Below, one piece after another: positions 1-64,000 of a stretch of 64,000 bases of DNA. Source of the DNA: Arenicellales bacterium (GTDB lineage: Bacteria; Pseudomonadota; Gammaproteobacteria; Arenicellales; Poriferihabitantaceae). The notes beneath the pieces were generated by a model. That model had not been told where the DNA came from and searched no databases. It was given only the letters and a program-made list of their open reading frames with translations. The first letter of the stretch is position 1. Every line of letters starts with the position of its first letter. A program made the translations under genes and the position numbers. The stretch is taken from assembly GCA_965116335.1 (NCBI GenBank), contig OZ220677.1, forward strand, positions 16,834 through 80,833. The letters run 5' to 3'.

Positions 1-3000
1 GCCGCCGACCCGCAGCTGACCATTGTCGCGGGCGAAACCAAGAGTTCCGGTGTAGTTGCTATCCAGGCGCTGGACAATAGCGAGGATGATGCGATTGACA
101 ACCGGCCGGTGCGCCTGTCGGCGACGGCCAGTGGCGGGCGTGGCATTGCGGACCCCGCCGAGGTTACGCTGACAATCCAGGATGATGACAAGGCGGGCGT
201 GAATTTCTCTGAAAACACGATTGAGGTGGAGAAGGATGAAACCACGGTCATCCAGGTACGCCTGACCTCACAGCCGACTATGGATACCACGGTAACGCTA
301 ACCAGTAGCGATCCGAACGTGGCCGAGTTGAGCGCCAGTCCGCGTGGACGCAGTGTGCAACTGCTATTCACTCCACAGAACTGGAACGTGCCGCAATCGG
401 TCACCGTTCACGGTATCGAGGACGGTGATCTGTCGATTGAGACCCATATTCAAAGCGCCGACCCGATGTATGCCAATGCGCCACCGCCGCCGCCCTTGCA
501 GACCAATGTTATTGGTGTGCCGACACTGACCCTGACGGCCAGCGAAGACTACATAGATGAAGGCGCGGCGGCGACGTTTACGATTGCGGCAGACCGGGTA
601 TCGCCGATTGATGTGCCGGTGCGGATTGATGTGGGCTACGGTTGCTGCATCGGCGTAGGAGAAGTCCTGGCCGAGGGCCAGAAAGGCATGCGAACGGTTA
701 TCCTGCCTCAGGGACGAACATGGGTCCGATTCGAGGTGCAGACTGCTGACGATGAGGTTATTCATGGCGAGGGTATCAAACGCGGCAACAAGTCGATTAC
801 TGCACAGATTGTCGAGAGCGATGCCTACCAGATCTCCCACACAGGCAATGATGCGCTGGCGCGTTTCATGTATTACGATTCCGTGATGGTGAGCGAAAAT
901 GATTCGGTGCCGCCCGCGGACATTGTGGTTTCTGTCTCTGGCCCGGAGCGGGTGATGGAGGGTGACACTGCGCAGTTCACCTTCACGGCATCGAAAGCGC
1001 CCCTGAACGATCTGAAGATCAGCTTTTTCCTGGATTTGTTTGGTGACTTCAATACCAACCCCGTTTATACCTTCGACCCGAATGTGATGAGTGGTCTTGA
1101 AAAAGATTTCGTGACCCTGCCAGCCGGAGCGCTGCAAACCACGTACAGCCTCACCATCCGGGATGATGATCGTACTCAGGGTCACGGCAGGATGTTGGTC
1201 AGAGTCACGGGCGGCTCCATGAAGTCCGTCGATGGTATCATCCATCGCAGTTATAGCATTGCGGGTCATCTCGACCGCGAGGTAAGGTTCGATGTTATTG
1301 ACGATGAAACCTCACCCTCTGTTGAGTCCCAGGCTTCGCCCCAGGAATCGCCGCAGCAGGCAGAGCAGGCAGAGCAGGATGAACAGGAAGAGGATGGACA
1401 GGAGACGGCGAGGGCGCTGGCCGTAGCGGCTTGTGTGTCTGATGAACTCATAGAGAGGGGCGAGGACTATTATCAGGCAAACCGCAACAAGGCATCGAAC
1501 TACGGGTCAAACTGGTTCAGTGTTCTGGTTGCGTTTGATCAGCGGACGCCGTCAGACTGGACTACTGACAGTCGCAGCATTGAACCGATGACTGCTGCCT
1601 CGTCTCGCGAGCGGGAGAGTAGCTGGCGCGGGTGGCGTCCCTTTACCAAGGCGCTGGAATGTGTGGAGACGGCAATAGCAGAAGCTGAAGTAGAGGCAGA
1701 GGCAGAAGCGCAAGCCGAGGCCGGGGCGCAAGCCGAACAACAGCCAGAACAACAGCCAGAAGCAGAAGCGCAACCGGCGCAGGTACAGGATGGACAGGTC
1801 GAGGTGCAGACTGAGCAGACCGAGGTAGAAGTACAGGCCGAAGTACAGCCAGAACCAGAACAGACACCCCCACCCACTCCTGCAATCCGTCTGTCGGCGG
1901 GTTCTGCTGTAGACGAGGGCGAGAGTGCTGAATTTATCCTGACCGCTGATCCGGCGCCGCTTGACGATCTGGTGATTACTTATGCGGTGGAGCAGACAGG
2001 CGATTACCTGGCTGATCCCGGAGTCGGGCAACGTACCATCACCCTGGCGGCAGAAGCGACCACTATGGTGCTTTCTGTAGACACAGTAGACGATGAAATG
2101 GACGAACCGGATGGTTCGGTGAGTGTCACGCTGGCTACCGGCGCTGGCTATACACTGACTACCCGGCAGAGCCGTACCGTGACCGTGAATGATAATGATG
2201 TGATGCCGCCTCCGGTGCTGTCGATTCGCGATGCCACCTTGCATGAAAACCAGGGCGGTGGATACTTTACCGTGACCATAGAGGAGCCAGCAGACTGGCC
2301 GGTACGTTTCCACTATGCGACCCGCGATTCCTCTCCGGTATCCGCGAGAGCCGATCAGGACTATCAGGCGCATGATCGTTCAGCACGGATGCAAAGCCAA
2401 TTCGAGCCTGGAGAGACCGAGATGAAACTCTATATCGAGATCTACGATGACAGTCATGATGAGAACGCTGAAACCTTCGAGATCGAACTGTTCGATGCGG
2501 ACGTAGGCAGTATGCCCGATGTGCCGGTATTGATTCCAGACGGTATAGCGGTTGGCACCATTGTCGATGATGATCAGATGCCCGCTGCCTGGTTGGCGCG
2601 TTTCGGTCGCAGTGTTGCCCAACAGGCGCTGGATGGTATTACAGATCGCATTGAGGCGCCGCGCACGGCGGGAACCGAAAGCACATTTGCCGGTATTTCC
2701 ACTCAATCTTCCGGTCTGGATCAAGACCTGCCGGGGCAATCCGATGTCGTGCAGCGATTCGGTGTGGGTAATGACACGTATGGTTTTGGCACCGACGGTA
2801 TGGAGAATGGTGGCGAACCGCAGTATCGTTCCATGACAATGTCCGATGCCTTGATGGGTGTTTCCTTTACGACCACCAGCCAGAAGGATGCCAGTGGTGG
2901 CAGTGTAGCCTTCTGGGGACGTACTGCCCAATCCAGCTTCAATGGCAACGAAGACAACCTCTCGCTGGATGGTGAGATCACCTCTGCCCTGCTTGGCATG

Positions 3001-4065
3001 GACTATGCCAGAGACAACTGGATGGGCGGCGTGACTCTGATGCAAAGCAGTGGCAAAGGCGGTTATACCGATTCTGGTGTATCGTCCAGCTGCCCGCAAG
3101 AGGATAGCACGCCATGCGCTGGCGGCGCATCGGCGGGTGCGGGTACACTGGAGTCTTCATTGACCGCACTGATCCCTTATACCTCCATGCAAGTATCGGA
3201 TCGTATGCAATGGTGGGGTGCCCTGGGTCATGGTATTGGCGAGGTTGATCTGAAACCCGGAGCGGGCGATTCACTGACCTCTGATATTTCCTGGAATATG
3301 GCGGCTATTGGACTGCGCGGAGACCTGATTCAAGCGCAGGCAGGGCAGGGTCTTTCTTTAGCCCTGACTTCCGATGCACTATGGACCCGAACGGCATCAG
3401 AGCAGACACAAGAACTGGCGGCATCCGATTCAGACACTATGCGCTTGCGGTTGGGTCTGGAAGGCAGTTGGGCGTTTGAACTGAAAGATGGCGGTCAGTT
3501 GACGCCGAAGCTCGAGATGGGATTACGACAGGATGGTGGAGATGCGGAGACCGGTGGTGGCGTAGAGATTGGAGGAGGTATTTCCTGGTTGAATCCGGGA
3601 CTTGGACTTTCCCTTGATCTATCTGGACGGACGTTGGTTTCGCATGACGACGAAGGGTTGGAGGATCGGGGTTATGCGGCCTCACTGGAATTTGATCCGG
3701 ACCCATCCAGTGAGCGCAGTCCGTCCTTGACCTTGCGCCAGGATTGGGGGAATTCTTCCGGTGGTGGATTGGATGCGATGTTCACATCAAGCCCGCTCAC
3801 ACAATCAGGCGGAGGGAGTCAGGAGAGTCGCTGGACGGCGGAGGCGGCCTGGGGCTTCCCGGCATTGGGTGGACGCTTCACGGGGAGTCCTCATGCCGGT
3901 CTTGGTTTTTCTGGTGACAGTCGGGATTTCACGGTGGGTTGGCGTTTGAAGCCTGATTCCGAGGATGCGCCGAACCTTTCTCTGGGCGTACAGGCCACCC
4001 GGCGCGAGAATGGCGCAGACACCCCGCAGCACAGCGCCGGATTCGAAATGAGCATCCGATGGTAG
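1..4065 (+). CDS. Large Calx-beta repeat surface protein with C-terminal autotransporter-like beta-barrel (5' partial; frame open from base 1)
   Basis: Frame 1 reads AADPQLTIVAG... without a stop into the 109..4065 ORF. Repeated Calx-beta-like motifs (VTLTIQDDD, VRFDVIDDE, VTVNDND, AVGTIVDDD), then WLARFGRSVA leading into a Gly/aromatic-rich barrel-like region ending FEMSIRW. Confidence 0.8.
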   Translation, partial: AADPQLTIVAGETKSSGVVAIQALDNSEDDAIDNRPVRLSATASGGRGIADPAEVTLTIQDDDKAGVNFSENTIEVEKDETTVIQVRLTSQPTMDTTVTLTSSDPNVAELSASPRGRSVQLLFTPQNWNVPQSVTVHGIEDGDLSIETHIQSADPMYANAPPPPPLQTNVIGVPTLTLTASEDYIDEGAAATFTIAADRVSPIDVPVRIDVGYGCCIGVGEVLAEGQKGMRTVILPQGRTWVRFEVQTADDEVIHGEGIKRGNKSITAQIVESDAYQISHTGNDALARFMYYDSVMVSENDSVPPADIVVSVSGPERVMEGDTAQFTFTASKAPLNDLKISFFLDLFGDFNTNPVYTFDPNVMSGLEKDFVTLPAGALQTTYSLTIRDDDRTQGHGRMLVRVTGGSMKSVDGIIHRSYSIAGHLDREVRFDVIDDETSPSVESQASPQESPQQAEQAEQDEQEEDGQETARALAVAACVSDELIERGEDYYQANRNKASNYGSNWFSVLVAFDQRTPSDWTTDSRSIEPMTAASSRERESSWRGWRPFTKALECVETAIAEAEVEAEAEAQAEAGAQAEQQPEQQPEAEAQPAQVQDGQVEVQTEQTEVEVQAEVQPEPEQTPPPTPAIRLSAGSAVDEGESAEFILTADPAPLDDLVITYAVEQTGDYLADPGVGQRTITLAAEATTMVLSVDTVDDEMDEPDGSVSVTLATGAGYTLTTRQSRTVTVNDNDVMPPPVLSIRDATLHENQGGGYFTVTIEEPADWPVRFHYATRDSSPVSARADQDYQAHDRSARMQSQFEPGETEMKLYIEIYDDSHDENAETFEIELFDADVGSMPDVPVLIPDGIAVGTIVDDDQMPAAWLARFGRSVAQQALDGITDRIEAPRTAGTESTFAGISTQSSGLDQDLPGQSDVVQRFGVGNDTYGFGTDGMENGGEPQYRSMTMSDALMGVSFTTTSQKDASGGSVAFWGRTAQSSFNGNEDNLSLDGEITSALLGMDYARDNWMGGVTLMQSSGKGGYTDSGVSSSCPQEDSTPCAGGASAGAGTLESSLTALIPYTSMQVSDRMQWWGALGHGIGEVDLKPGAGDSLTSDISWNMAAIGLRGDLIQAQAGQGLSLALTSDALWTRTASEQTQELAASDSDTMRLRLGLEGSWAFELKDGGQLTPKLEMGLRQDGGDAETGGGVEIGGGISWLNPGLGLSLDLSGRTLVSHDDEGLEDRGYAASLEFDPDPSSERSPSLTLRQDWGNSSGGGLDAMFTSSPLTQSGGGSQESRWTAEAAWGFPALGGRFTGSPHAGLGFSGDSRDFTVGWRLKPDSEDAPNLSLGVQATRRENGADTPQHSAGFEMSIRW

Positions 4066-4221
4066 GGGGAGCGGGTGGGGGGAATGATGTTGGCGTGTGG
4101 ATCGGAATGATCTCGTAGGGGAGGGTCTCTGTGCCCTCCCGCGAATGATCGGACGGGTATCAACGGTAGCGGACACCCACAGAGGGGCGTGGGCAGGCTC
4201 TACGCATCGGTAATTGCGGGA
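4064..4221. repeat. REP-like (GTAG-type) palindromic repeat mosaic
   Basis: Modules ggggagcgggtggggggaatgatg, cgtaggggagggtctctgtgccctcccgc and gcggacacccacagagggg recur at many intergenic sites in the window. Confidence 0.8.
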
Positions 4222-4228
4222 AGTGGTC

Positions 4229-4257
4229 TTGCGGTGTGTGGCGTGGCGCGTTACAAT
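4229..4257 (+). promoter_or_regulatory. Putative sigma70 promoter of higBA, positioned for a leaderless transcript
   Basis: TTGCGG (4229-4234), 17 bp, TACAAT (4252-4257); ATG follows 5 nt later with no Shine-Dalgarno. Confidence 0.6.
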
Positions 4258-4262
4258 TCGGT

Positions 4263-4535
4263 ATGAAGATCAGGCACAAGGGATTGCGGGCACTGCACGA
4301 GAGGGATAATTCCGCGCGGGTGCCTGCCGATCTGGCGCCACGGCTCAAGCGCATCCTGTTCCGGCTGCAAGATGCAACGCATCCGCGAAGTGCAGACGCG
4401 CCGGGCTTCCGGCTGCACTCCCTGAAGGGCGACCGTGCGGGCTGGTGGAGCGTTCGCGTATCCGGCAACTGGCGCGTGGTATTCCGCTTTGAGGACGGAG
4501 AGGCCGTGGACGTGGACCTGATTGACTATCACTGA
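4263..4535 (+). CDS. higB: HigB (RelE/ParE superfamily) toxin
   Basis: MKIRHKGLRALHE...FRLHSLKGDRAGWWSVRVSGNWRVVFRFEDGEAVDVDLIDYH is the typical HigB signature; ATG at 4263. Confidence 0.92.
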   Translation: MKIRHKGLRALHERDNSARVPADLAPRLKRILFRLQDATHPRSADAPGFRLHSLKGDRAGWWSVRVSGNWRVVFRFEDGEAVDVDLIDYH

Positions 4536-4554
4536 CCGAAGGGGAGTGTTGACC

Positions 4555-4869
4555 ATGAACGACATCGCAAACGAGCGCGTCGGCCCGATGCGAAACCCGC
4601 CGCATCTGGGCGAACTGATCCGCGAGAGTATGGACGATGTGGGCTGGAGCGTGACCGAAACGGCGGCGCGTCTCGGCTGTGAGCGCGGTACGTTATCGCG
4701 CCTGTTGAACGGCAAGGCGGGCGTGTCGGCGACTATGGCGCTGGCGTTGGAGGACATCGGCTGGGGCACCGCCGAGCACTGGATGCGGATGCAGGCGAGC
4801 TACGAGCTCGCGCAGGCGCGGCACGACCGGACGGCTTCGAATCGGCGCATGCGGGCGCTACACGCATGA
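4555..4869 (+). CDS. higA: HigA HTH antitoxin
   Basis: NPPHLGELIRE...SVTETAARLG...LSRLLNGKAGVSATMALAL...WMRMQASYEL; directly downstream of higB. Confidence 0.92.
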   Translation: MNDIANERVGPMRNPPHLGELIRESMDDVGWSVTETAARLGCERGTLSRLLNGKAGVSATMALALEDIGWGTAEHWMRMQASYELAQARHDRTASNRRMRALHA

Positions 4870-4884
4870 TCAAGGCTCGCGCCG

Positions 4885-5143
4885 TTTCGACGGTTTCGGG
4901 AGGGTACAAGACCCTCCCCTACGATGACAGGTAACCGCAACCGTATTGTTATGGATTCCCGCATCTGCGGGAATGACGGGTGGTTGGGGCATGTTCCGGC
5001 GGTTGTGTCCCCCCATCCAATCCGCAAGCGGATTGGATTCCCCCTCAAGGGGGGAATGATTTGGACGGTTCACTCCAACCTTGAGGGGGAATCCGCGATA
5101 CAAGGGCGCAAGCCCGCCGGGGAGCGGGTGGGGGGAATGATGT
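4885..5143. repeat. REP/BIME-like mosaic
   Basis: gggagggtacaagaccctcccctacg, ggattcccgcatctgcgggaatgacg, atccaatccgcaagcgattggat and ccccctcaaggggggaatga modules. Confidence 0.85.
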
Positions 5144-5265
5144 GATGATGAGCGTGATTGTTCTGATAAAAGAAGCAGGGTATTATAGGGATATGAATAA
5201 TTCATTTGTTGTTGAAAACTACAGGCTTTTCTGCTTGAAATTTCGGCCAAATTATCCAAAGCCAG

Positions 5266-5577
5266 ATGCACACTGTAATCGCTGACAAGAAAGGGAAACT
5301 GGCAGAGATCTGCCAACGTTACGATGTTGTACGGCTTGAGGTTTTCGGATCAGCGGCACGCGGCACAGATTTCGACCTGGCCAAAAGTGACGCAGATTTT
5401 CTTGTTGAGTTTAACCCTCATAGCAATCTGTCACCTCTTGAACAGTTCTTCGGCCTTGTCGATGCGCTGAGCAACACATTGGAACGCCCCGTGGACCTGG
5501 TCGAAAATCACACATTTCGCAACCCGTATCTGAGTACATCCATCAACGAATCCCGCGAAGTTATTTATGCGTCGTGA
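5266..5577 (+). CDS. mntA: Minimal nucleotidyltransferase (MNT) antitoxin
   Basis: LEVFGSAARG...SDADFLVEF (GS-x-DxD Pol-beta NTase motif), RPVDLV; overlaps a DUF86 gene. Confidence 0.88.
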   Translation: MHTVIADKKGKLAEICQRYDVVRLEVFGSAARGTDFDLAKSDADFLVEFNPHSNLSPLEQFFGLVDALSNTLERPVDLVENHTFRNPYLSTSINESREVIYAS

Positions 5578-5923
5578 CGCTCGTGTCCTTCTGACCGATA
5601 TCAAGCAGGCAAGCGCCGACATTCAATCGTTCACCGACGGCATGGATAGCGCCGCCTACTCCGCTGATTCACTGACCCAAGCTGCGGTCGAACGCAAGTT
5701 CGAAATCATCGGCGAAGCGGTAAATCGTCTGCACATCAACCATCCCAACCTCGCCACAAGAATTCCCGAAATGCGTCGCATCATTGATTTTCGGAACTAT
5801 CTGGCTCATGGCTATGATCACGTAGCACCGAGACTCGTCTGGCTTTATGCTACCAGCAGCCTGTTGGAACTGAACGATGCGGTTCAGATGCTGCTTACCG
5901 AGATGGAAACACCTGACGAATGA
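5567..5923 (+). CDS. hepT: HEPN / DUF86 RNase toxin
   Basis: AVERKFEIIGEA...RRIIDFRNYLAHGYDHV (RxxxxH HEPN motif). Confidence 0.88.
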   Translation: MRRDARVLLTDIKQASADIQSFTDGMDSAAYSADSLTQAAVERKFEIIGEAVNRLHINHPNLATRIPEMRRIIDFRNYLAHGYDHVAPRLVWLYATSSLLELNDAVQMLLTEMETPDE

Positions 5924-6049
5924 ATGACAAGCGCACGAACTATATGGTCTCCTGATCGAAATAGTCTTCGTCAATCGCTCCCGCAAAATTACGCAGGTCA
6001 CCTGCACCTACAGTGTTGCCGTCAGCATACCTCTTCGCTTGGACATAGC

Positions 6050-6088
6050 GGTTGTGTCCCCCCATCCAATCCGCAAACGGATTGGATT
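6050..6088. repeat. Left part of a REP-like element interrupted by IS3
   Basis: gttgtgtccccccatccaatccgcaaacggattggatt normally continues ccccctcaaggggggaatga, which appears after the IS at 7339. Confidence 0.85.
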
Positions 6089-6148
6089 TGAACTGTACTG
6101 AGAAAGGTGGACACACTAGAATGGGGATAGAATCCTTGGAGGTGTCTG

Positions 6149-6445
6149 ATGCGGAAAAGAAATATTTACAGTAAAGAGTTCAAATTAGAAGCTCTTCGTC
6201 AATGGAAGCAGGAAGGTCAGTCTGCTACGGCTTTGGCGAAGAGTTTAGGTTTGCGTCCGAACATGCTATACAAATGGGAGGATCAGTTGAGTCGTCATGG
6301 TCGGCAGGCGTTTTTGGGTTCGGGTCGCCAGCCGGTAGTTTTGACGGATGAACTGTCTCGTCTCAAGCAGGAGTTGTCGGATGTCAAGATGGAGCGTGAT
6401 ATTCTAAAAAAGGCGGCGGCGTACTTTGCTCGAGAGCTGAAGTGA
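6149..6445 (+). CDS. IS3 transposase OrfA (HTH)
   Basis: YSKEFKLEAL...LYKW...ELSRLKQELSDVKMERDILKKAAAYFARE. Confidence 0.92.
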   Translation: MRKRNIYSKEFKLEALRQWKQEGQSATALAKSLGLRPNMLYKWEDQLSRHGRQAFLGSGRQPVVLTDELSRLKQELSDVKMERDILKKAAAYFARELK

Positions 6446-7305
6446 AGTACGCTTTTATTGAACGGTATCGTGGTTGTTTTCCGGTGGTTTGCATGTGTCG
6501 TGTGATTCGAGTGAGTCGTTCGGGTTATTATGCGTGGCGGAGTCGGGGTGCGAGCGCGGGGAGTTTATTTCGGCGCAATCTTTTAGTTGAGATTCGGCGG
6601 GTACATCAGCAGTTTCAGGGTCGTTATGGTGCGCTCAAGTGTTGGCGTCATTTGCGTCGGGAAGGGATTGCTTGCGGTCGGGATCAGGTCGTCAAGTTAC
6701 GGAGTTTGCACGGCATATTCAGTCAGCGCCGTCATCGTTTTGTGGTTACTACCCGCTCTAGGCCGAGTGATCGGGCGGCGGCGAATCAACTCAATCGTGT
6801 ATTTTATGCGAGTGCTCCGAATCGGGTCTGGGTGGGGGACGTGACGTTTATTGAAACCCGCCAGGGTTGGTTATATCTGGCCGTATTACTGGATCTCTAT
6901 TCGCGCAAGGTGGTGGGCTGGTCCATGGCCAATCGCAATGATACCTCTTTGGTCAAAGCCTGTTTGGACATGGCGGTTGCACATCGCCAACCTGCGCCTG
7001 GTCTCATTCATCATACAGACCGCGGAGCGACCTACACTTCTGAACTCTATCGTTATGCGCTGAACTGTAAGGGAATCATCGCATCCATGAGTCGAACAGG
7101 AGATTGTTGGGATAATGCAGTCGCGGAAAGCTTCTTTGGTCAACTGAAAAACGAATGGGCCTGGCAGCAGGGCCGTCCGAATCGGGAACAGGCCAGAGCG
7201 AGTCTGTTCGAATATATCGAATTGTTTTACAATCGACAAAGACTCCACCAGACTTTGGGTTATATCTCACCCGTGGAGTATGAAAGCAATCAATGTGTTT
7301 CTTAA
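6442..7305 (+). CDS. IS3 transposase OrfB (DDE integrase core)
   Basis: WVGDVTFI, LIHHTDRG, CWDNAVAESFF, YIELFYNRQRLHQTLGYISP; in the -1 frame relative to OrfA. Confidence 0.93.
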   Translation: MKYAFIERYRGCFPVVCMCRVIRVSRSGYYAWRSRGASAGSLFRRNLLVEIRRVHQQFQGRYGALKCWRHLRREGIACGRDQVVKLRSLHGIFSQRRHRFVVTTRSRPSDRAAANQLNRVFYASAPNRVWVGDVTFIETRQGWLYLAVLLDLYSRKVVGWSMANRNDTSLVKACLDMAVAHRQPAPGLIHHTDRGATYTSELYRYALNCKGIIASMSRTGDCWDNAVAESFFGQLKNEWAWQQGRPNREQARASLFEYIELFYNRQRLHQTLGYISPVEYESNQCVS

Positions 7306-7335
7306 TTAACTGTCCACTAAACTCAGTACACCTCA

Positions 7336-7845
7336 ATTCCCCCTCAAGGGGGGAATGATTTGGACGGTATCACTCCACCCTTGAGGGGGAGTCCGCGATA
7401 CAAGGGCGAAGCCCGCCGGGGAGCGGGTGGGGGGAATGATGTTGATACTTGGATCGAAATGATGTTGTAGGGGAGGGTCTCTGTGCCCTCCCGCAGATGT
7501 CGGGACAGGTATCAACGATAGCGGGCACCCACAGAGGGGCGCCCCTACGATGACAGTAAGCGCAGTATCTGAATGGTTGTGGATTCCCCCTCAAGGGGGG
7601 AATGATTTGGACGGTATCACTCCACCCTTGAGGGGGAGTCCGCGATACAAGGGCGAAGCCCGCCGGGGAGCGGGTGGGGGGAGTGATGTTGATACTTGGA
7701 GCGAAATGATCTCGTAGGGGAGGGTCTCTGTGCCCTCCCGCAGATGTCGGGACAGGCAACGGTAGCGGGCACCCACAAGGGGCACCCCTACGATGACTTT
7801 AATTGCAGATTCCGTATTATTGTGGATTTCCGCATTTGCGGGAAA
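7336..7845. repeat. Tandem REP/BIME mosaic, two ~247-bp direct units
   Basis: Unit starting attccccctcaaggggggaatgatttggacggtatcactccacc at 7336 and again at 7583; the same block also occurs at ~5038-5142. Confidence 0.88.
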
Positions 7846-7971
7846 AATATGCGGGAAAAATGTTTGTTTTTTGCTGTTTTTGGGGTAAGATTCGGGCTTG
7901 TTATTGAGACCCGGTGTCGGAAATCTGAAATAAAATGAGAGCGCAGGAGAGAAAAGTGGCAGAAAATATGA

Positions 7972-8009
7972 AAAAACCCTTGACAAGGGTTTTTGCGTTT
8001 TCTGACAAT
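7972..8009 (+). promoter_or_regulatory. Putative promoter of the collagen operon with palindromic operator over the -35
   Basis: Perfect 11-bp inverted repeat AAAAACCCTTG-A-CAAGGGTTTTT (7972-7994) containing TTGACA (7980-7985); weak -10-like GACAAT at 8004-8009 (18-bp spacer). Confidence 0.55.
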
Positions 8010-8012
8010 ATT

Positions 8013-8066
<54 letters not shown>

Positions 8067-8367
8067 GCCGTTGTGTGCCATGACATTTGGCGGGTCTTTT
8101 TGGCGGCGGGGTCGGGCCGCTCATCCTGCGCTTCGATTTGACCGTTTAAGCTCCGATTTATCCTCTTTATTCCGCCTCTGCCGAGTCGTCGGTGGCGGGT
8201 GGTTTCCCGGCTTGCTGAAAGCCGGATTATCTGTAAGGGAAACTCTCTGCAACTGGCGGCAACGCAGAGTCTCTTTATCCTCCCACTTCTATCCTGATCC
8301 GTGCAACGATTCCACTCTCCGGCGCGGAGGTGGGGGCGTTGTGCGGGTTTCGATGCGGTAGTCCAAT

Positions 8368-9714
8368 ATGAAGAAATCGAGAAAAAGCTCAAGGCAGGCG
8401 GCGCAGGTCCGCCGTGATCTGCCGGAATTGCCGGTGAAACGGCGAAACTGGTATGGCCCGGTATCGGTCGGAGCCACTTCGTTGATGCTGGCAGGCGCCG
8501 CGGGGATGGCATCGGTCGCAGGGTTCTACTCGACTGAGGTACAGGCGCAGGAAATGCCGGGCCCACCGGGTCCACAGGGGCCGCCGGGACCAACGGGACC
8601 GCAGGGAGAACCCGGTCCAGCCGGGCCGCCGGGAGCAGATCAAGAACAGGGGGCTACGGGCCCACAGGGGCCGCCGGGAATGGACGGTCCGCCGGGCCCG
8701 CCGGGCCCGCCGGGAATAGACGGCTCACCGGGAGCACGCGGCCCGGCAGGTCAACCGGGCCCGGTTGGTCCGGCTGGCAATCCAGGGCCACCTGGAGACC
8801 CGGGACCATCGGGACCTACCGGCCCGCAGGGCGACCCAGGTAATACGGGGGCCACCGGTCCAGTCGGGGCGCGGGGAGATACTGGTCCAACTGGAGACCC
8901 GGGGCCATCAGGCCCTCCCGGCTCGCAGGGGCCGCCTGGATCGGATGGTGATCCGGGACCGATGGGACCGCCGGGAAGCTCTAGTGCAGGCCCTCCCGGC
9001 CCACCGGGACCGCGGGGATTAAAGGGTGATACAGGCCCATCGGGAACAGGTGGCCCTCCCGGCTCGCAGGGGAGTCTGGGTCCTCCCGGCCCTCCCGGCC
9101 CGACGGGTCCACCGGGAGACACTAACATGGGACCATCGGGCCCTCCCGGCCCGCAGGGGCCGCCTGGATCGGATGGTGATACCGGTCCGCCGGGACCGGC
9201 AGGTACTGCCGGAGCGGGCAGTAGCCAGCCGGGACCACCCGGCCCATCCGGGCCGCCGGGACCGCCGGGAGACAGCAGTACATCCAGCGTTCCCGGTCCG
9301 CCGGGCCCACCGGGACCGCCCGGCCCGCCGGGGCCACCCGGCGCTCCGGAGGGCTGGGTTGTGAATCAGGAGAGGCGTATTGATACGATCGTGCAGGGGG
9401 TCAACGAGCACGGTCAGCGCATCCGCTCGCTACAGTTGTCGTTCGATACGTTGCGAGACGAGTCGAATGAGGGCACGGCCATTGCCATTGCGCTCGGTGG
9501 GATACAGATCCCCTATAACAAGGAGAGCGCTTTCTCGTTGCGGCTGGGTCATTATCGATCCGGCAACGCGGTTGCGGCTGCCGGCGCTTTCCGTCTGCCG
9601 CCCGGCGCCCTGCGTCTGCCGGAGGATGCCAGCGCCGTGGTGGATGTCGGGGTGGCACATGGCTTCGAGTATTCACAGACTGGCGCGACCGCAGGTATTA
9701 CCTGGGGCTGGTAG
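8368..9714 (+). CDS. Collagen-like trimeric autotransporter adhesin 1 (Gly-X-Y passenger, coiled-coil, YadA-type anchor)
   Basis: Extended leader ending VQA-Q; ~82 Gly-X-Y triplets (8560-9348, hand count); heptad stalk ([25 protein letters not shown]); anchor-like [10 protein letters not shown]...[19 protein letters not shown]...[10 protein letters not shown]. Confidence 0.88.
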
Positions 9715-9734
9715 GACAGGACAGGAAAGCGGTC

Positions 9735-11105
9735 ATGCACAAGAAACCAGACAAGCTCGCCCAAAGCGGCGCGCCGGGTAGTGAGGACGCGCCGAATCTG
9801 CTGGCGAGGAGACGCAACTGGTATGGGCCGGTATCGGTCGGGGCTACTTCGCTGATGCTGGCAGGCGCCGCGGGGATGGCATCGGTCGGGGGGTTCTATT
9901 CGACCGACGTACAGGCGCAGGCGGGGCCACCGGGGCTGACGGGACCGCCGGGACCACCGGGGTCAGCAGGTCCGCCGGGAGAGCCGGGGCCGGATGGGCC
10001 AGCAGGAATGCGCTTTGGAGATTCAGCACCGGGTAATCCGGGACCGCCCGGCCCAGATAGCACAGTAGCCGGTCCGCCGGGTCCGCCGGGGCTGCCGGGA
10101 CCGTCAGGCCCATCAGGTCCCGTAGGATACGACGGAGCACCGGGGATGCGGGGGCCAGCCGGAGCAGCCGGACCAGCCAGTACGACAGCAGGGCCGCCGG
10201 GATCAAAGGGATCAAAGGGACCACAGGGTGATCATGGGGCGCGAGGGGGGGCGGGGTCAACCGGTTCCAAGGGTAATCCGGGACCGCCAGGACCGCCGGG
10301 TGACCCGGGTGCTCCCGGAACGGATGGGGCAACAGGGCCGCAGGGAGCATCAGGCCCACCCGGATCGGGTGGCAGCAACCCAGGGCCGCCGGGTATGACA
10401 GGGCAGAAGGGTGCAACGGGTGACCGGGGATTTACCGGCCCGCCGGGGCCATCGGGGCCATCGGGAATCCAGGGACCGCCGGGGTTACAGGGTTCAGCCG
10501 GTCCACCCGGACCGGGTGGTAGTAACCCAGGCCCGCCGGGGCCGCCGGGGCCAGCAGGTCAATCCGGGATTCAGGGCCCGCCGGGGTTACAGGGCCCACC
10601 GGGCACGGCTGGCATTGGAGCGGGACCGGCAGGACCACCCGGCCCGGCGGGGCCAAAGGGCACCCCCGGAGAGGTCACTGTTCAACCGGGTCCGTCGGGC
10701 CCTCCCGGCCCGCCGGGACCACCGGGGGCGTTGCGTCTGCCGGAGGGTTGGCTTACGCATCAGGAAAAACGCGTGGATGAGGCGTTCAGTGAGGTCACTC
10801 GACACGGTCAGCAAATCCGCTCGCTGGAGTTATCGTTCAATGAGTTACGCGCCGAATCGCGGGAGGAAACCGCTATCTCCATTGCGCTGGGTGGTCTGCG
10901 TATCCCTTATGACAAGGATCGAGCCTTTGGGGTGCGATTGGGTCATTATGAGTCCAGTAATGCCGTTGCGGCTGCCGGAGCTTTCCGTTTGTCCAAAGCT
11001 TTTCTGCTGCCGGAGAAATTCCGCGCCGAAGTGAATATCGGTAGCGCCTATGGGTTCGATTATTCGCAGGCTCGTGTGAGCGCCGGTATTACCTGGAGAT
11101 GGTAG
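9735..11105 (+). CDS. Collagen-like trimeric autotransporter adhesin 2 (paralog)
   Basis: Leader nearly identical to paralog 1 ([35 protein letters not shown]); Gly-X-Y region 9924-10730; stalk; anchor [10 protein letters not shown]...[18 protein letters not shown]...SAGITWRW. Confidence 0.88.
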
Positions 11106-11713
11106 AGGCGGTATTGCCACTTCAGCGGCAGCAAAGCGCACAGACCTCCGGGTCGTGTCCTGAAGCGCTGTGGCGAAACAGCCCGATGCTGCCGTTGGTC
11201 AGTGAGGGTGAATTCCTGTCGCCCGCGCAGTGCGCTATCCTGTCGGAGTTTCTGGAGGCGAATGTACGGCGTCTGGGGCGGGAGAATGTGGAACCGTTCT
11301 TTTCCTGGCGGCAGATCAATTACGCCCAGGTCGATAACTCCCGTGTACGGAAAATCATGGACGACGTGCGCTGTCGCATCGCCATGATCCTGTCGGATGG
11401 ATTGCACGGCAGTACCGTGTACCCGGAATATACCGATCTGGTGCTATGGCGGGAAGGCCAGAATATGAATGTCCATCGGGACGACCTGCCGCCACATTTC
11501 GAGCATCGGCTGTATTCCAGCATCCTGTACTTGACCTCGTGTCACGGCGGCGCCACTGTTTTCCCGACTGTCGGCATTGAAGTGCCTCCACAAGCGGGGC
11601 GGATGATTGCTTATCCATCTGGCCTGCCGCACGGTGTGCGTCCGGTGGTGGCGGGCAAGCGACACACGCTGGCCTCTTGGTATACCGGGTTGATAGATAA
11701 ACGGGAAGCGTAA
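11099..11713 (+). CDS. 2OG-Fe(II) dioxygenase, prolyl-hydroxylase-like (start may be ATG 11186)
   Basis: HxD (VHRD), YSSILYL...GGATVFP...[12 protein letters not shown], distal His (PHGVRPV), 2OG-binding R (KRHTLASWY); no signal peptide; ATG overlaps the upstream stop region. Confidence 0.85.
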
Positions 11714-12303
11714 TGCGTAGTGAATGGGCTTATTATGACTCGCTGATTAGCGCGGAGGAATGTCAGGCGATCATCGACGACGCATTGCAGCGGGAGGTTG
11801 CGCTTGGCACGGTCGGGCTGGATGGCACTGAAATCAATCCGGGCATCCGTCACGGCGAGGTCATCTTCCTGCCGAGACGCGACCCGGCGTTCGTGCATGT
11901 TTTTCAGTTGATTGATTACTGCGTGGATGAGGCGAATGATGAATGGTTCGGAGTGGACTATAACCGACAGGGCGCGCGCAGCCTGCAATTCAGCATCTAT
12001 CGGGGGGAGGATAGTGAAGACGGGGGGCATTATTACCATGCCCATCAGGACACGGTGCTGGTCAGTGGCGACCGTCCAACCCAGCGTAAGCTGAGCGTCA
12101 CCGTGCAGCTGTCGGACCCGGATGACTACGAGGGGGGCGATTTCAAGATGCATTATGTGTCTGCCCAGCCGCCCGCCGATGCCCTGCGCCGACGTGGCAC
12201 GGTACTGGTTTTCCCGTCTCTGGTGATGCACGAGGTGTCGCGTGTGACTCGTGGCACTCGCTATTCCCTGGTCGGCTGGTATCCGGGGCCGGGATGGCGA
12301 TAG
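11713..12303 (+). CDS. 2OG-Fe(II) dioxygenase, P4Hc/PKHD-type
   Basis: YHAHQD (HxD), RKLSVTVQLSDPDDYEGGDF, GTVLVFPSLVMHEVSRVTRGTRYSLVGW; TAATG stop-start coupling with the upstream gene. Confidence 0.88.
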   Translation: MRSEWAYYDSLISAEECQAIIDDALQREVALGTVGLDGTEINPGIRHGEVIFLPRRDPAFVHVFQLIDYCVDEANDEWFGVDYNRQGARSLQFSIYRGEDSEDGGHYYHAHQDTVLVSGDRPTQRKLSVTVQLSDPDDYEGGDFKMHYVSAQPPADALRRRGTVLVFPSLVMHEVSRVTRGTRYSLVGWYPGPGWR

Positions 12304-12326
12304 AATTTGAGAGGCTTGAACCGGCC

Positions 12327-12788
12327 ATGATTCGCACAAACAAGCCGGTTCGTTCGCCGGATAACTGGAATGTGGTTCTGCATGATCGTTATATCAAGGA
12401 TCTGTCGTTCGAGAATCCGGGCGCCCCGGTTGTGCCGCACAAGGACGAGCTGCATCTCAATGTGTCGGTGCGGGTAGACAGTCGGCATCATAGCGCCGAG
12501 GCGGGCAATGAGTTTCATGAGGTGACGTTGACGGTTGAGGTGACCGGCCACCATCATTCGCGGACTGTGTTTCTGGTCGAGCTGATGTATGCGGGTTTGT
12601 TTGAACTCACCGGGCTTGAGGAGGAGCCGCGTCAACGTTTCCTGTTGTGTGAGGCTCCCCGTATGCTGTTTCCCTGGGTCAATCGCATATTTGCAGACCT
12701 GACACGGGATGGCGGCTTGCCCACGCTGAATCTGTCGCCACCGGATTTCGTGACTCGTTATGAGGAGGTGGTGGAGGGGGAGAAATAG
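12327..12788 (+). CDS. secB: SecB protein-export chaperone (alternative start 12294)
   Basis: YIKDLSFENPGAP...EVTLTV...VFLVELMYAGLF...LLCEAPRMLFPW...LTRDGGLPTLNLSPPDF matches the SecB signature. Confidence 0.88.
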   Translation: MIRTNKPVRSPDNWNVVLHDRYIKDLSFENPGAPVVPHKDELHLNVSVRVDSRHHSAEAGNEFHEVTLTVEVTGHHHSRTVFLVELMYAGLFELTGLEEEPRQRFLLCEAPRMLFPWVNRIFADLTRDGGLPTLNLSPPDFVTRYEEVVEGEK

Positions 12789-13259
12789 CTAGTTGGCTAT
12801 CTGTTTGCTGCGCCGGGAGGAGATAATCCGGGTGTCCACTCCCATGAAATTCAGCCCGCCGAAGATGCGGCCATGCTCGATCTTGAGACATTTGTCCTCG
12901 ACAAATCCGATATTGGCCTGCTCGGCAATCCTGCACGCTTGAGCGCTGGTCACGCTTAACTGAAGCCAGAGTACCTGTGCGCCGATTGCGACTGCCTGCC
13001 TGGCGTAGTCGGGCGCGGTTTGCGACCGCTGAAACAGGTCTACGATGTCAACAGAATGTGGGATTGAGGCCAGGTCGGGGTAGCATTTCTGTCCGAGCAC
13101 CTGATCATAATTGGGGTTGACCGGAATTACCTCAAAACCATGATCCAACAGGTATTTGGCGACGAAGTAGCTGGGGCGATGCCACTTCGCGGACAGGCCG
13201 ACGATCGCTATTGTGTGGCTGTCCGTCAGGATCCGGCGCAGGGTATTGGTATCCGTCAT
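12789..13259 (-). CDS. CoA-binding protein (YccU-like)
   Basis: TIAIVGLSAKWHRPSYFVAKYL...VIPVNP...VDIVDLFQRS...VLWLQL...DKCLKIEH. Confidence 0.9.
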   Translation of the reverse strand: MTDTNTLRRILTDSHTIAIVGLSAKWHRPSYFVAKYLLDHGFEVIPVNPNYDQVLGQKCYPDLASIPHSVDIVDLFQRSQTAPDYARQAVAIGAQVLWLQLSVTSAQACRIAEQANIGFVEDKCLKIEHGRIFGGLNFMGVDTRIISSRRSKQIAN

Positions 13260-13362
13260 CTCTTTAGTTTTGTGATAAATTCACCTGCGTTGAATGTAAA
13301 CCAGAACGGGTTTTGAATCCAGTGCAGCGCCATGTTGACAGAATGATGAGTGTAAGATTTCG

Positions 13363-14985
13363 ATGAAAGACGATAATCCTTATTTGCAGGGGCTCGACAA
13401 ATGTGCCGCTAACTATCGTGCCTTGACTCCGTTGAGTTTTCTGAGGCGGGTGGCATCGGTTTACCCGGATCGTATTGCGGTGATCGACGGGTCATCCAGA
13501 ACCTCCTGGCGGGAGACCGATAGCCGTTGCAGAAAACTGGCATCGGCGCTGGTCAGGCAGGGAGTGGGTAAAAACTGCACGGTGGCGATTCTGGCGCCTA
13601 ATTCGCAGGCCTGTCTGGAGGCGCATTTCGCGGTGCCGATGGCCGGAGCGGTATTGAACGCGATTAATACCCGGCTCGATGCTGCCACTATCGCATTCAT
13701 TCTGGAGCACGGGCAGGCGGATGTGTTGCTGGTCGATGCCGAGTATTCCGGGTTGGCGAAACAGGCTCTGGCGCGCGTCAATCGTAAGGTGTTTGTGGTG
13801 GAAATCGAGGTGCCGGGCATGGCCTGTTCGCTGGATGCGGTTACCTGTTCTGATTTCATGCAACGCGGAGACGCTGATTTCCCCGGTTACTGGCCGGACG
13901 ATGAGTGGGATGCGATCTCGCTGAATTATACTTCCGGCACTACCGGCAACCCCAAGGGGGTGGTCTATCATCATCGCGGCGCTTATCTGAATGCGCTCAG
14001 CAATGCGATTGGCTGGGAGATGCCGCACTTCCCGGTTTATCTGTGGACCTTGCCGATGTTCCATTGCAATGGCTGGTGTTTTCCGTGGACTCTGGCGGCA
14101 CTGGCCGGGAGCAGTGTCTGTCTGCGGCAGGTCAATGCCAAAGCTGTTTTTGACGCGATTGCCGATTATCGGGTCACGCATTTCTGCGGAGCGCCGATCA
14201 TCATGGGTATGTTGGTCAATGCGGCGGATGATGAGCGGCGGGAGTTTGATCAGCCGGTCAACATGATGACGGCTGCTGCGCCGCCACCGGCCTCGGTGCT
14301 GGAGGCGATGGATGCCCAGGGGTTCAGAGTCACTCATGTGTATGGGTTGACGGAAACTTATGGTCCGGCGGTGATCTGTGCCCGGCAACCGCAATGGGAT
14401 GCGCTCGACTCCCAGGCCCGCGCCGACAAGATGGCCCGCCAGGGCGTGGCCTATCATGTGCTGGACGGCCTCGATGTGAAGCATCCGCAAAGCATGACTC
14501 CGGTCGCCAGGGATGGGTCGGAATTGGGGGAAACCCTGTTTCAGGGCAACATTGTAATGAAGGGTTATCTGTCCAACCCGGAAGCTACCCGGCAGGCTTT
14601 CGAGGGTGGATGGTTTCATTCCGGCGACCTCGGCGTGATGCATTCGGATCACTATATTGAGCTGAAAGATCGGTCAAAGGACATCATTATTTCTGGCGGG
14701 GAGAACATTTCCTCAATCGAGATCGAGAATTGCCTGTACGCTCATCCTGATATTATCGAGGCCGCGGTGGTCGCGAAGGCGCACCCGAAGTGGGGGGAAA
14801 GCCCCTGCGCTTTTGTCGGTCTGGCGCCGGGCAGGACGCTTACGGTACAGCAGGTGATTGACTTCTGTTACCAGAACCTGGCGCATTACAAGGTGCCACG
14901 TCATGTTGTTTTTTGTGAATTGCCGAAAACATCGACCGGCAAAATCCAGAAATTCAAGCTGCGGCAACGGGCGCACGATATATAA
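13363..14985 (+). CDS. Acyl-CoA synthetase / AMP-binding enzyme
   Basis: YTSGTTGNPKG, YGLTETYGP, WFHSGDLG, DRSKDIIISGGENISSIEIE, PKTSTGKIQK. Confidence 0.92.
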   Translation: MKDDNPYLQGLDKCAANYRALTPLSFLRRVASVYPDRIAVIDGSSRTSWRETDSRCRKLASALVRQGVGKNCTVAILAPNSQACLEAHFAVPMAGAVLNAINTRLDAATIAFILEHGQADVLLVDAEYSGLAKQALARVNRKVFVVEIEVPGMACSLDAVTCSDFMQRGDADFPGYWPDDEWDAISLNYTSGTTGNPKGVVYHHRGAYLNALSNAIGWEMPHFPVYLWTLPMFHCNGWCFPWTLAALAGSSVCLRQVNAKAVFDAIADYRVTHFCGAPIIMGMLVNAADDERREFDQPVNMMTAAAPPPASVLEAMDAQGFRVTHVYGLTETYGPAVICARQPQWDALDSQARADKMARQGVAYHVLDGLDVKHPQSMTPVARDGSELGETLFQGNIVMKGYLSNPEATRQAFEGGWFHSGDLGVMHSDHYIELKDRSKDIIISGGENISSIEIENCLYAHPDIIEAAVVAKAHPKWGESPCAFVGLAPGRTLTVQQVIDFCYQNLAHYKVPRHVVFCELPKTSTGKIQKFKLRQRAHDI

Positions 14986-15010
14986 CGCGATATATAACGC
15001 GATATATAAC
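14976..15010. repeat. 12-bp tandem repeat x3 spanning the acyl-CoA synthetase stop codon
   Basis: cgatatataacg cgatatataacg cgatatataac. Confidence 0.9.
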
Positions 15011-15036
15011 TGGATAATCTCAAGCCAGGCTGCGGT

Positions 15037-16341
15037 TCAGGTCTTCAGGGCAATCACCAGATCCATCACATTGGTGCCGGTTGGGCCGCACTGAAAGAGT
15101 GCCCCACGCTGTTTCAGGAATGTGCCGGAGTCTGCATTATCCAACGCCGCTTGCGCGTCCGGTGACCAGGTCTCACCGTCTACAATCGCGCCTGCATACG
15201 GAGTCGGCCCGTCCGTACCATCGGTTCCGGCTACAATCACCGCGACCTTATCCATACCCCGCATGACTCTGGCCAGTAGCAGGGCCAGATGCTGGTTCCT
15301 GCCGCCGCATCCGGGATGCGCCGGTAACTGGATGGTCGGTTCTCCTCCCCAGATACAGATGCCCGGCTGGTCTGGCCTGGTCAGCTGATCGGACATCATT
15401 TTCGCGATCTGGTCGATTGCCTGAGCTGGCTGATTTTGATTCAGGTGCTGATTGACGAGCACCCGGTAACCCTGACGCGCCGCCTGCTCTGCGACTGCGT
15501 TGCGAGCCATGCTGTTGGAGGCGATTATTCGTCCCTGATACTCAAAACCCCGGGTAGTGGGTGGTTGCCGTATTGGCCCGGCCTGGTCGAATATCGGGCG
15601 GATGGATGGCGGTATAGTCAGTGCCTGTTCGGGCATCGGCTGGTCGCTGCCAATACCTGAGCCGATGACGCGGATATCGTCATTCGGCACATCGGAAATG
15701 GCGTAAGCGAGCACACGCCTGCCGTGGAAGTTCTGTAGCAGTTTGCCGCCCTTGATACGCGACAATCGGCAGCGCAATGGATTGATCTGATCAATGCCAT
15801 AGCCGTCGGCAATCAGCTTTTCGGTCAGCCGTTGCAGTTCATCGAGTGTCGTGTTTGCCGGGAGCAATTCAACCAGAGCGGATGCGCCGCCGGAAACCAG
15901 CATGACCAGAGAGTCCGTCTGTGGTATGGATTCAATAAAGGTGAGCAGTTGTTGACCTGCAAACAGACTGTTTTGATCGGGCACGGGATGGGCGGATTCA
16001 ATGATCTGTATGTTTCCCGGTAATCGATCCGGCTCATGAATATGGTTGTATTTGGTGATCAGCAAGCCGCGTGATTGTGCGGATAAAAACCCGTCGGCGC
16101 CCTGACACATTGCCGCCGCTGCCTTGCCCACTGCCACCAGATGATGAATATCGCCGATGCCTGCCTCGCGCAGGGTAGCCCGGACCACGTGTTCTCCATT
16201 GACCGCAGCGATGCCTGTGCGCCATAAGGATTCGACCCTGTTCTTGATACCCGCTCCGATTTCGGGAGGGCACGCAGACCCTGTCTCCCGGTGATGGGCT
16301 GAGGCATGAGACGCCGGTTGTCGATTGTGATTCTTTTTCAT
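15037..16341 (-). CDS. Glycerate kinase, class II (DUF4147 + MOFRL)
   Basis: VAVGKAAAAM, AHPVPDQNS, LVSGGASAL, SRIKGGKL, ISDVPNDD, GGEPT, GGRNQHLAL, AGTDGTDGPT, GPTGTNVMD. Confidence 0.9.
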   Translation of the reverse strand: MKKNHNRQPASHASAHHRETGSACPPEIGAGIKNRVESLWRTGIAAVNGEHVVRATLREAGIGDIHHLVAVGKAAAAMCQGADGFLSAQSRGLLITKYNHIHEPDRLPGNIQIIESAHPVPDQNSLFAGQQLLTFIESIPQTDSLVMLVSGGASALVELLPANTTLDELQRLTEKLIADGYGIDQINPLRCRLSRIKGGKLLQNFHGRRVLAYAISDVPNDDIRVIGSGIGSDQPMPEQALTIPPSIRPIFDQAGPIRQPPTTRGFEYQGRIIASNSMARNAVAEQAARQGYRVLVNQHLNQNQPAQAIDQIAKMMSDQLTRPDQPGICIWGGEPTIQLPAHPGCGGRNQHLALLLARVMRGMDKVAVIVAGTDGTDGPTPYAGAIVDGETWSPDAQAALDNADSGTFLKQRGALFQCGPTGTNVMDLVIALKT

Positions 16342-16398
16342 CTCAAATTAGTAACCAAAATCAAGTATACTGTTTGTTGAACCCGGACACACAACTTT

Positions 16399-17457
16399 AT
16401 GAATCGAATCCTTAACTGGTTTAAGCGACAGCTTTCTAATCCCCAGGTCGTATTCCTCACTCTGGTGGTCATCGGGCTGTTACTGGTCATATCTTATGCG
16501 GGCAGCATTCTGGCTCCGGTGATTGCCGCTGTGGTCATCGCCTATCTGCTGGAAGGTCTGATCGGTAGAATGACGCGATTGAAAATACCACGATTCCTGG
16601 CACTGTGGGTGGTGTTCTCCAGCTTCATGATATTCCTGGCCGGTATTACCTTTGGCTTGTTGCCGGTTCTGTACAAGCAGCTGACGGAAGTGGTTCAACA
16701 AATCCCCAGTATGTTGACTCAGGGGCAGGCGGCATTGATGGCTTTGCCGGAACATTACCCGGAACTGCTTTCAACCGGGCAGGTCAGGGAGTTGATCTTC
16801 GGCTTGCGGACTCAGTTGACCGATGCGGGTCAGGCTTTGATCACCGGCTCTATTTCTGCCACCGCCAGCATCATCACGGTAATGATTTATATCGTGTTGC
16901 TGCCTATTCTGGTTTTCTTTTTTCTCAAGGACAAGCAGCTCATCCTGCGCTGGGTTGCCGAGTTGATGCCCGGTGATCATGGGCTGGCGAGTCAGGTATG
17001 GCGGGATGTGGATATGCAAATCGGCAATTATATCCGTGGCAAATTCTGGGAGATTCTGGTGGTCTGGTCGGTAACACTGACGGCGTTCGTCTATCTCGAT
17101 CTGCAATACGCGATGCTGCTCTCGGTTGTGGTCGGGCTTTCCGTCCTGATCCCTTATATCGGTGCTATCGTGGTGACTATTCCGGTGGCATTGATTGCAT
17201 GGTTTCAGTGGGGCTGGTCTAACGAGTTTATCACTCTGGTGGTGGTGTATCTGGTGATTCAGGCACTGGACGGCAATCTTCTGGTGCCCATTCTGTTCTC
17301 CGAAGTGGTCAATATCCACCCGATTGCCATTATTGTCGCGGTCTTGTTCTTTGGCGGGTTATGGGGGTTGTGGGGGATCTTTTTCGCGATTCCTCTGGCT
17401 ACACTGGTACGCGCTATTATTCTGGCATGGCCGAAACCGGATGAGGAACCTGTCTGA
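16399..17457 (+). CDS. AI-2E family (PerM-like) transporter
   Basis: Multi-TM; PILVFFFLKD, IGNYIRGK, LIPYIGA, IQALDGNLLVPILFSEVVNIHP. Confidence 0.9.
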   Translation: MNRILNWFKRQLSNPQVVFLTLVVIGLLLVISYAGSILAPVIAAVVIAYLLEGLIGRMTRLKIPRFLALWVVFSSFMIFLAGITFGLLPVLYKQLTEVVQQIPSMLTQGQAALMALPEHYPELLSTGQVRELIFGLRTQLTDAGQALITGSISATASIITVMIYIVLLPILVFFFLKDKQLILRWVAELMPGDHGLASQVWRDVDMQIGNYIRGKFWEILVVWSVTLTAFVYLDLQYAMLLSVVVGLSVLIPYIGAIVVTIPVALIAWFQWGWSNEFITLVVVYLVIQALDGNLLVPILFSEVVNIHPIAIIVAVLFFGGLWGLWGIFFAIPLATLVRAIILAWPKPDEEPV

Positions 17458-17485
17458 ACAGCGACCTGGTCGGTGCGAAGAGTAG

Positions 17486-19750
17486 ATGGCCAGGCGATCA
17501 GCAGCGCGGGGAGGCAATTTCTGGCTGTTCATTTCTACCCGTCTGCTGGCCGGGCTGTTTTTCGTTACGTTGGTCATACTGCTTTATTTCGATCTCGAGG
17601 TCCGGCATCGTTTCAGTGGCAACATCCAGGCCGAACCGGCCCATGTCTACGGACGGCCACTGTGGTTGTCGGTCGGCCAGAGGTATGCTCCGGGGGACAT
17701 CGCGGAACGGCTTGAAGCCAATGGCTATCGCCGCGCCGCCACGCTGGTGGAACCCGGAGACTTCGTGGTTGGCAGTCGTGCGATGGATATTTTCATTCGT
17801 AGTTTCGGGCAGGGTGACGATTTTACTGAAGCGCGTGCGGTGCGGATTGCGTTCGACCGTGGCGTTCTCTCTGCAATCACGGATCATGCCAGCGGGGGTC
17901 CTGTCAATCGGGTGGAATTCGCTGCGCCGTTGATCGGTAGCCTGCAACTTAGGCCCCATAAGGACCGGATTTCTTTGAAGCCGCATCAGGCACCGGCGAT
18001 GTTGCTGGAAGCGCTATTTGTCATGGAAGACCGTAATTTCCAACATCATCACGGTATTGATCCGCGCGGGATTCTGCGTGCGGTCTGGGCCAATCTGCGG
18101 CATGGCGGAACGGTTCAGGGCGCCAGTACGCTGACTCAGCAGCTGGTCAAGAATCTGTTTCTGAATCCACAAAAAAAGCTGACTCGCAAAATAGTCGAGG
18201 CGGTGATGGCTGTTATGATGGAGCTTCGTTTCAGCAAGACTACTATTCTCGAACTGTATCTGAATGAGGTATTCCTGGGGCAATCCGGCAATCGGGCGAT
18301 TCATGGATTTGCTCTGGCCAGCGAATACTGGTTCGCCCGTCCGGTCAACCAGCTCAAGGTAGAGGAGGTTGCAATGCTGGTCGGGATGATCGCCGCCCCT
18401 TCCTATTATAATCCGCGCAAACACCCCGAACGGGCGTTGAAGCGTCGCAATCTGGTGCTCGATACTCTGGCTCGCACCGGATCAATCAGTGAGCAAAGCG
18501 CTGAACGGCTGTCGCAAAAGCCGCTCGGAATCGCTCCTCATAAATCGTTGTCAACCAGCGATTTCCCGTCCTGGCTGGATTATCTGCATCGCCAGTTGAG
18601 ACAGTATTATCCGACCGAGGTATTACGGGAAAATGGATTGAACCTGTATACCACCATTGACATCGAGATACAGAAAACGGCGCAGCAGGCGCTTGCCGAG
18701 ACACTGGTTCGCATTGAGCAGCAAAAGGAAATCACTGCCGGGGGGTTGCAGGGTGCGGTGATCGTGGTCGATCCGGAGCGTGGAGAAATCCTGGCGTTGG
18801 TGGGGGATCGCGCTCGTGGCTATTCAGGATTCAACCGTGCGGTCGATGCCCGGCGGCCGGTCGGGTCGCTGGTCAAGCCGGTGGTATATTTGACTGCGCT
18901 GGAGATTCCTGAAAAGTATTCCCTGACTACATTGCTGGATGACAGTCCGCTTACCCTGCACTCACAAGGCAGCGAATCCTGGTCTCCGCAAAACTATGAC
19001 CGGGAGTTTCAGGGCGCCGTACCGTTGTATCAGGGATTGGTGTATTCCCGCAATCTGCCTACGGTACGGCTTGGTCTGGAGCTGGGCGTGGAGCGGGTGA
19101 TTGAGACCATGCGCCGGCTCGGTATTCGGCGCGACATAGCCGATTATCCCTCAACCCTGCTCGGTGCCAGCCAGCACTCGCCGCTGGAAATGGCGCAGAT
19201 GTATCAGGTTATCGCCAATCAGGGCAATCGGATACCGTTACGCACCCTACGCAGTATTCGGAACCATCGAGGTCACACGGTCGCCAGATTCCCGGTTTCG
19301 GCACGTCAGGTGATCGACGATGAGAGTGCTTTCCTGATTGATTACGCTCTGAGAATGGCGGTTCGGCAGGGTACTGCCGCGGGTTTGGGGCGGAGTTTTG
19401 ACACGCAACTGAACCTGGCCGGGAAAACAGGAACTACCAACGACTTCCGGGATAGCTGGTTTGCCGGTTACAGCGCTAATTTGCTGACTGTCGTATGGGT
19501 CGGGCGGGACGACAATCAATCGGTCCATCTGTCCGGCGCGAGCGGTGCCATGCGGGTTTGGGGGGAGGTCATGTCGCGACTGAACCTGGAAAGATCAAGT
19601 CCCGCGCAAAATAATAACATTGTGACCGTCCGTATTGACCCCGATAGTGGATTGGTTGCCAATCAACGTTGTCCAGAGCGGTTGAATCTGCCATTCATAA
19701 GGGGGTCGGAGCCGGAAGGGTTTGCACCGTGTTCCGGCTTGTCGGAATGA
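17486..19750 (+). CDS. mrcB: Penicillin-binding protein 1B
   Basis: N-terminal TM, UB2H-like region, EDRNF, GASTLTQQLVKN, RKIVE, SLVK (SxxK), SRN (SxN), KTG. Confidence 0.92.
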   Translation: MARRSAARGGNFWLFISTRLLAGLFFVTLVILLYFDLEVRHRFSGNIQAEPAHVYGRPLWLSVGQRYAPGDIAERLEANGYRRAATLVEPGDFVVGSRAMDIFIRSFGQGDDFTEARAVRIAFDRGVLSAITDHASGGPVNRVEFAAPLIGSLQLRPHKDRISLKPHQAPAMLLEALFVMEDRNFQHHHGIDPRGILRAVWANLRHGGTVQGASTLTQQLVKNLFLNPQKKLTRKIVEAVMAVMMELRFSKTTILELYLNEVFLGQSGNRAIHGFALASEYWFARPVNQLKVEEVAMLVGMIAAPSYYNPRKHPERALKRRNLVLDTLARTGSISEQSAERLSQKPLGIAPHKSLSTSDFPSWLDYLHRQLRQYYPTEVLRENGLNLYTTIDIEIQKTAQQALAETLVRIEQQKEITAGGLQGAVIVVDPERGEILALVGDRARGYSGFNRAVDARRPVGSLVKPVVYLTALEIPEKYSLTTLLDDSPLTLHSQGSESWSPQNYDREFQGAVPLYQGLVYSRNLPTVRLGLELGVERVIETMRRLGIRRDIADYPSTLLGASQHSPLEMAQMYQVIANQGNRIPLRTLRSIRNHRGHTVARFPVSARQVIDDESAFLIDYALRMAVRQGTAAGLGRSFDTQLNLAGKTGTTNDFRDSWFAGYSANLLTVVWVGRDDNQSVHLSGASGAMRVWGEVMSRLNLERSSPAQNNNIVTVRIDPDSGLVANQRCPERLNLPFIRGSEPEGFAPCSGLSE

Positions 19751-19754
19751 TATG

Positions 19755-19935
19755 GATACATGGATCGAAATGATCTCGTAGGGGAGGGTCTCTGTGCCCT
19801 CCCGCGAATGATCGGAACGGGTATCAACGATAGCGGACAGGCACATAGGCCTGTCCCTACGCATCGGTGATTGCAGGTTCTGTATTGTTGTGGATTCCCG
19901 CCTGCGCGGGAAAGACGGATGTTGTTGGGGGTGGG
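19755..19935. repeat. REP-like mosaic
   Basis: cgtaggggagggtctctgtgccctcccgc, ggacaggcacataggcctgtccctacg, ggattcccgcctgcgcgggaa. Confidence 0.85.
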
Positions 19936-20031
19936 AGTCTGTGATAACCAAAGTTATAGTACAATGCGGTTGTTATTCCTGCGGAAACAGTGGGAACCCA
20001 CAATCCATACTCTATAAAATATGACATAAAA

Positions 20032-21408
20032 ATGAATTATTACCACTCGATTATTGAAACGATCGGCAATACACCTCTGGTCAAGCTCAATTCCGTCACT
20101 CGCGGTATCAAGGGGACGGTGCTGGCGAAGGTTGAATACTTCAATCCGGGCAACTCGATGAAGGATCGCATGGCGATCAAAATGATAGAGGACGCGGAGG
20201 CGAGAGGCGATCTGAAACCGGGCGGCGCCATTATCGAAGGCACCTCAGGCAATACCGGCATGGGGTTGGCGCTGGGGGCGATTGCAAAAGGTTACCGATG
20301 TATTTTTACTCTGGCTGACAAGCAATCCCAGGAGAAGATAGACATCCTGAAGGCGGTTGGCGCCGAAGTCCATGTCTGTCCGACTGCGGTGGCACCGGAA
20401 GACCCGAGATCCTATTACTCGGTGGCGCAACGGCTGAATGAGGAAATCGAAAATTCGTATTATCCCAACCAATATGACAATCTGTCCAATGCGGACGCGC
20501 ATTATGAAACCACCGGCCCGGAAATCTGGCGGGATACCGATGGCAGAATCACTCACTACGCAGCCGGAGTTGGCACAGGCGGTTCGATGTGTGGCGTGGC
20601 TAAATACCTGAAGGAGCAAAACCCCGACTTAGTGACCGTCGGCATTGATACTTACGGTTCGGTGTTCAAGAAATACAAGGAAACCGGAGTGTTTGATGAA
20701 ACTGAAATCTATCCCTATCTGACCGAGGGCATCGGCGAGGACATTCTCCCGGCCAATGTGGATTTCTCTCTGATCGATCATTTTATAAAGGTGACCGACA
20801 AGGATGGGGCGATCATGACCCGCAGGCTGTCTCGTGAAGAGGGTCTGTTTGTTGGCTGGTCCTGCGGCTCCGCGGTCTGGGGTGCGCTGGAGTGGGCGCG
20901 GGAGAATCTGACTGAAGACGATGTCATGGTGATCATCATGCCGGATCACGGCACCCGTTATCTGGGCAAGATTTACAATGATGACTGGATGAAGGATCAC
21001 GGCTTTATCGAGGAACGCGACTACGGCTCGGCGGCCAATATCATCGCCAAGCAGGACGGCGAGGACGCCCTCACCACGATCAGCAGGGATGCCAGCGTGA
21101 CCGAGGCGATTTCATTGCTGACCTCGGTTTCGGTTTCGCAGTTGCCGGTGATGGACGGGGATCAGTTTGTCGGCAGCCTGAGCGATACCCGGTTGCTCAA
21201 GCAACTGATCGAAGACCCTTCCATCCGGGAAAAGGAGGTCCATGAGGTCATGGATCAGCCGTTCCAGTTCGTGCCAGCCGATACCACACTGGATGTTCTC
21301 TCCTCGATGATCAACCGGAAAAATCCCGCGCTGATGGTTCGCGACCGCTGTGGTCTGCCACGCATCATCACCCAGCATGACTTGCTGGAGGCGATTGCGG
21401 AAGCGTAA
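20032..21408 (+). CDS. Cystathionine beta-synthase / cysteine synthase family PLP enzyme with C-terminal CBS domains
   Basis: IGNTPLVKL, KVEYFNPGNSMKDR, EGTSGNTG, GVGTGG, EGIG, GWSCG, PDHGTRY; CBS pair after about residue 345. Confidence 0.9.
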   Translation: MNYYHSIIETIGNTPLVKLNSVTRGIKGTVLAKVEYFNPGNSMKDRMAIKMIEDAEARGDLKPGGAIIEGTSGNTGMGLALGAIAKGYRCIFTLADKQSQEKIDILKAVGAEVHVCPTAVAPEDPRSYYSVAQRLNEEIENSYYPNQYDNLSNADAHYETTGPEIWRDTDGRITHYAAGVGTGGSMCGVAKYLKEQNPDLVTVGIDTYGSVFKKYKETGVFDETEIYPYLTEGIGEDILPANVDFSLIDHFIKVTDKDGAIMTRRLSREEGLFVGWSCGSAVWGALEWARENLTEDDVMVIIMPDHGTRYLGKIYNDDWMKDHGFIEERDYGSAANIIAKQDGEDALTTISRDASVTEAISLLTSVSVSQLPVMDGDQFVGSLSDTRLLKQLIEDPSIREKEVHEVMDQPFQFVPADTTLDVLSSMINRKNPALMVRDRCGLPRIITQHDLLEAIAEA

Positions 21409-21418
21409 GTTTTCTGTG

Positions 21419-22288
21419 GTGAAGCCTGAAATTGTAGTCGCTCTGTCGGCTGCAATATGGGGGCTGTTCTGGCTGCCGCTCCGGGCTTTCGAATCCATGG
21501 GGATGGATCCGGCCTGGGTTACGGTCGGGCAATTCATTATTCCGCTGATTTGTTTGTTGCCATTTGCCTGGGTTCGGCTGTGGCGTCGACAAGCAACTGG
21601 CACCGAGCAGATCATCACCGGATTTTTGATTGGCGGGGCATTGGCTCTGTACTGCGAAAGCCTGTTGCTGACCGATGTGGTGCGTGCTCTGATTCTGTTT
21701 TACGTGATGCCAGCCTGGGGCACGCTGGTGGAGATTGGTTTCATGGGCCGTCGGTTTACCCTGTGGCGCGGACTTTCCCTGTTACTCAGCATGGCTGGCC
21801 TGTTGGTATTACTGCGGGTCGGTGCTGATCTGGATGTGTCTCTGAATACCGGCGATGTGATGGCCCTGCTATCGGGCATGATCTATGCGGTGGGTGCGAT
21901 GCGGGTTCGGCAGGCGCAGGCGGTTAGCGTGTTTGAGCAGGTATTCGCGTTTTTCCTGTACGGTGGTATTTTCGCTTTTGCGTTGACCTTCCTGCCAATA
22001 CCCGGCTTCGGAGTACTGCCGTCCCTGTCGGTCATCCAGCAGGTTGTGCCCTGGATGATACTGGTATCCGTGGTATTCATCATTCCGGTGTCGTGGGGGT
22101 TGTTTTGGGGTAATCGGTCGGTTGATCCAGGCAGACTCGGTATATTACTTCAGCTCGAAGCAGTGGTCGGGATTGGCAGTGCCGCGATTATTATCGACGA
22201 GCCGTTCGGCTGGCGTGAGGCAACCGGGGCGTTGATGGTATTGGCTGCCGGATTGATCGAGGTTGTTGCTAATCGACCGCAACGGTAG
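21419..22288 (+). CDS. DMT/EamA family transporter
   Basis: About ten hydrophobic segments; AAIWG, LFYVMPAWG, LLQLEAVVG; GTG start at 21419. Confidence 0.85.
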   Translation: MKPEIVVALSAAIWGLFWLPLRAFESMGMDPAWVTVGQFIIPLICLLPFAWVRLWRRQATGTEQIITGFLIGGALALYCESLLLTDVVRALILFYVMPAWGTLVEIGFMGRRFTLWRGLSLLLSMAGLLVLLRVGADLDVSLNTGDVMALLSGMIYAVGAMRVRQAQAVSVFEQVFAFFLYGGIFAFALTFLPIPGFGVLPSLSVIQQVVPWMILVSVVFIIPVSWGLFWGNRSVDPGRLGILLQLEAVVGIGSAAIIIDEPFGWREATGALMVLAAGLIEVVANRPQR

Positions 22289-22309
22289 TTACAGGTTCCG
22301 GATGGTTGT

Positions 22310-22500
22310 GGTGTGGGATGGGCGTGGGGAATGATGTGATGGATGCCAACCCGTTATCGTAGGGGAGGGCCTCCGTGCCCTCCCGCAACCGCCGGAACAG
22401 GTATCAACGATAGCGGGCACCCACAGAGGGGCGCCCCTACGATGACAGTAAGCGCTGTATCTGAATGGTTGTGGATTCCCCCTCAAGGGGGGAATGATGT
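22310..22500. repeat. REP-like mosaic
   Basis: cgtaggggagggcctccgtgccctcccgc, gcgggcacccacagaggggcgcccctacg, ccccctcaaggggggaatga. Confidence 0.85.
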
Positions 22501-22565
22501 TGGTTGTGGTACGAAAACAGTTAGAATTGAGGGGGTCGGTTACTATCTGAAATTATTGCCTGATA

Positions 22566-24176
22566 ATGAATGCCATCCTGCTGCTTATTGCTTTTCTTGC
22601 CGGAATGGTTTTTCGTCGGCTCGGGTATCCACCGTTGCTCGGATTTCTGCTGGCGGGGTTTGTGGCAAACGAGATCGGAGTGGGGGATGTCGAAACTATC
22701 CGTCCACTCGCTGACCTCGGTATCACTCTGCTTCTCTTTACCATCGGACTCAAGCTGAATCTGCGGGAACTGGCACAGATACAGGTCTGGGGAACAGCCT
22801 CGGCGCATACCCTGATTGCCGTAGTTCTGACTGTGCCGGTGATACTTCTCGCGGGATACCTGTTGCCGGTGATGCAGCTGGAAAATACCTCTTCGGCCTG
22901 GGTGCTGGCCTTCGCTCTCTCGTTCTCAAGTACCGTTTTTGCCATCAAGATCATCGAGGAGCGTGGTGAAAGCGCCGCCCTGCATGCGGATATAGCCATC
23001 GGCATCCTGATCATCCAGGATATTTTTGCCGTCTGTTTCCTGGTCTTGACTGCGGACAAGGCACCGGGTCTCTGGGCGCTGGGACTCCTGGTATTGCCCT
23101 TCCTGCGACCCGTGATGATCGCTTTGCTGAACCGCGCCGGGCATGGTGAATTATTGGTCTTGTTCGGGGTGGCCGCCGCCATTGCCGCTTATGAATTGTT
23201 CGAGCTGGTGGATCTCAAGGGTGGGCTGGGCGCATTGATTTTCGGGGTATTGCTTGGGCGGGCGGAAAAGGCGTCTGAGCTTTACAAGAGTCTGGTTTCG
23301 CTCAAGGACTTGTTCCTGATCGGCTTTTTCCTGCAAATCGGATTCTTCGGGTTGCCTTCTCTGGAGATGGTGTTGGTGGCACTGGCATTGTCCGCGTTGA
23401 TTTTCCTGCGTCCACTGATCTATTACTTTCTGCTGGTCGGTTTCGGGTTGCGGGCGCGGACTGCCTTTGTCGCTGGATTCGCTCTCTTCAATTACTCCGA
23501 GTTCGGGCTGATTGTCGGTGCCATTGCCGTCAGCGCCGGCCTGTTGTCACCGGAGTGGTTGACGACTCTGGCTCTGGTCATGGCCATGTCGCTCTTTATC
23601 GCCACTCCTTTCAATACCAAAGTGCATCGACTGTATGGAAGATTTTCCGCAATCCTTAACCGATTTGAGCGCAAGGAACGATTGGATCGGGAGAAAATGC
23701 CGAGTCTGGGTGATGCCGAGATTGTAGTGCTTGGTATGGGGCGTGTGGGGGTCGGTGCGTATGAAACGCTGCGTGAGCGGTACGGCGATGTCGTGGTCGG
23801 AATTGAGGAGAATACGGAAAGACTGAAATACCTGGTTGAGGGGGGGTATCGTTGCGTATCGGGGGATGCCAGTGACTCTGATTTCTGGTTGAACGCCGAT
23901 CTGGTCAAGCGACGGGTGTTATTGATCAGTTTGTCCAGCCATCGGGAAAATCTGTATGTGGTTGATATTGCGAAAAGACTGAATTATTCGGGTACTCTTG
24001 CTGTAATTTCCCGCTATCCTGATCACAGAGCCGAACTGGAAAGTCTCGGCTGCGTTACTTTTAACCTTTATGCCGGAGCGGGACGCGGATTTGCGGAACA
24101 TGTTTTGCGGCAAATGGATGAAACAGGTATCAACGGTAGCGGACAGGCACAGAGGCCTGTCCCTACGCATCGGTAA
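22566..24176 (+). CDS. CPA2-family cation:proton antiporter with TrkA-N/KTN domain (Kef-like)
   Basis: LGITLLLFTIGLKL, SFSSTVFAIK, GILIIQDI, YSEFG; C-terminal VLGMGRVG nucleotide-binding motif. Confidence 0.9.
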   Translation: MNAILLLIAFLAGMVFRRLGYPPLLGFLLAGFVANEIGVGDVETIRPLADLGITLLLFTIGLKLNLRELAQIQVWGTASAHTLIAVVLTVPVILLAGYLLPVMQLENTSSAWVLAFALSFSSTVFAIKIIEERGESAALHADIAIGILIIQDIFAVCFLVLTADKAPGLWALGLLVLPFLRPVMIALLNRAGHGELLVLFGVAAAIAAYELFELVDLKGGLGALIFGVLLGRAEKASELYKSLVSLKDLFLIGFFLQIGFFGLPSLEMVLVALALSALIFLRPLIYYFLLVGFGLRARTAFVAGFALFNYSEFGLIVGAIAVSAGLLSPEWLTTLALVMAMSLFIATPFNTKVHRLYGRFSAILNRFERKERLDREKMPSLGDAEIVVLGMGRVGVGAYETLRERYGDVVVGIEENTERLKYLVEGGYRCVSGDASDSDFWLNADLVKRRVLLISLSSHRENLYVVDIAKRLNYSGTLAVISRYPDHRAELESLGCVTFNLYAGAGRGFAEHVLRQMDETGINGSGQAQRPVPTHR

Positions 24177-24462
24177 TTGCAGATTCCGTATCGTTGTGTC
24201 CCCCCATCCAATCCGCTTACGGATTGGATTCCCCCTCAAGGGGGGAATGATGTGATGGATGCCAACCCGTCATCGTAGGGGAGGGTCTCCGTGCCCTCCC
24301 GCAACCGCCGGAACAGGTATCAACGGTAGCGGACAGGCACAGAGGCCTGTCCCTACGCATCGGTAATTGCGGATTCCATATCGTTGTGTCCCCCCATCAC
24401 ACCCGCTTTGCGCGATGTGATTCCCCCTCAAGGGGGGAATGATGTTGGTAATTGCAGATTCC
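24120..24462. repeat. REP-like mosaic overlapping the antiporter 3' end
   Basis: aacaggtatcaacggtagcggacaggcacagaggcctgtccctacgcatcggtaattgc occurs twice (~24122 and ~24313), plus ccatccaatccg and ccccctcaagggggg hairpins. Confidence 0.88.
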
Positions 24463-24664
24463 GTATGGTTGTGGATTATGAGAAATCAAGTTAATATCGG
24501 TAAAAATTTAATTTATGCTCCGGCGGATTGTCGGTATTCCGACCGACAAGCCGGGAAAACTAACTGCGACCTGTCACCGATGGAGTCTGAATCGACAGAA
24601 GCTATTGGTATGCCGGTTCTTTAACCGGGCGATCAGGTTGTGACAACTACTTGAGGATAATGAT

Positions 24665-26053
24665 ATGGAACAACTGAATTCAGTCATCAGTTCGATCAAT
24701 GCTTTCGCCTGGGGACCTCCGATGCTGGGGATGTTGGGGGTGACCGGGGTTCTGCTCACACTTGGCCTGGTATTCATGCCCTGGCGCAAGGTGGTGTATG
24801 GTTTCAGGATTCTGTTTGACAAAAGCGCCCCGGAAGGGGAGGGGGAAGTCAAACCGTTTAATGCCTTGATGACCGCATTATCGGCAACGGTGGGAACCGG
24901 CAATATCGCAGGCGTAGCGACCGCGATCGCACTCGGTGGGCCGGGCGCTATTTTTTACATGTGGGTCATTGCCCTGTTCGGTATGGCGACCAAGTACGCT
25001 GAGGCTGTGTGCGCGGTTACTTACCGGGAGGTTGATAGCGAAGGCAAGTATGTTGGCGGGCCGATGTACTATCTGCGTAATGGCGTGGGCGCTTTTGCCC
25101 CGGAACTTGGCAAATGGCTGGGATTGTTGTTCGCTATTTTCGGCGCAGTGGCGGCATTTGGAATCGGCAATGCCGTGCAAGTCAATTCAATGGCGGCAGC
25201 ACTGGATGCCAGTTTCAATCTGCCGACCTGGATTACGGGTATTATTGTTGCAGTACTTGTTGCGTTCGTGATTCTCGGCGGTATTCGCCGGATCGGTGAG
25301 GTGGCCGGGAAACTCGTACCGACTATGATTGTCTTGTATATTGGTGCGGCGCTGATCGTTATTCTGATAAATATCAGCAAGGTTCCGGAAGCATTTGGCT
25401 TGATTTTTTATCATGCGTTCAACCCTGCCGCGGCTGCCGGTGGCTTTGCCGGAGCAGCAGTTGCTGCGGCCATTCGATTCGGTGTGGCGCGCGGTGTATT
25501 CTCGAATGAATCCGGTCTCGGTTCCGCCGCCATCGCACACGCTGCGGCGCAAACCAATAACCCGGTACGACAAGGCATTATCGCCATGCTGGGCACATTC
25601 ATTGATACGCTGGTGGTTTGCACCATGACCGCTCTGGTGATCATCACCTCAGGAATGTGGACGGCGATGGGAGCAGATGGAATGGGGCTTACCGGAGTTG
25701 TCCTTACCTCCGAGAGCTTCGCCAACAGCATCAGCGGCGGTCAGTACATTGTCACCATCGCTCTGGTGGTTTTCGCCTTCACCACGATCCTCGGCTGGTC
25801 CTATTATGGTGAAAGATGCTGGCAGTATCTGTTCAGCGAAAAGAGCCTGCTGATCTATCGGATATTGTGGGTGTTGGCGGCACTTGGTTTTGCCAGCGTG
25901 AAAGTGGATTTTGTCTGGAATCTGTCGGACACTCTCAACGGATTGATGGCGGTTCCCAACCTGATTGGCTTGCTGCTGCTCGCTCCAGTGGTTTTCAAGG
26001 TGACCCGTGAGTACTTTGACAAGGAAGGTACGCCGCTGTCGAAGGCTGGCTGA
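24665..26053 (+). CDS. Alanine/glycine:cation symporter (AGCS family)
   Basis: ALSATVGTGNIAGVATAI, GGPGA, GGPMYY, GVARGVFSNESGLGS, FIDTLVVCT, FAFTTILGWSYYGE. Confidence 0.95.
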   Translation: MEQLNSVISSINAFAWGPPMLGMLGVTGVLLTLGLVFMPWRKVVYGFRILFDKSAPEGEGEVKPFNALMTALSATVGTGNIAGVATAIALGGPGAIFYMWVIALFGMATKYAEAVCAVTYREVDSEGKYVGGPMYYLRNGVGAFAPELGKWLGLLFAIFGAVAAFGIGNAVQVNSMAAALDASFNLPTWITGIIVAVLVAFVILGGIRRIGEVAGKLVPTMIVLYIGAALIVILINISKVPEAFGLIFYHAFNPAAAAGGFAGAAVAAAIRFGVARGVFSNESGLGSAAIAHAAAQTNNPVRQGIIAMLGTFIDTLVVCTMTALVIITSGMWTAMGADGMGLTGVVLTSESFANSISGGQYIVTIALVVFAFTTILGWSYYGERCWQYLFSEKSLLIYRILWVLAALGFASVKVDFVWNLSDTLNGLMAVPNLIGLLLLAPVVFKVTREYFDKEGTPLSKAG

Positions 26054-26106
26054 TGAAACAGCGTCAAGCCAATCGGTGCAATCAGATTGTGCGGTTTCGG
26101 TGACTG

Positions 26107-26136
26107 AAAAGGCCGGGGGTTCCCCGGCCTTTTTTT
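26107..26136. terminator. Bidirectional rho-independent terminator
   Basis: AAAAGGCCGGGG-gtt-CCCCGGCCTTTTTTT between the convergent symporter and gltX genes. Confidence 0.9.
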
Positions 26137-26142
26137 GGTTGT

Positions 26143-27549
26143 TCAGGTTAGCTCCGCGAACAGCCGGATTGCTTTTTCAATTCGCCGTAATGATCGGTCT
26201 TTGCCTACCAGCCATAGTGTCTGGTCAATCGAGGGCGTGGCGGATGACCCGGATACCGCGATTCGCAAAGGCTGGGCCACTTCGGGGAAGCGGATACCCT
26301 GTTCAGTAACAAACGACTGGATGGTGCGACTGATTTCGGTACTGTTCCAGTCCTCCAGTGCCGCAAGCCTGGTCATTACAAGTGACAGAATCCCGCTGGT
26401 CGTGCTGTTTACGTGTTTGTCCATGGATTGCGAGTCATATTGATCGAATTCAGTGTATAGATAAAGAACACTGTCGGTCATTTCTTCCAGGGTTTGCGCT
26501 CTCTGACGCACGACCTCAATCACTTCACTCATTTGAGGGCCATTGGATAACCCGATTCCCCGTTGATTGAGGCGTTTCGATATTTCCCTGGCTAATCGAT
26601 CAGGAGCCATTGCCTGAATATACTGCTGATTCATCCACAACAGCTTGGCCGGGTCGAATGTCGCCGGAGCCTTGTTGATTTTATTAATATCGAACAGTTC
26701 GATCATTTCGTCCACGTCGAATATCTCCTGATCACCATGTGACCAGCCCAGGCGGACCAGATAGTTGAGCAGGGCAGAAGGCAGAATGCCCATGTCACGA
26801 TATTCGAGAACGCTGGCAGCACCGTGACGTTTTGAAAGACGCTGCCCGTCTTCTGCCAGAATCAACGGCACATGGACATAGATTGGCAGCGGGGCTGCCA
26901 GTGCCTGGAGAATGTTTATCTGCCGCGGCGTGTTATTGATATGGTCTGCCCCCCGGATGACATGAGTCACTCCCATATCCATGTCGTCCACTACGGCTGT
27001 CAGGTTATAGGTGGGCATGCCGTCACTGCGTGCAATGACCAGGTCATCCAGTTCCTTATTGGCAAACTCTACTTCACCCCGCACTGCGTCATTGAACACA
27101 ACCGAGCCTTGTTGAGGGTTCCTGAATCGGACTACGGTGGATTCGCAGGTATCAGGATTCAGTTGCCGGTCTCTGCAATGGCCATCGTATCTGGGTTTTT
27201 CTCCCCGGCCACGTTGTGCTTCACGGACTTGATCCAGCCGTTGTTTGCTGCATGAGCAATGATAGGCGTCTCCCTGATCCAGTAACTGCCGGATGACATC
27301 CCGGTATCGGTCCAATCGCTCGGTCTGGTAGTAGGCTCCCTGGTCCCAGGTCAACCCCATCCACTTCATTGACTCAAGAATCGCGTCAATGGCTTTCTGG
27401 GTTGAGCGCACACGGTCCGTATCTTCGATGCGGAGCACCATCTTGCCGCCGGTTTTCCTGGCATATAACCAGTTGAACAGGGCGGTTCGGGCACCCCCGA
27501 TATGAAGCTCCCCGGTGGGGCTCGGAGGGAATCGGGTAACGGTCTGCAT
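26143..27549 (-). CDS. gltX: Glutamate--tRNA ligase
   Basis: TRFPPSPTGELHIGGARTALFNWL, LRIEDTD, VIRGADH, LSKR, PLRIAVSG. Confidence 0.96.
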   Translation of the reverse strand: MQTVTRFPPSPTGELHIGGARTALFNWLYARKTGGKMVLRIEDTDRVRSTQKAIDAILESMKWMGLTWDQGAYYQTERLDRYRDVIRQLLDQGDAYHCSCSKQRLDQVREAQRGRGEKPRYDGHCRDRQLNPDTCESTVVRFRNPQQGSVVFNDAVRGEVEFANKELDDLVIARSDGMPTYNLTAVVDDMDMGVTHVIRGADHINNTPRQINILQALAAPLPIYVHVPLILAEDGQRLSKRHGAASVLEYRDMGILPSALLNYLVRLGWSHGDQEIFDVDEMIELFDINKINKAPATFDPAKLLWMNQQYIQAMAPDRLAREISKRLNQRGIGLSNGPQMSEVIEVVRQRAQTLEEMTDSVLYLYTEFDQYDSQSMDKHVNSTTSGILSLVMTRLAALEDWNSTEISRTIQSFVTEQGIRFPEVAQPLRIAVSGSSATPSIDQTLWLVGKDRSLRRIEKAIRLFAELT

Positions 27550-27571
27550 TGCGAGTTCCGATCAGGACATC

Positions 27572-28393
27572 CTATATTCCACGGAGAAGCTCATTGATCC
27601 CCACCTTGTTCCGGGTTTTCTCGTCAACTGTTTTGACGATGACCGCGCAGTACAGGCTGTGGCTGCCATCCTTCGCCGGGATTGACCCTGAGACCACAAC
27701 CGAACCGGGTGGCACGTAGCCATAGCTTAAGTCGTTCGTTTCCCGGTTCAAAATGCGAGTGCTTTGACCAATATATACACCCATGGATATGACGGCGCCT
27801 TTGCCGACGATCACGCCTTCGACAATCTCACTGCGCGCGCCGATGAAACAATTATCCTCGATTATGGTCGGTGATGCCTGCAGGGGTTCCAGGACACCGC
27901 CGATTCCCACACCGCCTGACAAATGAACATTCGAGCCGATTTGAGCGCATGAGCCGACGGTCGCCCAGGTATCTACCATCGTACCGGCGCCGACCCAGGC
28001 GCCGATATTGACGTAGCTTGGCATCAATACCACATTTTCTGCAATGTATGCGCCTCTTCTCACTGTGGCCGGTGGTACGACCCGGAAACCACAGCGGGAG
28101 AAATCGTCGTCGGTATACTGGCTGAACTTGGTGGCGACCTTGTCGTAGTATCGGGTAGCGCCATCCACGATCATTTGATTCTGTTCTATCCTGAAGGAAA
28201 GAAGAACGGCCATTTTAAGCCACTGATTGACCTTCCAGCCTCCCTGGTCGGGTTCAGCTACCCGGGCTTCACCTTTATCGAGTAGTGCGATGGACTGATT
28301 GATTGCAGTTTTCAGCACCGGGTCGACGTTCTGTGGAGTGATTTCGGCGCGCCGCTCCCATGCCCGGGTTATGGTTTGTTCAAGGTCATTCAT
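27572..28393 (-). CDS. dapD: Tetrahydrodipicolinate N-succinyltransferase
   Basis: [58 protein letters not shown]. Confidence 0.97.
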
Positions 28394-28446
28394 GGTGATA
28401 GGGGGTGGATATTCCAGAGTCGCGATTATAAGCCATAATCAATCGG

Positions 28447-29361
28447 TTATTCGACAATTTCCTTTTCAATCATCGACTTGGCGGAGCGGTCGTGAGACTC
28501 TTCAGGGAGGGTCGCAGGTATACGGGCAGAGGCGCTTGCTTTTATCAGTTGCTCCACTCGCCCGATTGATTCCGGTTCGTCCTTGAGCAGGGGTTTCAAG
28601 CGGTTGAAGTATTGAATCGCTTCAGCGTGATTGCCGATGCTTTGGGCACCCAGCCCCGCCAGCCATAATGCAGTCGTGTGGAACGGGTCAATCGACAGGG
28701 CTTTTTCAATCTGTTCTCTGGCTTGGGTCGTATAACTTCCAGCATGCAGGATCGAGGCATCGGCCCAGGCGGTGAGCAAGTCCGGGTTGCCGACGACAAT
28801 CCGGTTGAGTTTCTGGTATGCCTTTTCAGCCTTTGCATAGTTGCCGATTCGCATGTAGGTTGTGGCGGCCAGTTCCCAGCCTTTCGGATTGTCCGGGTCT
28901 TGGGCAATTTTCTCTTCGAGTTGATCCAGCAGGGTCTGGATGTCCGGGATTGCAGTCGGGGCCGGGCTGTCCTTTATCATCCCGGTATCAGCGAATTGCG
29001 GGTTGCCGATCCAGCTGTAAATGATCAGGCTGGCAACCGGAATCATCAGCAGCAGCGCGATATTCCAGAAAGCCGGAACCGTCGTTGTTGTTTCCCCGGG
29101 ATTGCCCTGACTTTGTAAATCATCGAGCAGTGTGGCCTGCAACTCCTGTTCCGCTGCTACCCGGTCGTGGACGTTTTCGAGATGTTGCTGGACTTCATCC
29201 AGTCGACTCCGGGTGATCTCGATATTCATTTGATTGGCAAGTTCCTGATCGGTCTGCCCCACGTTGACAAGGTTGCGGGAATTCTTCCTGAGCAGGGAGG
29301 GCAAAACAATCACGACCGGCACGGCGGCAATGATCAGCAGGAATAGATAAAACAGAATCAC
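28447..29361 (-). CDS. ccmI: Cytochrome c biogenesis TPR protein CcmI/CycH
   Basis: N-terminal TM, second TM then TPR-like repeats (PDNPKGWELAA...AEKAY, ALWLAG); last gene of the ccm cluster. Confidence 0.85.
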   Translation of the reverse strand: MILFYLFLLIIAAVPVVIVLPSLLRKNSRNLVNVGQTDQELANQMNIEITRSRLDEVQQHLENVHDRVAAEQELQATLLDDLQSQGNPGETTTTVPAFWNIALLLMIPVASLIIYSWIGNPQFADTGMIKDSPAPTAIPDIQTLLDQLEEKIAQDPDNPKGWELAATTYMRIGNYAKAEKAYQKLNRIVVGNPDLLTAWADASILHAGSYTTQAREQIEKALSIDPFHTTALWLAGLGAQSIGNHAEAIQYFNRLKPLLKDEPESIGRVEQLIKASASARIPATLPEESHDRSAKSMIEKEIVE

Positions 29362-29827
29362 CTGGCGGTCCGGTTCAATAATGATTTTGCCTGTTGTATC
29401 TGTTCTTCAGAGAGAGTGTGCGGGGCAGGTCTCGCGCCGGGCCGGACTCGAAACCAGGCGATGAGAACGATCATGATCAGTAACACGAACGGGGATAACC
29501 ACAAAGCAACAGTAGTATTTTTGAATGGTGGCCGGTACAGGACGAAATCGCCGTATCGCTTGACCATGTATTCAACCACTTCTTCCCGGCTGTTTCCGGC
29601 ACGTACCATTTGTTCGGTTTTGGTACGCAGATCCCGGCAAGGTCGGCGTTTGAGTCGGCCAGATTCTGGTTCTGACATACCAGACAGCGCAATTCGGCTA
29701 ACAGATCCTGGTAAAGTTCTCTTTGTTCGGGTTGGTCGAACGGGGCCAGTTCAGCCTGGGCATAAACCGGGGTATTGAGCAGGAGTAGCAGAGCCACAGG
29801 CCAGAACAGTCGCTGAATCGCTTTCAT
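29358..29827 (-). pseudogene. ccmH: CcmH/CycL with a 1-bp frameshift (real or assembly error)
   Basis: The 5' frame gives LRCLVCQNQNLADSNADLA; the 3' frame resumes RDLR...VEYMVKRYGDFVLYRPP. One added base at ~29633-29637 restores LARDLR. Confidence 0.88.
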
Positions 29828-30492
29828 GTTCCTGCTTGCTGTAGCATCATGGATTCCCGCGTTCGCGGGAATGACGAGTGGTGTGGGATGGCGGTTGTGT
29901 TCCCCTGTAGCGTCGTGGATTCCCGCGTTCGCGGGAATGACGAAGTCTTTGGGGTGCTTCCATATTCCTGCTGCAAGCGGTCGATCAGCGGTTTGATTGT
30001 CCCGCTCAACTCGGTTTCGCTGAGCGGCCCGATATGCTTGTAACGAATCACGCCTTCCCGGTCGATGACGAAGGTTTCCGGAACGCCGTATACGCCATAG
30101 TCGATAGCGATATCTCCTTCTGGATCGATGGCAATTACATGGTACGGGTCGCCGAATCTGGACAGCCAGTTTTTGGCGTCGGCTGGATCGTCCTTGTAGT
30201 TCAGTCCGACGATATGCACCACCTGATCGCGTTGCAGTTCAATCAGCAACGGGTGCTCATCCCGGCAGGCGGCGCACCATGATGCCCAGACATTAAACAG
30301 CCATACGTTACCTTTCAGCTCTTCACTGGTCAGTTGGGCGTGCGGCGTCAAAAGTGTCGGTGTGCTGAATACGGGGGCGGGCTTTCCAATAAGGGGAGAA
30401 GGCACGAGAGCAGGGTCTCGCTTCAACCCGACTGCCAGAAAGCCGGTGATCAGAATAAAAACGATAAACGGGAAAAATGCCAGCCGAAGCAA
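29824..30492 (-). CDS. ccmG: Thiol:disulfide oxidoreductase CcmG/DsbE
   Basis: PSPLIGKPAP, NVWASWCAACRDEHP, YGVYGVPETFVID; C-terminal tail is repeat-derived. Confidence 0.95.
   Translation of the reverse strand: MLRLAFFPFIVFILITGFLAVGLKRDPALVPSPLIGKPAPVFSTPTLLTPHAQLTSEELKGNVWLFNVWASWCAACRDEHPLLIELQRDQVVHIVGLNYKDDPADAKNWLSRFGDPYHVIAIDPEGDIAIDYGVYGVPETFVIDREGVIRYKHIGPLSETELSGTIKPLIDRLQQEYGSTPKTSSFPRTRESTTLQGNTTAIPHHSSFPRTRESMMLQQAGT
29850..29943. repeat. Two identical 28-bp palindromic repeats inside the ccmG 3' end
   Basis: tggattcccgcgttcgcgggaatgacga at 29850-29877 and 29916-29943 (66 bp apart, same frame, each encoding SSFPRTRES). Confidence 0.9.
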
Positions 30493-30495
30493 CGG

Positions 30496-32481
30496 TCAAC
30501 CCCCTCCCGGTTCAGGTTGTTGCCCTGCGGCCAGGGTTGTTGTGCGTGTTCGTCTGTACCGTTTGTCGGCGGCGCCAAGCAATCCGCCAAGCGCCATGAT
30601 CAGGGCACCCAGCCAAATCCACCGGACATAAGGCTTGTAATATATTCGGACAGCCCAGGGTTGATTGTCTTTTGCAGTTGCCGACAGCGGTTCCCCCAGG
30701 GCAATATACAAGTCCCGAGTGAGACCGGAGTCAATCGCCGCTTCTGTCATCGGGTTTTTCTGAACCAGATAGGTTCGTTTCTCCGGGAAAAGCCGGGCAA
30801 TCATTTCATCATTCTTGAAGATTTTGAAGTTGCCCTGCACGGACTGATAATTTGGCCCGGAAATTTGTTGCGTCCCATCGAAAACGAATTGGTACTCACC
30901 GATTGAGTATTGTTCGCCGGGGGCGAGACGGACATCCCGTTCGATGCTGTAGACATTGGTCATGGTCACCCCGATCACGAATATCCCCATGCCGAGATGT
31001 GCGGTCACCATGCCGAGCACTCCTTTTGGCGTGTTGATGATGGAGCGGATGCGATTGCCTGATCGGGTTCGGTCAATCAAGCCCTTCAGGCTGAGGAGAA
31101 TAATCATGCTGCCAGCAAATAAACCGGCGGATGCGCCCAGAGAAGGATGGAACAGCAGATACGGTGCGCTGATTGAGACCATCAGGCTTAAGGACAGGCA
31201 GACCAGAATGCCCGGACTGATGCGCCTGAACCGATCCATCTTCCAATGCAGCAGTGCCCCGATACCGATCAGCAGGGCCAGAGGAAACCCGATTATGGCA
31301 AATACGAAATTGAAATACGGCGGTCCCACCGAAATCTTCCCAAGATTGAGTGCATCCATGATCAGGGGGTAGAGTGTGCCCAGCAATACGGCAAAACACA
31401 GAATGCCGAATATGATGTTATTCAACAGGATAGCCATTTCTCTGGAGACGGTGGCGAAGCGGACACTGGATACGATTCCAGGTGCCCGCCAGGCATACAG
31501 TAGCAGTGACCCGCCGATCACGACGCCGAGGAACATCAGTATGAATAATCCACGAGTGGGATCTGAGGCGAATGAATGTACCGAAATCAGTACGCCAGAG
31601 CGGACCAGGAAAGTGCCCAGCAGTGACAGTGAAAAGGCGATCACCGCCAGCAGTACAGTCCAGGCTTTGAATACGCCTCTTTTTTCTGTCGCAGCCAGAG
31701 AGTGGATCAAGGCTGTGCCGATCAACCAGGGCATGAAGGATGCGTTTTCCACCGGGTCCCAGAACCACCAGCCGCCCCATCCGAGCTCATAATAGGCCCA
31801 CCATGAGCCCAGTGCGATACCAATGGTCAGGAACATCCAGGCGATATTGGTCCAGGGACGTGTCCAGCGTGCCCAGGCCGCGTCAAATTTTCCGGTTACC
31901 AGGGCGGCAATCGCAAAAGCGAAAGCAATTGAAAACCCGACATATCCCATATACAATATCGGCGGGTGCATAGCCATGCCGATGTCCTGGAGCAGGGGGT
32001 TTAAGTCTATACCGTCGGCTGGTGTGGGAAACAGCCGTTCGAACGGATTGGAAGTGAACAGGGTAAAGCTGGAAAACCCGGCAGTGACCATGCCGAGTAC
32101 CGAGAGCACGATGGCGATGAGTCCCGCCGGGATGCCGCGCGAAAACAGGCTCACCGCTCCGGTCCACAGGCTCAATATGAAAACCCATAGTAACAGCGAG
32201 CCTTCATGCCCGCCCCATACTCCGGATATCTTGTAAATCAGGGGTAGCTGCGTATTGGAGTGATTGGCCACGTAAGCGACCGAAAAGTCATTCTGTAAAA
32301 ACGCAACGGTCAGGCAGATATAGGAGAATCCGACCAGAGGAACCAGAGCCAATGCAGCCGGGCGAGCAAAACCGACCCACGCATGAACTCCCAGGTATCT
32401 GCCGATGATCGGCAGGGCACCCAGCATAACGCTGAGCGCCAGCGCCAGGGTCAACGAGAAATTTCCAAGTTCCGGGATCAA
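30496..32481 (-). CDS. ccmF: Heme lyase CcmF
   Basis: WGGHEGSLLLW, LNPLLQD, HPPILYMGYVG, WAYYELGWGGWWFWDPVENASFMPWL, SVHSFA. Confidence 0.97.
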   Translation of the reverse strand: MIPELGNFSLTLALALSVMLGALPIIGRYLGVHAWVGFARPAALALVPLVGFSYICLTVAFLQNDFSVAYVANHSNTQLPLIYKISGVWGGHEGSLLLWVFILSLWTGAVSLFSRGIPAGLIAIVLSVLGMVTAGFSSFTLFTSNPFERLFPTPADGIDLNPLLQDIGMAMHPPILYMGYVGFSIAFAFAIAALVTGKFDAAWARWTRPWTNIAWMFLTIGIALGSWWAYYELGWGGWWFWDPVENASFMPWLIGTALIHSLAATEKRGVFKAWTVLLAVIAFSLSLLGTFLVRSGVLISVHSFASDPTRGLFILMFLGVVIGGSLLLYAWRAPGIVSSVRFATVSREMAILLNNIIFGILCFAVLLGTLYPLIMDALNLGKISVGPPYFNFVFAIIGFPLALLIGIGALLHWKMDRFRRISPGILVCLSLSLMVSISAPYLLFHPSLGASAGLFAGSMIILLSLKGLIDRTRSGNRIRSIINTPKGVLGMVTAHLGMGIFVIGVTMTNVYSIERDVRLAPGEQYSIGEYQFVFDGTQQISGPNYQSVQGNFKIFKNDEMIARLFPEKRTYLVQKNPMTEAAIDSGLTRDLYIALGEPLSATAKDNQPWAVRIYYKPYVRWIWLGALIMALGGLLGAADKRYRRTRTTTLAAGQQPEPGGG

Positions 32482-32963
32482 TTCACCGGCTCTTGGGTCA
32501 GGTTATAGTCGCTTGTCGGATCAGGAGCCGAAAAGTTATTCTTGTTTGCTGCTTTAAGGGCCTCGCTCACTTCAGGCGACATGTAATTCTCATCATGTTT
32601 CGCCAATACCTGGTCTGCGACAAACCGGCCACCCTGCATACTGCCGAGGGCAACGATACCTTGCCCTTCCCGGAACAGGTCGGGCAGTATCCCGCTGTAA
32701 GTGACCGTGACTGCTTGCGCCGTGTCGGTCAGGTCGAAGGTGACCTCCAGATTGTCCGGGTTCCGTTCAACACTGCCGACGACCACCATGCCGCCAACCC
32801 GGAAGTTAATATTGTCGGGCGCCTCTCCAGCCGCGACTTGACTGGGCGTAAAAAACAGGTTGATGTTCTTCTCCAGGGCTTTCAGGGTCAAACCAACGGA
32901 CACGCCGACTCCGGCCAGTATCAGAGCGACCATGATAAACCTTTGTTTTTTTTTGGGTTTCAT
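32478..32963 (-). CDS. ccmE: Heme chaperone CcmE
   Basis: NLFFTPSQ, RVGGMV, GILPDLFREGQG, VLAKHDENYMSPE. Confidence 0.96.
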   Translation of the reverse strand: MKPKKKQRFIMVALILAGVGVSVGLTLKALEKNINLFFTPSQVAAGEAPDNINFRVGGMVVVGSVERNPDNLEVTFDLTDTAQAVTVTYSGILPDLFREGQGIVALGSMQGGRFVADQVLAKHDENYMSPEVSEALKAANKNNFSAPDPTSDYNLTQEPVN

Positions 32964-32964
32964 G

Positions 32965-33123
32965 TCAGGGTTGTTTGTGCTTGTAGCGATGGGACAACTG
33001 CTGAATCAGTTTTCTCCGTTTCAGTACCGGCGACAGGAAATGGTAACCGAGCAGAGCCAAAGTAACAGCATAGCTCGTCCAGACGAAGAAGCCGTATCCC
33101 CCCATGTGGAAAAAATCAGCCAC
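32965..33123 (-). CDS. ccmD: Heme exporter protein CcmD (52 aa; absent from the ORF track)
   Basis: Hand translation from GTG: ADFFHMGGYGFFVWTSYAVTLALL...KRRKLIQQL, between ccmC and ccmE. Confidence 0.9.
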   Translation of the reverse strand: MADFFHMGGYGFFVWTSYAVTLALLGYHFLSPVLKRRKLIQQLSHRYKHKQP

Positions 33124-33889
33124 TGACCAATTCCCTGACCCATCGGGTTTGCCGCTCCGAAGCCAGCAACTCGCAGCGAATCCGGTTCAACAGGCAGGCG
33201 GCGAAATAAAAGTTGATGGCTGCGAACATGATCAGCAACGGAACCAGCATGTCCATATCCATGCTTGGCCGTCCCAGCCTGGTTATCGTGGAGCCCTGAT
33301 GCAGGGTGTTCCACCATTCAACGGAAAAGTGAATGATCGGGATATTGACCACACCCACCAGAGCGACCAGCGCCGCCGCCCGCGAGCCTTTGGTTCTATC
33401 GTCAAATGCGTCCGCCAGTGCCATATAGCCGAAATAAAGGAACAGCAGTATCAACTCGGAAGTCAGCCGCGCGTCCCAGACCCAGTAGGTGCCCCAGGTC
33501 GGTTTCCCCCATAAGGAGCCGGTAACCAGAGCGCAAACGGTAAATGTCGCACCCAATGGCGCACAGGAACGGGCGACGACATGCCCCATCTTGATCCGCC
33601 AGATCAATCCAACCCCGGCGGAAACCGCCATCAACACATAGGTGGACATCGACATCCAGGCGCTCGGCACGTGAACGAACAGGATACGGTAACTGTCTCC
33701 CATCTGATAGTCGGGCGGAGCCACAACCAGACCATAGTACAGACCCGCAACCAGAAAAATCAGGGCAAGGACGGCAAAAACAGGCGCCCACCTCGACGCG
33801 AAATGGTAAAACCAGGCAGGGGATCCCATCCGATGGAACCACAACCACGATGCCTTCCCGGCTCTCAATCGAGTTTCAGGCGATTTCAT
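33116..33889 (-). CDS. ccmC: Heme exporter CcmC
   Basis: RILFVHVPSAW, LVTGSLWGKPTWGTYWVWDARLTSEL, SVEWWNTLHQ. Confidence 0.96.
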   Translation of the reverse strand: MKSPETRLRAGKASWLWFHRMGSPAWFYHFASRWAPVFAVLALIFLVAGLYYGLVVAPPDYQMGDSYRILFVHVPSAWMSMSTYVLMAVSAGVGLIWRIKMGHVVARSCAPLGATFTVCALVTGSLWGKPTWGTYWVWDARLTSELILLFLYFGYMALADAFDDRTKGSRAAALVALVGVVNIPIIHFSVEWWNTLHQGSTITRLGRPSMDMDMLVPLLIMFAAINFYFAACLLNRIRCELLASERQTRWVRELVSG

Positions 33890-33901
33890 TGTGGTCGGCT
33901 A

Positions 33902-34195
33902 CTATGCTGGCACAAATTTCTTCACCTGAACATCTTTCGCGCGTTGGCGCATGTGACAAGCGTCATATCGCGCTTGCATACGTAAGAGTGTATCCATCTT
34001 TACGCCAAATGCCTTTTCGACTCGCAGCGCCATTTCAGGCGATAGAGAGGCTTTTTCATTCAGCAGTCTGGAAAGCGCTGGCCGTCCGACATTCAGAGTT
34101 TGGGCAGCGGCGGTAACGGATAAATCATCCGGCAAAATCGAGCGTCTGATAAACCCGCCCGGGTGTGGTGGTTTCATACCTGTTTTAATCGCCAT
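33902..34195 (-). CDS. higA: HigA antitoxin
   Basis: PPHPGGFIR...LSVTAAAQTLNVGRPALSRLLNEKASLSPEMALRVEKAFG...LLRMQARYD. Confidence 0.92.
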   Translation of the reverse strand: MAIKTGMKPPHPGGFIRRSILPDDLSVTAAAQTLNVGRPALSRLLNEKASLSPEMALRVEKAFGVKMDTLLRMQARYDACHMRQRAKDVQVKKFVPA

Positions 34196-34214
34196 CGTTC
34201 ATATTCCTCACTGG

Positions 34215-34505
34215 TTAGTGATAATCCTCGTAATCCATATCATACAGTTGGTGTTCCACCGCATCATATCTGAAGGTGATTCGCCAGTTCGCCGTAACAT
34301 GAAAACTGTATGTCCCGGCACGGTCACCGCCCATATAGTGCGGCTTGTATTTCCGAAGATGCATAACTTCATCAATATCTTCGATCTCGATAAGATACGC
34401 CATAATATCTGTGATCTTGCCAATATACTTTTGGGGCAATCCCTGTGCCTGGTTTTTCTCGATAAAGTTGCGGAGCCCCTTATGGCGTATGTTTCGAATC
34501 TCCAT
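34215..34505 (-). CDS. higB: HigB toxin
   Basis: MEIRNIRHKGLRNF...HYMGGDRAGTYSFHVTANWRITFRY...MDYEDYH. Confidence 0.92.
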   Translation of the reverse strand: MEIRNIRHKGLRNFIEKNQAQGLPQKYIGKITDIMAYLIEIEDIDEVMHLRKYKPHYMGGDRAGTYSFHVTANWRITFRYDAVEHQLYDMDYEDYH

Positions 34506-34510
34506 GAGTC

Positions 34511-34540
34511 ACTATATCATTTTTGTACTATGTAGCGCAA
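34511..34540 (-). promoter_or_regulatory. Putative higBA promoter, leaderless arrangement
   Basis: Minus strand: TTGCGC, 18 bp, TATAGT, 5 nt, ATG (34505). Confidence 0.55.
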
Positions 34541-34545
34541 CAGGA

Positions 34546-35968
34546 AGAGTTGTCCAATGGAAGATGAGCCTGAAGGATGATCTGTATTTCCATCGGGAGA
34601 TGAGCCTTTCGGCGTTGATTTTGGGATCATCGGAGGATGATCGTGAAATTACACAGCCAGCGTTTACAGACGGTGGAGGAGATTCGTTCCTTTCTGGACG
34701 GAGCCACCACTTTTGATTTTGAACCCCAATCCCGCAAACAAACCTACCGATGGCTCTGTGACAGCTTGCGGCAGGTACGGTATTCCTTGCTCAACAAGAC
34801 CGACCGGGGGATCGTCAAGACCTATCTGGAAAAGGTCAGTGGCTTGTCCCGCGCACAGGTCACCCGGTTGATCCGACAGTATCGCGACAGTGGATGTATC
34901 CAGGATCGTCGGGGAAGACCCGCTAACGCTTTCTCCCAGCGCTATACGTCAGCAGATGTCGCTTTGTTGGTTCAAACCGATACCCTGCACGGCAACCTGT
35001 CCGGACCCGCTACCCGAAAACTGTGCGAACGCGCCTTTCTGGTATTCGGCGATACCCGATACGCGCGACTGGCTACAATCTCCAACGGCCACCTCTATAA
35101 CCTGCGACACTCGGATGCCTACCAGCGCAAACGACGACACTTCCAGAAAACCCGACCTACTCCAGCAAAAATCGGAGTCAGACGAATACCCAGACCCAAT
35201 GGCCGACCCGGCTTCTTGCGCGTCGATACCGTACATCAGGGCGACCAGGACGGCATCAAGGGGTTGTATCACATCAATGCCGTCGATGAAGTCACCCAGA
35301 TGCAGGCCATAGTCAGTGTGCAGAGAATCTCTGAAAGCTATCTCATCCCGGCCCTGCATGAATTACTCCAAGCCTTCCCCTTCACTCTCCTGGGATTCCA
35401 TTCCGATAACGGTTCAGAGTATATCAATCACACAGTCGCCAAACTATTGCAAAAACTCCATATCGAACAAACCAAATCACGACCCAGACAGAGTAATGAC
35501 AATGCCCTGGTCGAAGGCAAAAATGGTTCCGTCATCCGTAAGCATCTGGGATACGAACACATCTCACAGCACTTCGCTCAACCCGTCAATGACTTCCTGG
35601 TTCATGTACTCACTCCCTACCTCAACTACCACAGACCCTGCCTGTTCGCAAAGGAAGAAATCAACCAAAAAGGAAAACGAATCCGTAAATACCCGCACTC
35701 ACTCATTCAGACTCCTTACGAAAAACTCCGCTCCTTACCCAATGCACAACAATATCTCAAACCGGGAGTAACCTTCAAAAAACTGGATGACTTCGCTCAC
35801 CAATACAGCGATAATGAAGCCGCAAAAAGACTCAACGAAGCACGCAATACACTATTCCAATCTTTTAACAATTCCCAAAATTACGCCGCCTGAAAAACTC
35901 TCTCAATGTCTAGCAATGTAATCACAATAGACAACACGCTCAGGCTCATCTCTGGATTGGAAAACGCT
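34546..35968 (+). mobile_element. IS with rve-type DDE transposase (family uncertain; IS481/ISNCY-like), 1423 bp
   Basis: Imperfect IRs AGAGTTGTCCAATGGAAGATGAGCCTGA / AGCGTTTTCCAATCCAGAGATGAGCCTGA; 5-bp direct repeat CAGGA at 34541-34545 and 35969-35973. Confidence 0.85.
34637..35893 (+). CDS. DDE transposase/integrase
   Basis: HTH-like SGLSRAQVTRLIRQY; FLRVDTVH, FHSDNGSEYIN, NDNALVEGKNG. Confidence 0.9.
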   Translation: MIVKLHSQRLQTVEEIRSFLDGATTFDFEPQSRKQTYRWLCDSLRQVRYSLLNKTDRGIVKTYLEKVSGLSRAQVTRLIRQYRDSGCIQDRRGRPANAFSQRYTSADVALLVQTDTLHGNLSGPATRKLCERAFLVFGDTRYARLATISNGHLYNLRHSDAYQRKRRHFQKTRPTPAKIGVRRIPRPNGRPGFLRVDTVHQGDQDGIKGLYHINAVDEVTQMQAIVSVQRISESYLIPALHELLQAFPFTLLGFHSDNGSEYINHTVAKLLQKLHIEQTKSRPRQSNDNALVEGKNGSVIRKHLGYEHISQHFAQPVNDFLVHVLTPYLNYHRPCLFAKEEINQKGKRIRKYPHSLIQTPYEKLRSLPNAQQYLKPGVTFKKLDDFAHQYSDNEAAKRLNEARNTLFQSFNNSQNYAA

Positions 35969-36227
35969 CAGGACACAGAACACAGCACTTCCGAACATAA
36001 TACCTGTTCTCTATCGCTGGATTTGGGCTACACTCTTTCATTGAAACCAGGAGCAGCATCTGCGTCGAATATCTGATCAAGCTGGTTGTTTGTGGTCACA
36101 GTCAATACCTTCTTTCGAATTGCACTGTTCCCGACATCCAGACGAAATATCGCTCCACTCCATCAGTTCCTTTCTTCTTGCGAATCATTTGAATACGTGC
36201 AAACAAGTTCCAATCGGGATGGTGGTT

Positions 36228-36446
36228 ATGTCCCCCCATCCAATCCGCGAGCGGATTGGATTCCCCCTCAAGGGGGGAATGATGTGATGGATGCCAACCC
36301 GTTATCGTAGGGGAGGGTCTCCGTGCCCTCCCGCAACCGCCGGAACAGGTATCAACGATAGCGGGCACCCACAGAGGGGCGCCCCTACGATGACAGTAAG
36401 CGCAGTATCTGAATGGTTGTGGATTCCCCGGTCTGCGGGGGGAATG
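36228..36446. repeat. REP-like mosaic
   Basis: ccatccaatccgcgagcggattggattccccctcaagggggg, cgtaggggagggtctccgtgccctcccgc, gcgggcacccacagaggggcgcccctacg; near-identical to 22330-22485. Confidence 0.88.
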
Positions 36447-36500
36447 ATTGGATGACGGGCAGGCTCTGCGATGTCGTGTAGTTCGTTCAGGTCCGGTGGG

Positions 36501-37184
36501 TCATTCCAGGCTGATTTTCAGGGCACTGGCTATGGTGATCGGGGCCAGGGTGATGAAGAAGACTACGATGGCGGACAGGAACCAGATTTGTCCGGACCAG
36601 TCGAGTTGCAGCAGGCCGGACTGGATGGCACTTACGCCGAATATCAGTATCGGGACGTATATCGGCATCACGATCAGGGTGAGCAGCAGTCCGCTTCTCT
36701 TCAACCCTACGGTGAGGGCCGCGCCGATGGCGCCGGCTATGCTTAGTCCCGGAGTCCCGATCAACAGGCTTAAAAAAAGCGCCTGCAACGCGGAATCGGG
36801 CAGTTTCATCAACCATCCCATTAGCAGGGCGGTCAGAATGAGCGGGAATCCGGTCATCACCCAGTGCGCGAGAACCTTGGCACAGACCAGCAGGGGCAGG
36901 GGATATGGGCTTAAAATGAGTTGTTCCAGGCTGCCGTCGTCATAGTCGGATTTGAACATCCCATCCAGTGCGAACAGGGTCGCCAGCAAGGCTGATACCC
37001 AGATGATACCCGGCGAAACCTTTGTCAGCAGCTCAGAATCCGGGCCGAGCGCGAACGGATATAAACACACGGTAATCACAAAAAACAGGATCGGCCAGGC
37101 GAATTCACCGATATTCCGCAATGCCAGGAATGTATCCCGCCTGATTACGCTGATGAATACACGGACAAGGGAGGGGGAGTTCAA
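36501..37184 (-). CDS. ccmB: Heme exporter CcmB (probable TTG start near 37184-37190)
   Basis: IRRDTFLALR, PGIIWVSALLA, DYDDGSLEQL, KVLAHW, LLTLIVMPIYVPILIFG. Confidence 0.93.
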   Translation of the reverse strand: MNSPSLVRVFISVIRRDTFLALRNIGEFAWPILFFVITVCLYPFALGPDSELLTKVSPGIIWVSALLATLFALDGMFKSDYDDGSLEQLILSPYPLPLLVCAKVLAHWVMTGFPLILTALLMGWLMKLPDSALQALFLSLLIGTPGLSIAGAIGAALTVGLKRSGLLLTLIVMPIYVPILIFGVSAIQSGLLQLDWSGQIWFLSAIVVFFITLAPITIASALKISLE

Positions 37185-37210
37185 TTTCAAGGCGGCCTGG
37201 TTGCCGGATT

Positions 37211-37825
37211 TCAGATATGGATGGTTGTAAGGCAACTGGCGGACAAGTGCAATGGTTGGTGCCCGGTATACAGGACCATGCCGTTCTTTTGCGCGTGTTG
37301 TTCGATCAGTCGCTGGAGTATCCGGATTCCATCGCTGTCCAGCGCGGTGGCGGGTTCGTCCAGAAGCCATAGTTGGGCATCCGTCCTGATTATCCTGGCC
37401 AGTGCAATGCGTTGTTTTTGACCGGCGGACAATCGCGCAATAGGTGTATCACAGTAATCTTTCATATTCAGTAAGTTAATACAGTAATCTACAGTACTGC
37501 ATGAGGTTGTGCCCTGGATTGCTTCAGCGAATTCGAGGTTTTCTCTGGCCGTGAGGTTGCCCTTTAACGCGATTTTATGCCCCAGATGAGCAATTCTGGC
37601 CTGTTGTTCGGGGACGGGTTCTCCATTCAGCGTAATTTCACCGGATTCAGGTTGGAATAATCCTGCGATCGCGCGTAGTAGAGTGGTCTTGCCGGCTCCA
37701 TTGAGTCCGGCGACATGGGCCATCTCCCCGGCTTCGAGCCTGAAGCAGAGCTTGTCAAACAAGGGCCTGAGCCCCCTTTCGCAGGATAAATTGGAAACTT
37801 CCAGGCTGGATTCAGAAGGATACAT
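37211..37825 (-). CDS. ccmA: Heme exporter ATP-binding protein CcmA
   Basis: GLNGAGKTTLLR, LTARENL, LSAGQKQRIALAR, WLLDEP. Confidence 0.95.
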   Translation of the reverse strand: MYPSESSLEVSNLSCERGLRPLFDKLCFRLEAGEMAHVAGLNGAGKTTLLRAIAGLFQPESGEITLNGEPVPEQQARIAHLGHKIALKGNLTARENLEFAEAIQGTTSCSTVDYCINLLNMKDYCDTPIARLSAGQKQRIALARIIRTDAQLWLLDEPATALDSDGIRILQRLIEQHAQKNGMVLYTGHQPLHLSASCLTTIHI

Positions 37826-37903
37826 GACGTTACAGGCGTTATTGCGCTAGAATAGTTGCAAGTGTACCCCAGTCGATGATACCAGACAGCCATAAATAAT
37901 CTT

Positions 37904-38782
37904 TCAGGAAACGGAGCCGAGAAACAGGTTGTCAATCAGTCTGACTTCGCCCAGCCAGGCGGCGAGCAACGCTCGTGGAGATTCAATCCCGGTGGCCGGG
38001 GGCTGTCGGGACCAGTTGGCGCCATCGCGAATCGCGCTATATTCCAGGCGGATTTGTGGATGTTGTAAGGTCTGGCGCATGATCTGTTCCAGTTTGACCG
38101 CGTCCTTGAACCCGTTTTGCCAGGCATCCCGGGCCGTACAGAGTGTCTCATAGAGTTTTGGCGCAAGTGTCCGCTGGTACGGTGACAGGCGCTGATTGCG
38201 GGATGACAGGGCTAATCCCGACTGCTCGCGTATGGTTGGATGTACAATGACATTGATTTTTCTGTTCTCGCGTGCAAGGTTCTTTGCCAGTTCCCCGACT
38301 ATGAGGGTTTGCTGGAAATCCTTTTCCCCAAAATATGCCGAGCAATCGCCGACGGTTCTGAACAGTCGATCGACGATGGTCGCCACTCCTTCGAGGTGTC
38401 CGGGTCGCCAGTCTCCCTCCAGCCCTGCTGCGGCGTTGCCTGCATCAAGCAAGGGGATGTCGTCCAGGTCGGGGCTATCCGGGAAAAACTGCTGGAGACT
38501 GCCCGTGTAGACCATATTGCAGTTGGCTTTCTCCAGTAGCAGGTAGTCCCGGTCCGGGTTCGCGGGATATTTTGCCAGGTCTTCGGGGTTGTTGAATTGT
38601 AACGGATTGACAAAAATGCTGGCGCAGCAGACATCATTGTTTTTGGCCGCGTTCCTGACCAGTGCCAGATGTCCTTCATGCAGGGCACCCATGGTAGGGA
38701 CATAGCCGATTGACCGTCCATCCCGGCGCATCTGACTGCACCATCTGGCTGCGTCCTGAGGGGAGGATAATCGGGTAATCAA
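37904..38782 (-). CDS. panC: Pantoate--beta-alanine ligase
   Basis: VPTMGALHEGHL, SIFVNPLQF, RPGHLEGV, YFGEKDFQQ, REQSGLALSSRN, VRLIDN. Confidence 0.96.
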   Translation of the reverse strand: MITRLSSPQDAARWCSQMRRDGRSIGYVPTMGALHEGHLALVRNAAKNNDVCCASIFVNPLQFNNPEDLAKYPANPDRDYLLLEKANCNMVYTGSLQQFFPDSPDLDDIPLLDAGNAAAGLEGDWRPGHLEGVATIVDRLFRTVGDCSAYFGEKDFQQTLIVGELAKNLARENRKINVIVHPTIREQSGLALSSRNQRLSPYQRTLAPKLYETLCTARDAWQNGFKDAVKLEQIMRQTLQHPQIRLEYSAIRDGANWSRQPPATGIESPRALLAAWLGEVRLIDNLFLGSVS

Positions 38783-38803
38783 TGGTCGCGGATATTGCCA
38801 GTC

Positions 38804-39457
38804 TTACAGCCAGGGCAGAATGTCAGAGGCCTGGTTAATCACTTCATCGGCACCCCAGGTATGCGGGTCATCATGGGCAAAAATGTAGCCCCAGGATGCG
38901 GCCAGTGTAAGCATTCCCGCGCTTTTACCAGCCTTGACATCGCGTTCATCATCACCGATATAAATTGTGCTGGCCGGGTCGCCCTGCAGATGGTTGCAGG
39001 CATGGATCAAGGGTAATGGATGCGGTTTTTTGACCGCTAATGTGTCTCCACTGACTACCACTCCGGGAGTCGAGGGCAGAGTCAGGACGCTCAGCAGGCG
39101 ATCGGTGAGATGGGCGGGTTTGTTGGTCACGATGCCCCATTTTCTTCCGCTTGCCTCTATCTTTTCCAGGATGGACTCCATGCCGGGAAAAAACCGCGTG
39201 TGAACTGCGATGTGATCGTAGTAGGTGCGGAGCATCTGTTCCGATAACCATTTCGCCTGATCGTCCTCGGGCTGGCATTCGAATGCCTGACATATCATGA
39301 CCATAGCACCTCTCGATGCGAAAGAGCGTAGACTCGCCGTCGGCAGGGCAGGGCGGCCATGGTCTTCGAGTACCCGGTTCAGAGCGCCACTCAGATCAAG
39401 GTGGGTATCGAGTAAAGTGCCATCCAGATCGAACAGGAAAGTTTCAGGTTTTATCAT
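38804..39457 (-). CDS. gph: HAD phosphatase (phosphoglycolate / MurNAc-6P phosphatase type)
   Basis: FDLDGTLLD, WGIVTNKP, KKPHPLP, YIGDDERD; follows ubiG. Confidence 0.88.
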   Translation of the reverse strand: MIKPETFLFDLDGTLLDTHLDLSGALNRVLEDHGRPALPTASLRSFASRGAMVMICQAFECQPEDDQAKWLSEQMLRTYYDHIAVHTRFFPGMESILEKIEASGRKWGIVTNKPAHLTDRLLSVLTLPSTPGVVVSGDTLAVKKPHPLPLIHACNHLQGDPASTIYIGDDERDVKAGKSAGMLTLAASWGYIFAHDDPHTWGADEVINQASDILPWL

Positions 39458-39472
39458 GGGCAGGCATCAGTC

Positions 39473-40228
39473 TCAGGCGGGTTTTTCCATGCGGGCGATG
39501 TAATTGACTGCAATGCCGTTGCCCAGACGGAAAGTTTGCAGAATCGGGTTGTAATGTAATCCGATCAGATCGCGGATTTCAAGATCATCGCTGGCCCACT
39601 TGACCAGTTCACCGGGACGGATGAATTTCTCGTACTGATGGGTGCCTGCCGGTAGCAGATTGAGAATATATTCCGCGCCCAATATGGCAAGCACAAATGC
39701 TTTCGGATGGCGGTTGATGGTGGAAAACCAGACGCTTCCACCCGGTTTGACCAGTCTGCCGCAAGCCTGCACGATACTGGCCGGGTCTGGCACATGCTCC
39801 AGCATTTCCATGCAGGTCACGATGTCCCAGCAACCCGGTTTTTCCTCCGCCAGTTGTTCAACCGTGGTTTTCAGGTATTGGATGTTGTTGACCTGATTTT
39901 CCAGAGCGTGCAGTCGGGCGACTTCAAGCTGTGCTTCACCTACATCAATGCCGGTCACATCCGCTCCTTTTATCGCCATCGCCTCGCTCAGGATACCGCC
40001 ACCGCATCCTGTATCGAGAACCCGGCACCCGGCGAGACGGGAATGCTGGTCAATATAATCCAGGCGTAGCGGATTGATCTGGTGGAGGGTTTTGAATTCG
40101 CCTTCAAGGTCCCACCAGCGTGCGGCTGAGCGGCTGAATTTTTCGACTTCCGCCGCGTCTATGTTTATCCGGTTTTGTTCGGTTGCGGTCATTATCGAAG
40201 GCTTCACGAAGCTATTTTGTCTCGCCAT
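39473..40228 (-). CDS. ubiG: Ubiquinone biosynthesis O-methyltransferase
   Basis: EVEKFS...WWDLEGEFKTLHQINPLRLDYI, VLDTGCGGGILSEAMA, CMEMLEHVPDP. Confidence 0.96.
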   Translation of the reverse strand: MARQNSFVKPSIMTATEQNRINIDAAEVEKFSRSAARWWDLEGEFKTLHQINPLRLDYIDQHSRLAGCRVLDTGCGGGILSEAMAIKGADVTGIDVGEAQLEVARLHALENQVNNIQYLKTTVEQLAEEKPGCWDIVTCMEMLEHVPDPASIVQACGRLVKPGGSVWFSTINRHPKAFVLAILGAEYILNLLPAGTHQYEKFIRPGELVKWASDDLEIRDLIGLHYNPILQTFRLGNGIAVNYIARMEKPA

Positions 40229-41517
40229 TGACGTGCGCTATGGCAGACCCGATCTTTATCTATTGTGGTTAACTCATGATTATCCAGTACGCGCTCGCCA
40301 TTGATCCAGACATTGGAAACCTGGCTTCGGGTGGAGCTATAGACTATCTGGCTGACCGGGTTGAAAATCGGTTGAGTACTGCAATCAGATAGATCCAGGG
40401 TAATCAAATCAGCCTGTTTGCCAATTTCAATAGAGCCAACCAGGTGATCAATACCGAGCGCTTTTGCGCCATTCAGGGTTGCAGACTTCAGGGTGGACCA
40501 GGCGTTCAGCGCGGTCGGGTCTGCGCTAACTCCCTTGGCAAGCAAGGAGGCTGTACGCATTTCGGATAGCATATCGAGATCATTATTACTGGACGAACCA
40601 TCCGTTCCGATAGCGAGATTCACTCCCGCATCAACGAGAGCATGGGTCGGGCAAAACCCGCTTGCCAGCTTCAGATTGGATTCCGGGCAGTGCACCACGT
40701 GAACTCCTTGTTCGGCCAGGGTATTGATTTCACCATCGAGAAGCTGGGTCATGTGTACCGCCATCAGACGCGGCCCGATCAATCCCAGTTGATTCAGTCT
40801 CTCCAGAGGCCGGATGCCGTATCTGGCCACAGATTCCTTGATTTCCTGTTCCGTTTCATGGACATGCATGTGTATCTGGCAATCGAGTTCCTCTGACAGT
40901 GCGGCAATCCGGCGCAGCGGTTCATCGGATACGGTGTAGGGGGCGTGGGGAGAAAAAGCGGCAGTGATTAGATTGGAATGACGAATGGCATCTTTCACTG
41001 ACAGCCCCTTGCTAATGTACTCATCAGCATCTTTAGCCCAGACAGTCGGAAAATCAATCACGATCATGCTGATACAGGCTCTCATCCTGGCGCGTCCTGC
41101 TCGCTGCGCTACGATATCCGGGAAGAAATACATGTCATTGAAACAGGTTGTGCCTCCCTGAATCATTTCTGCACAGGCCAGGTCGGTGCCGGATTCTACG
41201 AAAGACTCACTTACCCATTTCCCCTCTGCTGGCCAGATCCATTCCTGCAACCATTCCAGTAGCGGTAAATCATCGGCATAACCCCTGAACAGGGTCATGG
41301 CCGCATGAGTGTGGGTATTGACAAGTCCGGGCATCAGGACGGACTGATCCAGCACCAGATCGGTTTTCGCCTTATACCGGGCTGAAATGGATTCGGATTT
41401 GTCCAGGCCAATAATCTGGCCCTGATCAACCGCGAGAGTGTACCCCGTAAGGACCCGCTCATCCGGAGCAATGGGGATGATCCATCCCGGTGTGATCAAC
41501 AGGTCAATTTCTTGCAT
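40204..41517 (-). CDS. mtaD: Amidohydrolase, MTA/SAH/5'-deoxyadenosine deaminase type
   Basis: PGLVNTHTH, GGTTCFNDMY, PHAPY, HMHVHET, HCPESNLKLASG, GTDGSSSNNDLD; start at MQEIDLLI. Confidence 0.85.
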   Translation of the reverse strand: MQEIDLLITPGWIIPIAPDERVLTGYTLAVDQGQIIGLDKSESISARYKAKTDLVLDQSVLMPGLVNTHTHAAMTLFRGYADDLPLLEWLQEWIWPAEGKWVSESFVESGTDLACAEMIQGGTTCFNDMYFFPDIVAQRAGRARMRACISMIVIDFPTVWAKDADEYISKGLSVKDAIRHSNLITAAFSPHAPYTVSDEPLRRIAALSEELDCQIHMHVHETEQEIKESVARYGIRPLERLNQLGLIGPRLMAVHMTQLLDGEINTLAEQGVHVVHCPESNLKLASGFCPTHALVDAGVNLAIGTDGSSSNNDLDMLSEMRTASLLAKGVSADPTALNAWSTLKSATLNGAKALGIDHLVGSIEIGKQADLITLDLSDCSTQPIFNPVSQIVYSSTRSQVSNVWINGERVLDNHELTTIDKDRVCHSARQWRDKIAS

Positions 41518-42346
41518 TGGAGAGTTCGTTCGGGGATGCTGTACTGGCATGATTGCCGATGAAACCGGTGAGCGCATGGAGGACTCCATCGGGAGACTCC
41601 GACATGATATTGTGACCGCAATCCGGGAGCATGATGATTTCAGCCAGTTGGTTGCGGTCCGCTTCAATTTTTGCCAGTTTGGCCGGTGCCATCTTGTCTC
41701 GTTGCCCACTGATAAACAGAATCGGGCAGGTCACTTTCTCGAACGCGGCTTCGCCGTTACGGTAGTTATCGCAGGCTTGCAGATTGCAGTGGATGGAGCC
41801 TTTCGGGCTGTTTTTCATCATGCTCATCTGCATCCCGGCGGACCAGAATCCGGGAACCGGCTCACCCCCGATTCTGGAAGTGTGACTCCATCCTGTCATC
41901 ATGGAGTAAGCCTGCTCAGGGTTGTCCCGGGCAGCCTCCATTAATTGTGGCGTGACCGACATCGGATAACTGAAACCAACCAGAGAGAGGGTGTTGAGCT
42001 TGTGTTTGGCATGATTGAAGTCGGCGGCGGCTTGTAACACAACCAGTGCCCCCATGCTGTGCCCGACCAGATGAATACCGGCAGATGGAATCATCTCGAC
42101 CATGGCATTCAGCCACTGTGCCATGTCTTCCACTCTGGACAACAGGGAGCCTTGACTGAACTTATGTCCTGGCAGGTCAAGCGCTGCAACGTTATATCCA
42201 TGATAGGCAAAATATCGGCTCTGGTGCGACCAGACGGTATGATCCATCGACGCGCCATGCAGGAACACTACTGTTTCCCGGTTCTCATTGGGCTCGTGGG
42301 TGCCGGTATAAGCGTAGTAATCGGTGTTGTGGATTGTGATATACAT
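41504..42346 (-). CDS. Alpha/beta hydrolase
   Basis: VVFLHGA, DLPGH, GHSMG nucleophile elbow, GQRDKM, CGHNIM. Confidence 0.88.
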   Translation of the reverse strand: MYITIHNTDYYAYTGTHEPNENRETVVFLHGASMDHTVWSHQSRYFAYHGYNVAALDLPGHKFSQGSLLSRVEDMAQWLNAMVEMIPSAGIHLVGHSMGALVVLQAAADFNHAKHKLNTLSLVGFSYPMSVTPQLMEAARDNPEQAYSMMTGWSHTSRIGGEPVPGFWSAGMQMSMMKNSPKGSIHCNLQACDNYRNGEAAFEKVTCPILFISGQRDKMAPAKLAKIEADRNQLAEIIMLPDCGHNIMSESPDGVLHALTGFIGNHASTASPNELSNARN

Positions 42347-42349
42347 GGC

Positions 42350-43654
42350 TCAAATACGGGTTGCTTTCTTCGCCAGATGAATCCCTCTGGAAAGATCTTC
42401 CAGCAGATCGTCAATGTCTTCCAGACCTACTGATACACGGATCGTACCTTCGCCGATTCCCGCCTTTTTCAGGTCTTCGTCGCTCATGCGGTAGTGAGTC
42501 GTACTGGCCGGATGAATGACCAGGGATTTCGCGTCACCCACATTGGCCAGATGTGAGAAAATCTCCAGTCCTTCGGTAAATGCGCGGCCCGCTTCGCGCC
42601 CGCCTTTCAGGTTGAAACTGAATACCGCCCCCGCTCCTCTGGGCAACAAGCGTTGAGCCAGCTGATAGTCGGGATGGTCAGGCAATTCCGGGTAACTGAT
42701 TCCTTCCACCTGGTCTGAGGCTTGCAGGAGTTCGATAATCTTCCGGGTATTGGCTACATGGCGCTCCATCCTGATGGACAGGGTTTCCATGCCCTGAAGT
42801 ATGTAGAAGGCGACGGTGGGTGACATACAGGCGCCGAAATCCCGCATTCCTTCGCGCCGGGCGCGTAGCAAAAATGCTCCCTGGCTCGATTCTTCGTCAA
42901 ATGACATGTCATGGAAGCCTTTATAGGGCTCGGAAAGCGTGCTGAATTTTCCGCTTTTCTGCCAGTCGAAGCGGCCTTGATCAACCAGCAGGCCGCCGAT
43001 CACCGTGCCATGACCGCACAGGAACTTGGTGGCGGAGTGCATGATCAGATGAGCGCCGTGTTCAAACGGTTTCATCAGCCAGGGCGTGGTGAAGGTGGAG
43101 TCAATCAGTAATGGAATACGGTTCTGCTCTGCAATCTCGGCCACCACCGGCAGGTTCAGGATGTCGTTGCCCGGATTGCCGATCACCTCGCCGAAGATCA
43201 GGCGGGTTTCCGGTCGAATGGCATTGCGGATACCGTCTATATCGCGTGGGGAGACAAAAGTCGTCTCAATGCCGAATCGGGGCAGGGTATATTGCAGCAG
43301 ATTGTGCGATCCGCCATAAATCGCGCTGGAGGAAACCACATGAGACCCGGCATCCATCAGGGTGGCAATCGCCAGATGCAGCGCTGCCTGTCCACTGGCG
43401 GTTGCCAGACCGCCAACCCCGTCTTCCAGCGCTGCGATACGTTCCTCCAGTACGGCTGTGGTGGGGTTGGATAATCTGGAATAGGCGTGGCCGGGGCGTT
43501 CCATATTGAACAGCGAAGCCGCCTGCGAGCTATCCTTGAAAACATAGCTGGCGGTCTGATAGATCGGGACCGCCCGGGCACCGTGAACCGGGTCTGGTCG
43601 TTGTCCGGCATGCAACGCGAGGGTGTCAAAACGGGTATTAACAGGTCGTGCCAT
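42350..43654 (-). CDS. metY: O-acetylhomoserine aminocarboxypropyltransferase (PLP)
   Basis: AVPIYQTASYVF, YSRLSNPT, IDSTFTTP, HSATKFL, HLANVGDAKSLVIHPASTTH. Confidence 0.9.
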   Translation of the reverse strand: MARPVNTRFDTLALHAGQRPDPVHGARAVPIYQTASYVFKDSSQAASLFNMERPGHAYSRLSNPTTAVLEERIAALEDGVGGLATASGQAALHLAIATLMDAGSHVVSSSAIYGGSHNLLQYTLPRFGIETTFVSPRDIDGIRNAIRPETRLIFGEVIGNPGNDILNLPVVAEIAEQNRIPLLIDSTFTTPWLMKPFEHGAHLIMHSATKFLCGHGTVIGGLLVDQGRFDWQKSGKFSTLSEPYKGFHDMSFDEESSQGAFLLRARREGMRDFGACMSPTVAFYILQGMETLSIRMERHVANTRKIIELLQASDQVEGISYPELPDHPDYQLAQRLLPRGAGAVFSFNLKGGREAGRAFTEGLEIFSHLANVGDAKSLVIHPASTTHYRMSDEDLKKAGIGEGTIRVSVGLEDIDDLLEDLSRGIHLAKKATRI

Positions 43655-43718
43655 CTGTTTGCTCGAGGTTTATAATCACGGGTGCTTATCTTACCACTCA
43701 TCTTTTCAGGAATCTGCC

Positions 43719-44870
43719 ATGCCTCTGCATTTCGAGAAATCAGAACTTGCCGCCCGTCGCAATGCGACCATCCGTCTGCTTGAATCCAGCAATCTGGACG
43801 GGATTTTGATGTTCAAGCAGGAAAGTATGTATTATCTGACCGGCTATGACACTTTCGGTTATTGCTTTTTTCAATGCTTGTATCTGGGTGTCGATGGCCG
43901 CTATTTTCTGTTGACCCGGGCGCCGGACTTGAGACAGGCACAGCATACTTCGGACATTGAGGATATTCGGGTATGGGTGGACGGTGAGGGAGTGGATCCA
44001 TCGAATGATCTGAGGCAGGCATTGCAGGATTACGATGTTGCGGGAAACCGGCTGGGTTGCGAATACAACGCTTATGGCCTGTCTGCGGCACACGGCAAAA
44101 TGCTGGAAGCCGGGCTGGACGGGTTTTGTGCACTTGAGGATGCTTCAACCCTGGTCAATGAGCTTCGGGTGGTGAAAAGCGATGCTGAAATTGAATATGT
44201 CCGCAAGGCCGCGAGCCTGGCCGATGACGCGATGGATGCAGCGATATCGACTGCCGCAGCGGGGGTTTTTGAGGGGGATATTCTGGCGGCGATGCAAAGC
44301 GCTGTATTTCGTGGGGGAGGGGATTATCCGGGTAATGAATTCATCATCGGTTCCGGTGCTGGCGCGTTATTGTGCCGTTACTTTTCCGGCAGGAGAACGG
44401 TCGGTGAGCAGGATCAACTCACGCTTGAGTATGCGGGCGCTTATAGACGGTATCACGCTTGCCTGATGCAGACTTTCCTGACCGGCTCGCCGACTGTCGA
44501 GCACATCAATATGCACCGGGCCTGTGTGGATGCGATGGAAGCCTGTTTACAGGCGATCAAACCGGGCCAGACAATGGGCACTGTGTTCTCGGAACATGCC
44601 AGAGTACTGGATGAGGCCGGGTATCGAGAACACCGTATGAATGCCTGCGGCTACAGCCTCGGCGCGATGTATACGCCGGTATGGATGGATTTCCCGATGT
44701 TTTATGCGAACAATCCATATCCAATGCGAGTCAACAATGTTTTCTTCATCCACATTATCCTGATGAACAGTAATACCGGAAACTCAATGACGCTGGGGCA
44801 AACCGTGCGGGTCACTGAAACAGGAATCGAACGACTCAGCCGTCAGCCAACTGACCTGGTTGTTGTTTGA
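43719..44870 (+). CDS. M24-fold Xaa-Pro peptidase family protein (creatinase/ectoine hydrolase-like)
   Basis: Creatinase-N type start (QESMYYLTGYDT), LRVVKSDAEIEY, LEYAGAYRRYHA, GYSLG, GQTVRVTETGIERL. Confidence 0.75.
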   Translation: MPLHFEKSELAARRNATIRLLESSNLDGILMFKQESMYYLTGYDTFGYCFFQCLYLGVDGRYFLLTRAPDLRQAQHTSDIEDIRVWVDGEGVDPSNDLRQALQDYDVAGNRLGCEYNAYGLSAAHGKMLEAGLDGFCALEDASTLVNELRVVKSDAEIEYVRKAASLADDAMDAAISTAAAGVFEGDILAAMQSAVFRGGGDYPGNEFIIGSGAGALLCRYFSGRRTVGEQDQLTLEYAGAYRRYHACLMQTFLTGSPTVEHINMHRACVDAMEACLQAIKPGQTMGTVFSEHARVLDEAGYREHRMNACGYSLGAMYTPVWMDFPMFYANNPYPMRVNNVFFIHIILMNSNTGNSMTLGQTVRVTETGIERLSRQPTDLVVV

Positions 44871-46542
44871 TTTTCCGGATTGAGTCCTTGACCACTTTGG
44901 CATCGAAAACCTCTATCATTTTCTGCACGTTCGGGTCGTTGACGAAGGACTGGCGCGCGGCTTCTTGTTCCTCGCGCTTCTGTTGTTCGATTTTCCGGGC
45001 CGGGGTATTGTTTTCAGGAGTGGTCTGGCTCAAGTCTTCCAACTGAACCTTGAGTCGTATGTCGAGCGAGAAGCGCTCCTTGAAATGTTGTTCGATCTGA
45101 CGCTTTCTGTCTTCAGTGAACAGGGCGCGGCAGGAGGATTCCAGCGCTATGGTGACTACAGTGCCGTCAACGCAGACAGGTGACATATTCATCAGCAGCG
45201 TTCGTTTGACACCGTTCAGCCCGGACTGGTCAATGAGGTTCTGCCAGCCTTGTGCAGTCCCGATATTCTGCAGATCGGGTTGCTCGATTTTGGGTGTCGT
45301 GGGTGCTGCGGGTGCCGCGGGTGAATCTCCTTTCGGGCGGGCAGCCGGGTCTGTGCCTGCTACGCTGGCAGGCGGAGAAGTCGCAGATGCCTGGCCCGCG
45401 GTGGAATCTGGCCGAGTGGTTTGCGGTTGCCGGGCCGGGGGACGACTGACATCGCGCTTGCCGGGCTGGAAGGCCAGCATCCGCAGCACTGTCATTTCAA
45501 ATCCTGAAACCGGGTCAGGCGCGTAAGGGAAATCCCGTTTCCCGACCAGTGCGGTCTGGTACAGTAATTGTAATTCCTCGGCACCAATCCGGGTGGAAAA
45601 CCGGCTGATTTCCTCCGTATCCATGCCTTTGTATTGCAGGGATGCGGGACTTACCTGGAACAGCGAAACGTTATGCACCAGAGACATCAATTCATCCAGG
45701 GCGGTCGCATAGTCTGCGGATTTCTCTGACATCCGGCCAATGGCGGCGAATACGCCGTCCGCGTCCCCGGCAATGATTCGATCAAACAGCTGATTGACCA
45801 GCTGGTCATCAATCATGCCAAGCATGGTACGGGTCTGTGCGGCAGTGACATCCCCGTTGCAATAGGCGATCGCCTGATCAAGCAGGCTGAGAGAATCGCG
45901 GACGCTGCCATTAGCGGATTTCGCCAGAATCAGCAACGCCTGGGGTTCGAATTTGATCTTTTCCGCTTCAAGTATGCTCGAAAGGTGGGTGCTGAGGCGC
46001 GTAATGTCAACGGCTTTCAGGTTGAACTGGATACAACGGGAAAGAATGGTGGTCGGCAGTTTCCGGGGATTGGTAGTGGCCAGCAGAAACTTGACGTGTG
46101 CGGGCGGTTCCTCCAGAGTCTTCAAGAGTGCATTGAAACTATGCGTCGATAGCATGTGCACTTCGTCAATCAGGTAGATCTTGAAGCGGCTGATGGTCGG
46201 CGTGTACTGAACATTATCCAGTAGTTCCCGGGTGTCCTCGACCTTGGTACGGGAGGCGGCATCCACTTCGATCATATCCATCAGGTTGCCCTGATCAATG
46301 CCCTGGCAGGCGCTGCATTGACCACAGGGCTCAGCGCTGATCCCGGAATCGCAATTCACGGCCTTGGCGAAAATTCTTGCCAGCGTAGTTTTGCCCACTC
46401 CACGAGTCCCGGAGAACAGGAAAGCATGATGGATGCGTTGATTGGTCAGCGCGTTGCTCAATGCGGACACGACATGCGCCTGACCGATTACCTCGGAAAA
46501 AGTTCTGGGTCGCCATTTTCGCGCCAGCGCAAGATAACTCAT
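44836..46542 (-). CDS. dnaX: DNA polymerase III subunit gamma/tau
   Basis: MSYLALARKWRP, GTRGVGKTT, CGQCSAC, EVDAASRT, IDEVHML, SRC. Confidence 0.97.
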   Translation of the reverse strand: MSYLALARKWRPRTFSEVIGQAHVVSALSNALTNQRIHHAFLFSGTRGVGKTTLARIFAKAVNCDSGISAEPCGQCSACQGIDQGNLMDMIEVDAASRTKVEDTRELLDNVQYTPTISRFKIYLIDEVHMLSTHSFNALLKTLEEPPAHVKFLLATTNPRKLPTTILSRCIQFNLKAVDITRLSTHLSSILEAEKIKFEPQALLILAKSANGSVRDSLSLLDQAIAYCNGDVTAAQTRTMLGMIDDQLVNQLFDRIIAGDADGVFAAIGRMSEKSADYATALDELMSLVHNVSLFQVSPASLQYKGMDTEEISRFSTRIGAEELQLLYQTALVGKRDFPYAPDPVSGFEMTVLRMLAFQPGKRDVSRPPARQPQTTRPDSTAGQASATSPPASVAGTDPAARPKGDSPAAPAAPTTPKIEQPDLQNIGTAQGWQNLIDQSGLNGVKRTLLMNMSPVCVDGTVVTIALESSCRALFTEDRKRQIEQHFKERFSLDIRLKVQLEDLSQTTPENNTPARKIEQQKREEQEAARQSFVNDPNVQKMIEVFDAKVVKDSIRKIKQQPGQLADG

Positions 46543-46592
46543 TGATTCAAACACTCTCCGACAGACAGGGGATACGGGTTGCGGCTATTATG

Positions 46593-46709
46593 GTGGCGGA
46601 TCCAGAGCACCAGAGTCCTGACACCCGAAATGATCGCTGCGGCTGCTTCCTTCCGGACCTGACCGGGTTCACGACCTGTCGCCATCAGGGCGATCCTCTT
46701 TCACCGCCA
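46593..46709 (-). ncRNA. ffs: Signal recognition particle (4.5S) RNA
   Basis: Minus strand core GAACCCGGTCAGGTCCGGAAGGAAGCAGC, closing GGCGG/CCGCC stem, directly upstream of dnaX. Ends are approximate. Confidence 0.93.
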
Positions 46710-46832
46710 TAGAGATAATAACCGTTCCGCCTATTCTATGCTATTTTGAACAGTCCTGGAAATGTTACTGCTTGTCTGCTCCGCCCTGTGACCGGGATCA
46801 ATGGTCTGAGTCTTGCCAGCCCAGGGCAGGCT

Positions 46833-48140
46833 TTAGCAATCCAGTGTGTGATCGCGCTCCCATTGTGACATGGAGCGGGAAAAATCGTTCCATTGGTCCA
46901 TTTTCAGTTTGCAGTAGGCATCTACCAGTGGCGCGCCAAGCTGTGCCTTGAGTGATTCGCCCTGTTGGGTCAACCGAATCGCGTCCAGCAGGTTCAGTGG
47001 TAGTTTCTTCAATCCTTCTACGGTATGGCCCTCGGTATACATATTGATATCGAGACGTTTGCCCGGGTCGCGCTGATTGTCGATGCCATCCAGTCCTGCT
47101 GCCAGAATTCCCGCCTGAAGCAGGTACGGGTTGGCGGCGCCATCCATCAGACGAAGCTCGAATCGTCCCGAGTCTGGAATCCGCACCATGTGTGTCCGGT
47201 TGTTGCCGCCATAACTGACCGCATTCGGAGACCAGGTGGCGCCCGACAGGGTACGCGGCGCATTGATCCGCTTGTAGCTGTTGACCGTGGGATTGAAAAT
47301 GGAGGTCAGCTCTTCCACATTGTGCATGATGCCGCCAAGAAACTGCATGGCCAGCCCGGAAAGCCCCATTTCATCTCCCTGATCGAGGAACAGGTTTTCC
47401 TTTCCTGATTTATCCCAGAGAGAGACATGGGCATGACAACCATTGCCGGTCAGATTACTGAATGGTTTGGGCATGAAGGTCGCGCGCAGACCATGATTTT
47501 CGGCAATCTGTTTGACCATGTATTTGAAAAATACATGCCGATCCGCTGTTTTCAGGCAATCGTCAAAGTCCCAGTTCATCTCAAACTGGCCGTTCGCGTC
47601 TTCATGATCATTCTGGTACGGCCCCCAATCCAGTTCAATCATGCAATCGCAAATCTGTGAAATCACGTCGTATCTACGCATCAGCGCGGCCTGGTCATAG
47701 CAGGGCTTGGATTGTATATCCCGGCTGTCAGCAATGGATGTGCCGTCTTCATTGATCAGGAAGTATTCACATTCAACTCCGGTTTTCAGCCGGTAACCTT
47801 TATCGGCGGCTTTCGCGATCTGGTTTTTCAATGCCACGCGGGGAGAGGCTTCGATGGCTTCTCCGTCTATGTATAAATCCCCGGCCAGCCAGCCGACCTC
47901 CGGTTTCCAGGGTAACTGGACCAGGCTGTCCGGGTCGGGGATTGCAAACATATCGCCATCTGCTGGACTCATGTCCAGCCAGGCTGCAAACCCGGCGAAT
48001 CCGGCGCCGTCCCTTTGCATGTCTCCGATCGCCCTGGCTGGCACCAGTTTCGATCGGAGTACGCCGAACAGGTCAACAAAACTGATTAAAAAATATTTGA
48101 TGTTTTTCTGCTTCGCGATTGCCGCTAAATCTTTTGCCAT
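46833..48140 (-). CDS. gmaS: Type III glutamate-ammonia ligase / gamma-glutamylmethylamide synthetase (GlnT)
   Basis: SFVDLFGVLRSKLVPA, GAGFAGFAAW, GVECEYF, YQNDHEDANGQFEMNW, TGNGCHAH, GGNNRTHMVRIP. Confidence 0.9.
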   Translation of the reverse strand: MAKDLAAIAKQKNIKYFLISFVDLFGVLRSKLVPARAIGDMQRDGAGFAGFAAWLDMSPADGDMFAIPDPDSLVQLPWKPEVGWLAGDLYIDGEAIEASPRVALKNQIAKAADKGYRLKTGVECEYFLINEDGTSIADSRDIQSKPCYDQAALMRRYDVISQICDCMIELDWGPYQNDHEDANGQFEMNWDFDDCLKTADRHVFFKYMVKQIAENHGLRATFMPKPFSNLTGNGCHAHVSLWDKSGKENLFLDQGDEMGLSGLAMQFLGGIMHNVEELTSIFNPTVNSYKRINAPRTLSGATWSPNAVSYGGNNRTHMVRIPDSGRFELRLMDGAANPYLLQAGILAAGLDGIDNQRDPGKRLDINMYTEGHTVEGLKKLPLNLLDAIRLTQQGESLKAQLGAPLVDAYCKLKMDQWNDFSRSMSQWERDHTLDC

Positions 48141-48193
48141 GGTCTGTTTACCTCATTTGTCCACTTATAACTGTACGATAATAACGTATATAA

Positions 48194-49519
48194 CTAATAC
48201 CTTGTTCCCGGAATCCAGTCTGTTCCCACCAGTGGAATCCGGGCCATTGCGGCCGCTTCGACCGTCAGGGCCACCATGTCTTCGGGTTCCAGATTGCGGA
48301 CATGGGTTTTTCCAGCGGCCCGGGCCAGGGTCTGAGTCTCCAGGGTCAGCACTCGCAGATAGTTGGCGACACGCCTGCCAGCCAATTCCGGGTCCAGCCG
48401 TTTCCCGAGATCCGGGTCCTGGGTGGAAATGCCGCTGGGGTCCTGGCCGTCCTGATAATCATCATAAAACCCGGCGCTGGTTCCCAGCTCATTGTATTGT
48501 TCTTCAAATTCCGGAGAATTGTCGCCCATTGCAATCAACGCGGCAGTACCGATGGAAACCGCATCCGCGCCAAGCGCGAGCGCCTTCGCGACATCCGCGC
48601 CGGAACGGATACCGCCCGACACGATCAACTGTACCTTGCGATGCATCCCCATGCCCTTGAGCGCGTCCACCGCGATCCGGGTTGCCGGAAGGGTCGGGAT
48701 GCCGACATGTTCAATGAAAACATCCTGGGTAGCGGCTGTACCGCCCTGCATGCCGTCCACTACCACGACATCCGCGCCCGCTTTGACCGCAAGCTGCACA
48801 TCAAAAAAAGTACGGGTAGCGCCAACCTTGATATAAATTGGTGTCTGCCAATCGGTTAGCTCCCTCAACTCCTGCACCTTGATTTCAAGATCATCCGGGC
48901 CTGTCCAGTCGGGATGTCGGCAAGCACTGCGTTGATCAATCCCTTTTGGCAGATTACGCATTTGCGCGACCCGGTCACTGATCTTTTGACCGAGCAGCAT
49001 GCCGCCACCGCCAGGTTTTGCGCCTTGTCCGACCACTATTTCGATGGCGTCCGCCTTCCTCAAATCATTGGGGTTCATGCCATAGCGTGAGGGCAGGTAC
49101 TGATAAACCAGGAGGTCTGAATGGCTCCGTTCTTCTGCTGTCATGCCACCATCTCCTGTGGTGGTGCTGGTGCCCACCGCCGACGCTCCCCGTCCGAGTG
49201 CCTCCTTGGCCTGGGCTGACAGTGCCCCGAAACTCATTCCGGCAATGGTGATCGGGGTGGATATAGTGATCGGTTTTTTGGCGAACCGGGTCCCCAGAGT
49301 TACCGATGTGTCGCATTTCTCCCGGTAGCCTTCCAGTGGATAGCGCGACATGCTGGCGCCCAGGAACAGCAGGTCATCGAAAGACGGCACAGCGCGTTTG
49401 GCGCCAAACCCCCGTATGTCGTAGATGCCCTCTTTTGCGGCCCTCTGGATTTCCCGGATAACCGGGCGGGAGAATGTGGATGATTCCAGCATCCAGGAAT
49501 GATCAATCTTTTTCGTCAT
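48194..49519 (-). CDS. mgsC: FMN-binding glutamate synthase-like subunit (N-methylglutamate synthase, GlxD)
   Basis: YDIRGFGAKR, GMSFGALS, TTGDGG, GQGAKPGGGG, SACRHPDW, DGMQGGTAAT; start MTKKIDH. Confidence 0.88.
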   Translation of the reverse strand: MTKKIDHSWMLESSTFSRPVIREIQRAAKEGIYDIRGFGAKRAVPSFDDLLFLGASMSRYPLEGYREKCDTSVTLGTRFAKKPITISTPITIAGMSFGALSAQAKEALGRGASAVGTSTTTGDGGMTAEERSHSDLLVYQYLPSRYGMNPNDLRKADAIEIVVGQGAKPGGGGMLLGQKISDRVAQMRNLPKGIDQRSACRHPDWTGPDDLEIKVQELRELTDWQTPIYIKVGATRTFFDVQLAVKAGADVVVVDGMQGGTAATQDVFIEHVGIPTLPATRIAVDALKGMGMHRKVQLIVSGGIRSGADVAKALALGADAVSIGTAALIAMGDNSPEFEEQYNELGTSAGFYDDYQDGQDPSGISTQDPDLGKRLDPELAGRRVANYLRVLTLETQTLARAAGKTHVRNLEPEDMVALTVEAAAMARIPLVGTDWIPGTRY

Positions 49520-49562
49520 ATCTGTCTGTCCCGATGATTCTCTTGCTATACAGCAGTCGCGC

Positions 49563-50240
49563 TCAATAGGCGCTGGCGTTGTCAACCGCGAAATTGTAAA
49601 GTCTGCGGGCTGAACCATATCTGCGAAAGTCGTTCGCGCAGTAGTCAAACTGTGCGGCCCGTAACAACCCGGCCACTTCCTCCCTGTGTTCATCGCGCAT
49701 CGGTTTCTCAACGCAATCCGTGCCCAGGCTTGCCACGGTTCCCAATACGTAGAGACGCGCTTCGTATATGGAATCGCCCAGATCATTGCCGACATCGCCG
49801 CAGACCACCAGCCGACCGCTTTGCGCCATGAAAGCGCTCATGTGACCGATAGAGCCACCAATGACAATGTCCGATCCTTTCATGGATATACCGCACCGCG
49901 CGGCGGCATCTCCTTCTACCACCAGCAGTCCGCCATGAGAGGTTGCGCCGCAATACTGCGAGGCGTTTCCCTTGACTCGTACCGAGCCTGACATCATGTT
50001 TTCGGCCAGGCCGGGACCGGCATTGCCGTTGACCACGATATGGGCGGACTGATTCATGCCCGCGCAGTAGTAGCCTACATGGCCCTGGATATCCACCTCC
50101 GTGTTGTACATGGCGCCGGCGGCGACATTGTGTTTGCCGCCGGGATTCAGCGCCACAAACTGTTGTGAAGACGAGGCATCGCTGTGCAGCGCCTGATTTA
50201 ATTCCCGGACACTGTCGCTGGCCAGATCAAAGGTTCTCAT
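49563..50240 (-). CDS. mgsB: GXGXG-domain subunit (N-methylglutamate synthase, GlxC)
   Basis: GHVGYYCAGMN, GNAGPGLAENMMSG, ARCGISMKG; TGATG overlap with the upstream gene. Confidence 0.88.
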   Translation of the reverse strand: MRTFDLASDSVRELNQALHSDASSSQQFVALNPGGKHNVAAGAMYNTEVDIQGHVGYYCAGMNQSAHIVVNGNAGPGLAENMMSGSVRVKGNASQYCGATSHGGLLVVEGDAAARCGISMKGSDIVIGGSIGHMSAFMAQSGRLVVCGDVGNDLGDSIYEARLYVLGTVASLGTDCVEKPMRDEHREEVAGLLRAAQFDYCANDFRRYGSARRLYNFAVDNASAY

Positions 50241-51136
50241 CAGTGTCTCTCCCAACTGTAGATTCTGGCCGGTTCCGGCTCCCAGATTCGAGCGTTCTGG
50301 TTACCCGGCAATTGCGCGATGGCGCGGTACTCCGAAGACATAGCTACCCAGTCATCGGTTTCTGCGATCACAGCCGGTTTGCAGGCGATCGGATCACGCA
50401 ATACCGCAAACCCGTTCCGGGTTCCGATTGCAAAGGTGTAGAAGCCATCCAGATCGACCAACGCCGCTTCCATGGCTTCGTTCAATGTCGCTCCCTGGCT
50501 TAAGCGCCAGGTCAGATAGCCAGCGGCCACCTCACTGTCGTTATCAGTCTGGAAGCGGATGCCTTCGCTCTTCAGGTTCTCCCGGAGCCGGTTGTGATTG
50601 GATAGCGAGCCATTGTGTACCAGACACAGATCAAGCCCGGTATTGAACGGGTGGGAATGTTCGGTTGTAACGATACTTTCCGTCGCCATACGGGTATGGC
50701 CGAGCGCATGAGTCCCACTCATTGAATTGAGGTCGAATTTCTGGATAACCTGATCCGGCAGGCCCTTTTCCTTGAAAATCTCGATTGAGCTTCCGGTGCT
50801 GGTGATTCTCACGCCCTGGAGATTGTCTTCCATCCAGCCGCAAACCGTGTCCCCGTCCCCCCGGATTATGGCAACAGCATGATTGGCGGCCGGGCACAGA
50901 GACGCGGTCGAGTCAATGCCTGAACGGATGGACTCCGCTATCCGGTTCCAGTCGATATCATCGGCGCCCTGAAGCGTTATCTTGACGGAATCATCCGGCA
51001 CGGGATCATGGTAGATCGCGAAACCGGCACTGTCCGGGCCGCGGTCCGTCATCTGCACCAGCATGGCGGAAACCAGGCTCCCCAGATTTTTCTCGAGCTC
51101 CGGCGATTTTGTATACAAACCGACTATTCCACACAT
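50240..51136 (-). CDS. mgsA: Class II glutamine amidotransferase subunit (N-methylglutamate synthase, GlxB)
   Basis: MCGIVG, RGPDSAG, GHTRMATES, HNGSLSN, NDSEVAA, RDPIACKP. Confidence 0.88.
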   Translation of the reverse strand: MCGIVGLYTKSPELEKNLGSLVSAMLVQMTDRGPDSAGFAIYHDPVPDDSVKITLQGADDIDWNRIAESIRSGIDSTASLCPAANHAVAIIRGDGDTVCGWMEDNLQGVRITSTGSSIEIFKEKGLPDQVIQKFDLNSMSGTHALGHTRMATESIVTTEHSHPFNTGLDLCLVHNGSLSNHNRLRENLKSEGIRFQTDNDSEVAAGYLTWRLSQGATLNEAMEAALVDLDGFYTFAIGTRNGFAVLRDPIACKPAVIAETDDWVAMSSEYRAIAQLPGNQNARIWEPEPARIYSWERH

Positions 51137-51371
51137 AAGCAGTTACCCTGTCAGGGGTTGGTTGAAAGGACAGGAAACCCTGGCTTGTGGCCCGTTGGCC
51201 GACAAGTCCGGTCGCCAATAATGACAGGTATTGTCAGTCCAGTAAACAGGTTATGACCGGATCGGCTATAATCCGGTCAACCTCATAACGCGCATTATAT
51301 CAAACCGTGCTGCTGTCGGAAAATATATACACTGCCGTGACAGCGGATTCTATAGAACCGGATAAGAAAGT

Positions 51372-52154
51372 TCACCTGTCACCATTCACCTCATCCGCCA
51401 GCTTGAACAACGAACCGAATTGCGGTAACCGGTCCTGGATTCCGGCGAGGCGCAGGGTATGCCAGGCCATGGCGTGGTTGGAGGACGTGATCGGCAGGCC
51501 AAGACTGCCTTCCAGTTTCCGGCAGGCATCAACCAGTCGTACCGAGGTACAAGAAACAAAAACGGCATCTATATCCGCATGTTTCATGATTTCCCGGATT
51601 CCCGATTCAATGGATTGCGGGGTGATGCGGGAAACATTGGAATCCCGCTCCTCATTGAATGATCCGAATACTGGGACATCCAGCCCGCGCTCGGTCATGT
51701 ATCCGGCCACGATTCGATTTACTGATTCGCAGTAGGGTGTCAGAACCCCGATCCTCTTTACTTTCAGCGCACGAAAAGCCGCGAATGCGGCAGTGATCGG
51801 GGTAGTGTATTCTGCATTCGGTTGCGCTGCGTGGATGTGCTCGAAAACCTTGTCCTCGCCGATTGCCATGCTGGCCGAAGTACAGCCATAAGCGACCACA
51901 TCCAACGGCGTACCCGGAGTCAATAGCCGGGCGCTCTGCGTAATTCGCGGAGCCATGGCACGTAGCGATTCAGGCGTGATTACATCGTCATTGGCAATGC
52001 GGTTGTGGTACAGTGCGACTCCGTCCACCTGATGAAATATCTGCCGCCATTCCTGCTCAATGGTATAGTCCGTGGACAGTACAATCAGCCCGATCTTCGC
52101 GCGTATGGCCAGTCCTTCATCCATCTCGAAAGGCAGGTTTTCGAGCAGTATCAT
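51372..52154 (-). CDS. Maleate isomerase / Asp-Glu racemase family protein (EutA-like)
   Basis: IGLIVLSTDYTIE, AYGCTSAS, VLTPY, FVSCTSV, SSNHAMAWH. Confidence 0.85.
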   Translation of the reverse strand: MILLENLPFEMDEGLAIRAKIGLIVLSTDYTIEQEWRQIFHQVDGVALYHNRIANDDVITPESLRAMAPRITQSARLLTPGTPLDVVAYGCTSASMAIGEDKVFEHIHAAQPNAEYTTPITAAFAAFRALKVKRIGVLTPYCESVNRIVAGYMTERGLDVPVFGSFNEERDSNVSRITPQSIESGIREIMKHADIDAVFVSCTSVRLVDACRKLEGSLGLPITSSNHAMAWHTLRLAGIQDRLPQFGSLFKLADEVNGDR

Positions 52155-52187
52155 GCGGTTCCCGGAATCCCTGTTTGAAGTATCGCA

Positions 52188-52216
52188 AGTATAAAGTGTA
52201 TTTTGGCTTGCTTCAA
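52188..52216 (-). promoter_or_regulatory. sigma70-like promoter, copy A
   Basis: Minus strand TTGAAG, 17 bp, TATACT. Confidence 0.7.
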
Positions 52217-52227
52217 TACGGATGGTT

Positions 52228-52302
52228 GGGGCGTGGGATGGCGATTGTGTCCCCCCATCCAATCCGCAAACGGATTGGATTCCCCCTCAAGGGGGGAATG
52301 AT
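52228..52302. repeat. REP-like element
   Basis: tgtgtccccccatccaatccgcaaacggattggattccccctcaaggggggaatga: the intact form of the element split by IS3 at 6088/7336. Confidence 0.9.
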
Positions 52303-52889
52303 TGGGTGTGTGCGACACGTCTGGCTTGGTGGGCAATGGCCTCCTCGACCAGTTGTTGACCGAACATATCTTGTTGCTCCTGTACAGAACTGGACTTGTT
52401 GACCAGTCTTTGCGTCGCATCCGCGTGTGACTCCAACCTGCCATCGGCATGAATATGTGTGATGTCCATGCCTTGTTCATCAATTGACCGTGCGACCAGA
52501 AGAGTTCTGTGGCAATCGACAGGTTCTTTCTCTGAACACATCAATACAATACGATGCTCCACCGCGCCGCGCATTACCCTCTCAATACCTTCGCGGAAAT
52601 GATCTGTTTGTGCGAGGCGTTGGTAGCTAATGCGCCCGTCTTCTTCATAGTAGTCGGGGTCGTCTGACCGACCACCGAGTTCGCGACCGAGGTATACGTA
52701 CCGGATTTGCCGCACCTTGAGAGCTGCAATGAGAGGCTCTCGATTAAAATGGGGAGTGAATTGGCTGTAGGGTGCCGAGCGTACATCCGCCAGCACCGTG
52801 ATATGGTGCTGTATCAATAACTCCATGAAAGCATCCAGTGAATGATTGGAATGACCGATTGTAAAGATGGTGTTATATTGCAACCTCAT
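52287..52889 (-). CDS. DUF488 domain-containing protein
   Basis: IFTIGHSNHS...LADVRSAPYS...YVYLGRELGGR...LMCSEKEPVDCHR. Confidence 0.88.
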   Translation of the reverse strand: MRLQYNTIFTIGHSNHSLDAFMELLIQHHITVLADVRSAPYSQFTPHFNREPLIAALKVRQIRYVYLGRELGGRSDDPDYYEEDGRISYQRLAQTDHFREGIERVMRGAVEHRIVLMCSEKEPVDCHRTLLVARSIDEQGMDITHIHADGRLESHADATQRLVNKSSSVQEQQDMFGQQLVEEAIAHQARRVAHTQSFPP

Positions 52890-52922
52890 TCGTATGCCAG
52901 AACTCTTATTTGAAGTGTTGCA

Positions 52923-52951
52923 AGTATAAAGTGCATGTCGATTTACTTCAA
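52923..52951 (-). promoter_or_regulatory. sigma70-like promoter, copy B
   Basis: Minus strand TTGAAG, 17 bp, TATACT; same distance to the ATG as copy A. Confidence 0.7.
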
Positions 52952-53078
52952 TGATGGCTCGTCCAAGCTGGGAATTCTGGTGGTGGTGGACAACTCTGCA
53001 AACGGAAATCCAGGTTGACCTTGCGAAGCAAACCGGCCAGAATAGGAACACCAAGAAAGAACAGACAGGCACCGAACC

Positions 53079-53351
53079 ATGACAACCGTAGCGATAGACA
53101 CACTGGCCGCAATGCGGAAGCTGGAAAAGGCCGGATTCAAGACCGAGCAGGCCGAAGCAGTGGCCGAGGTTATGGCGAACCAGTCCAGCGAACTGGCGAC
53201 AAAGGCGGACATTGCCGGAGTCCGGGGGGAAATTGCCGGGTTGCGGTGGACATTTGGGGTTGTCGCCGGGTTTCTGTTTACTTTGAACCTTGCTGTATTA
53301 GGATTTGTATTTGTAATCTGGCGCGATGTAACCACCTTGACGGCGGGTTAA
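53079..53351 (+). CDS. Small coiled-coil protein with C-terminal TM helix (DUF1640/CCDC90-like), copy 1
   Basis: IDTLAAMRKLEKAGFKTEQAEAV...LATKADI...LRW followed by a hydrophobic tail. Confidence 0.75.
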   Translation: MTTVAIDTLAAMRKLEKAGFKTEQAEAVAEVMANQSSELATKADIAGVRGEIAGLRWTFGVVAGFLFTLNLAVLGFVFVIWRDVTTLTAG

Positions 53352-53454
53352 TCGACCGGAGCACTGCATTCTTTCCTGAGTAACTGTTTGAATATTCCGT
53401 ATATATTTGGTATACAATGGATACACAAACAATTCTTTTCTTTGAGGTACTGTT

Positions 53455-54090
53455 ATGAAATTTATTCTTGGCGCTCTGGGCGCCGCTTTATTCTTGCTGG
53501 TCACCCCCCCCCCCCCCCCCGCACAAGCTGACAGTGTTCAAATGCAATGCCCGTCCAGCGTCAAGGAGGGCGGACTGGTCGCCCATGCGGCTTTTGATTG
53601 CCCGGTAGATGGTTTACCGTTAGGAAAACAGTATTGCGAGTATCGGGACGGGCCGGCCCAGGATGATTGGGCTGATTTTGATGCGACGCCAACAGGTATA
53701 CGGGCAAGACCGCGGGCCTATATCACGATTAACGCCACTACTGGCGGACAATGGGTGGTTGTTGAGCAAGGTGTGGCACTAATGGTTGAGTCCCTTGGCG
53801 GTACTGTGGGCTTACAACGCTACAGTGTACAGGCGGGCAAAACGAGAAAAATAGAAATACTAGTTTATGGAAGGGGAAATTATCGCAAGAACGGCAACAC
53901 GACCGGGGATATTGTGGTACTTCCTCCCGGAAGTAGTGATTTTAATGATGCAATAGCATCTTGTACGGTTACGGTACAGGATGATGATAATACAGCTTAT
54001 GTTGGATCACGATACTATCATCCTTATGGTGAAGTCTGGCAATCAATGCCACATTGTTATGATGAAGTGGGTTGCGCGTCCAAGCAGTAA
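53455..54090 (+). CDS. Secreted Cys-containing protein of unknown function, copy 1 (in frame)
   Basis: Signal peptide MKFILGALGAALFLLVT-PPPPP-AQA; six Cys; SCTVTVQDDD recalls a Calx-beta/Ig-like terminal strand; C17 tract at 53504-53520 is in frame. Confidence 0.75.
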   Translation: MKFILGALGAALFLLVTPPPPPAQADSVQMQCPSSVKEGGLVAHAAFDCPVDGLPLGKQYCEYRDGPAQDDWADFDATPTGIRARPRAYITINATTGGQWVVVEQGVALMVESLGGTVGLQRYSVQAGKTRKIEILVYGRGNYRKNGNTTGDIVVLPPGSSDFNDAIASCTVTVQDDDNTAYVGSRYYHPYGEVWQSMPHCYDEVGCASKQ

Positions 54091-54129
54091 GGGGAAGCAA
54101 GCCGGGACACAATATGGATGATGTGCTTA

Positions 54130-54480
54130 CCCATGCGTAGGGGCGACCCTCTGTGGTCGCCCGCTATCGTGGATACCTGTTCCGTCGGTTGCGGGAGGGT
54201 ACAAGACCCTCCCCTACGATGATGTTAAGCGCGGCATCCATAATGGTTGTGGATTCCCGCCTGCGCGGGAATGACGGCTGAGTCGTGCGATGACGGTTTG
54301 TGTCCCCCCATCCAATCCGCAAGCGGATTGGATTCCCCGGTCTGCGGGGTGAATGATGTTGGTGCATGGGGTGAAATGATGTTGTAGGGGAGGGTCTTGT
54401 ACCCTCCCGCGAAGATCGGAATACTACGCATCAAACGATACTGGGCGGGCACGAGAACCGCCCCTATGATGTCGGTGGTG
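54130..54480. repeat. REP-like mosaic between the duplicated units
   Basis: gcgggagggtacaagaccctcccctacg, ggattcccgcctgcgcgggaatgacg, ccatccaatccgcaagcggattggatt. Confidence 0.88.
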
Positions 54481-54593
54481 CGGTGATGATGGCTCGTCTG
54501 GGCTGGGAATCCACAAACGGAAATCCAGGTTGACCTTGCGAAGCAAACCGGCCAGAATAGGAACACCAAGAAAGAACAGACAGGCACCGAACC

Positions 54594-54857
54594 ATGACAA
54601 CCGTAGCGATAGACACACTGGCCGCAATGCGGAAGCTGGAAAAGGCCGGATTCAAGACCGAGCAGGCCGAAGCAGTGGCCGAGGTTATGGCGAACCAGTC
54701 CAGCGAACTGGCGACAAAGGCGGACATTGCCGGAGTCCGGGGGGAAATTGCCGGGTTGCGGTGGATGTTCGGGTTGCACTTTGCTTTTACGCTGGTCATG
54801 TTGGGCTTTTTGTTCGCTATCTGGCGCGATGTAACCACCTTGACGGCGGGTGGTTGA
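54594..54857 (+). CDS. Small coiled-coil/TM protein, copy 2
   Basis: Identical to copy 1 through LRW; different TM tail (MFGLHFAFTLVMLGFLFAIWRD). Confidence 0.75.
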   Translation: MTTVAIDTLAAMRKLEKAGFKTEQAEAVAEVMANQSSELATKADIAGVRGEIAGLRWMFGLHFAFTLVMLGFLFAIWRDVTTLTAGG

Positions 54858-54919
54858 ATATTCCGTATGTATTGGCATATACTGGATGCACAAACAATTC
54901 TTTTCTTTGAGGTACTGTT

Positions 54920-55539
54920 ATGAAATTTATTCTTGGCGCTCTGGGCGCCGCTTTATTCTTGCTGGTCACCCCCCCCCCCCCGCACAAGCTAACAGTGTTC
55001 AAATGCAATGCCCGGCCAGTGTCAAGGAAGGCGGATTAGTCGCCCATGCGGCTTTTGACTGCGCGCCGAATGGATGGGAGTATTGCGAGTATCGGGACGA
55101 GCCGGGCGCAGATAACTGGACGGAGTTTCATGCGATAGAAGAGATACGGCAAAGACCGCGAGCCTATATCACGATTAGCGCCACTACTGGCGGAATATGG
55201 TTTGTTGGAACGATAGGCCCTGAAATCCTTATTGAGTCCCTTAGCGGTGGTACGGGCCTCATACGCTATACTGTAAAGGCGGGCGAAACGAGAAAAATAG
55301 AAGTAAAAGTTTTTGGAAGGGGAAATTATCGCAAGGAAGGCGACACGACCGGGCGCATTGTGGTAGCTCCTCCCGGAAGTACTGACGTGAATAATGATGC
55401 AATAGCCTCTTGTACGGTTACGGTACAGGATGATGATAATACAGCTTATGTTGGATCACGATACTATCATCCTTATGGTGGAGTCTGGCAGAAAACGCCA
55501 CATTGTTATGATGAAGTGGGTTGCGCGTCCAGGCAGTAA
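54920..55539 (+). pseudogene. Secreted protein copy 2, out of frame at a C13 tract (candidate phase-OFF allele)
   Basis: Same ATG and leader as copy 1 at 54920; C13 (54969-54981) shifts the frame to a TAG after ~39 codons, while the mature paralog stays open in another frame to 55539. Confidence 0.8.
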
Positions 55540-55564
55540 AGCAGACTAACCGGAATACCATCTG

Positions 55565-55830
55565 GATGATGTGCTTACCCATGCGTAGAGCCTGCCCCCG
55601 GCTTGATCGGGGGGGTGCCCTCTGTGGTCGCCCGCTATCGTGGATACCTGTTCCGGCGGTTGCGGGAGGGCACAGAGACCCTCCCCTACGATGATGTTAA
55701 GCGCGGCATCCATACATGGTTGTGGATTCCCGCCTGCGCGGGAATGACGGCTGAGTCGTGCGATGACGATTTGTGTCCCCCCATCCAATCCGAAAGCGGA
55801 TTGGATTCCCCCTCAAGGGGGGAATGATGC
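55565..55830. repeat. REP-like mosaic
   Basis: Parallels 54115-54330 (gtggtcgcccgctatcgtggatacctgttcc..., ggattcccgcctgcgcgggaatgacg, ccccctcaagggggg). Confidence 0.88.
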
Positions 55831-56280
55831 GGTGAGTTGATATGTGTTCCATCGGTTGTGGGACGGAACTGGAAAAGACCGGGTTCAACATTGAGCAAGC
55901 CAAAGCCGTAACAAAGTTGGGATAGTACTTGCCCGTGTTTTTGATGTGACTTAATAGCGCGTTTCCAGCCAAGTGATAACTTTCGGCACCAGGAAGTTCT
56001 TTCATTATCTTTCTCAGGTACTCGTTAATCACCAGTTTCCGCCAGTTTGATGATCCCGTCCCGGAAAACCTGGAAGCTCTTTGATCGATTGGATTCCGGG
56101 TCCAGATGGCGGGCGATCTTACCAGCCCATTCGGATTTCATGCGTCCGATGTGTGGATAGCCTGTTTTCCCCAGCCTTTGTGCCCCGCCTGGATAAATGG
56201 CATCGGCCAGTGTTTCCCATGTTCCACAGATGCTGTCCGGTATATAGTTGTTCAGTATTTGTTCGCGAGCACCAGGGTAA

Positions 56281-57472
56281 GGAAAGTCTGATCAATACAG
56301 GTTTTGTGATGGATTTTTTATAGATTCGGGATTTCATCAGACAGGAAGGACGAAATGGACTGAAATCAGCACCCCGGAGCGGGGAAATGCAGGGATTTTC
56401 TCTTTATTTCCCTATTTCAGGCGCACGTAGCCTGCGGTTTCAATCTTCCTGGTTTCAATAGCACTTTCTTCGCCATCACCAGATTGCTCAAGGCACAAGC
56501 CACCACCAGTCGATGCGTGTTCTTCTCCAAACCCCGATAACGCACTTTGGTAAAACCAAACCGTCGCTTGATGATGCCAAATGAATGTTCTACCTTCGAC
56601 CGTACCCGGGACTTGGTGCGATTCATTGCGCGTTCCTTCTCCGTCAACTTTCGATTACGCGCCCCCTTCGCCTGGGTAAAGTCCTTCGCATCCGGCGCCA
56701 CCCTTGCAATCACCGCCTTCTGACCCGTATACGCCGAATCTCCCCATACACGAGTCTCTTTCCCATGCAAAAGAACAGGCAGAACCTGTGAATCATGAAC
56801 ATTCGCTGGCGTAGCCGCTACCGAGTGAATCAACTTGCTGTGACTGTCTACACCAATATGGGCCTTCATGCCAAAGTGCCATTGGTTGCCCTTGCGCGTG
56901 GAGTGCATCTGTGGGTCTCGTGCTTTCTCCCGGTTCTTGGTCGAACTCGGCGCCTCGATAATACTGGCGTCTACAATCGTGCCTCGCTTCACTGCCAGTC
57001 CGTTCTCGCCCAAATACTCATTGACCAGAACAAACAACCGCCTCCCCAGATTGTGCTTCTCCATCAAATGACGAAACTTGCAAATCGTGGTCTCATCCGG
57101 CGCAGGTTCCCGACCCAGATCAATACCCGCAAAACAGCGCATACAACGAGAATCATATAACGCTTCTTCAACCGCCGGATCCGAAAGATTGAACCAGTGT
57201 TGCAAAAAGTGAATACGCAACATCCGATCTATTCCAATCGGCCTGCGCCCCGCTCCTTTGGGCTGCGGATAAAAGGGTTCAATCACTGCACACAAATCCG
57301 ACCACGGAATCACTTCCTCCATCTCTTCCAGAAAACGCTCCTTGCGTGTCCTCTTACTGTATTTATCAAACCCAATCTCAGAAAATGTGCTCTGGCGCAT
57401 CATGAAATATCTCCAGCCATAAAAAATGAAAAAAATCATTATACAATAGAGGATCAATTAATCAGAGATTCC
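56281..57472 (-). mobile_element. IS5-family insertion sequence (1192 bp)
   Basis: IRs GGAAAGTCTGATCAAT / GGAATCTCTGATTAAT; 4-bp TSD GTAA (56277-56280 and 57473-57476). Confidence 0.95.
56417..57403 (-). CDS. IS5 transposase
   Basis: RKERFLEEME..IPW, MLRIHFLQHWFNLSDP, PDETTI, VDASII, FGMKAHIGVD, GDSAY, RSKVEHSF. Confidence 0.95.
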   Translation of the reverse strand: MMRQSTFSEIGFDKYSKRTRKERFLEEMEEVIPWSDLCAVIEPFYPQPKGAGRRPIGIDRMLRIHFLQHWFNLSDPAVEEALYDSRCMRCFAGIDLGREPAPDETTICKFRHLMEKHNLGRRLFVLVNEYLGENGLAVKRGTIVDASIIEAPSSTKNREKARDPQMHSTRKGNQWHFGMKAHIGVDSHSKLIHSVAATPANVHDSQVLPVLLHGKETRVWGDSAYTGQKAVIARVAPDAKDFTQAKGARNRKLTEKERAMNRTKSRVRSKVEHSFGIIKRRFGFTKVRYRGLEKNTHRLVVACALSNLVMAKKVLLKPGRLKPQATCA

Positions 57473-57622
57473 GTAAGCCATTTTTATAGCATTTGGGTCG
57501 CCCAGGAGCCAGGCTTCAATTTCTTCTATCGCTATTCTGAAAAGTGTGGTCGGTTTCGGGTCACAGTTATCCAGAATGATTCCCCCTGATTGGTCTTCGA
57601 CAAGTATCTCAAAGTGCACGAT

Positions 57623-58903
57623 TTACTCTGAGTCCAGATAATTGCTGTACCATAGACTGCCGAGTGGCAATTCCTCCTCTACCAGAGCTTTAACAACCGG
57701 GTTGTCGCTGGCCCTTCGGATTTGTGAAAAACCGTCCGATTTTTTCTCCAGTATCCATGTTTCTGTCGTATCGAGCGCATTTACGAAATAGGGCTGATGG
57801 GTTGTAACGAATATCTGCGGTGCAGTCGTCTTGCCGGTTGCATGTGAACGAAATTCATCAGCCAGAATTTCAAGAAGTTGGTGATACAGGCCGTTTTCAG
57901 GTTCTTCAATGCAAATGAATGGGGGTGGTGTCGGGTCTTCAAGCAGAAGAAGATAGGCAAAGATTTTGAGCGTGCCGTCCGACATTTGTTGGGCATAGAA
58001 CGGGTCCTGGAAATTTTTGTCATTGAACCGCAAAAGTAACCGTTTGTCCGGGCTTGTTTCTGTATCAATACTCTCGATGCCCGGGATTTTCCCGGCAATA
58101 CGATTCAGAACATTTCTAAAACGGGTGGGGTGCTCACGTTCCATAAATTGCACTACGTTGCCGAGATTATCGCCGTGGGCATTCAAATGTCTCTGCGGGC
58201 CAGCCAGGGGCAGACTGCGTGCAGAATCGGGGGTAAAGTAACTCAGGTGCCAGCCCTCAATGAATTGCCGAAAAGCCGATATGCGCGGATGCTGTTTCAA
58301 TGTGCCCAGAGTGGCAATTCCCAGCCTGCGTTTATCCTCTAACTCAGTCATTTCTACTGCACTGCTTTCTTCTGCCTGGTTCCCAAAAAAGAATTTCTCA
58401 AATTCATAAAAAGGCGAATCTTGATTGTTTGCCGCGCTTAATTCCTCTCCTTTCCAAGCCATCCCCCTGCCTTCGTTCAACCAGAGAAACGAAAGAGGCC
58501 GTCCGCGTCTTTGTCCTTGACGACGTTGACGGAGACGTTCTTCTTTGACATAAGGACGGCCAGTTTTGTCCGTATCAATAGAGAATTCGTAAGTGATAGG
58601 GCGGGAAGACTTACTCTGTCGGTAATAGATCTGAAACTCAATGGGGTCACTGCATCCCTGAGAGCGGATTCGGTCAAATCCTCCGCGACCTCTGGTGTCA
58701 CATGCCTCTTCAACACCCAGCTTCAGGCAATCAGCAAGGAAACCGAAAACATCGAACAACGTACTTTTCCCGGAGCCATTCTTTCCGATAACGACTGTCA
58801 GGGGGGTTAATGGGTGGATTTTTTGTGTGTCCCACAATTTCCCCAGTGTTACATCCTTTAACACGCCGTAGTTTCTGATATTCAGTCCCTCTATTTTCGC
58901 CAT
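57623..58903 (-). CDS. AAA_21 / ABC-type ATPase
   Basis: IGKNGSGKST (Walker A), MSDGT signature, ICIEEPENGLY (Walker B), FVTTHQP (H-loop). Confidence 0.92.
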   Translation of the reverse strand: MAKIEGLNIRNYGVLKDVTLGKLWDTQKIHPLTPLTVVIGKNGSGKSTLFDVFGFLADCLKLGVEEACDTRGRGGFDRIRSQGCSDPIEFQIYYRQSKSSRPITYEFSIDTDKTGRPYVKEERLRQRRQGQRRGRPLSFLWLNEGRGMAWKGEELSAANNQDSPFYEFEKFFFGNQAEESSAVEMTELEDKRRLGIATLGTLKQHPRISAFRQFIEGWHLSYFTPDSARSLPLAGPQRHLNAHGDNLGNVVQFMEREHPTRFRNVLNRIAGKIPGIESIDTETSPDKRLLLRFNDKNFQDPFYAQQMSDGTLKIFAYLLLLEDPTPPPFICIEEPENGLYHQLLEILADEFRSHATGKTTAPQIFVTTHQPYFVNALDTTETWILEKKSDGFSQIRRASDNPVVKALVEEELPLGSLWYSNYLDSE

Positions 58904-58987
58904 GATCTTTTTCCCGTTCCCCACTACCGACTTATCTGTAACGGACAGGCACAGTGACCGCTCCCTGTGAGCCTGAGTTGTCTGCTG

Positions 58988-59383
58988 TTAAGAGGAGAAG
59001 CGTTTTTTGATATAGTGTTTTATGGAGGAGCGTTGCCACCAGGATAATTTCTGCCCGATCGTTCCTGACTTTTTCAGGTCGCGTTTCAGGTCGGGCCACA
59101 CTTCGCCAACTTTTTCCGGGTTCAGTTCGAGACTGGCATACGGGCAGGAGTCGCAAACCACTCTCTCCAGAAATAATTTCTTGCCGGTGTCGTACTTGGA
59201 GACATAGTTGCCGGATGCTGCGCCATCTCCGCCGCCACCGGAACCCCCAGAGCCGCCGGAACCACCCCCGGAGCTACCGCCTCCGCCAGACGCCAGGGCC
59301 AGAGTACAGACCAGACAACCTGAAACTATGATACCTTTCGCGATGTTTATATTCTTGCTGTACCTGTATGCACTCATTGACAT
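58988..59383 (-). CDS. Small exported protein with Gly/Ser linker and CxxCP motif
   Basis: Hydrophobic leader, SGGGGSSGGGSGG linker, YDTGKKLFLERVVCDSCP. Confidence 0.6.
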   Translation of the reverse strand: MSMSAYRYSKNINIAKGIIVSGCLVCTLALASGGGGSSGGGSGGSGGSGGGGDGAASGNYVSKYDTGKKLFLERVVCDSCPYASLELNPEKVGEVWPDLKRDLKKSGTIGQKLSWWQRSSIKHYIKKRFSS

Positions 59384-59460
59384 GGCTACCCCCTCTAGTG
59401 TCGGAGTTCAATCGTTGTGAATCAAAAGCAATAATATCATGCTGATTACTGAAATTGGAC

Positions 59461-60771
59461 ATGGTTAATCCGGTTAGTTCCATTCGATTGCCGTTTCTGA
59501 TCCATATTCTGGCGGGGACGCTGGTTGCGACGGGTTACGTCTTCCTGGCTATCCGCTCAAACACTTCGTCTGGAGGTGCGGATCTGTTCGATTTTCTGAC
59601 CGGATACTGGTGGGTCGCAGCGGTTATCGCGGGTTATTGGTTCTGGTTGCGGGGCAGGCAGATTTCCTTAAGTTTCTGGCCGATTTTCCTGTGGGCGGTG
59701 TTGTTTCGGCTGATCGGTGTCTGGGGACAGCCGATACTCGAAGATGATTTCTACAGATACCTGCTGGACGGGTGCCTTTTTATATCTACTGGCTCGCCTT
59801 ATGGTATCGCGCCGTCTTCTCTTTTTATCGACAATTCCCTGTCGAGTGCATGTGAAGCCACATTGAGCGGAGTGAATAACCCGGGCCTGCCCACAATTTA
59901 CGCTCCCTTCCTGCAATATGTATTCGCTCTGTCCCATCTGCTGTCGCCTGCGAATGTCGATGTTCTGCAGCTCATCATGGCGATTTTTGATCTGGCTGTA
60001 ATCTGGCTGTTGGGCAGGAGCCTGTCTGTCCCTGTCCAGTATGTATTGTTGTACGCCTGGTGCCCGCTGGCGCTTAAAGAATTCGCCTTTACGGCGCACC
60101 CGGACATTATCGGCGCCTGCCTTTTGCTGGCTGCGTTTGTCGCGCGCAAAAACAGTCGTACTGTGGTGGCCTGTGTTCTGCTTGGTCTCGCCATCTGTAC
60201 AAAAGTATTCGCGGTACTGGCACTACCTTTTTTCCTGTACCGGCAGCGGTTGCGTTATTGGGCTATCACATTGGGTGTCATTGCCCTGTTGTATTTGCCG
60301 TTTCTGTTCCAGGGGCAGACGGATATGCCTGTGCTTGGGACATTCATTGAACACTGGACTTTCAATCCATTGCTGTTTGATCTCGCGCTGACCCTGGCAC
60401 CTGATCGGTTGGCGAGAATTTTGTGTGCGGCCCTGTTCCTTACCTGGTTTGGTTTTTATCTGGTGCGCTACAATCGGCAATGTGAGGCGACTGAAATACC
60501 CAGAATGGATTGGGTGTTCGGGATGTTTCTGTTGTTGTCGCCGGTGGTTAATCCATGGTATCTGATCTGGTTGCTGCCTTATGCGGCACTGTATCCATCT
60601 TGCTGGGCCTGGACTGCTTCTGTTTTCGTGTCGTTGTCCTACGTGACCGGGCTGAATCTGGCGGACCCGGAGTTGCGGGCTTACCAGGTTGCCGCGCCTG
60701 CCCGGATTATCGAGATGGCGGGCATCGCGGTCGCGCTGCTGACCGATTACCGGCGGGGCAGGTTTCGGTGA
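59461..60771 (+). CDS. Polytopic GT-C (GT87/DUF2029-like) glycosyltransferase
   Basis: LEDDFYRYLLDG...SPY, PTIYAP, YAWCPLA..EF...AHPD, VVNPWYLIW. Confidence 0.75.
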   Translation: MVNPVSSIRLPFLIHILAGTLVATGYVFLAIRSNTSSGGADLFDFLTGYWWVAAVIAGYWFWLRGRQISLSFWPIFLWAVLFRLIGVWGQPILEDDFYRYLLDGCLFISTGSPYGIAPSSLFIDNSLSSACEATLSGVNNPGLPTIYAPFLQYVFALSHLLSPANVDVLQLIMAIFDLAVIWLLGRSLSVPVQYVLLYAWCPLALKEFAFTAHPDIIGACLLLAAFVARKNSRTVVACVLLGLAICTKVFAVLALPFFLYRQRLRYWAITLGVIALLYLPFLFQGQTDMPVLGTFIEHWTFNPLLFDLALTLAPDRLARILCAALFLTWFGFYLVRYNRQCEATEIPRMDWVFGMFLLLSPVVNPWYLIWLLPYAALYPSCWAWTASVFVSLSYVTGLNLADPELRAYQVAAPARIIEMAGIAVALLTDYRRGRFR

Positions 60772-60781
60772 GGCGCGGGAT

Positions 60782-61489
60782 TTAGTGGAGACTTTGCGGT
60801 TTGGGCGAGACCGCCAGGCGTATGATCCAGTAGAAAATCCGGTATCCGGCCATCAGCGAACCCCACAGTGTGCCGGATACTTTGGATTTTCCCATCCTGG
60901 GCCGGTAACGCACCGGCACTTGCAGAATTGTGGCTCCGGCTCGCGAAGCCTTTAGTTGCATTTCTGCTGTCCAACCGAAACTTTTATCTTCCACTTGCAG
61001 TCTGCTCAGTGTGCTTTTGCTCAGGCATCGCATCGGCCCTAAATCTTCGTAGTAAAAACCATGCAGCAGTCGAATGGCGCGACAAGCTATTTGTGTTCCC
61101 CATCTCTGGTGACGAAACAGACCGCCCGGAGCGTCCCGGTCCTCGCGCCTGCAACCGATCGAAAGATCACAATGATGATATGCCACCGGCCTCAGTAATT
61201 TGGCCAGATCCTGAGGATAGTCGCTGTAGTCACCGTCTATAAAAGCCAGGATGTCGGTATCGCCAGCTGCCAGAATCCCGGTCAAACAGGCTTTGCCGTA
61301 ACCTTTCTGTGGTTCTCCAATTACTCTCGCTCCTGCCCGTTCAGCCCGGATGGCTGTTGCGTCCCGCGAGGCGTTATCGACCACCAGAACCTGATCCACG
61401 CAGTCGGGAAGATCATGGATTACGCTGGCTATGGATTCTTCCTCGTCCAGTGCCGGTATGATGACGGTAATGTGTCGATGATTGATCAT
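60782..61489 (-). CDS. Glycosyltransferase family 2
   Basis: VIIPALDEE, VVDNASRD, GYGKACL, FIDGDYSD, DLGPMR, GWTAEMQLKA, YRPRMGKSKVSGT. Confidence 0.92.
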   Translation of the reverse strand: MINHRHITVIIPALDEEESIASVIHDLPDCVDQVLVVDNASRDATAIRAERAGARVIGEPQKGYGKACLTGILAAGDTDILAFIDGDYSDYPQDLAKLLRPVAYHHCDLSIGCRREDRDAPGGLFRHQRWGTQIACRAIRLLHGFYYEDLGPMRCLSKSTLSRLQVEDKSFGWTAEMQLKASRAGATILQVPVRYRPRMGKSKVSGTLWGSLMAGYRIFYWIIRLAVSPKPQSLH

Positions 61490-62304
61490 GACTGTATTTC
61501 GTTCAGTTTCCAGTCGTATTCATAATCGCTGATTTTCCTGAAAGTTTCCAGTTCCCGTGCCAGATCGGGTTCGGCATACTGTATGAAATGCTCGATGATC
61601 TCGCGGTTGCTGTCACCGAAATCTCCTGCGTACCAGTCAAAAATACTGGACACGATCAATTTGTCTCCATCAATGGTGACTCCTCGTGGATGATTGATGT
61701 ACTGCCTCGCGGCATCATCCAGCAGGTTCTCGATATTGTCTGCCGTAAAGGCCGTCGCCTGCAGGTTGGGGCAGCCGATGGACGCGCAATTCACTGCATA
61801 GTGAATCCGGTTGTCCTGAAAAACGGGGCGCAGGATTTCATGCTCGATATCATCCAGGCTGAGTTTCATCCCTTCGACTGTAACCAGTTTTTCTTTCCAC
61901 GGGCCGCGCGACAGCAGGCTATAGGAAATCTTGCGAATGCTTTTTACCGGATAATTGTCGAGAATCACTTTTATCGTCACCGCGTTATACAGGTTTATCC
62001 AGTAGGCATACTGCTGTTTCCGGTTTAGGTCCGTTACGATTACGGACTGCAATCTGTCGAGATAGCCCTCCAACTCCTCCCGGTCTGCCGGAGTTACAGC
62101 CGAATAGCGGAAGTAATTCAATCCCTGTTCTTCCTCAATATAGGTAGTCAGTAGCCGATTCCAGCTGTTATGGTCTATCGTGATTTCACTGTCCGCGTTT
62201 GAGTGGCTCCAGTATTGCGCCAGTTTCGAGTCTGCATAAGAATTGCAGGATAGTGTAATGAGTAGGAGAAAAACACCTGAAAGGGTATGTCGCGCTGTAT
62301 TCAT
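61486..62304 (-). CDS. DUF547 domain-containing secreted protein
   Basis: Signal peptide; YAYWINLYNA, LSLDDIEHEILR, RIHYAVNCASIGCPNL, SSIFDWYAGDF, YDWKLN. Confidence 0.9.
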   Translation of the reverse strand: MNTARHTLSGVFLLLITLSCNSYADSKLAQYWSHSNADSEITIDHNSWNRLLTTYIEEEQGLNYFRYSAVTPADREELEGYLDRLQSVIVTDLNRKQQYAYWINLYNAVTIKVILDNYPVKSIRKISYSLLSRGPWKEKLVTVEGMKLSLDDIEHEILRPVFQDNRIHYAVNCASIGCPNLQATAFTADNIENLLDDAARQYINHPRGVTIDGDKLIVSSIFDWYAGDFGDSNREIIEHFIQYAEPDLARELETFRKISDYEYDWKLNEIQS

Positions 62305-62510
62305 AATATGTATATTCGTTGTGGGTCGGGATTATTTATGGTTCTGTCTGCATGGTATGACAGTGGAATCAGTGATTAGTGCATTTTATCCGCTTGACTC
62401 ATGTAATCCTTAAATCTGGATGCGGAGGCAATGCCTGTGGCTACCTCAGGTTTCGGATTTGTCATGAATCCGGGGTGGCGACAGGCGGGTTTATTGACTA
62501 TAGTCCGGTT

Positions 62511-64000
62511 ATGAGTGAACGATTTGACTACATTATTGTCGGTGCTGGTTCGGCTGGCTGTGTGCTGGCTAACCGGCTTTCGGAAAATCCCGATGTCCGC
62601 ATCCTGTTGCTTGAATACGGTGGCCGGGACAACAGTATCTTCATTCAGATGCCGACCGCATTGTCCATTCCAATGAATACGAATCGGTTTGCCTGGCAGT
62701 TTTATAGTGAACCGGAACCCTTCCTCGACAATCGAAGGATGCACTGTCCCAGGGGCAAGGCGCTCGGTGGCTCTTCTTCTATCAACGGTATGGTCTATGT
62801 GCGCGGGCATGCGATGGACTACGAGGAGTGGGCCGAGCAGGGGGCGCAGGGGTGGGACTATCGGCATTGCCTGCCTTATTTCAGGAAGGCGGATGACTGG
62901 AAGTTCGGTAGCGACGAGTATCGTAGTCAGGGTGGGCCGTTCGCGGTCAACAATGGTAATGAGATGAAGAACCCGTTGTATCGCGCATTTATAGAGGCAG
63001 GTATTGAGGCCGGTTATGCCCATACTGAAGATTATAACGGGTTCCGCCAGGAAGGTTTTGGCGCGATGCACATGAACGTCAAAAATGGCGTTCGCTGGTC
63101 TGCTGCCAACGCCTATCTGAAGCCGGCCATTCGGCGCGCCAACCTGAAAGTGGTGACGAGAGCGTTGACTCAGCGCATTGTCCTCGACAACAAAAAAGCC
63201 ACCGGCATTGAATATCAGGTCGGTGACCAGCATCATGTCGTCAAAGCTGACAGAGAAGTGATCCTGAGCGCTGGTTCGGTCGGGTCTCCACAGTTGTTGC
63301 AGATATCCGGGATCGGTCCATCGGATGTGCTGAAGGAGGCCGGGGTCCAGGTGATTCACGACTTGCCCGGCGTCGGCGGCAATCTGCAGGATCACCTGGA
63401 ATTTTACTTCCAGTTTCGTTGCAGGAAGAAAATCACGCTGAACGGGAAACTGGACATCTGGAATAAATTTCTGATCGGCGCCAGATGGTATCTGTTCAAG
63501 ACCGGGCTGGGTGCCACCAATCATTTCGAGTCCTGTGCGTTTATTCGCTCCCGCGCCGGAATCAAGGCGCCCGACATTCAATACCATTTCCTGCCGGCGG
63601 CGATGAGATACGATGGCAGAGCCGCCTTTGATGGTCATGGGTTTCAGGTTCATGTGGGGCACAACAAGCCATCCAGTCGGGGACGAATCCATATCCGGTC
63701 TCGTGAGCCATTGGACAAGCCATCCATCTTGTTCAACTACCTGCGGACTGAAGCGGACCGGCAGGGGTTCAGGCAATGTGTCCGATTGACCAGAGAGATT
63801 ATGGCGCAACCAGCCATGCGGGACTATCGTGGCGCTGAGATACAGCCGGGTGAATCCATATCCAGTGATGATGAAATCGACGCCTGGGTCAGGCAGAATG
63901 TGGAGAGCGCCTATCATCCCTCCTGTAGCTGCAAGATGGGAAATGATGAGTCGGCTGTGGTTGATTCCGAAACCCGGGTGCGGGGGATTGATGGCTTGAG
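62511..64000 (+). CDS. betA: Choline dehydrogenase (GMC oxidoreductase), 3' partial; not in the ORF track
   Basis: Hand translation [25 protein letters not shown]...[12 protein letters not shown]...[21 protein letters not shown]...NLQDHLE...[11 protein letters not shown] runs off the window. Confidence 0.93.

Follow-up and report, generated by a model that had tools for sequence, protein, structure and literature searches.

Typical bacterial collagens carry threonine at 32-48% of their Y positions (PMC8968730, Table 1). P. putida PPHD and B. anthracis P4H, whose structures come closest to the two dioxygenases described here, are both entered in the PDB as modifiers of EF-Tu. We found no earlier description of a bacterial collagen modification and export pathway of the kind proposed below, in line with the remark in a preliminary description of this DNA that no system with such a gene set was known to its author.

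The window, a stretch of 64,000 nucleotides (contig OZ220677.1), comes from a sponge-associated member of the Gammaproteobacteria that is related to Ca. Poriferihabitaceae (Arenicellales). It encodes two collagen-like proteins (COL1 and COL2), two dioxygenases (DIOX1 and DIOX2) and a SecB. We consider it probable (approximately 0.7) that these five genes are one functional unit, a candidate operon, making post-translationally modified surface collagen fibres by cytoplasmic hydroxylation of the unfolded chains, SecB-assisted export and surface display on a trimeric autotransporter.

Gene order and the collagen-like chains

Five co-oriented open reading frames are present on the forward strand between positions 8368 and 12788 (Table 1), as in the preliminary description, and its spacings are reproduced: a 20-nt gap between COL1 and COL2, a TAATG junction between DIOX1 and DIOX2, and either a 23-nt gap or a 10-nt overlap before SecB, depending on the start. 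The overlap of COL2 with DIOX1 that was proposed at the same time (start at 11099) is probably not real; DIOX1 orthologues all measure 173-177 aa and start where Met30 lies, hence the likely start is 11186, leaving an 80-nt gap after COL2.

Table 1. Features of the collagen locus, in window positions
Feature	Position	Strand	Description
Promoter-like site	7980-8009	+	TTGACA, 18 nt, GACAAT; 10/12 matches; ~360 nt upstream of COL1
(GCCA)13 tract	8014-8066	+	TRF, 13.2 perfect copies; between promoter-like site and COL1
COL1	8368-9714	+	448 aa; collagen-like, trimeric-autotransporter-type protein; Pfam Collagen 2e-35
COL1 leader	aa 1-60, nt 8368-8547	+	ends in VQA, followed by QE
COL1 collagenous region	aa 65-327, nt 8560-9348	+	82 triplets; ~70 nm if triple-helical
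COL1 helical neck and YadA-like anchor	aa 328-448, nt 9349-9711	+	
COL2	9735-11105	+	456 aa; COL1 paralogue, collagen-like, autotransporter-type; Pfam Collagen 1e-29
COL2 leader	aa 1-61, nt 9735-9917	+	
COL2 collagenous region	aa 64-333, nt 9924-10733	+	79 triplets; 5/5 Lys at Y
COL2 neck and anchor	aa 334-456, nt 10734-11102	+	
DIOX1	11186-11713 (longest ORF from 11099)	+	175 aa from Met30; 2OG-FeII_Oxy_3 1e-11
DIOX2	11713-12303	+	196 aa; Pfam 2OG-FeII_Oxy_3 7e-15
SecB	12327-12788 (alternative start 12294)	+	153 aa (164 aa from 12294); Pfam SecB 1e-32

The promoter-like site is a candidate by consensus alone, the scan having returned five sites versus 1.5 expected in shuffles. The GCCA tract, which recurs at this site in a near-identical strain (L001) with 8.2 copies, suggests a candidate phase- or expression-variation element. 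An IS3 element, a toxin-antitoxin pair and repeat elements adjoin the cluster. Simple-sequence repeats suggesting phase variation are, like the lysyl-hydroxylase and glycosyltransferase variants and the kinship with phage cassettes considered below, additional to the preliminary description.

Both chains have the GPP-rich Gly-X-Y passengers that had been claimed for them, with Pfam Collagen matches and GPP accounting for 34% of the triplets of COL1 and 28% of those of COL2; all six lysines within their G-X-Y runs occupy Y. Helices of (Pro-Pro-Gly)n are stable without hydroxyproline at sea temperatures, so folding is not obviously dependent on hydroxylation. The leaders are conserved and weakly hydrophobic (mean Kyte-Doolittle 1.6-1.9), and finish in QA, followed by Q, immediately ahead of the first G-X-Y triplet; being long, basic and of low hydrophobicity, they suit post-translational export through SecA/SecB and not the SRP route. 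The YadA-type anchor claimed earlier scores 12.6 bits in COL1 and 15.9 bits in COL2, under the Pfam cut-off of 22.7, and its assignment as a predicted YadA-like anchor stands only because a profile built from 14 homologous C-termini matches the YadA anchor 2LME (E=6e-5) end-to-end, to the terminal Trp. The same profile matches NadA at 9e-4.

The dioxygenases and their linkage to collagen genes

The catalytic residues of DIOX1 (H97-x-D99 and H149, with the 2OG-binding R159; numbered from Met30) and of DIOX2 (H111-x-D113, H173 and R183) are invariant in alignments of their homologues and neither enzyme has a leader peptide, which bears out the complete motifs and missing signal peptides reported before. 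By sequence, the top PDB match of DIOX1 is human P3H1 (5e-7 with the single sequence, 3.7e-7 with a profile). Foldseek searches with AF2 models (pLDDT 89 for DIOX1, 86 for DIOX2) point to a prolyl-hydroxylase fold for both, with top matches to B. anthracis P4H (8e-11), PBCV-1 vCPH, P3H1 and C-P4H-II for DIOX1, and to P. putida PPHD (1e-11), PiuC, PHD2, Chlamydomonas P4H and vCPH for DIOX2. Among the 50 PDB matches listed per model prolyl hydroxylases dominate in each case, the remainder being oxygenases of the PKHD type (PiuC, Sbal_3634) plus a few 2OG oxygenases of other types. DIOX1 is thus predicted, on the strength of its model, to be a cytoplasmic Fe(II)/2OG dioxygenase with a collagen-type prolyl-hydroxylase fold, and DIOX2 is a predicted cytoplasmic Fe(II)/2OG dioxygenase of the PKHD/prolyl-4-hydroxylase clade.

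At least 12 species-level MAGs, each of them named or sampled as a sponge symbiont, carry the gene set, in at least six unrelated flanking contexts, with the cluster changing context as a block; the combination of collagen-anchor protein, DIOX1, DIOX2 and SecB is found in species-level genomes (L007-L014), L002/L013 and L030. DIOX2 is the component found in every version of the cluster, down to a minimal module of collagen and DIOX2 in a Limimaricola MAG, with SecB not found nearby. The DIOX1 family is narrow (35 clusters at 49-94% identity, from a word-indexed search of 5.8e9 sequences), and DIOX1 is present only with GPP-rich collagens. Homologues unlinked to collagen genes would have counted against the preliminary description; instead, DIOX2 homologues with 32-53% identity remain next to such genes in the Limimaricola MAG and in phages (at 32-44% identity in the latter), namely on a T4-like phage contig, in a second phage type and in the cultured cyanophage S-CAM9, distant homologues in phages lying beside collagen-like tail fibres. 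In the reverse direction, 80 metagenome loci with a related anchor comprised 79 with non-collagen passengers, which had none of these enzymes (0/79), and a single locus with a collagen passenger, the one case with both enzymes and SecB, which has an LH-like enzyme, a glycosyltransferase, DIOX1, DIOX2 and SecB.

These observations bear on the proposal that the adjacency is incidental and that hydroxylation by the dioxygenases is directed at small molecules or at housekeeping proteins such as EF-Tu and ribosomal proteins, as in other bacterial P4H/PKHD-type enzymes. Such a role would accord with structural neighbours among which are PiuC, PPHD (an EF-Tu hydroxylase) and B. anthracis P4H with EF-Tu, and with the few DIOX2 or DIOX1-DIOX2 loci (L006, L018 and the phage-like L028/L029) in which no collagen-like gene was found within 7-10 kb. 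We nevertheless regard it as extremely improbable, given a linkage conserved in two classes and at least 12 species as well as in phages, the movement of the cluster as a block, the outcome of the reverse test, and an enzyme content that tracks collagen composition, as set out below.

Collagen composition and the probable targets

In clusters of the window type, which contain DIOX1, proline occupies 37-49% of the collagen Y positions. GPP triplets make up 19-43% of the total with DIOX1 versus 0-13% without it (Mann-Whitney p=0.0009), a correlation across ~15 phylogenetically related proteins, whose repetitive genes were taken from MAG assemblies. Clusters of some relatives add a lysyl-hydroxylase (LH)-like enzyme and a glycosyltransferase (GT) that is a COLGALT1-like/LH3-GT-like fusion. 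The former matches human LH3 (3e-9) and mimivirus L230 (5e-7); the latter matches COLGALT1 (1e-16) and the GT domain of LH3 (3e-41). Lysines number 66 at Y versus 8 at X, and lysine accounts for 12-26% of Y positions in the collagens of these clusters, the exception being L030, an LH/GT locus where the visible part of the collagen, cut at the contig end, has no lysine. Collagens with zero lysine are still accompanied by DIOX2, either alone (L017, L024) or with DIOX1 (L011, L012); lysine therefore cannot be its general target. DIOX1 and DIOX2 probably serve different target positions, either one of the two by Y-Pro 4-hydroxylation and the other by X-Pro or Pro-Hyp-Gly hydroxylation.

The collagen might alternatively be modified by a chemistry other than that of the animal 4-Hyp model, for instance with DIOX2 as a lysyl or X-prolyl hydroxylase beside DIOX1 as a Y-Pro 4-hydroxylase, or with one of the two making 3-Hyp; the products may then be glycosylation or cross-linking handles instead of helix stabilisers. 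Several phage loci would fit, as in L026/L027 and S-CAM9 a DIOX2-like enzyme occurs with fibres having Pro only at X and a Lys-rich Y, adjoined by a GT25/GT_PLOD enzyme, and the fibre of phage L022 has almost no Y-Pro. So would the nearest sequence relative of DIOX1 being a prolyl 3-hydroxylase, the annotation of its phage relatives as procollagen-proline 3-dioxygenase, the fusion of some of its relatives to a Skp1-type Hyp GlcNAc-transferase domain, and the confinement of COL1 and COL2 lysines to Y. We judge this alternative unlikely: by structure DIOX2 lies nearest to 4-hydroxylases, the zero-Lys loci retain it, and abundant Y-Lys coincides exactly with the presence of a distinct LH3-like enzyme. 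Prolyl hydroxylation remains the preferred reading.

SecB, export and the proposed pathway

The SecB of the cluster, identified as such in the preliminary description, passes the Pfam threshold though it lies under every NCBIfam SecB equivalog cut-off. It matches H. influenzae SecB at 3e-16 and E. coli SecB at 3e-15, its KD(I/L)SFE and FL.E motifs aligning with both, and retains FL.E and the residues aligned with D20/E24 of E. coli SecB, which we take to be SecA contacts. Every cellular locus with DIOX1 or the LH/GT pair, in Gamma- and Alphaproteobacteria alike, has an adjacent SecB, placed at the 3′ end of the cluster in some cases and at the 5′ end in the rest. The minimal collagen and DIOX2 module (L017, L024/L025) lacks it, as do all phage versions, in which export is not needed.

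A general export chaperone or paralogue lying by chance beside a large secreted substrate, with no collagen-specific anti-folding role, would look ordinary by Pfam and by motif, as this SecB does, and could be missing from the Limimaricola module; this is, however, rather unlikely in view of the recurrent adjacency in both classes, at either end and in at least six contexts, and of the scores below the equivalog cut-offs. In addition, the nearest non-cluster relatives are alphaproteobacterial SecBs (~45% identity) whereas the hosts are Gammaproteobacteria, and one 7.58-Mb contig has two cluster-type SecBs and two DIOX1s. Domain and fold searches have recovered collagen, YadA-like anchor, both prolyl-hydroxylase-fold dioxygenases and SecB, and the overall interpretation put forward earlier is supported, every check proposed with it that was run in silico having come out favourably.

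We infer the chemistry, the order of events, the role of SecB and the purpose as follows. COL1 and COL2 would be made as pre-proteins and routed by their leaders to post-translational SecA/SecB export. The enzymes, and likewise the UDP-sugar-dependent GT of sister clusters, are leaderless, so modification must precede Sec export; DIOX1 and DIOX2 would accordingly hydroxylate prolines of the G-P-P-rich repeats while the chains are unfolded in the cytoplasm, and in sister clusters the LH-like enzyme and the GT fusion would act on Y-position Lys. The cluster SecB would hold the chains monomeric and export-competent and pass them to SecA. The YadA-like C-terminus is expected to form a trimeric barrel and coiled-coil neck in the outer membrane, which would set the register and nucleate the triple helix from the C-terminal side, with C-to-N zipping as the passenger emerges, giving fibres of ~70 nm without a head domain.

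Most likely the fibres serve to adhere to the collagen-rich matrix of the sponge or to mimic it. Host mimicry had been suggested before, and the sponge association of every carrier that is named or traceable lends it circumstantial support. The locus could also be a recently captured phage tail-fibre modification cassette whose products serve mainly in phage-bacterium interactions, as a receptor-masking coat or decoy. Phage collagen-like tail fibres are flanked by the same enzyme families, mobile and repeat elements lie beside the cluster, and its simple-sequence repeats imply switching between on and off states, as is typical for surface structures exposed to selection by phages or immunity. 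We consider this very unlikely, as the cellular version is confined to sponge-associated bacteria, in keeping with a role related to the host; the two purposes are in any case compatible, and the mechanism would be identical.

If our preferred reading is correct, a relative of sponge symbionts makes animal-like collagen fibres that are modified inside the cell and anchored on the bacterial surface. In composition, the collagens of DIOX1-containing clusters, with their Pro-rich Y positions, are unlike the typical bacterial collagens with Thr-rich Y (PMC8968730) and resemble human collagen, in which Y-Pro amounts to 34-42%.

The five-gene unit and its collagen-like proteins

The genes for COL1 and COL2 are followed on the same strand by those for two Fe(II)/2OG dioxygenases, DIOX1 and DIOX2, and by one for SecB (see the table). 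The preliminary description had read this set as a collagen modification and export operon; most of its junctions (20 nt between COL1 and COL2, TAATG between DIOX1 and DIOX2, and either 23 nt of spacing or an overlap of 10 nt before SecB) are present, and in the domain searches that it proposed Collagen, 2OG-FeII_Oxy_3 and SecB of Pfam all match the window genes. The overlap it placed between COL2 and DIOX1 was not upheld, as the DIOX1 orthologues (173–177 aa) start at the position of Met30, which puts the likely DIOX1 start 80 nt after COL2. A convergent gene with a CoA-binding domain abuts the SecB stop codon. A terminator scan gave nothing convincing inside the operon, its weak matches lying within coding sequence, and the sole match in an Rfam scan of the window was the SRP RNA, far from the cluster.

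Features of the unit and its surroundings, in window coordinates
Feature	Position	Strand	Evidence or description
Giant gene, 3′ end	1-4065		Calx-beta domain
247-bp element, partial copies	4066-4189; 5070-5134		
MNT/HepT-type nucleotidyltransferase-RNase toxin-antitoxin pair; IS3-family transposase orfA/orfB	5266-5923; 6149-7305		
247-bp element, tandem copies	7336-7830		98% identical
(GCCA)13 tract	8014-8066		perfect repeat
Five ORFs of cluster	8368-12788	+	ORF scan
COL1	8368-9714	+	448 aa; Pfam Collagen (PF01391) 2e-35, 120.6 bits vs cut-off 27.2
COL2	9735-11105	+	456 aa; Pfam Collagen (PF01391) 1e-29, 102.6 bits vs cut-off 27.2
DIOX1	likely start 11186	+	2OG-FeII_Oxy_3 1e-11
DIOX2	within 8368-12788	+	2OG-FeII_Oxy_3 7e-15
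SecB	last gene of unit 8368-12788	+	Pfam SecB 1e-32, 113.5 bits vs cut-off 26
Bacterial small SRP RNA	46601-46699	-	

COL1 and COL2 begin with leaders of 60–61 residues, which have a basic n-region with a conserved (K/R)RxWYxP motif, an Ala/Gly-rich and weakly hydrophobic core (mean Kyte–Doolittle 1.6–1.9) and a VQA↓Q site; this pattern, common to 12 homologues, is that of an N-terminal Sec leader as judged by eye and hydropathy. The first G-X-Y triplet lies 2–4 residues past the cleavage site, hence neither protein has a head domain. The runs of 82 (COL1) and 79 (COL2) triplets, with few short interruptions, are those of collagen-like proteins (PF01391); with a triple-helix rise of 0.286 nm per residue, the predicted helix is ~70 nm long. 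Proline occupies 61% of X and 45% of Y positions in COL1 (49% and 37% in COL2), GPP triplets account for 34% and 28%, respectively, and Thr for only 13% and 8% of Y. As human collagens have 34–42% Pro/Hyp at Y, and bacterial collagens 32–48% Thr (PMC8968730, Table 1), the composition of COL1 and COL2 is animal-like.

The last 120 residues score 12.6 and 15.9 bits against Pfam YadA_anchor (PF03895), below its cut-off of 22.7 (a homologue at locus L017 reaches 18.7 bits), so an anchor call from Pfam/NCBIfam by itself was dropped and a profile was instead built from an alignment of 14 homologous C-termini. Searched against the PDB, this profile matched the YadA membrane anchor best (2LME; E=6e-5, aligned up to the terminal Trp), followed by NadA (9e-4), both alignments taking in the helical neck that precedes the anchor. 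We accept the C-termini as a putative, divergent type Vc anchor. Of the earlier claim of two collagen-like trimeric autotransporters, the collagen part stands, whilst the YadA anchor is below the Pfam cut-off and comes from the 14-homologue profile.

The (GCCA)13 tract, which follows directly on a promoter-like site and precedes COL1 by ~300 nt, has only 8 copies in the near-identical strain of L001 (6311-6343); it resembles a simple-sequence contingency locus, by which the adhesin operon would be controlled. Two orthologous collagen genes carry poly-C in their 5′ coding ends (L008 8712-8725, C14; L012 8097-8116, C20), the upstream Met (MIQKK.., MSKRQ..) being out of frame with the collagen body; these frameshifts could be phase-OFF alleles or homopolymer assembly errors. 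Further upstream, the giant gene, which encodes 13,131 aa in L001, is probably a giant adhesin. The toxin-antitoxin pair and the IS3 element sit between it and the operon, and the IS arrangement differs in L001. With its internal inverted repeats, the 247-bp element looks like a REP or MITE; its tandem copies stand directly upstream of the operon, and partial ones are found behind the giant gene and close to the toxin-antitoxin pair.

The dioxygenases and SecB

The complete HxD...H...R motifs described for both dioxygenases are invariant in alignments of 22 DIOX1 and 28 DIOX2 homologues and, as had been stated, neither enzyme has a leader peptide. Each combines the DSBH fold, the HxD...H iron ligands and the basic 2OG-binding residue of P4Hc-type proteins. 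In sequence searches, the best match of DIOX1 was human collagen prolyl 3-hydroxylase 1 (P3H1), at 5e-7 with the single sequence and 3.7e-7 with the profile, and the closest Foldseek matches of its AF2 model (pLDDT 89) were the B. anthracis P4H (8e-11), vCPH, PPHD, P3H1 and human C-P4H-II; among viral models, the closest were proteins of cyanophages that bear the annotation P4H-alpha or procollagen-proline 3-dioxygenase. The DIOX2 profile matched PKHD-type hydroxylases in the PDB (7.5e-9), then the Chlamydomonas and PBCV-1 P4Hs and P3H1, and its AF2 model (pLDDT 86) was closest to P. putida PPHD (1e-11), PiuC, PHD2, the Chlamydomonas P4H and vCPH. With an hhalign probability of 96.7% between them, DIOX1 and DIOX2 are, by sequence, distinct families of one clade.

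Unlike animal C-P4Hs, DIOX1 and DIOX2 are single-domain proteins (175 and 196 aa, respectively) with neither a peptide-substrate-binding domain nor a PDI beta subunit; they are P4H-like in predicted action, and lie outside the animal C-P4H family. An exhaustive HMM search (E<=1e-10) yields 451 representatives of a broader group of small P4H-like proteins to which DIOX1 belongs, some of which are fused to a Skp1-type Hyp GlcNAc-transferase domain, which again points to prolyl hydroxylation.

The cluster SecB belongs to the SecB family by its Pfam match and its PDB matches (H. influenzae SecB 3e-16, E. coli SecB 3e-15), and scores below the equivalog cut-offs (best NCBIfam 122.8 vs 143; TIGR00809 94.6 vs 102.8). 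The KD(I/L)SFE and FL.E motifs, aligned as KDLSFE and FLVEL, are conserved at positions that we take to be SecA contacts (E. coli D20, E24, L75, E77), so a SecA-binding surface appears to be retained. Beyond the cluster family, SecBs of Alphaproteobacteria come closest to it (~45% identity), the hosts being Gammaproteobacteria. The best 120 SecB matches include no second SecB on a carrier chromosome; a gamma-type copy would rank lower. Some cluster SecBs have Pro/Gly-rich C-terminal extensions (L002 8708-9235, L030 4394-5002), that of L002 including a collagen-like PPGPTGPTGPGG stretch; the window SecB has a short acidic tail only.

Distribution in bacteria and phages

DIOX2 orthologues occur in ~35 clusters at 60–86% identity. 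A scan of one genome per species gave 15 loci with a DIOX2 homologue, which, together with contigs from exact look-ups, underwent a six-frame scan for the window proteins and G-X-Y runs. The neighbourhood search called for in the preliminary description found the same gene set in other genomes and MAGs, the cluster, SecB included, lying in at least six unrelated flanking contexts. Three variants were distinguished:

Genes of the cluster variants, listed in their order along the cluster
Variant	Genes	Loci
A (window type)	collagen-anchor x1-2, DIOX1, DIOX2, SecB	window/L001, L002/L013, L007, L008, L009, L011, L012
B	SecB, collagen-anchor, LH-like dioxygenase, GT25+GT_PLOD fusion, DIOX2	L003-5, L014, L016
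C	collagen-anchor, LH-like, GT, DIOX1, DIOX2, SecB	L030

ENA analysis ERZ24894576 includes a 673-kb contig that is near-identical to the window, whose closest distinct locus is L007 (DIOX2 identity 88%). The lysyl-hydroxylase (LH)-type dioxygenase and the GT25/GT_PLOD glycosyltransferase (GT) of the sister clusters (L003-5, L014, L016, L030) are absent throughout the 64-kb window. This LH-like enzyme has a PHHD motif and matches human LH3 (3e-9) and mimivirus L230 (5e-7); the GT matches the LH3 GT domain (3e-41), Pfam GT_PLOD (2e-61), mimivirus R699 (2e-38) and COLGALT1 (1e-16). Orthology of DIOX1 with the first dioxygenase of the GT clusters was considered and rejected, since hhalign gave a probability of 85% only, the latter is LH3-like, and L030 has both. 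On the 4.65-Mb MAG chromosome of L013 (1349-9313; = L002 3-7313), the orthologous collagen-anchor gene encodes >2655 aa with ~830 triplets in long near-identical repeats, for which the predicted triple helix measures ~0.7 um.

By record title, the carriers are MAGs of Ca. Poriferihabitaceae (Arenicellales, Gammaproteobacteria), Ca. Porisulfidus, Arenicellales, Rhodospirillales and Limimaricola. In the papers searched, ‘Poriferihabitaceae’ occurs in one sponge genome note only, and ‘Porisulfidus’ in another sponge genome note and two papers on hydrothermal-plume bacteria. A Rhodospirillales chromosome (L019 9965-11566) holds the last 77 residues of a DIOX2, then a 444-aa ORF with a weak SecB match, apparently a decayed cluster.

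More distant DIOX2 homologues have also been found beside collagen genes. In a Limimaricola MAG (53% identity) DIOX2 is the only enzyme, next to a GPP-rich, Lys-free collagen of 382 aa with a YadA-like anchor (18.7 bits). On a T4-like phage contig (44%) it adjoins a 1941-aa G-X-Y protein, and in another phage (40%) a G-x-K-rich collagen-like protein of 855–909 aa, a methyltransferase and a GT25/GT_PLOD protein. The cultured Synechococcus phage S-CAM9 (L110, NC_031922.1, 1-8396; 34%) has an annotated tail fibre with 59 G-X-Y triplets, rich in G-x-K, then two ‘2OG-Fe(II) oxygenase’ genes and a 613-aa ‘hypothetical protein’ with GT25/GT_PLOD (3e-60) and LH-like (4e-30) matches. In all, 154 phage records match DIOX2; none of the phage versions of the cassette has a leader, anchor or SecB. 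The bacterial cluster probably derives from the S-CAM9-type cassette or is a sister to it, and the cassette suggests a function for many unexplained ‘2OG-Fe(II) oxygenase’ genes of marine cyanophages.

The exceptions are L006, L018 and L028/L029, where the DIOX2 homologue has no visible collagen neighbour. The last two are GC-rich, phage-like contigs from a sponge metagenome, on which a DIOX1–DIOX2 pair (L028 8001-9081, L029 8001-9090) adjoins anti-defence genes of the Acb2/Tad1-like and Tad2-like kinds; within 8 kb the pair has no G-X-Y gene beside it, and the C-terminal part of an adjacent 2641-aa protein is 16% Pro.

Among the compared loci, enzyme content tracks the composition of the collagen substrate, in correlations which are no more than suggestive since the samples are few and related. 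GPP triplets make up 19–43% where DIOX1 is present and 0–13% where it is absent (Mann–Whitney p=0.0009). Lysine is found 66 times at Y and 8 times at X, and occupies 12–26% of Y in four of the five collagens adjoining LH-like and GT genes, as against 0–6% elsewhere; the exception is L030, in which the gene is cut by the contig end. In one scheme, DIOX2 would act on Y-Pro at C4 and DIOX1 on X-Pro in Pro-Hyp-Gly, a division with which the P3H1 match and the GPP correlation are consistent. Alternatively, DIOX2 may act on X-Pro or on Lys, as would be compatible with the phage contexts.

In a reverse test, the anchor profile was run against metagenomes, giving 80 loci at 30–55% identity. The passenger was non-collagen in 79 of these, with no dioxygenase, GT or SecB nearby in any; L030, which comes from the metagenome of a Mediterranean sponge and is the one locus whose passenger is collagen, has dioxygenases, GT and SecB.

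A candidate pathway and its relation to known systems

The dioxygenases and the UDP-sugar-dependent GT of the sister clusters are cytoplasmic and their substrate is Sec-exported, so modification would precede export and take place on unfolded chains, in keeping with the unfolded chains that animal P4H and LH require. A Pro-rich COL chain would tend to trimerise, the more so when hydroxylated, and the co-encoded SecB would be an obvious means to block early trimerisation and to pass the chain to SecA, a hand-over which fits the weakly hydrophobic leader. The distribution of SecB, which is present in cellular clusters with DIOX1 or the LH/GT pair and absent from both the minimal collagen–DIOX2 module and the phage versions, fits this role. 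As type Vc passengers leave their trimeric barrel with the C-terminus in front, and folding of collagen is nucleated at its C-terminal end, the part of a C-propeptide would fall to the anchor and neck. We infer both the SecB hold-back and delivery and this last step. Our most far-reaching interpretation, to which we give a probability of about 0.4, is that sponge-associated Proteobacteria may possess a true prokaryotic collagen pathway with Hyp (and, in the sister clusters, glycosylated Hyl), assembled from a phage cassette for tail-fibre modification to which a Sec leader, a private SecB and an anchor of YadA type were added, and which would produce a coat of phase-variable fibres of 70 nm–0.7 um that imitate the host matrix chemically and favour persistence in the mesohyl.

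Several known systems share parts of this arrangement. YadA, NadA and Hia (type Vc) likewise have an N-terminal Sec leader, and a helical neck and short C-terminal anchor with an aromatic end of the kind predicted here; for NadA, too, there is a tetranucleotide repeat upstream that controls it. In COL1 and COL2, however, collagen forms the whole passenger in place of a coiled-coil stalk and beta-roll head, and the putative anchor is divergent, under the Pfam threshold. In AIDA-I/Aah heptosylation and HMW1/HMW1C glucosylation a co-encoded cytoplasmic enzyme modifies the passenger before translocation, as proposed here, but these are Ser/Thr/Asn glycosylations, with no 2OG-dependent hydroxylation and no known dedicated SecB. 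B. anthracis has a bacterial P4H of the collagen type in fold, the top Foldseek match of DIOX1. To our knowledge, no conserved operon joins this enzyme to its collagen (BclA, exosporium), and we know of no work establishing Hyp in BclA in vivo; it is also reported to act on EF-Tu and, being Gram-positive, B. anthracis lacks both autotransporter and SecB. In vitro, (PPG)n peptides are hydroxylated by the enzyme (PMC8968730).

Streptococcal Scl1/Scl2, Legionella Lcl and other bacterial collagen-like adhesins are surface-displayed G-X-Y proteins, as is predicted of COL1 and COL2, but have LPXTG or other anchors and no known linked hydroxylases; their NCBIfam matches to the COL proteins are weak and reflect the repeats only, missing all equivalog cut-offs widely, and membership of this family was rejected. 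Such bacterial collagens are stable without Hyp, with a Y position that is polar or Thr-rich, not Pro-rich (PMC8968730). Hydroxylation of bacterial collagen-like proteins by co-encoded 2OG dioxygenases was predicted by Iyer et al. 2010 from collagen-like/tail-collar operons with beta-hydroxylase/PhyH-family enzymes and sulfotransferases (PMC2938197). Those operons differ in their dioxygenase families, have sulfotransferases instead of GT25/GT_PLOD, and show no autotransporter anchor, SecB or sponge-symbiont link. In S-CAM9, whose deposited record gives these genes generic annotations only, the gene for a collagen-like fibre precedes those for a DIOX2-type enzyme and a GT25/GT_PLOD plus LH-like protein; the fibre is Lys-rich with Pro only at X and has no leader or anchor, and SecB is absent.

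Mimivirus and PBCV-1 are likewise non-animal genomes with collagen-like proteins, their own small hydroxylases and an LH3-type GT, PBCV-1 vCPH being among the top structural matches of DIOX1, and mimivirus L230 (lysyl hydroxylase/glycosyltransferase) and R699 matching the LH-like enzyme and the GT of the sister clusters. They are, however, eukaryotic viruses with a cytoplasmic factory and without Sec export, outer-membrane anchor or SecB, and the mimivirus LH and GT components are missing from the window. Animal collagen synthesis (C-P4H, P3H1/CRTAP/CypB, LH1-3, COLGALT1, HSP47) resembles the proposal in modifying unfolded G-X-Y chains before trimerisation and in C-terminal nucleation with C-to-N folding; the collagens agree in Y-Pro content and in having Lys almost only at Y, and the enzymes match P3H1, LH3 and COLGALT1 in sequence. 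The cluster differs in its compact enzymes (175–196 aa), which are free of CRTAP as well as of the animal accessory domain and PDI subunit, in the proposed cytoplasmic rather than ER site of modification with SecB as the chaperone, and in a predicted beta-barrel and coiled coil in place of the C-propeptide.

A 2022 review states that most bacterial collagens have no Hyp, citing only the in vitro activity of the B. anthracis P4H, and restates the textbook view, in which collagens of bacteria fold Hyp-free and collagen modification is essentially eukaryotic, giant viruses excepted (PMC8968730). This view would be overturned by a conserved bacterial operon in which Pro-rich collagens of animal-like composition are paired with two enzymes of prolyl-hydroxylase type, joined in the sister clusters by an LH3-like hydroxylase and a transferase resembling COLGALT1/LH3-GT. 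The operon would also supply compact enzymes suited to the bacterial cytoplasm, which producers of recombinant collagen have so far lacked. It would tie trimeric autotransporter secretion to C-to-N collagen folding, suggest client-specific use of SecB, and offer a molecular hypothesis for symbiont life within the oldest lineage of animals, whose body is rich in collagen. The preliminary description knew of no system with this gene set, and our search of the literature on sponge-symbiont, autotransporter and phage collagens with hydroxylases likewise found no description of it; a preprint on Ralstonia RcpA/B concerns unrelated small collagen-like proteins. On comparative genomics, the cluster is akin to known kinds, namely bacterial collagen-like adhesins and viral and animal collagen modification; if the most far-reaching interpretation is true, its hosts would be the first cellular, non-eukaryotic makers of animal-type modified collagen, and a candidate window on the movement of collagen-modifying enzymes among phages, bacteria, giant viruses and early animals.

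Follow-up and report, generated by a model that had tools for sequence, protein, structure and literature searches.

Bacteria are said to lack prolyl hydroxylase and to compensate for this in their collagens by Thr or charged residues (PMC8968730; PMC11923368), and bacterial collagens have Pro at 19% of the X positions and Thr at 32% of the Y positions of the Gly-X-Y triplet (PMC8968730). In the VtaA trimeric autotransporters of Glaesserella (Haemophilus) parasuis, the collagen repeats of the passenger contribute to collagen binding (PMC6755704). The prolyl 4-hydroxylase of Bacillus anthracis accepts (Pro-Pro-Gly)n peptides as substrates in vitro (PMC8968730), and Iyer et al. (2010) predicted collagen-like proteins of bacteria whose genes are linked to those of dioxygenases and sulfotransferases (PMC2938197). 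In the present study we analysed a stretch of bacterial DNA of 64,000 nucleotides (the window), which contains an operon pairing a substrate of the animal P4H type, X-Pro-Gly at animal frequency, with two enzymes of the prolyl-hydroxylase fold and a chaperone. No published description of such an adhesin–P4Ha–P4Hb–SecB operon was found in the literature searched.

The features of the operon are listed in Table 1. Its genes, encoding two adhesins, P4Ha, P4Hb and SecB, are closely spaced or overlapping; a second possible start of P4Ha, the ATG at 11099, shares nucleotides with the stop codon of adhesin 2. Both adhesins scored far above the PF01391 cut-off of 27.2 bits (120.6 for adhesin 1 and 102.6 for adhesin 2), and the two are ~66% identical at the N-terminus and ~59% at the C-terminus. 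Exact counting gave 28 GPP triplets for adhesin 1, with Pro at 50/82 X positions (61%) and 37/82 Y positions (45%), and 23 GPP triplets for adhesin 2, with Pro at 41/83 (49%) and 31/83 (37%) respectively, thus reproducing the hand counts of the first-pass annotation (about 82 triplets, 28 GPP and 37 Y-Pro for the former, about 23 GPP for the latter). The longest uninterrupted Gly-X-Y runs are 37 and 21 triplets. The helix is interrupted by QEQ, SA, NM, SSQP and STSSVP in adhesin 1, and by FGDSAP, STVA, STTA, P, P, A and TVQP in adhesin 2; every string that the earlier annotation had given was recovered, although it had missed FGDSAP and the three single-residue breaks. As it had stated, the collagen closes next to the stalk with a GPP block, the ends being GPPx5-GAP in adhesin 1 and GPS-GPPx3-GAL in adhesin 2.

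Table 1. Features of the collagen adhesin operon and its upstream region (positions within the window)
Feature	Position	Strand	Details
Promoter-like site TTGACA-18-GACAAT	7980..8009	+	Upstream of adhesin 1; consensus scan, 10/12 matches; consensus match alone
(GCCA)13 tetranucleotide repeat	8014..8066	.	Between promoter-like site and adhesin 1; TRF, 13.2 perfect copies
Adhesin 1 gene, 448 aa	8368..9714	+	Intact ORF; signal peptide, collagen rod, coiled-coil stalk, YadA-type anchor; Pfam Collagen E 2e-35
Adhesin 1 extended signal peptide, aa 1-60	8368..8547	+	RRNWYxPV motif, hydrophobic core, predicted cleavage site between VQA and QE
Adhesin 1 collagen region	8560..9348	+	82 Gly-X-Y triplets, 6 segments, Y-Pro 45%, GPP 34%
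Adhesin 1 terminal (GPP)5, adjoining stalk	9295..9339	+	Proposed triple-helix nucleation site; 5 different 9-mers; conserved in orthologues
Adhesin 1 stalk and anchor	9349..9714	+	Coiled coil of ~35 aa starting PEGW; four-strand beta anchor ending GITWGW
Adhesin 2 gene, 456 aa, paralogue of adhesin 1	9735..11105	+	Intact ORF; Pfam Collagen E 1e-29
Adhesin 2 collagen region	9924..10733	+	83 triplets, 8 segments, Y-Pro 37%, GPP 28%, Lys at Y = 5
Adhesin 2 terminal (GPP)3, adjoining stalk	10698..10724	+	From sequence
Adhesin 2 stalk and YadA-type anchor	10734..11105	+	PF03895 E 0.016, 15.7 bits
P4Ha, 175-aa 2OG-Fe(II) oxygenase	11186..11713	+	Collagen prolyl-hydroxylase type; PF13640 E 1.4e-11
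P4Hb, 196-aa 2OG-Fe(II) oxygenase	11713..12303	+	PHD/PKHD type; start overlaps P4Ha stop; PF13640 E 6.9e-15
Operon-specific SecB paralogue, 164 aa	12294..12788	+	10-nt overlap with P4Hb end; PF02556 E 9.5e-33

To place the proline pattern, a baseline of 275 collagen-like ORFs (140 viral and 135 metagenome) was obtained by a composition-neutral scan for (GGNNNNNNN)x14. The baseline Y-Pro had a median of 1.3–1.5% and a 95th percentile of 22–32%. The values of the two adhesins (45% and 37%) lie outside this normal range, as the first-pass annotation had supposed: only five of the 275 ORFs (1.8%) had a Y-Pro of at least 45% and nine (3.3%) of at least 37%, and in none of the 275 did the GPP fraction reach 0.28. 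GPP was also in excess of the number expected from independent X-Pro and Y-Pro (28 against 22.6, P=0.012, for adhesin 1; 23 against 15.3, P=0.0006, for adhesin 2). Since GPP makes up ~10% of animal fibrillar collagen, the predicted passengers, with 28–34% or approximately three times that level, are more (GPP)n-like than truly animal-like. By their translated sequences, the Y-Pro of the passengers is at or above published human values, which are 33.5% Y-Pro/Hyp (with 31% X-Pro) for fibrillar and 42% for non-fibrillar collagen (PMC8968730). Collagens of every domain commonly contain short interruptions (PMC11923368), and so the breaks are not diagnostic of animals. The animal-like composition proposed earlier is supported, with the GPP level and the breaks as caveats.

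Within a single protein the terminal GPP block is weakly significant (P=0.016 for adhesin 1 and 0.21 for adhesin 2); among the 14 family members, 12 have such a block at the corresponding position. Replication slippage was rejected as the origin of (GPP)5 on the grounds of synonymous codon diversity, as five different 9-mers encode the block, indicating that it is no fresh slippage product. High genomic GC was likewise rejected as the cause of the Pro-rich pattern, the window having 49–58% GC outside the 8–12 kb operon stretch. An RGD at aa 169-171 was considered as an integrin motif; since the orthologues have KGD, it is no less likely to be a salt-bridge triplet (PMC11923368).

The N-terminus of the adhesins contains a basic region, a hydrophobic core and AQA, the features of a Sec signal peptide, and sequence comparison showed that the adhesin 1 signal peptide is conserved in the paralogue and the orthologues. 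Cleavage of adhesin 1 would probably occur after VQA, and the mature N-terminus enters Gly-X-Y directly, so that the passenger is collagen alone; Pfam detected Collagen only, and the passengers showed neither a head domain nor any further adhesive module. A head is usual in trimeric autotransporters, but the secretion type does not require one. With a rise of 0.286 nm per residue in the triple helix, the 246 residues of each passenger are estimated to form a collagen triple helix ~70 nm long.

Against PF03895, the anchors of adhesin 1 and adhesin 2 scored 12.6 and 15.7 bits, both under the Pfam cut-off of 22.7, and 12 of the 15 members of the anchor alignment were matched at E<=1. A profile of 13 family anchors aligned over the full length of the YadA anchor 2lme (E 2e-4, the family-profile matches ranging from 2e-4 to 7e-5), Hia and the NadA junction were matched as well, and the ~35-aa segment PEGW...SLQLSFDxLR aligned to the stalk–anchor junction of YadA and NadA. 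These profile alignments favour the earlier reading of passenger, stalk and anchor. Both adhesins are, on balance, probably headless paralogous trimeric autotransporters (type Vc), a judgement that we make jointly with that on the whole pathway proposed below.

Both downstream oxygenases have their best structural matches entirely among prolyl hydroxylases and keep the HxD...H iron triad and the 2OG-binding Arg. The nearest solved sequence to P4Ha is human prolyl 3-hydroxylase 1 (E 3.8e-7). Its AF2 model (pLDDT 91) had the PBCV-1 collagen prolyl hydroxylase as top fold match (TM 0.76), and the top matches (5c5t, 3itq, 8k0m and 7zsc) included B. anthracis P4H, P3H1 and C-P4H-II; His97, Asp99, His149 and Arg159 are invariant in 29 sequences. 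Among solved sequences, PiuC and Sbal_3634 come closest to P4Hb (E 2e-7), and the top folds for its AF2 model (pLDDT 93) were the Pseudomonas putida prolyl 4-hydroxylase 4iw3 (TM 0.76), HIF PHD2 and 3gze, with His111, Asp113, His173 and Arg183 invariant in 44 sequences. The two enzymes are unrelated to each other within the prolyl-hydroxylase fold. Neither has an N-terminal hydrophobic leader, the N-terminus being part of the fold in both models. The third downstream protein scored 113.5 bits against PF02556 (cut-off 26) and fell under all seven NCBIfam SecB equivalog cut-offs (best 122.8 against 143); by these profiles it belongs to the SecB fold family but lies outside the housekeeping SecB equivalogs. 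It is present in 12/12 related loci, always accompanying the collagen operon.

The gene order adhesin(s)–P4Ha–P4Hb–SecB recurs at 11 further distinct loci, whose flanking genes differ, and nearly all of the related loci, MAGs or contigs, are labelled as sponge-associated bacteria. Y-Pro is high throughout these loci (35–51%). In the 12 P4Ha-linked adhesins it is 37–51% and GPP is 17–42%, and all 12 have two to five consecutive GPP among the final triplets ahead of the stalk. The number, type and positions of the breaks are conserved between orthologues, and anchors of diverged lineages are 43–71% identical and share the same design. No match to the exact sequence of adhesin 1 was found in public assemblies, and searching proteins with the stalk–anchor sequence gave just 11 short fragments, as the collagen part escapes gene callers; the relatives were instead traced through contigs. 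Public gene calls shrink the family adhesins to anchor fragments of 85–138 aa or replace them by antisense ORFs.

The observed composition, domain layout, operon, enzyme folds with their active-site residues, conservation, and sponge-associated labels of nearly all loci can be accommodated in a single pathway, for which we infer hydroxylation, the assignment of enzymes to positions, the role of SecB, the direction of folding and the biological function as follows. Chains would be made in the cytoplasm, where P4Ha and P4Hb would hydroxylate Pro residues of the unfolded chains; genomic linkage suggests that X-Pro-Gly is their target, P4Ha most likely acting on its Y-position Pro. The operon SecB would keep the chains monomeric and export-competent, blocking premature trimerization by the coiled coil and (GPP)n. 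After Sec export, the YadA-type anchor would trimerize in the outer membrane and the passenger would leave C-terminus first; the coiled-coil stalk would register the three chains, and (GPP)3-5 would nucleate a helix zippering towards the N-terminus across the conserved short breaks. The product would be a surface rod on a sponge symbiont, host-matrix-like and probably hydroxyproline-bearing, which may serve in attachment to the collagen-rich mesohyl and/or in making the cell resemble host matrix. We consider this the best explanation, with slightly better than even chances, because of the outlying Y-Pro and GPP relative to the 275 ORFs, the architecture, the gene overlap, the 11 loci and the enzyme folds. 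We know of no documented precedent for cytoplasmic hydroxylation before Sec export.

Unhydroxylated (GPP)n is a triple helix already at sea temperatures, and hydroxylation is therefore not required. An alternative is that the rods are real but unhydroxylated and stabilized by the Pro-rich sequence itself, the oxygenases modifying a translation factor (compare Pseudomonas PPHD), another adhesin residue or a small molecule. P4Hb groups with PHD/PiuC-type enzymes, and its closest characterized relatives act on EF-Tu or HIF or have substrates that are not established. The P4Ha/P4Hb pair also occurs on a phage-like contig (L254), where no collagen lies within 20 kb. Viral collagen genes beside P4Hb-like genes (L071 and L098) have almost no Y-Pro, and hence P4Hb may act on X-Pro or something else. 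Moreover, the two best baseline outliers, phage collagens L045 and L131, have comparable Y-Pro and no hydroxylase genes detectable by Pfam on their contig sequence. All of these points, together with the sub-threshold anchor scores, weigh against the proposed pathway. A simple correlation between Y-Pro and a linked hydroxylase in the baseline was dropped: the five loci with P4Hb-like or LH-like genes had a median of 4% against 1% (P=0.2).

Several observations on P4Ha argue against the unhydroxylated rod. The close P4Ha clade is tiny, with 35 proteins among 5.8 billion in a word-indexed search and eight representative clusters at E<=1e-30 in an exhaustive one. In the bacterial loci whose neighbourhood was examined, P4Ha adjoins a collagen adhesin despite unrelated flanking genes, and its fold is closest to collagen prolyl hydroxylases. 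Furthermore, the only locus with no P4Ha in 20 kb (L011) is without GPP-rich collagen: its collagens have 0–7% GPP, no terminal GPP block and 21–31% Y-Lys, and they adjoin genes for a lysyl-hydroxylase-like enzyme and a glycosyltransferase. The enzymes of such variant operons are unmistakable homologues of collagen-modifying ones (human LH3 hydroxylase, E 2e-11; COLGALT1, E 5e-21; LH3 glycosyltransferase, E 1e-42), indicating that the cluster family is a collagen-modification toolkit. Weighing both sides, we regard the unhydroxylated rod as unlikely, if the most serious of the alternatives.

The same hydroxylated rod might instead form a protective nap, a spacer or a cell–cell matrix, comparable to the BclA layer of the Bacillus exosporium, acting as a phage barrier or aggregation scaffold; this we consider less likely still. 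It would suit a passenger with no head domain or recognized binding module and a rod length that varies ~45-fold across relatives, from 18 to 829 triplets, and modifying enzymes are carried by phage, as on the phage-like contig above. In addition, (GCCA)13, the sole repeat of at least six copies within the 64 kb, is possibly a phase-variation tract, and such an upstream simple-sequence repeat suggests on/off switching, which is typical where surface structures face pressure from phages or immunity. Against such a layer, nearly all family loci carry sponge-associated labels, the composition is convergent with animal collagen and not with the Thr-rich bacterial solution, and collagen repeats of VtaA2 contribute to collagen binding (PMC6755704).

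Finally, it is highly improbable that the collagen segment was recently taken from the animal host and grafted on to a bacterial autotransporter: although Y-Pro is at the animal level, the organism is a sponge symbiont and an IS3 transposase and a toxin–antitoxin pair are located just upstream, codon use is native (CCG is the dominant Pro codon; GC3 is 0.56 in the collagen against 0.61 in the rest of the window), Pfam detected Collagen alone with no animal C-propeptide or other non-collagenous domain, the GPP content is far above that of animal collagen, the collagen begins directly behind a bacterial signal peptide, and the design is common to lineages as diverged as their anchors. Ancestry was judged by codon usage and domain content, because database matches of Gly-Pro-rich low-complexity sequence reflect composition and not ancestry; by these measures nothing indicates an animal origin of the predicted collagen segments.

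The hydroxylated surface rod thus remains our preferred reading, and bacteria may make hydroxylated animal-type collagen. A broader proposal, which we put forward tentatively and rate below an even chance, is that sponge symbionts possess a complete animal-type collagen biosynthesis, comprising prolyl hydroxylation at Y (perhaps also X), lysyl hydroxylation and Glc-Gal glycosylation in sister lineages, an anti-folding chaperone, C-terminal nucleation, and surface display in order to pass as or bind host matrix. The pairing within the operon makes the question of bacterial hydroxylated collagen testable with three to four cloned genes. If the pathway is correct, it would overturn the textbook view that bacteria lack collagen prolyl hydroxylation and offer a compact way of producing hydroxylated recombinant collagen in bacteria. 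It would also provide a concrete molecular candidate for the means by which sponge symbionts cling to a collagen-rich host or hide within it, and a bacterial model and possible evolutionary source or sink of metazoan collagen-modifying enzymes, with data on their origin. In any case the locus exposes a blind spot of annotation, as the collagen parts of these adhesins are missed in public gene calls.

Among known systems, VtaA is a type Vc autotransporter with collagen triple-helix repeats in the passenger, as the adhesins of the window are predicted to be. However, its repeats are central among YadA-like head/neck repeats, whereas the passengers of the window are all collagen and headless, and no linked hydroxylases or SecB have been reported for VtaA. 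Streptococcus Scl1/Scl2, Bacillus BclA and Legionella Lcl also present a surface Gly-X-Y rod, whose triple helix assembles with no animal machinery (PMC8968730), but they are anchored by LPXTG, the exosporium or other means, favour Thr or charged residues rather than Pro at Y, and their loci have no dedicated hydroxylase pair. Scored against the NCBIfam Scl1/Scl2 and Lcl equivalogs, the adhesins of the window reached 113.7 against 325, 69.6 against 400 and 73.6 against 500 bits, with matches in the repeats only. The B. anthracis P4H is, like P4Ha, a bacterial enzyme and is both a structural and a profile match to it, although the two are only ~20% identical and the former has no proven natural collagen substrate and none in its operon. 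The systems of Iyer et al. share the co-encoding of a Gly-rich collagen-like secreted protein with 2OG dioxygenases predicted to hydroxylate it (PMC2938197); theirs, however, are of the aspartyl beta-hydroxylase, phytanoyl-CoA hydroxylase and JmjC types and occur with sulfotransferases and other carrier proteins, with no autotransporter or SecB.

Giant viruses, too, encode collagen-like proteins of non-animal kind along with hydroxylases and glycosyltransferases for them. Of these enzymes, PBCV-1 vCPH gave the best structural match to P4Ha, and Mimivirus L230 and R699 match the variant-operon enzymes. Those collagens are capsid-fibre proteins of viruses infecting eukaryotes, whereas here a chromosomal bacterial operon encodes a predicted outer-membrane anchor and SecB. 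With metazoan collagen biosynthesis (fibrillar collagen together with C-P4H, P3H1, LH3/PLOD and COLGALT1), the locus shares Y-Pro at 37–45%, a C-terminal (GPP)n beside a trimerizing domain, and enzymes of the prolyl-hydroxylase fold presumably acting on unfolded chains; the sister operons add homologues of lysyl hydroxylase and of Gal and Glc transferases. The differences are that the adhesins have 82–83 triplets with five to seven breaks as opposed to the ~338 uninterrupted triplets of fibrillar collagen, and that Pfam detected no COLFI C-propeptide or other animal propeptide domain in them. The enzymes are small, single-domain and 14–24% identical to the eukaryotic ones, and modification would be cytoplasmic rather than in the ER, with SecB in place of Hsp47/PDI. 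Taken together, the predicted adhesins resemble fibrillar collagen in composition and in the proposed design of C-terminal nucleation, yet are not members of that family.

Two adjacent paralogous ORFs, adhesins 1 and 2, contribute their collagen parts to the interval 8560-10730, and both matched the Pfam Collagen model (E 2e-35 and 1e-29 respectively). Mechanical counting gave 82 Gly-X-Y triplets in six segments for adhesin 1, with 28 GPP and proline at X and Y in 61% and 45% of triplets, and 83 triplets in eight segments for adhesin 2, with 23 GPP, X-Pro 49% and Y-Pro 37%; the hand count of triplets, GPP and Y-Pro in the first-pass annotation was matched exactly. The segments are separated by short breaks (QEQ, SA, NM, SSQP and STSSVP in adhesin 1; FGDSAP, STVA, STTA, P, P, A and TVQP in adhesin 2), and the collagen ends C-terminally in GPPx5-GAP and GPS-GPPx3-GAL respectively. 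GPP was commoner than expected from independent X and Y frequencies (P=0.012 for adhesin 1 and 0.0006 for adhesin 2). In adhesin 1, the five triplets of (GPP)5 are each spelled by a different 9-mer, and the 28 GPP use 13 different 9-mers in total. Thus the pattern is maintained at the protein level, and a recent slippage array was ruled out as its source. Adhesin 1 also carries an RGD (aa 169-171) inside GARGDTG, which may serve in cell binding or, as a salt-bridge triplet, in stabilisation; A(R/K)GD(T/D)G is kept in two orthologues, there as KGD.

As a baseline, viral and metagenome contigs were scanned with the DNA pattern (GGNNNNNNN)x14, which is blind to X and Y; 120 loci were kept per set and every ORF containing 14 or more triplets in a row was scored. 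Median Y-Pro was 1.3% in the viral set (n=140 ORFs; 95th percentile 22%) and 1.5% in the metagenome set (n=135 ORFs; 95th percentile 32%), with top GPP fractions of 0.26 and 0.27. When pooled, 5 of 275 ORFs had a Y-Pro of at least 45% and 9 of 275 at least 37%, and none of the 275 reached a GPP fraction of 0.28. Of the ORFs that have 40 triplets or more (n=125), L045 alone, a high-GC gene resembling a phage tail fibre, had a Y-Pro of at least 0.36. Several short high-Y-Pro ORFs sit on contig L148, which is probably animal DNA since its ORFs are few and its collagen pieces exon-like. A review table lists X-Pro 19% and Y-Thr 31.6% for bacterial collagens, and X-Pro 31.1% and Y-Pro/Hyp 33.5% for human fibrillar collagen (non-fibrillar, 42.2%) (PMC8968730). 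Given these values and the rarity in the baseline, the earlier claim of unusually high Y-Pro was borne out, with 45% and 37% above the usual baseline range. The composition had also been called animal-like, which holds for Y-Pro, whereas the GPP fraction exceeds the roughly 10% of animal collagen about threefold, so that the adhesins overshoot the animal pattern. The collagen segment is unlikely to have been captured recently from a host collagen gene, because codon use is native, animal domains were not found and the design is common to lineages with anchors only 43-71% identical.

Both adhesins begin with a long signal peptide (a basic stretch, RRNWYGPV, a hydrophobic core and VQA↓Q), and collagen starts two to four residues past it, leaving no head domain in either. 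The last triplet is followed by PEGW and then by ~35 residues aligning with the stalk-anchor junction of YadA and NadA; ~65 residues after the stalk end in GITWGW or GITWRW. Pfam YadA_anchor scored 12.6 and 15.7 bits, below the threshold of 22.7. A profile of 13 family anchors covered the whole solved YadA anchor 2lme (E 2e-4) and also matched Hia and the junction of NadA; adding a more distant member gave E 7e-5 for 2lme, and PF03895 matched 12 of 15 family anchor members at E<=1. On these sequence grounds, we read the window adhesins as headless trimeric autotransporters with a collagen rod as passenger, its length being estimated at about 70 nm from the collagen helix rise.

Three genes follow adhesin 2 on the same strand, encoding P4Ha and P4Hb, two 2OG-Fe(II) oxygenases with a prolyl-hydroxylase fold, and a SecB homologue. 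The closest solved sequence to P4Ha was human collagen prolyl 3-hydroxylase 1 (E 3.8e-7), and a P4Ha profile including the lysyl-hydroxylase-like protein of locus L002 also reached B. anthracis P4H (E 1e-6). Its AF2 model (pLDDT 91) best matched the PBCV-1 viral collagen prolyl hydroxylase (TM 0.76), followed by P. putida P4H, B. anthracis P4H, P3H1 and human C-P4H-II. For P4Hb, the closest solved sequences were the PKHD-type hydroxylases PiuC and Sbal_3634, and its model (pLDDT 93) matched P. putida prolyl 4-hydroxylase (TM 0.76), HIF PHD2 and algal P4H. HxD...H and the 2OG-binding Arg are invariant in each. The two enzymes align over 31 residues only, which rules them out as recent duplicates. 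Neither has a leader peptide and the N-terminus belongs to the fold in both models, so both would be cytoplasmic. The SecB homologue is a clear PF02556 member, yet it falls under every NCBIfam SecB equivalog cut-off; it is a specialised paralogue. Upstream of the operon lie a 1318-aa Calx-beta-domain protein, an MNT/HepT toxin-antitoxin pair and an IS3-family transposase.

Coordinates of features in the window and in comparison loci
Feature	Sequence	Position	Strand	Remark
Region 5' of operon	window	109-7305		
MNT/HepT pair	window	5266-5923		
IS3-family transposase	window	6149-7305		
(GCCA)13	window	8014-8066		
Adhesin 1 (448 aa)	window	8368-9714	+	ORF call
RGD of adhesin 1	window	8872-8880		
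Adhesin 2 (456 aa)	window	9735-11105	+	ORF call
P4Ha	window	11186-11713	+	alternative ATG at 11099 overlaps adhesin 2 stop codon
P4Hb	window	11713-12303	+	start overlaps P4Ha stop
SecB homologue	window	12294-12788	+	10-nt overlap with P4Hb
(AGCGGCC)16	L002	3950-4061		
Giant adhesin	L002	4145-10255		2037 aa, 580 triplets
Giant adhesin	L010	1349-9313		2655 aa, 829 triplets
Genes split or missed by public calls	L001	300-1726		
	L003	1433-3263		
	L002	4797-10258		
Variant-operon extra genes	L002	10280-15445		
	L011	7952-9990		
	L012	3-725		
	L255	2666-9511		
P4Hb-like gene and collagen, viral	L098	6079-7519		
	L071	683-8634		
LH-like and GT-like genes and collagen, viral	L097	1113-5153		
P4Ha/P4Hb pair, phage-like	L254	10001-11081		

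The perfect (GCCA)13, the sole repeat with at least six copies in the 64 kb, begins 5 nt past a promoter-like -10 box ~300 nt upstream of adhesin 1. An (AGCGGCC)16 lies just upstream of the giant collagen gene of L002, and the other ten related loci have no comparable upstream repeat. By analogy with nadA, which has a phase-variation tract upstream, both may be phase-variation tracts.

An anchor search returned 11 short protein fragments whose contigs share the window gene order, and scanning species-representative genomes with a P4Hb alignment gave nine loci, labelled Candidatus Poriferihabitaceae (Arenicellales; two), Candidatus Porisulfidus (one), Gammaproteobacteria MAGs (five) and a Rhodospirillales MAG (one). 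Both Candidatus names occur in sponge genome notes. The closest P4Ha (94% identity) is on an 'IrcVar' contig from JGI sample 3300003251, by that name presumably an Ircinia variabilis sponge metagenome; this contig and the window are syntenic in the stretch 3' of the operon. Mapping by tblastn placed adhesin(s), P4Ha, P4Hb and SecB in nine other distinct loci (L001/L006, L002, L003, L004, L005, L007, L008, L009 and L010), with flanking genes varying from locus to locus; L253 and L255 are further operon loci, the latter with rearranged gene order. Reading through was possible for 12 P4Ha-linked adhesins, which had 18 to 829 triplets, Y-Pro 37-51% and GPP 17-42%; all 12 had a block of two to five GPP in a row shortly before the stalk, among their final triplets. 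Orthologues keep the number and kind of breaks (QEQ/SA/NM/SSQP/STSSVP compared with QVE/TS/NT/SIQP/SAQS); the interruptions are thus designed features. In the giant adhesins of L010 and L002, triplets are mostly set apart by single-Pro breaks.

Very few proteins belong to the close P4Ha clade: a word-indexed search found 35 in 5.8 billion, and an exhaustive search gave 8 representative clusters at E<=1e-30, with 456 in the wider family at E<=1e-10. Among remote P4Ha relatives, P0276, P0285, P0195, P0211 and P0230 carry a fused PF11397 GlcNAc-transferase domain or DUF6065. The adhesin family is nearly invisible in protein databases, because public gene calls split or miss its genes. Anchors are recorded as 85-138 aa proteins with the collagen part uncalled or separately called, and the call over the L003 collagen region is a 295-aa ORF on the antisense strand.

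Operon variants at L002, L011, L012 and L255 have two extra genes. One encodes a 2OG oxygenase matching the human LH3 lysyl-hydroxylase domain (E 2e-11) and Mimivirus L230 (E 1e-9), and the other a fused transferase, whose N-terminal half resembles human procollagen galactosyltransferase 1 (COLGALT1; E 5e-21) and whose C-terminal half has matches in the glucosyltransferase domain of LH3 (E 1e-42) and in Mimivirus R699. An FGE-sulfatase-like gene is nearby in L002 and L255. At L011, P4Ha is absent within 20 kb and the two adhesins have GPP 0-7%, Y-Lys 21-31% and no terminal GPP block. This single case fits a division of labour, with P4Ha accompanying GPP-rich sequence, and the LH-like enzyme and transferase accompanying Y-Lys. 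In viral L097, LH-like and GT-like genes adjoin a collagen with 24% Y-Lys. In viral L098 and L071, the collagens adjoining P4Hb-like genes have 62-71% X-Pro and are nearly devoid of Y-Pro; this is a lead only, pointing to X-Pro or some other position as a possible P4Hb target.

Of the mechanism we propose, the analysis shows the substrate-like sequence, the folds and catalytic residues of the enzymes, the coupling of the genes and their conservation; hydroxyproline is a predicted modification of the adhesins, and the steps below are inferred. P4Ha and P4Hb would hydroxylate unfolded chains in the cytoplasm, and animal P4H likewise requires unfolded chains (PMC8968730). The SecB paralogue would hold the chains and keep the coiled coil and (GPP)n from trimerising before Sec export. 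The anchor would insert in the membrane, with the passenger emerging C-terminus first, as established for type Vc secretion. The stalk would register the chains and (GPP)3-5 nucleate the helix; the type I collagen alpha1 chain carries a C-terminal (GPP)5, and the analogy to it drawn in the first-pass annotation is mechanistically apt. Zippering would run C-to-N, the accepted direction for collagen (PMC11923368), and a host-like rod would be displayed on the cell surface. We propose that the adhesins attach to, or mimic, the collagen-rich sponge matrix, the sole experimental parallel being the collagen-collagen binding reported for VtaA2 (PMC6755704).

Against hydroxylation, characterised P4Hb relatives act on non-collagen substrates, and two phage collagens with similar Y-Pro had no hydroxylase in the contig DNA examined. 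The phage-like 81 kb contig L254 has a P4Ha/P4Hb pair (about 50% identity) with no collagen in the surrounding 20 kb; the pair is directly 3' of large tail-fibre-like genes, with an Acb2/Tad1-like gene downstream. Unhydroxylated (GPP)n, moreover, is helix-forming already at sea temperature.

In the literature searched we found no description of the full combination: a passenger consisting wholly of collagen, Y-Pro at animal level, a terminal (GPP)n that is conserved, two enzymes of prolyl-hydroxylase fold, a private SecB, and occurrence confined to sponge-associated bacteria. As late as 2025, bacteria were said to have no prolyl hydroxylase (PMC11923368). Four elements have precedents: VtaA, with collagen repeats inside trimeric autotransporters; B. 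anthracis P4H, a bacterial enzyme active on PPG peptides; the modification of collagen-like proteins of bacteria by dioxygenases from other families, as predicted in 2010 (PMC2938197); and viruses that encode collagen with their own hydroxylases and glycosyltransferases.

Follow-up and report, generated by a model that had tools for sequence, protein, structure and literature searches.

A predicted pair of dissimilar prolyl hydroxylases encoded with collagen-like autotransporter proteins and SecB in an Arenicellales bacterium

A 64,000-nucleotide stretch of DNA from an Arenicellales bacterium (GCA_965116335.1, OZ220677.1:16834-80833; hereafter the window) contains two adjacent genes for single-domain Fe(II)/2OG oxygenases, Enz1 and Enz2. 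The two proteins probably function as non-redundant, non-orthologous cytoplasmic collagen prolyl hydroxylases, and their dedicated substrates would be the collagen-like trimeric autotransporters encoded upstream. Judged from their active-site residues, both enzymes are catalytically intact, and the pair is conserved and co-evolving in related loci. The substrate, the cytoplasmic timing of the reaction and the role of the accompanying SecB are what we infer from this arrangement. A search of the literature open to searching turned up no description of this operon, and we know of no account of P3H-type collagen modification in bacteria. The features of the region are as follows.

7980..8009, + strand: candidate sigma-70-like operon promoter, TTGACA-18-GACAAT (10/12 matches, consensus scan only; weak)
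8014..8066, + strand: (GCCA)13 tetranucleotide repeat (Tandem Repeats Finder: 13.2 copies, 100% matches)
8368..9714, + strand: collagen-like protein 1 (collagen-1), 448 aa, Pfam Collagen 2.3e-35; presumed substrate
9735..11105, + strand: collagen-like protein 2 (collagen-2), 456 aa, Pfam Collagen 9.5e-30; presumed substrate
11099..11713, + strand: Enz1, P3H-like single-domain Fe(II)/2OG oxygenase, 204 aa, Pfam PF13640
11713..12303, + strand: Enz2, PKHD/PHD/P4H-like single-domain Fe(II)/2OG oxygenase, 196 aa, Pfam PF13640
12294..12788, + strand: SecB-family export chaperone, Pfam SecB 9.5e-33; overlaps the Enz2 end

The gene order is collagen-1, collagen-2, Enz1, Enz2 and SecB, and the operon holds these genes only. 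The ATG of Enz1 overlaps the stop codon of collagen-2 (ATGGTAG), the start of Enz2 overlaps the stop codon of Enz1 (TAATG), and the start of the SecB gene overlaps the end of the Enz2 gene, which together indicate an operon. Both oxygenase ORFs described in the earlier note lie where it had placed them, with every motif that it quoted: the Enz1 ORF (11099-11713) is intact and contains VYPEYTDLV...VHRD...YSSILYL, and the Enz2 ORF (11713-12303) is intact and contains HAHQD...RKLSVTVQLSDPDDYEGGDF...FPSLVMHEVSRVTRGTRYSLVGW. Upstream of the genes, a terminator-like hairpin at 7972-7994 overlaps the candidate promoter. The (GCCA)13 repeat is located between this promoter and the collagen-1 gene, and could be a phase-variation switch. 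The SecB protein scores below every NCBIfam secB cut-off (best NF004392, 122.8 bits against 143; TIGR00809, 94.6 against 102.8). In most related loci a SecB gene comes after the enzyme pair, and one 7.58-Mb genome has both clusters with their own SecB copy. SecB is thus part of a conserved cassette.

Collagen-1 consists of a long signal peptide, a Gly-X-Y region, a coiled-coil neck and a YadA-like C-terminal beta anchor, and collagen-2 has the same architecture. The anchor was not evident when the full-length collagen proteins were searched against Pfam (none at E<=0.1), and only a family profile revealed the match. With this profile the best PDB match is YadA (2lme, E=5.5e-4), spanning the coiled coil and the strands, while Pfam YadA_anchor matches seven of nine anchor-family members, all below the gathering score (best 2.3e-4). 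Proline occupies the X position in 61% and the Y position in 45% of the collagen-1 triplets, of which 34% are GPP; the corresponding values for collagen-2 are 49%, 37% and 28%. Bacterial collagens in general have ~19% X-Pro and Thr-rich Y positions (review PMC8968730). By composition, then, collagen-1 and collagen-2 appear unusually animal-like, with Y-Pro at 37-45% and GPP at 28-34%.

Enz1 scores 45.6 bits for PF13640 (2OG-FeII_Oxy_3; gathering score 27). Its iron triad H126, D128 and H178 and the 2OG-binding R188 (204-aa numbering) are invariant across the family, and W194 is also among the key residues; for both enzymes, invariance was judged in 24- and 41-sequence alignments. The orthologues of Enz1 are mostly 176 aa in length and begin at a Met equivalent to position 11186, so that the core of the window copy is ~175 aa, and the ATG at 11099 may add a 29-residue N-terminal extension. 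No signal peptide was evident by eye in the Enz1 translation. The closest PDB match to the single sequence is human P3H1 (8k0e, E=5e-7), in agreement with the likeness to animal prolyl 3-hydroxylases that the earlier note had pointed out. The alignment spans YSAILYL...PQCGR...PHGVKAV..GQR..IALWFT, and P3H1/leprecan (8k0e etc.) shares with Enz1 the pattern YS.ILYL...GG..F...V.P..GR......PHGV..V..G.R...A.W.T. When the Enz1 family profile was compared with PDB chains, P3H1 (1.5e-10) preceded B. anthracis P4H (8e-5) and PBCV-1 P4H (0.015), that is, it beat any P4H by five orders of magnitude. The importance of P3H1 residues H587, D589, H659, R669 and W675 has been shown by mutation (PMC11381544), and according to the profile alignment Enz1 keeps equivalents of all five: the Fe ligands, the Arg at His+10 and the W675-equivalent Trp. 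The AF2 model of Enz1 (pLDDT 91) has PBCV-1 vCPH, P. putida and B. anthracis P4H and P3H1 as its top Foldseek matches in the PDB, among which P3H1 shows the highest identity (24%). The likeness to P3H1, at ~24% identity, lies mostly in the C-terminal half. On these sequence grounds, P3H is the solved 2OG oxygenase to which the catalytic domain of Enz1 is nearest. A further likeness is that the presumed Enz1 substrate is rich in GPP triplets. In contrast to P3H1, Enz1 is a single domain of 175-204 aa without the N-terminal TPR-like domain; it lacks ER signal and retention motifs, has no CRTAP or PPIB partner in the operon, and is predicted to be cytoplasmic.

Enz2 scores 56.2 bits for PF13640 (gathering score 27), and its iron triad H111, D113 and H173 and 2OG-binding R183 are likewise invariant across its family. 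It has no signal peptide. The best PDB match of the single sequence is the PKHD-type protein PiuC (E=1.3e-6), and the family profile ranks PKHD-type proteins first (1.8e-13 and 2e-11), followed by PBCV-1 P4H (vCPH, 2e-9) and, further down, Chlamydomonas P4H (9e-7) and P3H1 (only 3e-3), consistent with the P4Hc/PKHD-like type assigned in the earlier note. Enz2 is nonetheless below the NCBIfam PKHD cut-offs (PRK05467 models), with 59.2 bits against 143 for NF003974 and 24 against 399 for the YbiX model. The AF2 model (pLDDT 92) retrieves P. putida PPHD with EF-Tu, PiuC, PHD2 and Dictyostelium PHD as top PDB matches in Foldseek, and OGFOD1 at rank 45. Thus the PKHD-type (PiuC, YbiX, Sbal_3634) and PHD-type (PPHD, PHD2) proteins are the best matches of Enz2, with a TM of 0.75 to PPHD, and share with it the Arg at His+10. 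However, the PKHD-type proteins have 225-243 aa against 196 aa in Enz2, and the partners of Enz2 are collagen-like genes, whereas those of the PKHD/PHD types are iron-uptake genes or EF-Tu. P. putida PPHD, the best structural match, hydroxylates EF-Tu, not collagen. As for PiuC and Sbal_3634, the best sequence relatives, we know of no established substrate, nor of one for PKHD-type enzymes generally, and the literature searched contained nothing on PiuC biochemistry.

The two oxygenases are of different subtypes, as the earlier note had proposed: BLASTP aligns only 31 residues of Enz1 with Enz2, and profile-profile comparison gives ~19% identity. The subtypes were assigned by profile E-values against all PDB chains, reciprocally. 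Both proteins carry the HxD...H triad and an Arg at distal His+10, and both models have a Foldseek TM of 0.7-0.75 to vCPH, P4Hs, P3H1, PPHD and PHD2. Protein prolyl hydroxylases dominate the Foldseek PDB lists of both models, making up almost all top matches; clustering with small-molecule or nucleic-acid oxygenases was not seen.

The subtypes do not fix the chemistry. OGFOD1 is a prolyl 3-hydroxylase, yet it is a structural neighbour of the PHD/PKHD group (PMC4396695). Reading C3 or C4 chemistry from family membership was therefore rejected, as this 3-hydroxylase groups structurally with the 4-hydroxylating PHDs. Members of one prolyl-hydroxylase subfamily can differ in regiochemistry (OGFOD1 against PHD2; PMC4396695), so that the true assignment might be the opposite of 3-Hyp to Enz1 and 4-Hyp to Enz2, or the two might both be 4-hydroxylases. 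In the latter case Enz1 and Enz2 would both be prolyl 4-hydroxylases of the collagen-like proteins, differing in X/Y position or context, or would form a heteromeric pair, and no 3-Hyp would be made. Both models indeed have many 4-hydroxylases near the top of their structural match lists, and according to a review (PMC8968730) B. anthracis P4H acts at C4 on prolines in the X as well as the Y position of (PPG)n. We consider this possibility rather unlikely, though not negligible, because the Enz1 profile favours P3H1 so strongly over any P4H. In addition, across 17 loci the identity of Enz1 to the window copy correlates with that of Enz2 (r=0.99); that two enzymes only 19% identical are so strictly co-inherited points to a difference in chemistry or targets, but a positional split would account for it as well.

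Small stand-alone PF13640 enzymes acting on Pro-rich or collagen-like peptides are known in vCPH (5c5t), Chlamydomonas P4H (2jig) and B. anthracis P4H (3itq). Such monomeric P4Hs rank high among the structural matches of Enz1; in the profile search with Enz2 they come after the PKHD-type proteins. At His+10, Enz1 and Enz2 carry Arg, whereas the alignment shows Lys in B. anthracis P4H; Lys is likewise present there in C-P4H alpha. Animal C-P4H has a peptide-substrate-binding domain and a PDI beta subunit, whereas a Pfam search of Enz1 and Enz2 returned only PF13640-type oxygenase domains and no peptide-substrate-binding domain (P4Ha_N). To our knowledge, none of the viral, algal or bacterial monomeric P4Hs has been reported in a two-hydroxylase operon with its substrate and SecB.

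Related loci associate the enzymes with collagen-like genes. With strict patterns, a scan of a genome collection with Enz1 found two loci only, and a scan of metagenomes found nine more. A GPP-rich or Pro-rich collagen-like gene with a YadA-type anchor is located upstream in all 15 cellular loci with enough upstream DNA. The pair also occurs, as overlapping genes, on a circular phage-like contig (L013), 2.6 kb from the gene for a 3648-aa protein with two GPP-rich collagen segments. Solitary Enz2-like genes adjoin collagen-like genes in loci L017 and L018, in a T4-like phage (L015) and in Synechococcus phage S-CAM9. In the cultured S-CAM9, the tail fibre gp222, which has a collagen segment, is followed by gp220 and the Enz2-like gp219; gp220, the partner of gp219, matches BaP4H at 0.18 and has a 35-residue match to an LH-like protein. 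Some details of annotation and coverage may be mentioned here: locus L014 is 2.3 kb only, the true collagen ORF of the giant gene in L004 is in a frame other than the called one, and gene callers chose the wrong strand in L006.

Distant homologues with 26-34% identity were found in phage records, 46 for Enz1 and 280 for Enz2, and some of those from cyanophages have been named automatically 'procollagen-proline 3-dioxygenase' or 'leprecan-like'. The function of the cyanophage 2OG-Fe(II) oxygenases 'remains cryptic' (PMC9301287). Although homologous to both enzymes, they lie at a large distance from the symbiont clade, and they are not generally paired with an Enz1 orthologue. PHROG families that match Enz1 are labelled 'DNA endonuclease' or 'DNA endonuclease V'. 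We judged these labels to be transferred names and rejected them, because the alignments of these profiles cover the oxygenase domain (double-stranded beta-helix) from end to end; no nuclease family was matched.

These phage relatives bring up a different reading, in which the enzymes, like marine-phage auxiliary proteins, act on some other target, be it a further protein (EF-Tu, or one of the ribosome), a small molecule or a nucleic acid, and their linkage to collagen is incidental. The hundreds of distant cyanophage relatives without an assigned role, the endonuclease labels and the PPHD-EF-Tu complex as the top structural match of Enz2 could be taken in its favour, as could the phage-like loci L003 and L005, where no collagen repeats are seen within the 16-20 kb visible; each of the two loci has, besides, a >2600-aa protein running off the locus. 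However, linkage to Pro-rich collagen is seen three times in contexts that are not related to one another, namely in autotransporter operons, with the giant protein of a phage and with the tail fibre of a cyanophage; the enzyme genes overlap their neighbours, homologues of collagen-modifying enzymes join the cassette, and the endonuclease labels were, as noted, transferred. An incidental linkage is hence very improbable.

The additional enzymes are found in 11 related loci that have Enz1 and Enz2. All 11 carry an LH homologue (best PDB match LH3, 2e-11; mimivirus L230, 5e-10) and a COLGALT1-like/LH3-GT-like (GalT/GlcT) fusion (mimivirus R699 match, 6.7e-30). Their presence indicates that the cassette is a collagen-modification module in which Lys hydroxylation has its own enzyme. 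This bears on the suggestion in the earlier note that the pair might hydroxylate Pro plus Lys, and more broadly on the case that one of the two enzymes modifies a non-Pro residue of the collagen-like protein (Lys, Asp/Asn or other). Animal lysyl hydroxylase acts on Y-position Lys. The triplets GLK, GSK, GQK and GPK quoted in that note are present in the upstream proteins, all Lys in the collagen-2 triplets are at the Y position (five, against none at X), the window itself has no LH homologue, and PKHD-type enzymes without known substrates leave room for such a target. On the other hand, no LH chain is matched at E<=1 by the family profile of either enzyme, and collagen-1, with one Lys in 82 triplets, shares the operon with both. 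Together with the separate LH homologue in the 11 loci, on account of which we rejected Enz1 or Enz2 as a lysyl hydroxylase, this makes modification of a non-Pro residue very unlikely, and Pro remains the favoured target of both enzymes.

The extended cassette resembles mimivirus, another non-animal system in which collagen-like proteins occur with homologues of animal collagen-modifying enzymes (the L230 lysyl hydroxylase/glycosyltransferase and the R699 glucosyltransferase). It differs in its setting, an operon of bacteria whose collagen-like products have an autotransporter anchor and would leave through Sec, and we know of no two-subtype prolyl hydroxylase pair described in mimivirus. From gene neighbourhoods, Iyer et al. 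2010 (PMC2938197) proposed that bacterial dioxygenases hydroxylate co-encoded collagen-like proteins. The operons in that study have Asp/Asn beta-hydroxylase and PhyH families with sulfotransferases, and are without P3H-like or P4H-like PF13640 enzymes, LH, collagen glycosyltransferases or SecB (PMC2938197).

We propose the following course of events. The collagen pre-proteins would be made in the cytoplasm, where Pro in the Pro-rich Gly-X-Y repeats would be hydroxylated while the chains are single and unfolded, before Sec export, with the cassette SecB holding them export-competent and untrimerised. After export through Sec, the YadA-like anchor would trimerise in the outer membrane, and on the cell surface the passenger would zip up as a triple helix stabilised by hydroxyproline. 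In animals, C-P4H forms trans-4-Hyp at Y-position Pro of X-Pro-Gly, and P3H forms trans-3-Hyp at X-position Pro of Pro-4Hyp-Gly. By this model Enz2 would be the core enzyme, making 4-Hyp at Y-position Pro, because its relatives stand alone beside collagen-like genes in other lineages, and Enz1 would add a second modification, by analogy with P3H1 3-Hyp at X-position Pro of GPP. This division of 3-Hyp and 4-Hyp between Enz1 and Enz2, with its assignment to X and Y, and likewise the order of 4-Hyp first and 3-Hyp second raised in the earlier note, is plausible but drawn by analogy; it is the weakest step of the proposal, and we put it forward tentatively, as having a somewhat less than even chance.

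Bacterial collagen-like proteins are usually viewed as unhydroxylated and stabilised by other means (review PMC8968730). According to the present analysis, hydroxylation of collagen that they encode themselves may occur in some bacteria and their phages, as it does in animals. On a broader and more speculative view, which we hold rather doubtful as a whole, sponge-symbiont Gammaproteobacteria and their phages would carry a portable minimal collagen maturation kit (P3H-like and P4H-like enzymes, often LH and a Gal/Glc transferase fusion, and SecB) that gives hydroxylated or glycosylated collagen on cell or virion surfaces, and the cyanophage 2OG-Fe(II) oxygenases would be tail-fibre collagen hydroxylases. 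If this is true, genes that are very abundant in marine phages, and that have for long been regarded as metabolic auxiliary genes, would gain a testable function. Production of hydroxylated recombinant collagen in E. coli is a known bottleneck, and the operon would be a source of enzymes for it that are small and soluble and need no partner. Bacteria and phages would then follow the logic by which animals mature their collagen, which would bear on the origin of the animal enzymes; sponges are the earliest collagen-building animals, and the hosts here are sponges. For the sponge symbionts themselves, such collagens may serve in host-matrix mimicry or adhesion.

Two adjacent genes on the forward strand of the window encode Fe(II)/2-oxoglutarate (2OG) oxygenases, here called Enz1 and Enz2, and lie in an operon-like set of overlapping genes with two collagen-like proteins and a SecB-family protein. 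Both enzymes are intact, have the prolyl-hydroxylase fold and belong to different subtypes; both exceed the 27-bit cut-off of Pfam PF13640 (2OG-FeII_Oxy_3). The coordinates of the two reading frames, and every motif quoted from them in the earlier note, were recovered in the translations of the window.

Features of the locus in the window

109-4065: 1318-aa ORF; a Calx-beta domain is its sole Pfam match
6442-7305: IS3-family transposase, ~1 kb 5' of the collagen operon (rve integrase core, 4.3e-28)
7980-8009: promoter-like site 5' of collagen 1 (consensus match only)
8014-8066: perfect (GCCA)13 repeat, between the promoter-like site and the start of collagen 1 (8368)
8368-9714: collagen-like protein 1, upstream of Enz1; Gly-X-Y repeats, coiled coil, C-terminal beta domain
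9735-11105: collagen-like protein 2, upstream of Enz1; architecture as in collagen 1
11099-11713, forward strand: Enz1, 204 aa (PF13640, 45.6 bits)
11713-12303, forward strand: Enz2, 196 aa (PF13640, 56.2 bits)
12294-12788: SecB-family gene, downstream of Enz2 (Pfam SecB, 9.5e-33)

The ATG of Enz1 at 11099 overlaps the stop codon of collagen 2 (ATGGTAG), the start of Enz2 overlaps the stop of Enz1 (TAATG), and the ATG of the SecB gene sits within the final codons of Enz2; the gene 3' of SecB is convergent. Most Enz1 orthologues have 176 aa, with a Met start equivalent to position 11186. Since the N-terminal extension is open and partly conserved in the closest relatives, starts at 11099 and 11186 are both possible. 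The window SecB scores below the model's own cut-off in every NCBIfam secB model (NF004392, 122.8 versus 143 bits; TIGR00809, 94.6 versus 102.8 bits). Repeats like (GCCA)13 are classic phase-variation switches when located 5' of adhesin genes, and the nearby IS3-family transposase is consistent with a mobile cassette. The 1318-aa ORF may represent another large surface protein.

Each collagen-like protein consists of a long signal-peptide-like N-terminus, 240-250 residues of Gly-X-Y, a coiled coil and a beta domain of ~70 residues ending in W. The best solved match to a profile of the C-terminus is the YadA membrane anchor (2lme, E=5.5e-4), and Pfam YadA_anchor matched weakly, below curated thresholds, in seven of nine members. 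The domain is likely a divergent trimeric-autotransporter anchor that scores under those thresholds. Proline fills 49-61% of the X and 37-45% of the Y positions, GPP accounts for 28-34% of triplets, and every triplet lysine is at Y. With such contents of X-Pro, Y-Pro and GPP, both kinds of site used by animal prolyl hydroxylases (Y-Pro, and X-Pro followed by Y-Pro) are abundant. A review gives ~19% X-Pro and Thr-rich Y positions for bacterial collagens generally, and describes the majority as not hydroxylated (PMC8968730).

The earlier note had proposed that Enz1 resembles prolyl 3-hydroxylase (P3H) and that Enz2 is of a P4Hc/PKHD-like type, and both assignments were borne out. A BLASTP alignment between the two enzymes spans only 31 residues, and profile-profile comparison gives 19% identity (probability 97.5%, E=5.5e-12). 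The best PDB match of Enz1 is human P3H1 (8k0e, E=5e-7), in an alignment covering YSAILYL...PQCGR...PHGVKAV..GQR..IALWFT; Enz2 matches the PKHD-type hydroxylase PiuC best (1.3e-6) and Sbal_3634 next. Against all PDB chains, the Enz1 family profile matched P3H1 (1.5e-10), Bacillus anthracis prolyl 4-hydroxylase (P4H, 8e-5) and Sbal_3634 (7e-4), and more weakly the PBCV-1 collagen prolyl hydroxylase vCPH (0.015) and C-P4H alpha-2 (0.13). The Enz2 profile matched Sbal_3634 (1.8e-13), PiuC (2e-11), vCPH (2e-9) and Chlamydomonas P4H (9e-7), and more weakly B. anthracis P4H (6e-6), PHD2 (2e-5) and P3H1 (3e-3).

The AlphaFold models (pLDDT 91.4 for Enz1, 92.4 for Enz2) were compared with the PDB by Foldseek. 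The Enz1 list comprises vCPH, the Pseudomonas putida and B. anthracis P4Hs, human P3H1 (the highest identity, 24%; TM 0.73-0.74), Chlamydomonas P4H and human C-P4H-II; the Enz2 list comprises the P. putida PPHD-EF-Tu complex (TM 0.75), PiuC, Dictyostelium and human PHDs, Sbal_3634 and OGFOD1. Since protein prolyl hydroxylases lead both lists, and small-molecule oxygenases are few and low in that of Enz1, the enzymes do not cluster with small-molecule or nucleic-acid oxygenases.

The HxD...H motif and an Arg at position +10 from the distal His are invariant in both families (24 Enz1 and 41 Enz2 members aligned), corresponding to H126, D128, H178 and R188 in Enz1 and H111, D113, H173 and R183 in Enz2. 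This Arg is shared with P3H1 and the PHD/PKHD enzymes, whereas B. anthracis P4H has Lys. Mutations of P3H1 at H587, D589, H659, R669 and the osteogenesis-imperfecta site W675 lower activity (PMC11381544), and all five residues have equivalents in Enz1 in the profile alignment. Enz1 and Enz2 are members of a known superfamily but lack the accessory features that define animal P3H, C-P4H and PKHD equivalogs; Enz2 scores far under the NCBIfam PKHD cut-off (59 versus 143 bits).

Close relatives of Enz1 number only ~35 among 5.8 billion proteins, and Enz2 has ~35 matching orthologues, with many further relatives that are 35-45% identical to it. The genome matches are sponge-associated MAGs, one assigned to Candidatus Poriferihabitaceae (Arenicellales). 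In all 15 cellular loci with enough upstream DNA, the pair is preceded by one or two genes for Pro-rich, collagen-like proteins that share the anchor and range from 203 aa to >2500 and >4300 aa. Across 17 loci, Enz1 and Enz2 show tightly correlated identities to their window counterparts (r=0.99), so the two are inherited together. SecB lies 3' of the pair in most loci, and a 7.58-Mb genome with two clusters carries a separate SecB gene in each. In locus L008, an ankyrin-repeat protein (7489-8346), a typical 'eukaryotic-like' sponge-symbiont gene, is encoded just upstream of a short collagen-anchor gene and the Enz1/Enz2/SecB cassette. Some giant collagen genes are miscalled in public assemblies (L004 1-7932, wrong frame giving Arg-rich nonsense; L006 2069-4774, wrong strand), so such proteins are likely under-represented or garbled in protein databases.

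Eleven loci (L006, L007, L019-L027) carry two extra genes that separate the pair from the collagen genes (for example L006 4846-6908, L007 7795-10013 and L019 1062-3094). One encodes an oxygenase of 208-256 aa, matched best in the PDB by lysyl hydroxylase (LH) LH3 (2e-11) and mimivirus L230 (5e-10); the other fuses a COLGALT1-like GT25 domain (1.2e-21) to an LH3-type glucosyltransferase domain (1.2e-42). Both are absent from the 64-kb window. Their presence marks the cassette as a collagen-modification module, in which Lys hydroxylation has its own enzyme. We considered that Enz1 or Enz2 might modify a non-proline residue; no lysyl hydroxylase among all PDB chains matched either profile. Y-position Lys is commoner in the extended clusters (9/53 triplets in one L007 collagen) than in window collagen 1 (1/82).

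The pair also occurs, at ~50% identity, on three phage-like contigs from one shared sponge metagenome. In L013 (circular, 66,990 bp; 8001-16522) the two genes overlap and lie 2.6 kb from a gene whose 3648-aa product includes two collagen segments rich in GPP. The other two, L003 and L005, have tail-fibre-like genes and >2600-aa proteins running off the locus; collagen repeats were not found in their visible DNA. Both also encode homologues of the anti-defence proteins Acb2/Tad1 and Tad2. In L017 and L018, where no Enz1 orthologue accompanies it, an Enz2-like gene immediately follows a gene encoding GPP-rich collagen and the anchor; a further such gene, in the T4-like phage L015, lies near a 1941-aa collagen-repeat protein. 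In the cultured Synechococcus phage S-CAM9 (L028, NC_031922.1 25859-42413), the tail-fibre gene gp222 (1540-7032; 1830 aa, with a GPK/GQK/GPT collagen segment of ~175 residues) is followed by one small ORF and two overlapping 2OG oxygenase genes, gp220 (7393-8004) and gp219 (8001-8558); gp219 scores 2.3e-59 with the family profile and is clearly of the Enz2-like type, and gp220 gave no clear class assignment. In bacteria and phages the enzymes are strictly linked to Pro-rich collagen genes, LH and glycosyltransferase genes being optional. Substrates unrelated to collagen were considered for both enzymes; of the three alternatives weighed this is weakened most, as the linkage recurs in three unrelated genomic settings.

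Distant cyanophage relatives of Enz1 are auto-named 'procollagen-proline 3-dioxygenase' or 'leprecan-like'. Some long relatives carry a fused Skp1-type Hyp GlcNAc-transferase domain (PF11397), and others DUF6065, a methyltransferase plus GT2, or a nucleotidyltransferase (fused proteins P0266, P0269, P0187, P0206, P0221, P0171 and P0201), which hints at further hydroxylation-plus-glycosylation systems.

No signal-peptide-like N-terminus was seen in Enz1 or Enz2 when the translations were read by eye. Animal P4H, P3H and LH are not known to accept helical chains, and autotransporters pass the inner membrane unfolded via Sec. Enz1 and Enz2 would act in the cytoplasm on unfolded collagen pre-proteins, with SecB preventing the chains from folding and trimerising; once these are exported, the anchor would trimerise and the neck nucleate a Hyp-stabilised triple helix. 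Enz2 is the favoured candidate for the core enzyme, probably a 4-hydroxylase for Y-Pro, because its relatives are enough in other collagen settings and it stands closer to the viral and algal P4Hs. For Enz1 we favour, by analogy, a second, P3H1-like activity. Alternatively, both could be 4-hydroxylases differing by position or sequence context; OGFOD1 illustrates that an enzyme structurally close to 4-hydroxylases can itself be a 3-hydroxylase, and that regiochemistry is not fixed by single residues (PMC4396695).

In Burkholderia, collagen-like trimeric autotransporters are known from in silico work (PMC10224339), other dioxygenase families and sulfotransferases have been predicted to modify co-encoded bacterial collagen-like proteins (Iyer et al. 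2010, PMC2938197), and B. anthracis P4H can hydroxylate peptides of collagen in vitro (PMC8968730). Our literature search found no description of an operon of collagen-like, P3H-like, P4H/PKHD-like and SecB genes, nor of the extended LH/glycosyltransferase cassette. The role of phage P4H-like genes has been called 'cryptic' (PMC9301287), and S-CAM9 offers a culturable system for testing whether phage '2OG-Fe(II) oxygenase' genes serve to hydroxylate collagen. Together with the LH homologue and the glycosyltransferase fusion, Enz1 and Enz2 would constitute a near-complete animal-type set of collagen-modifying enzymes.
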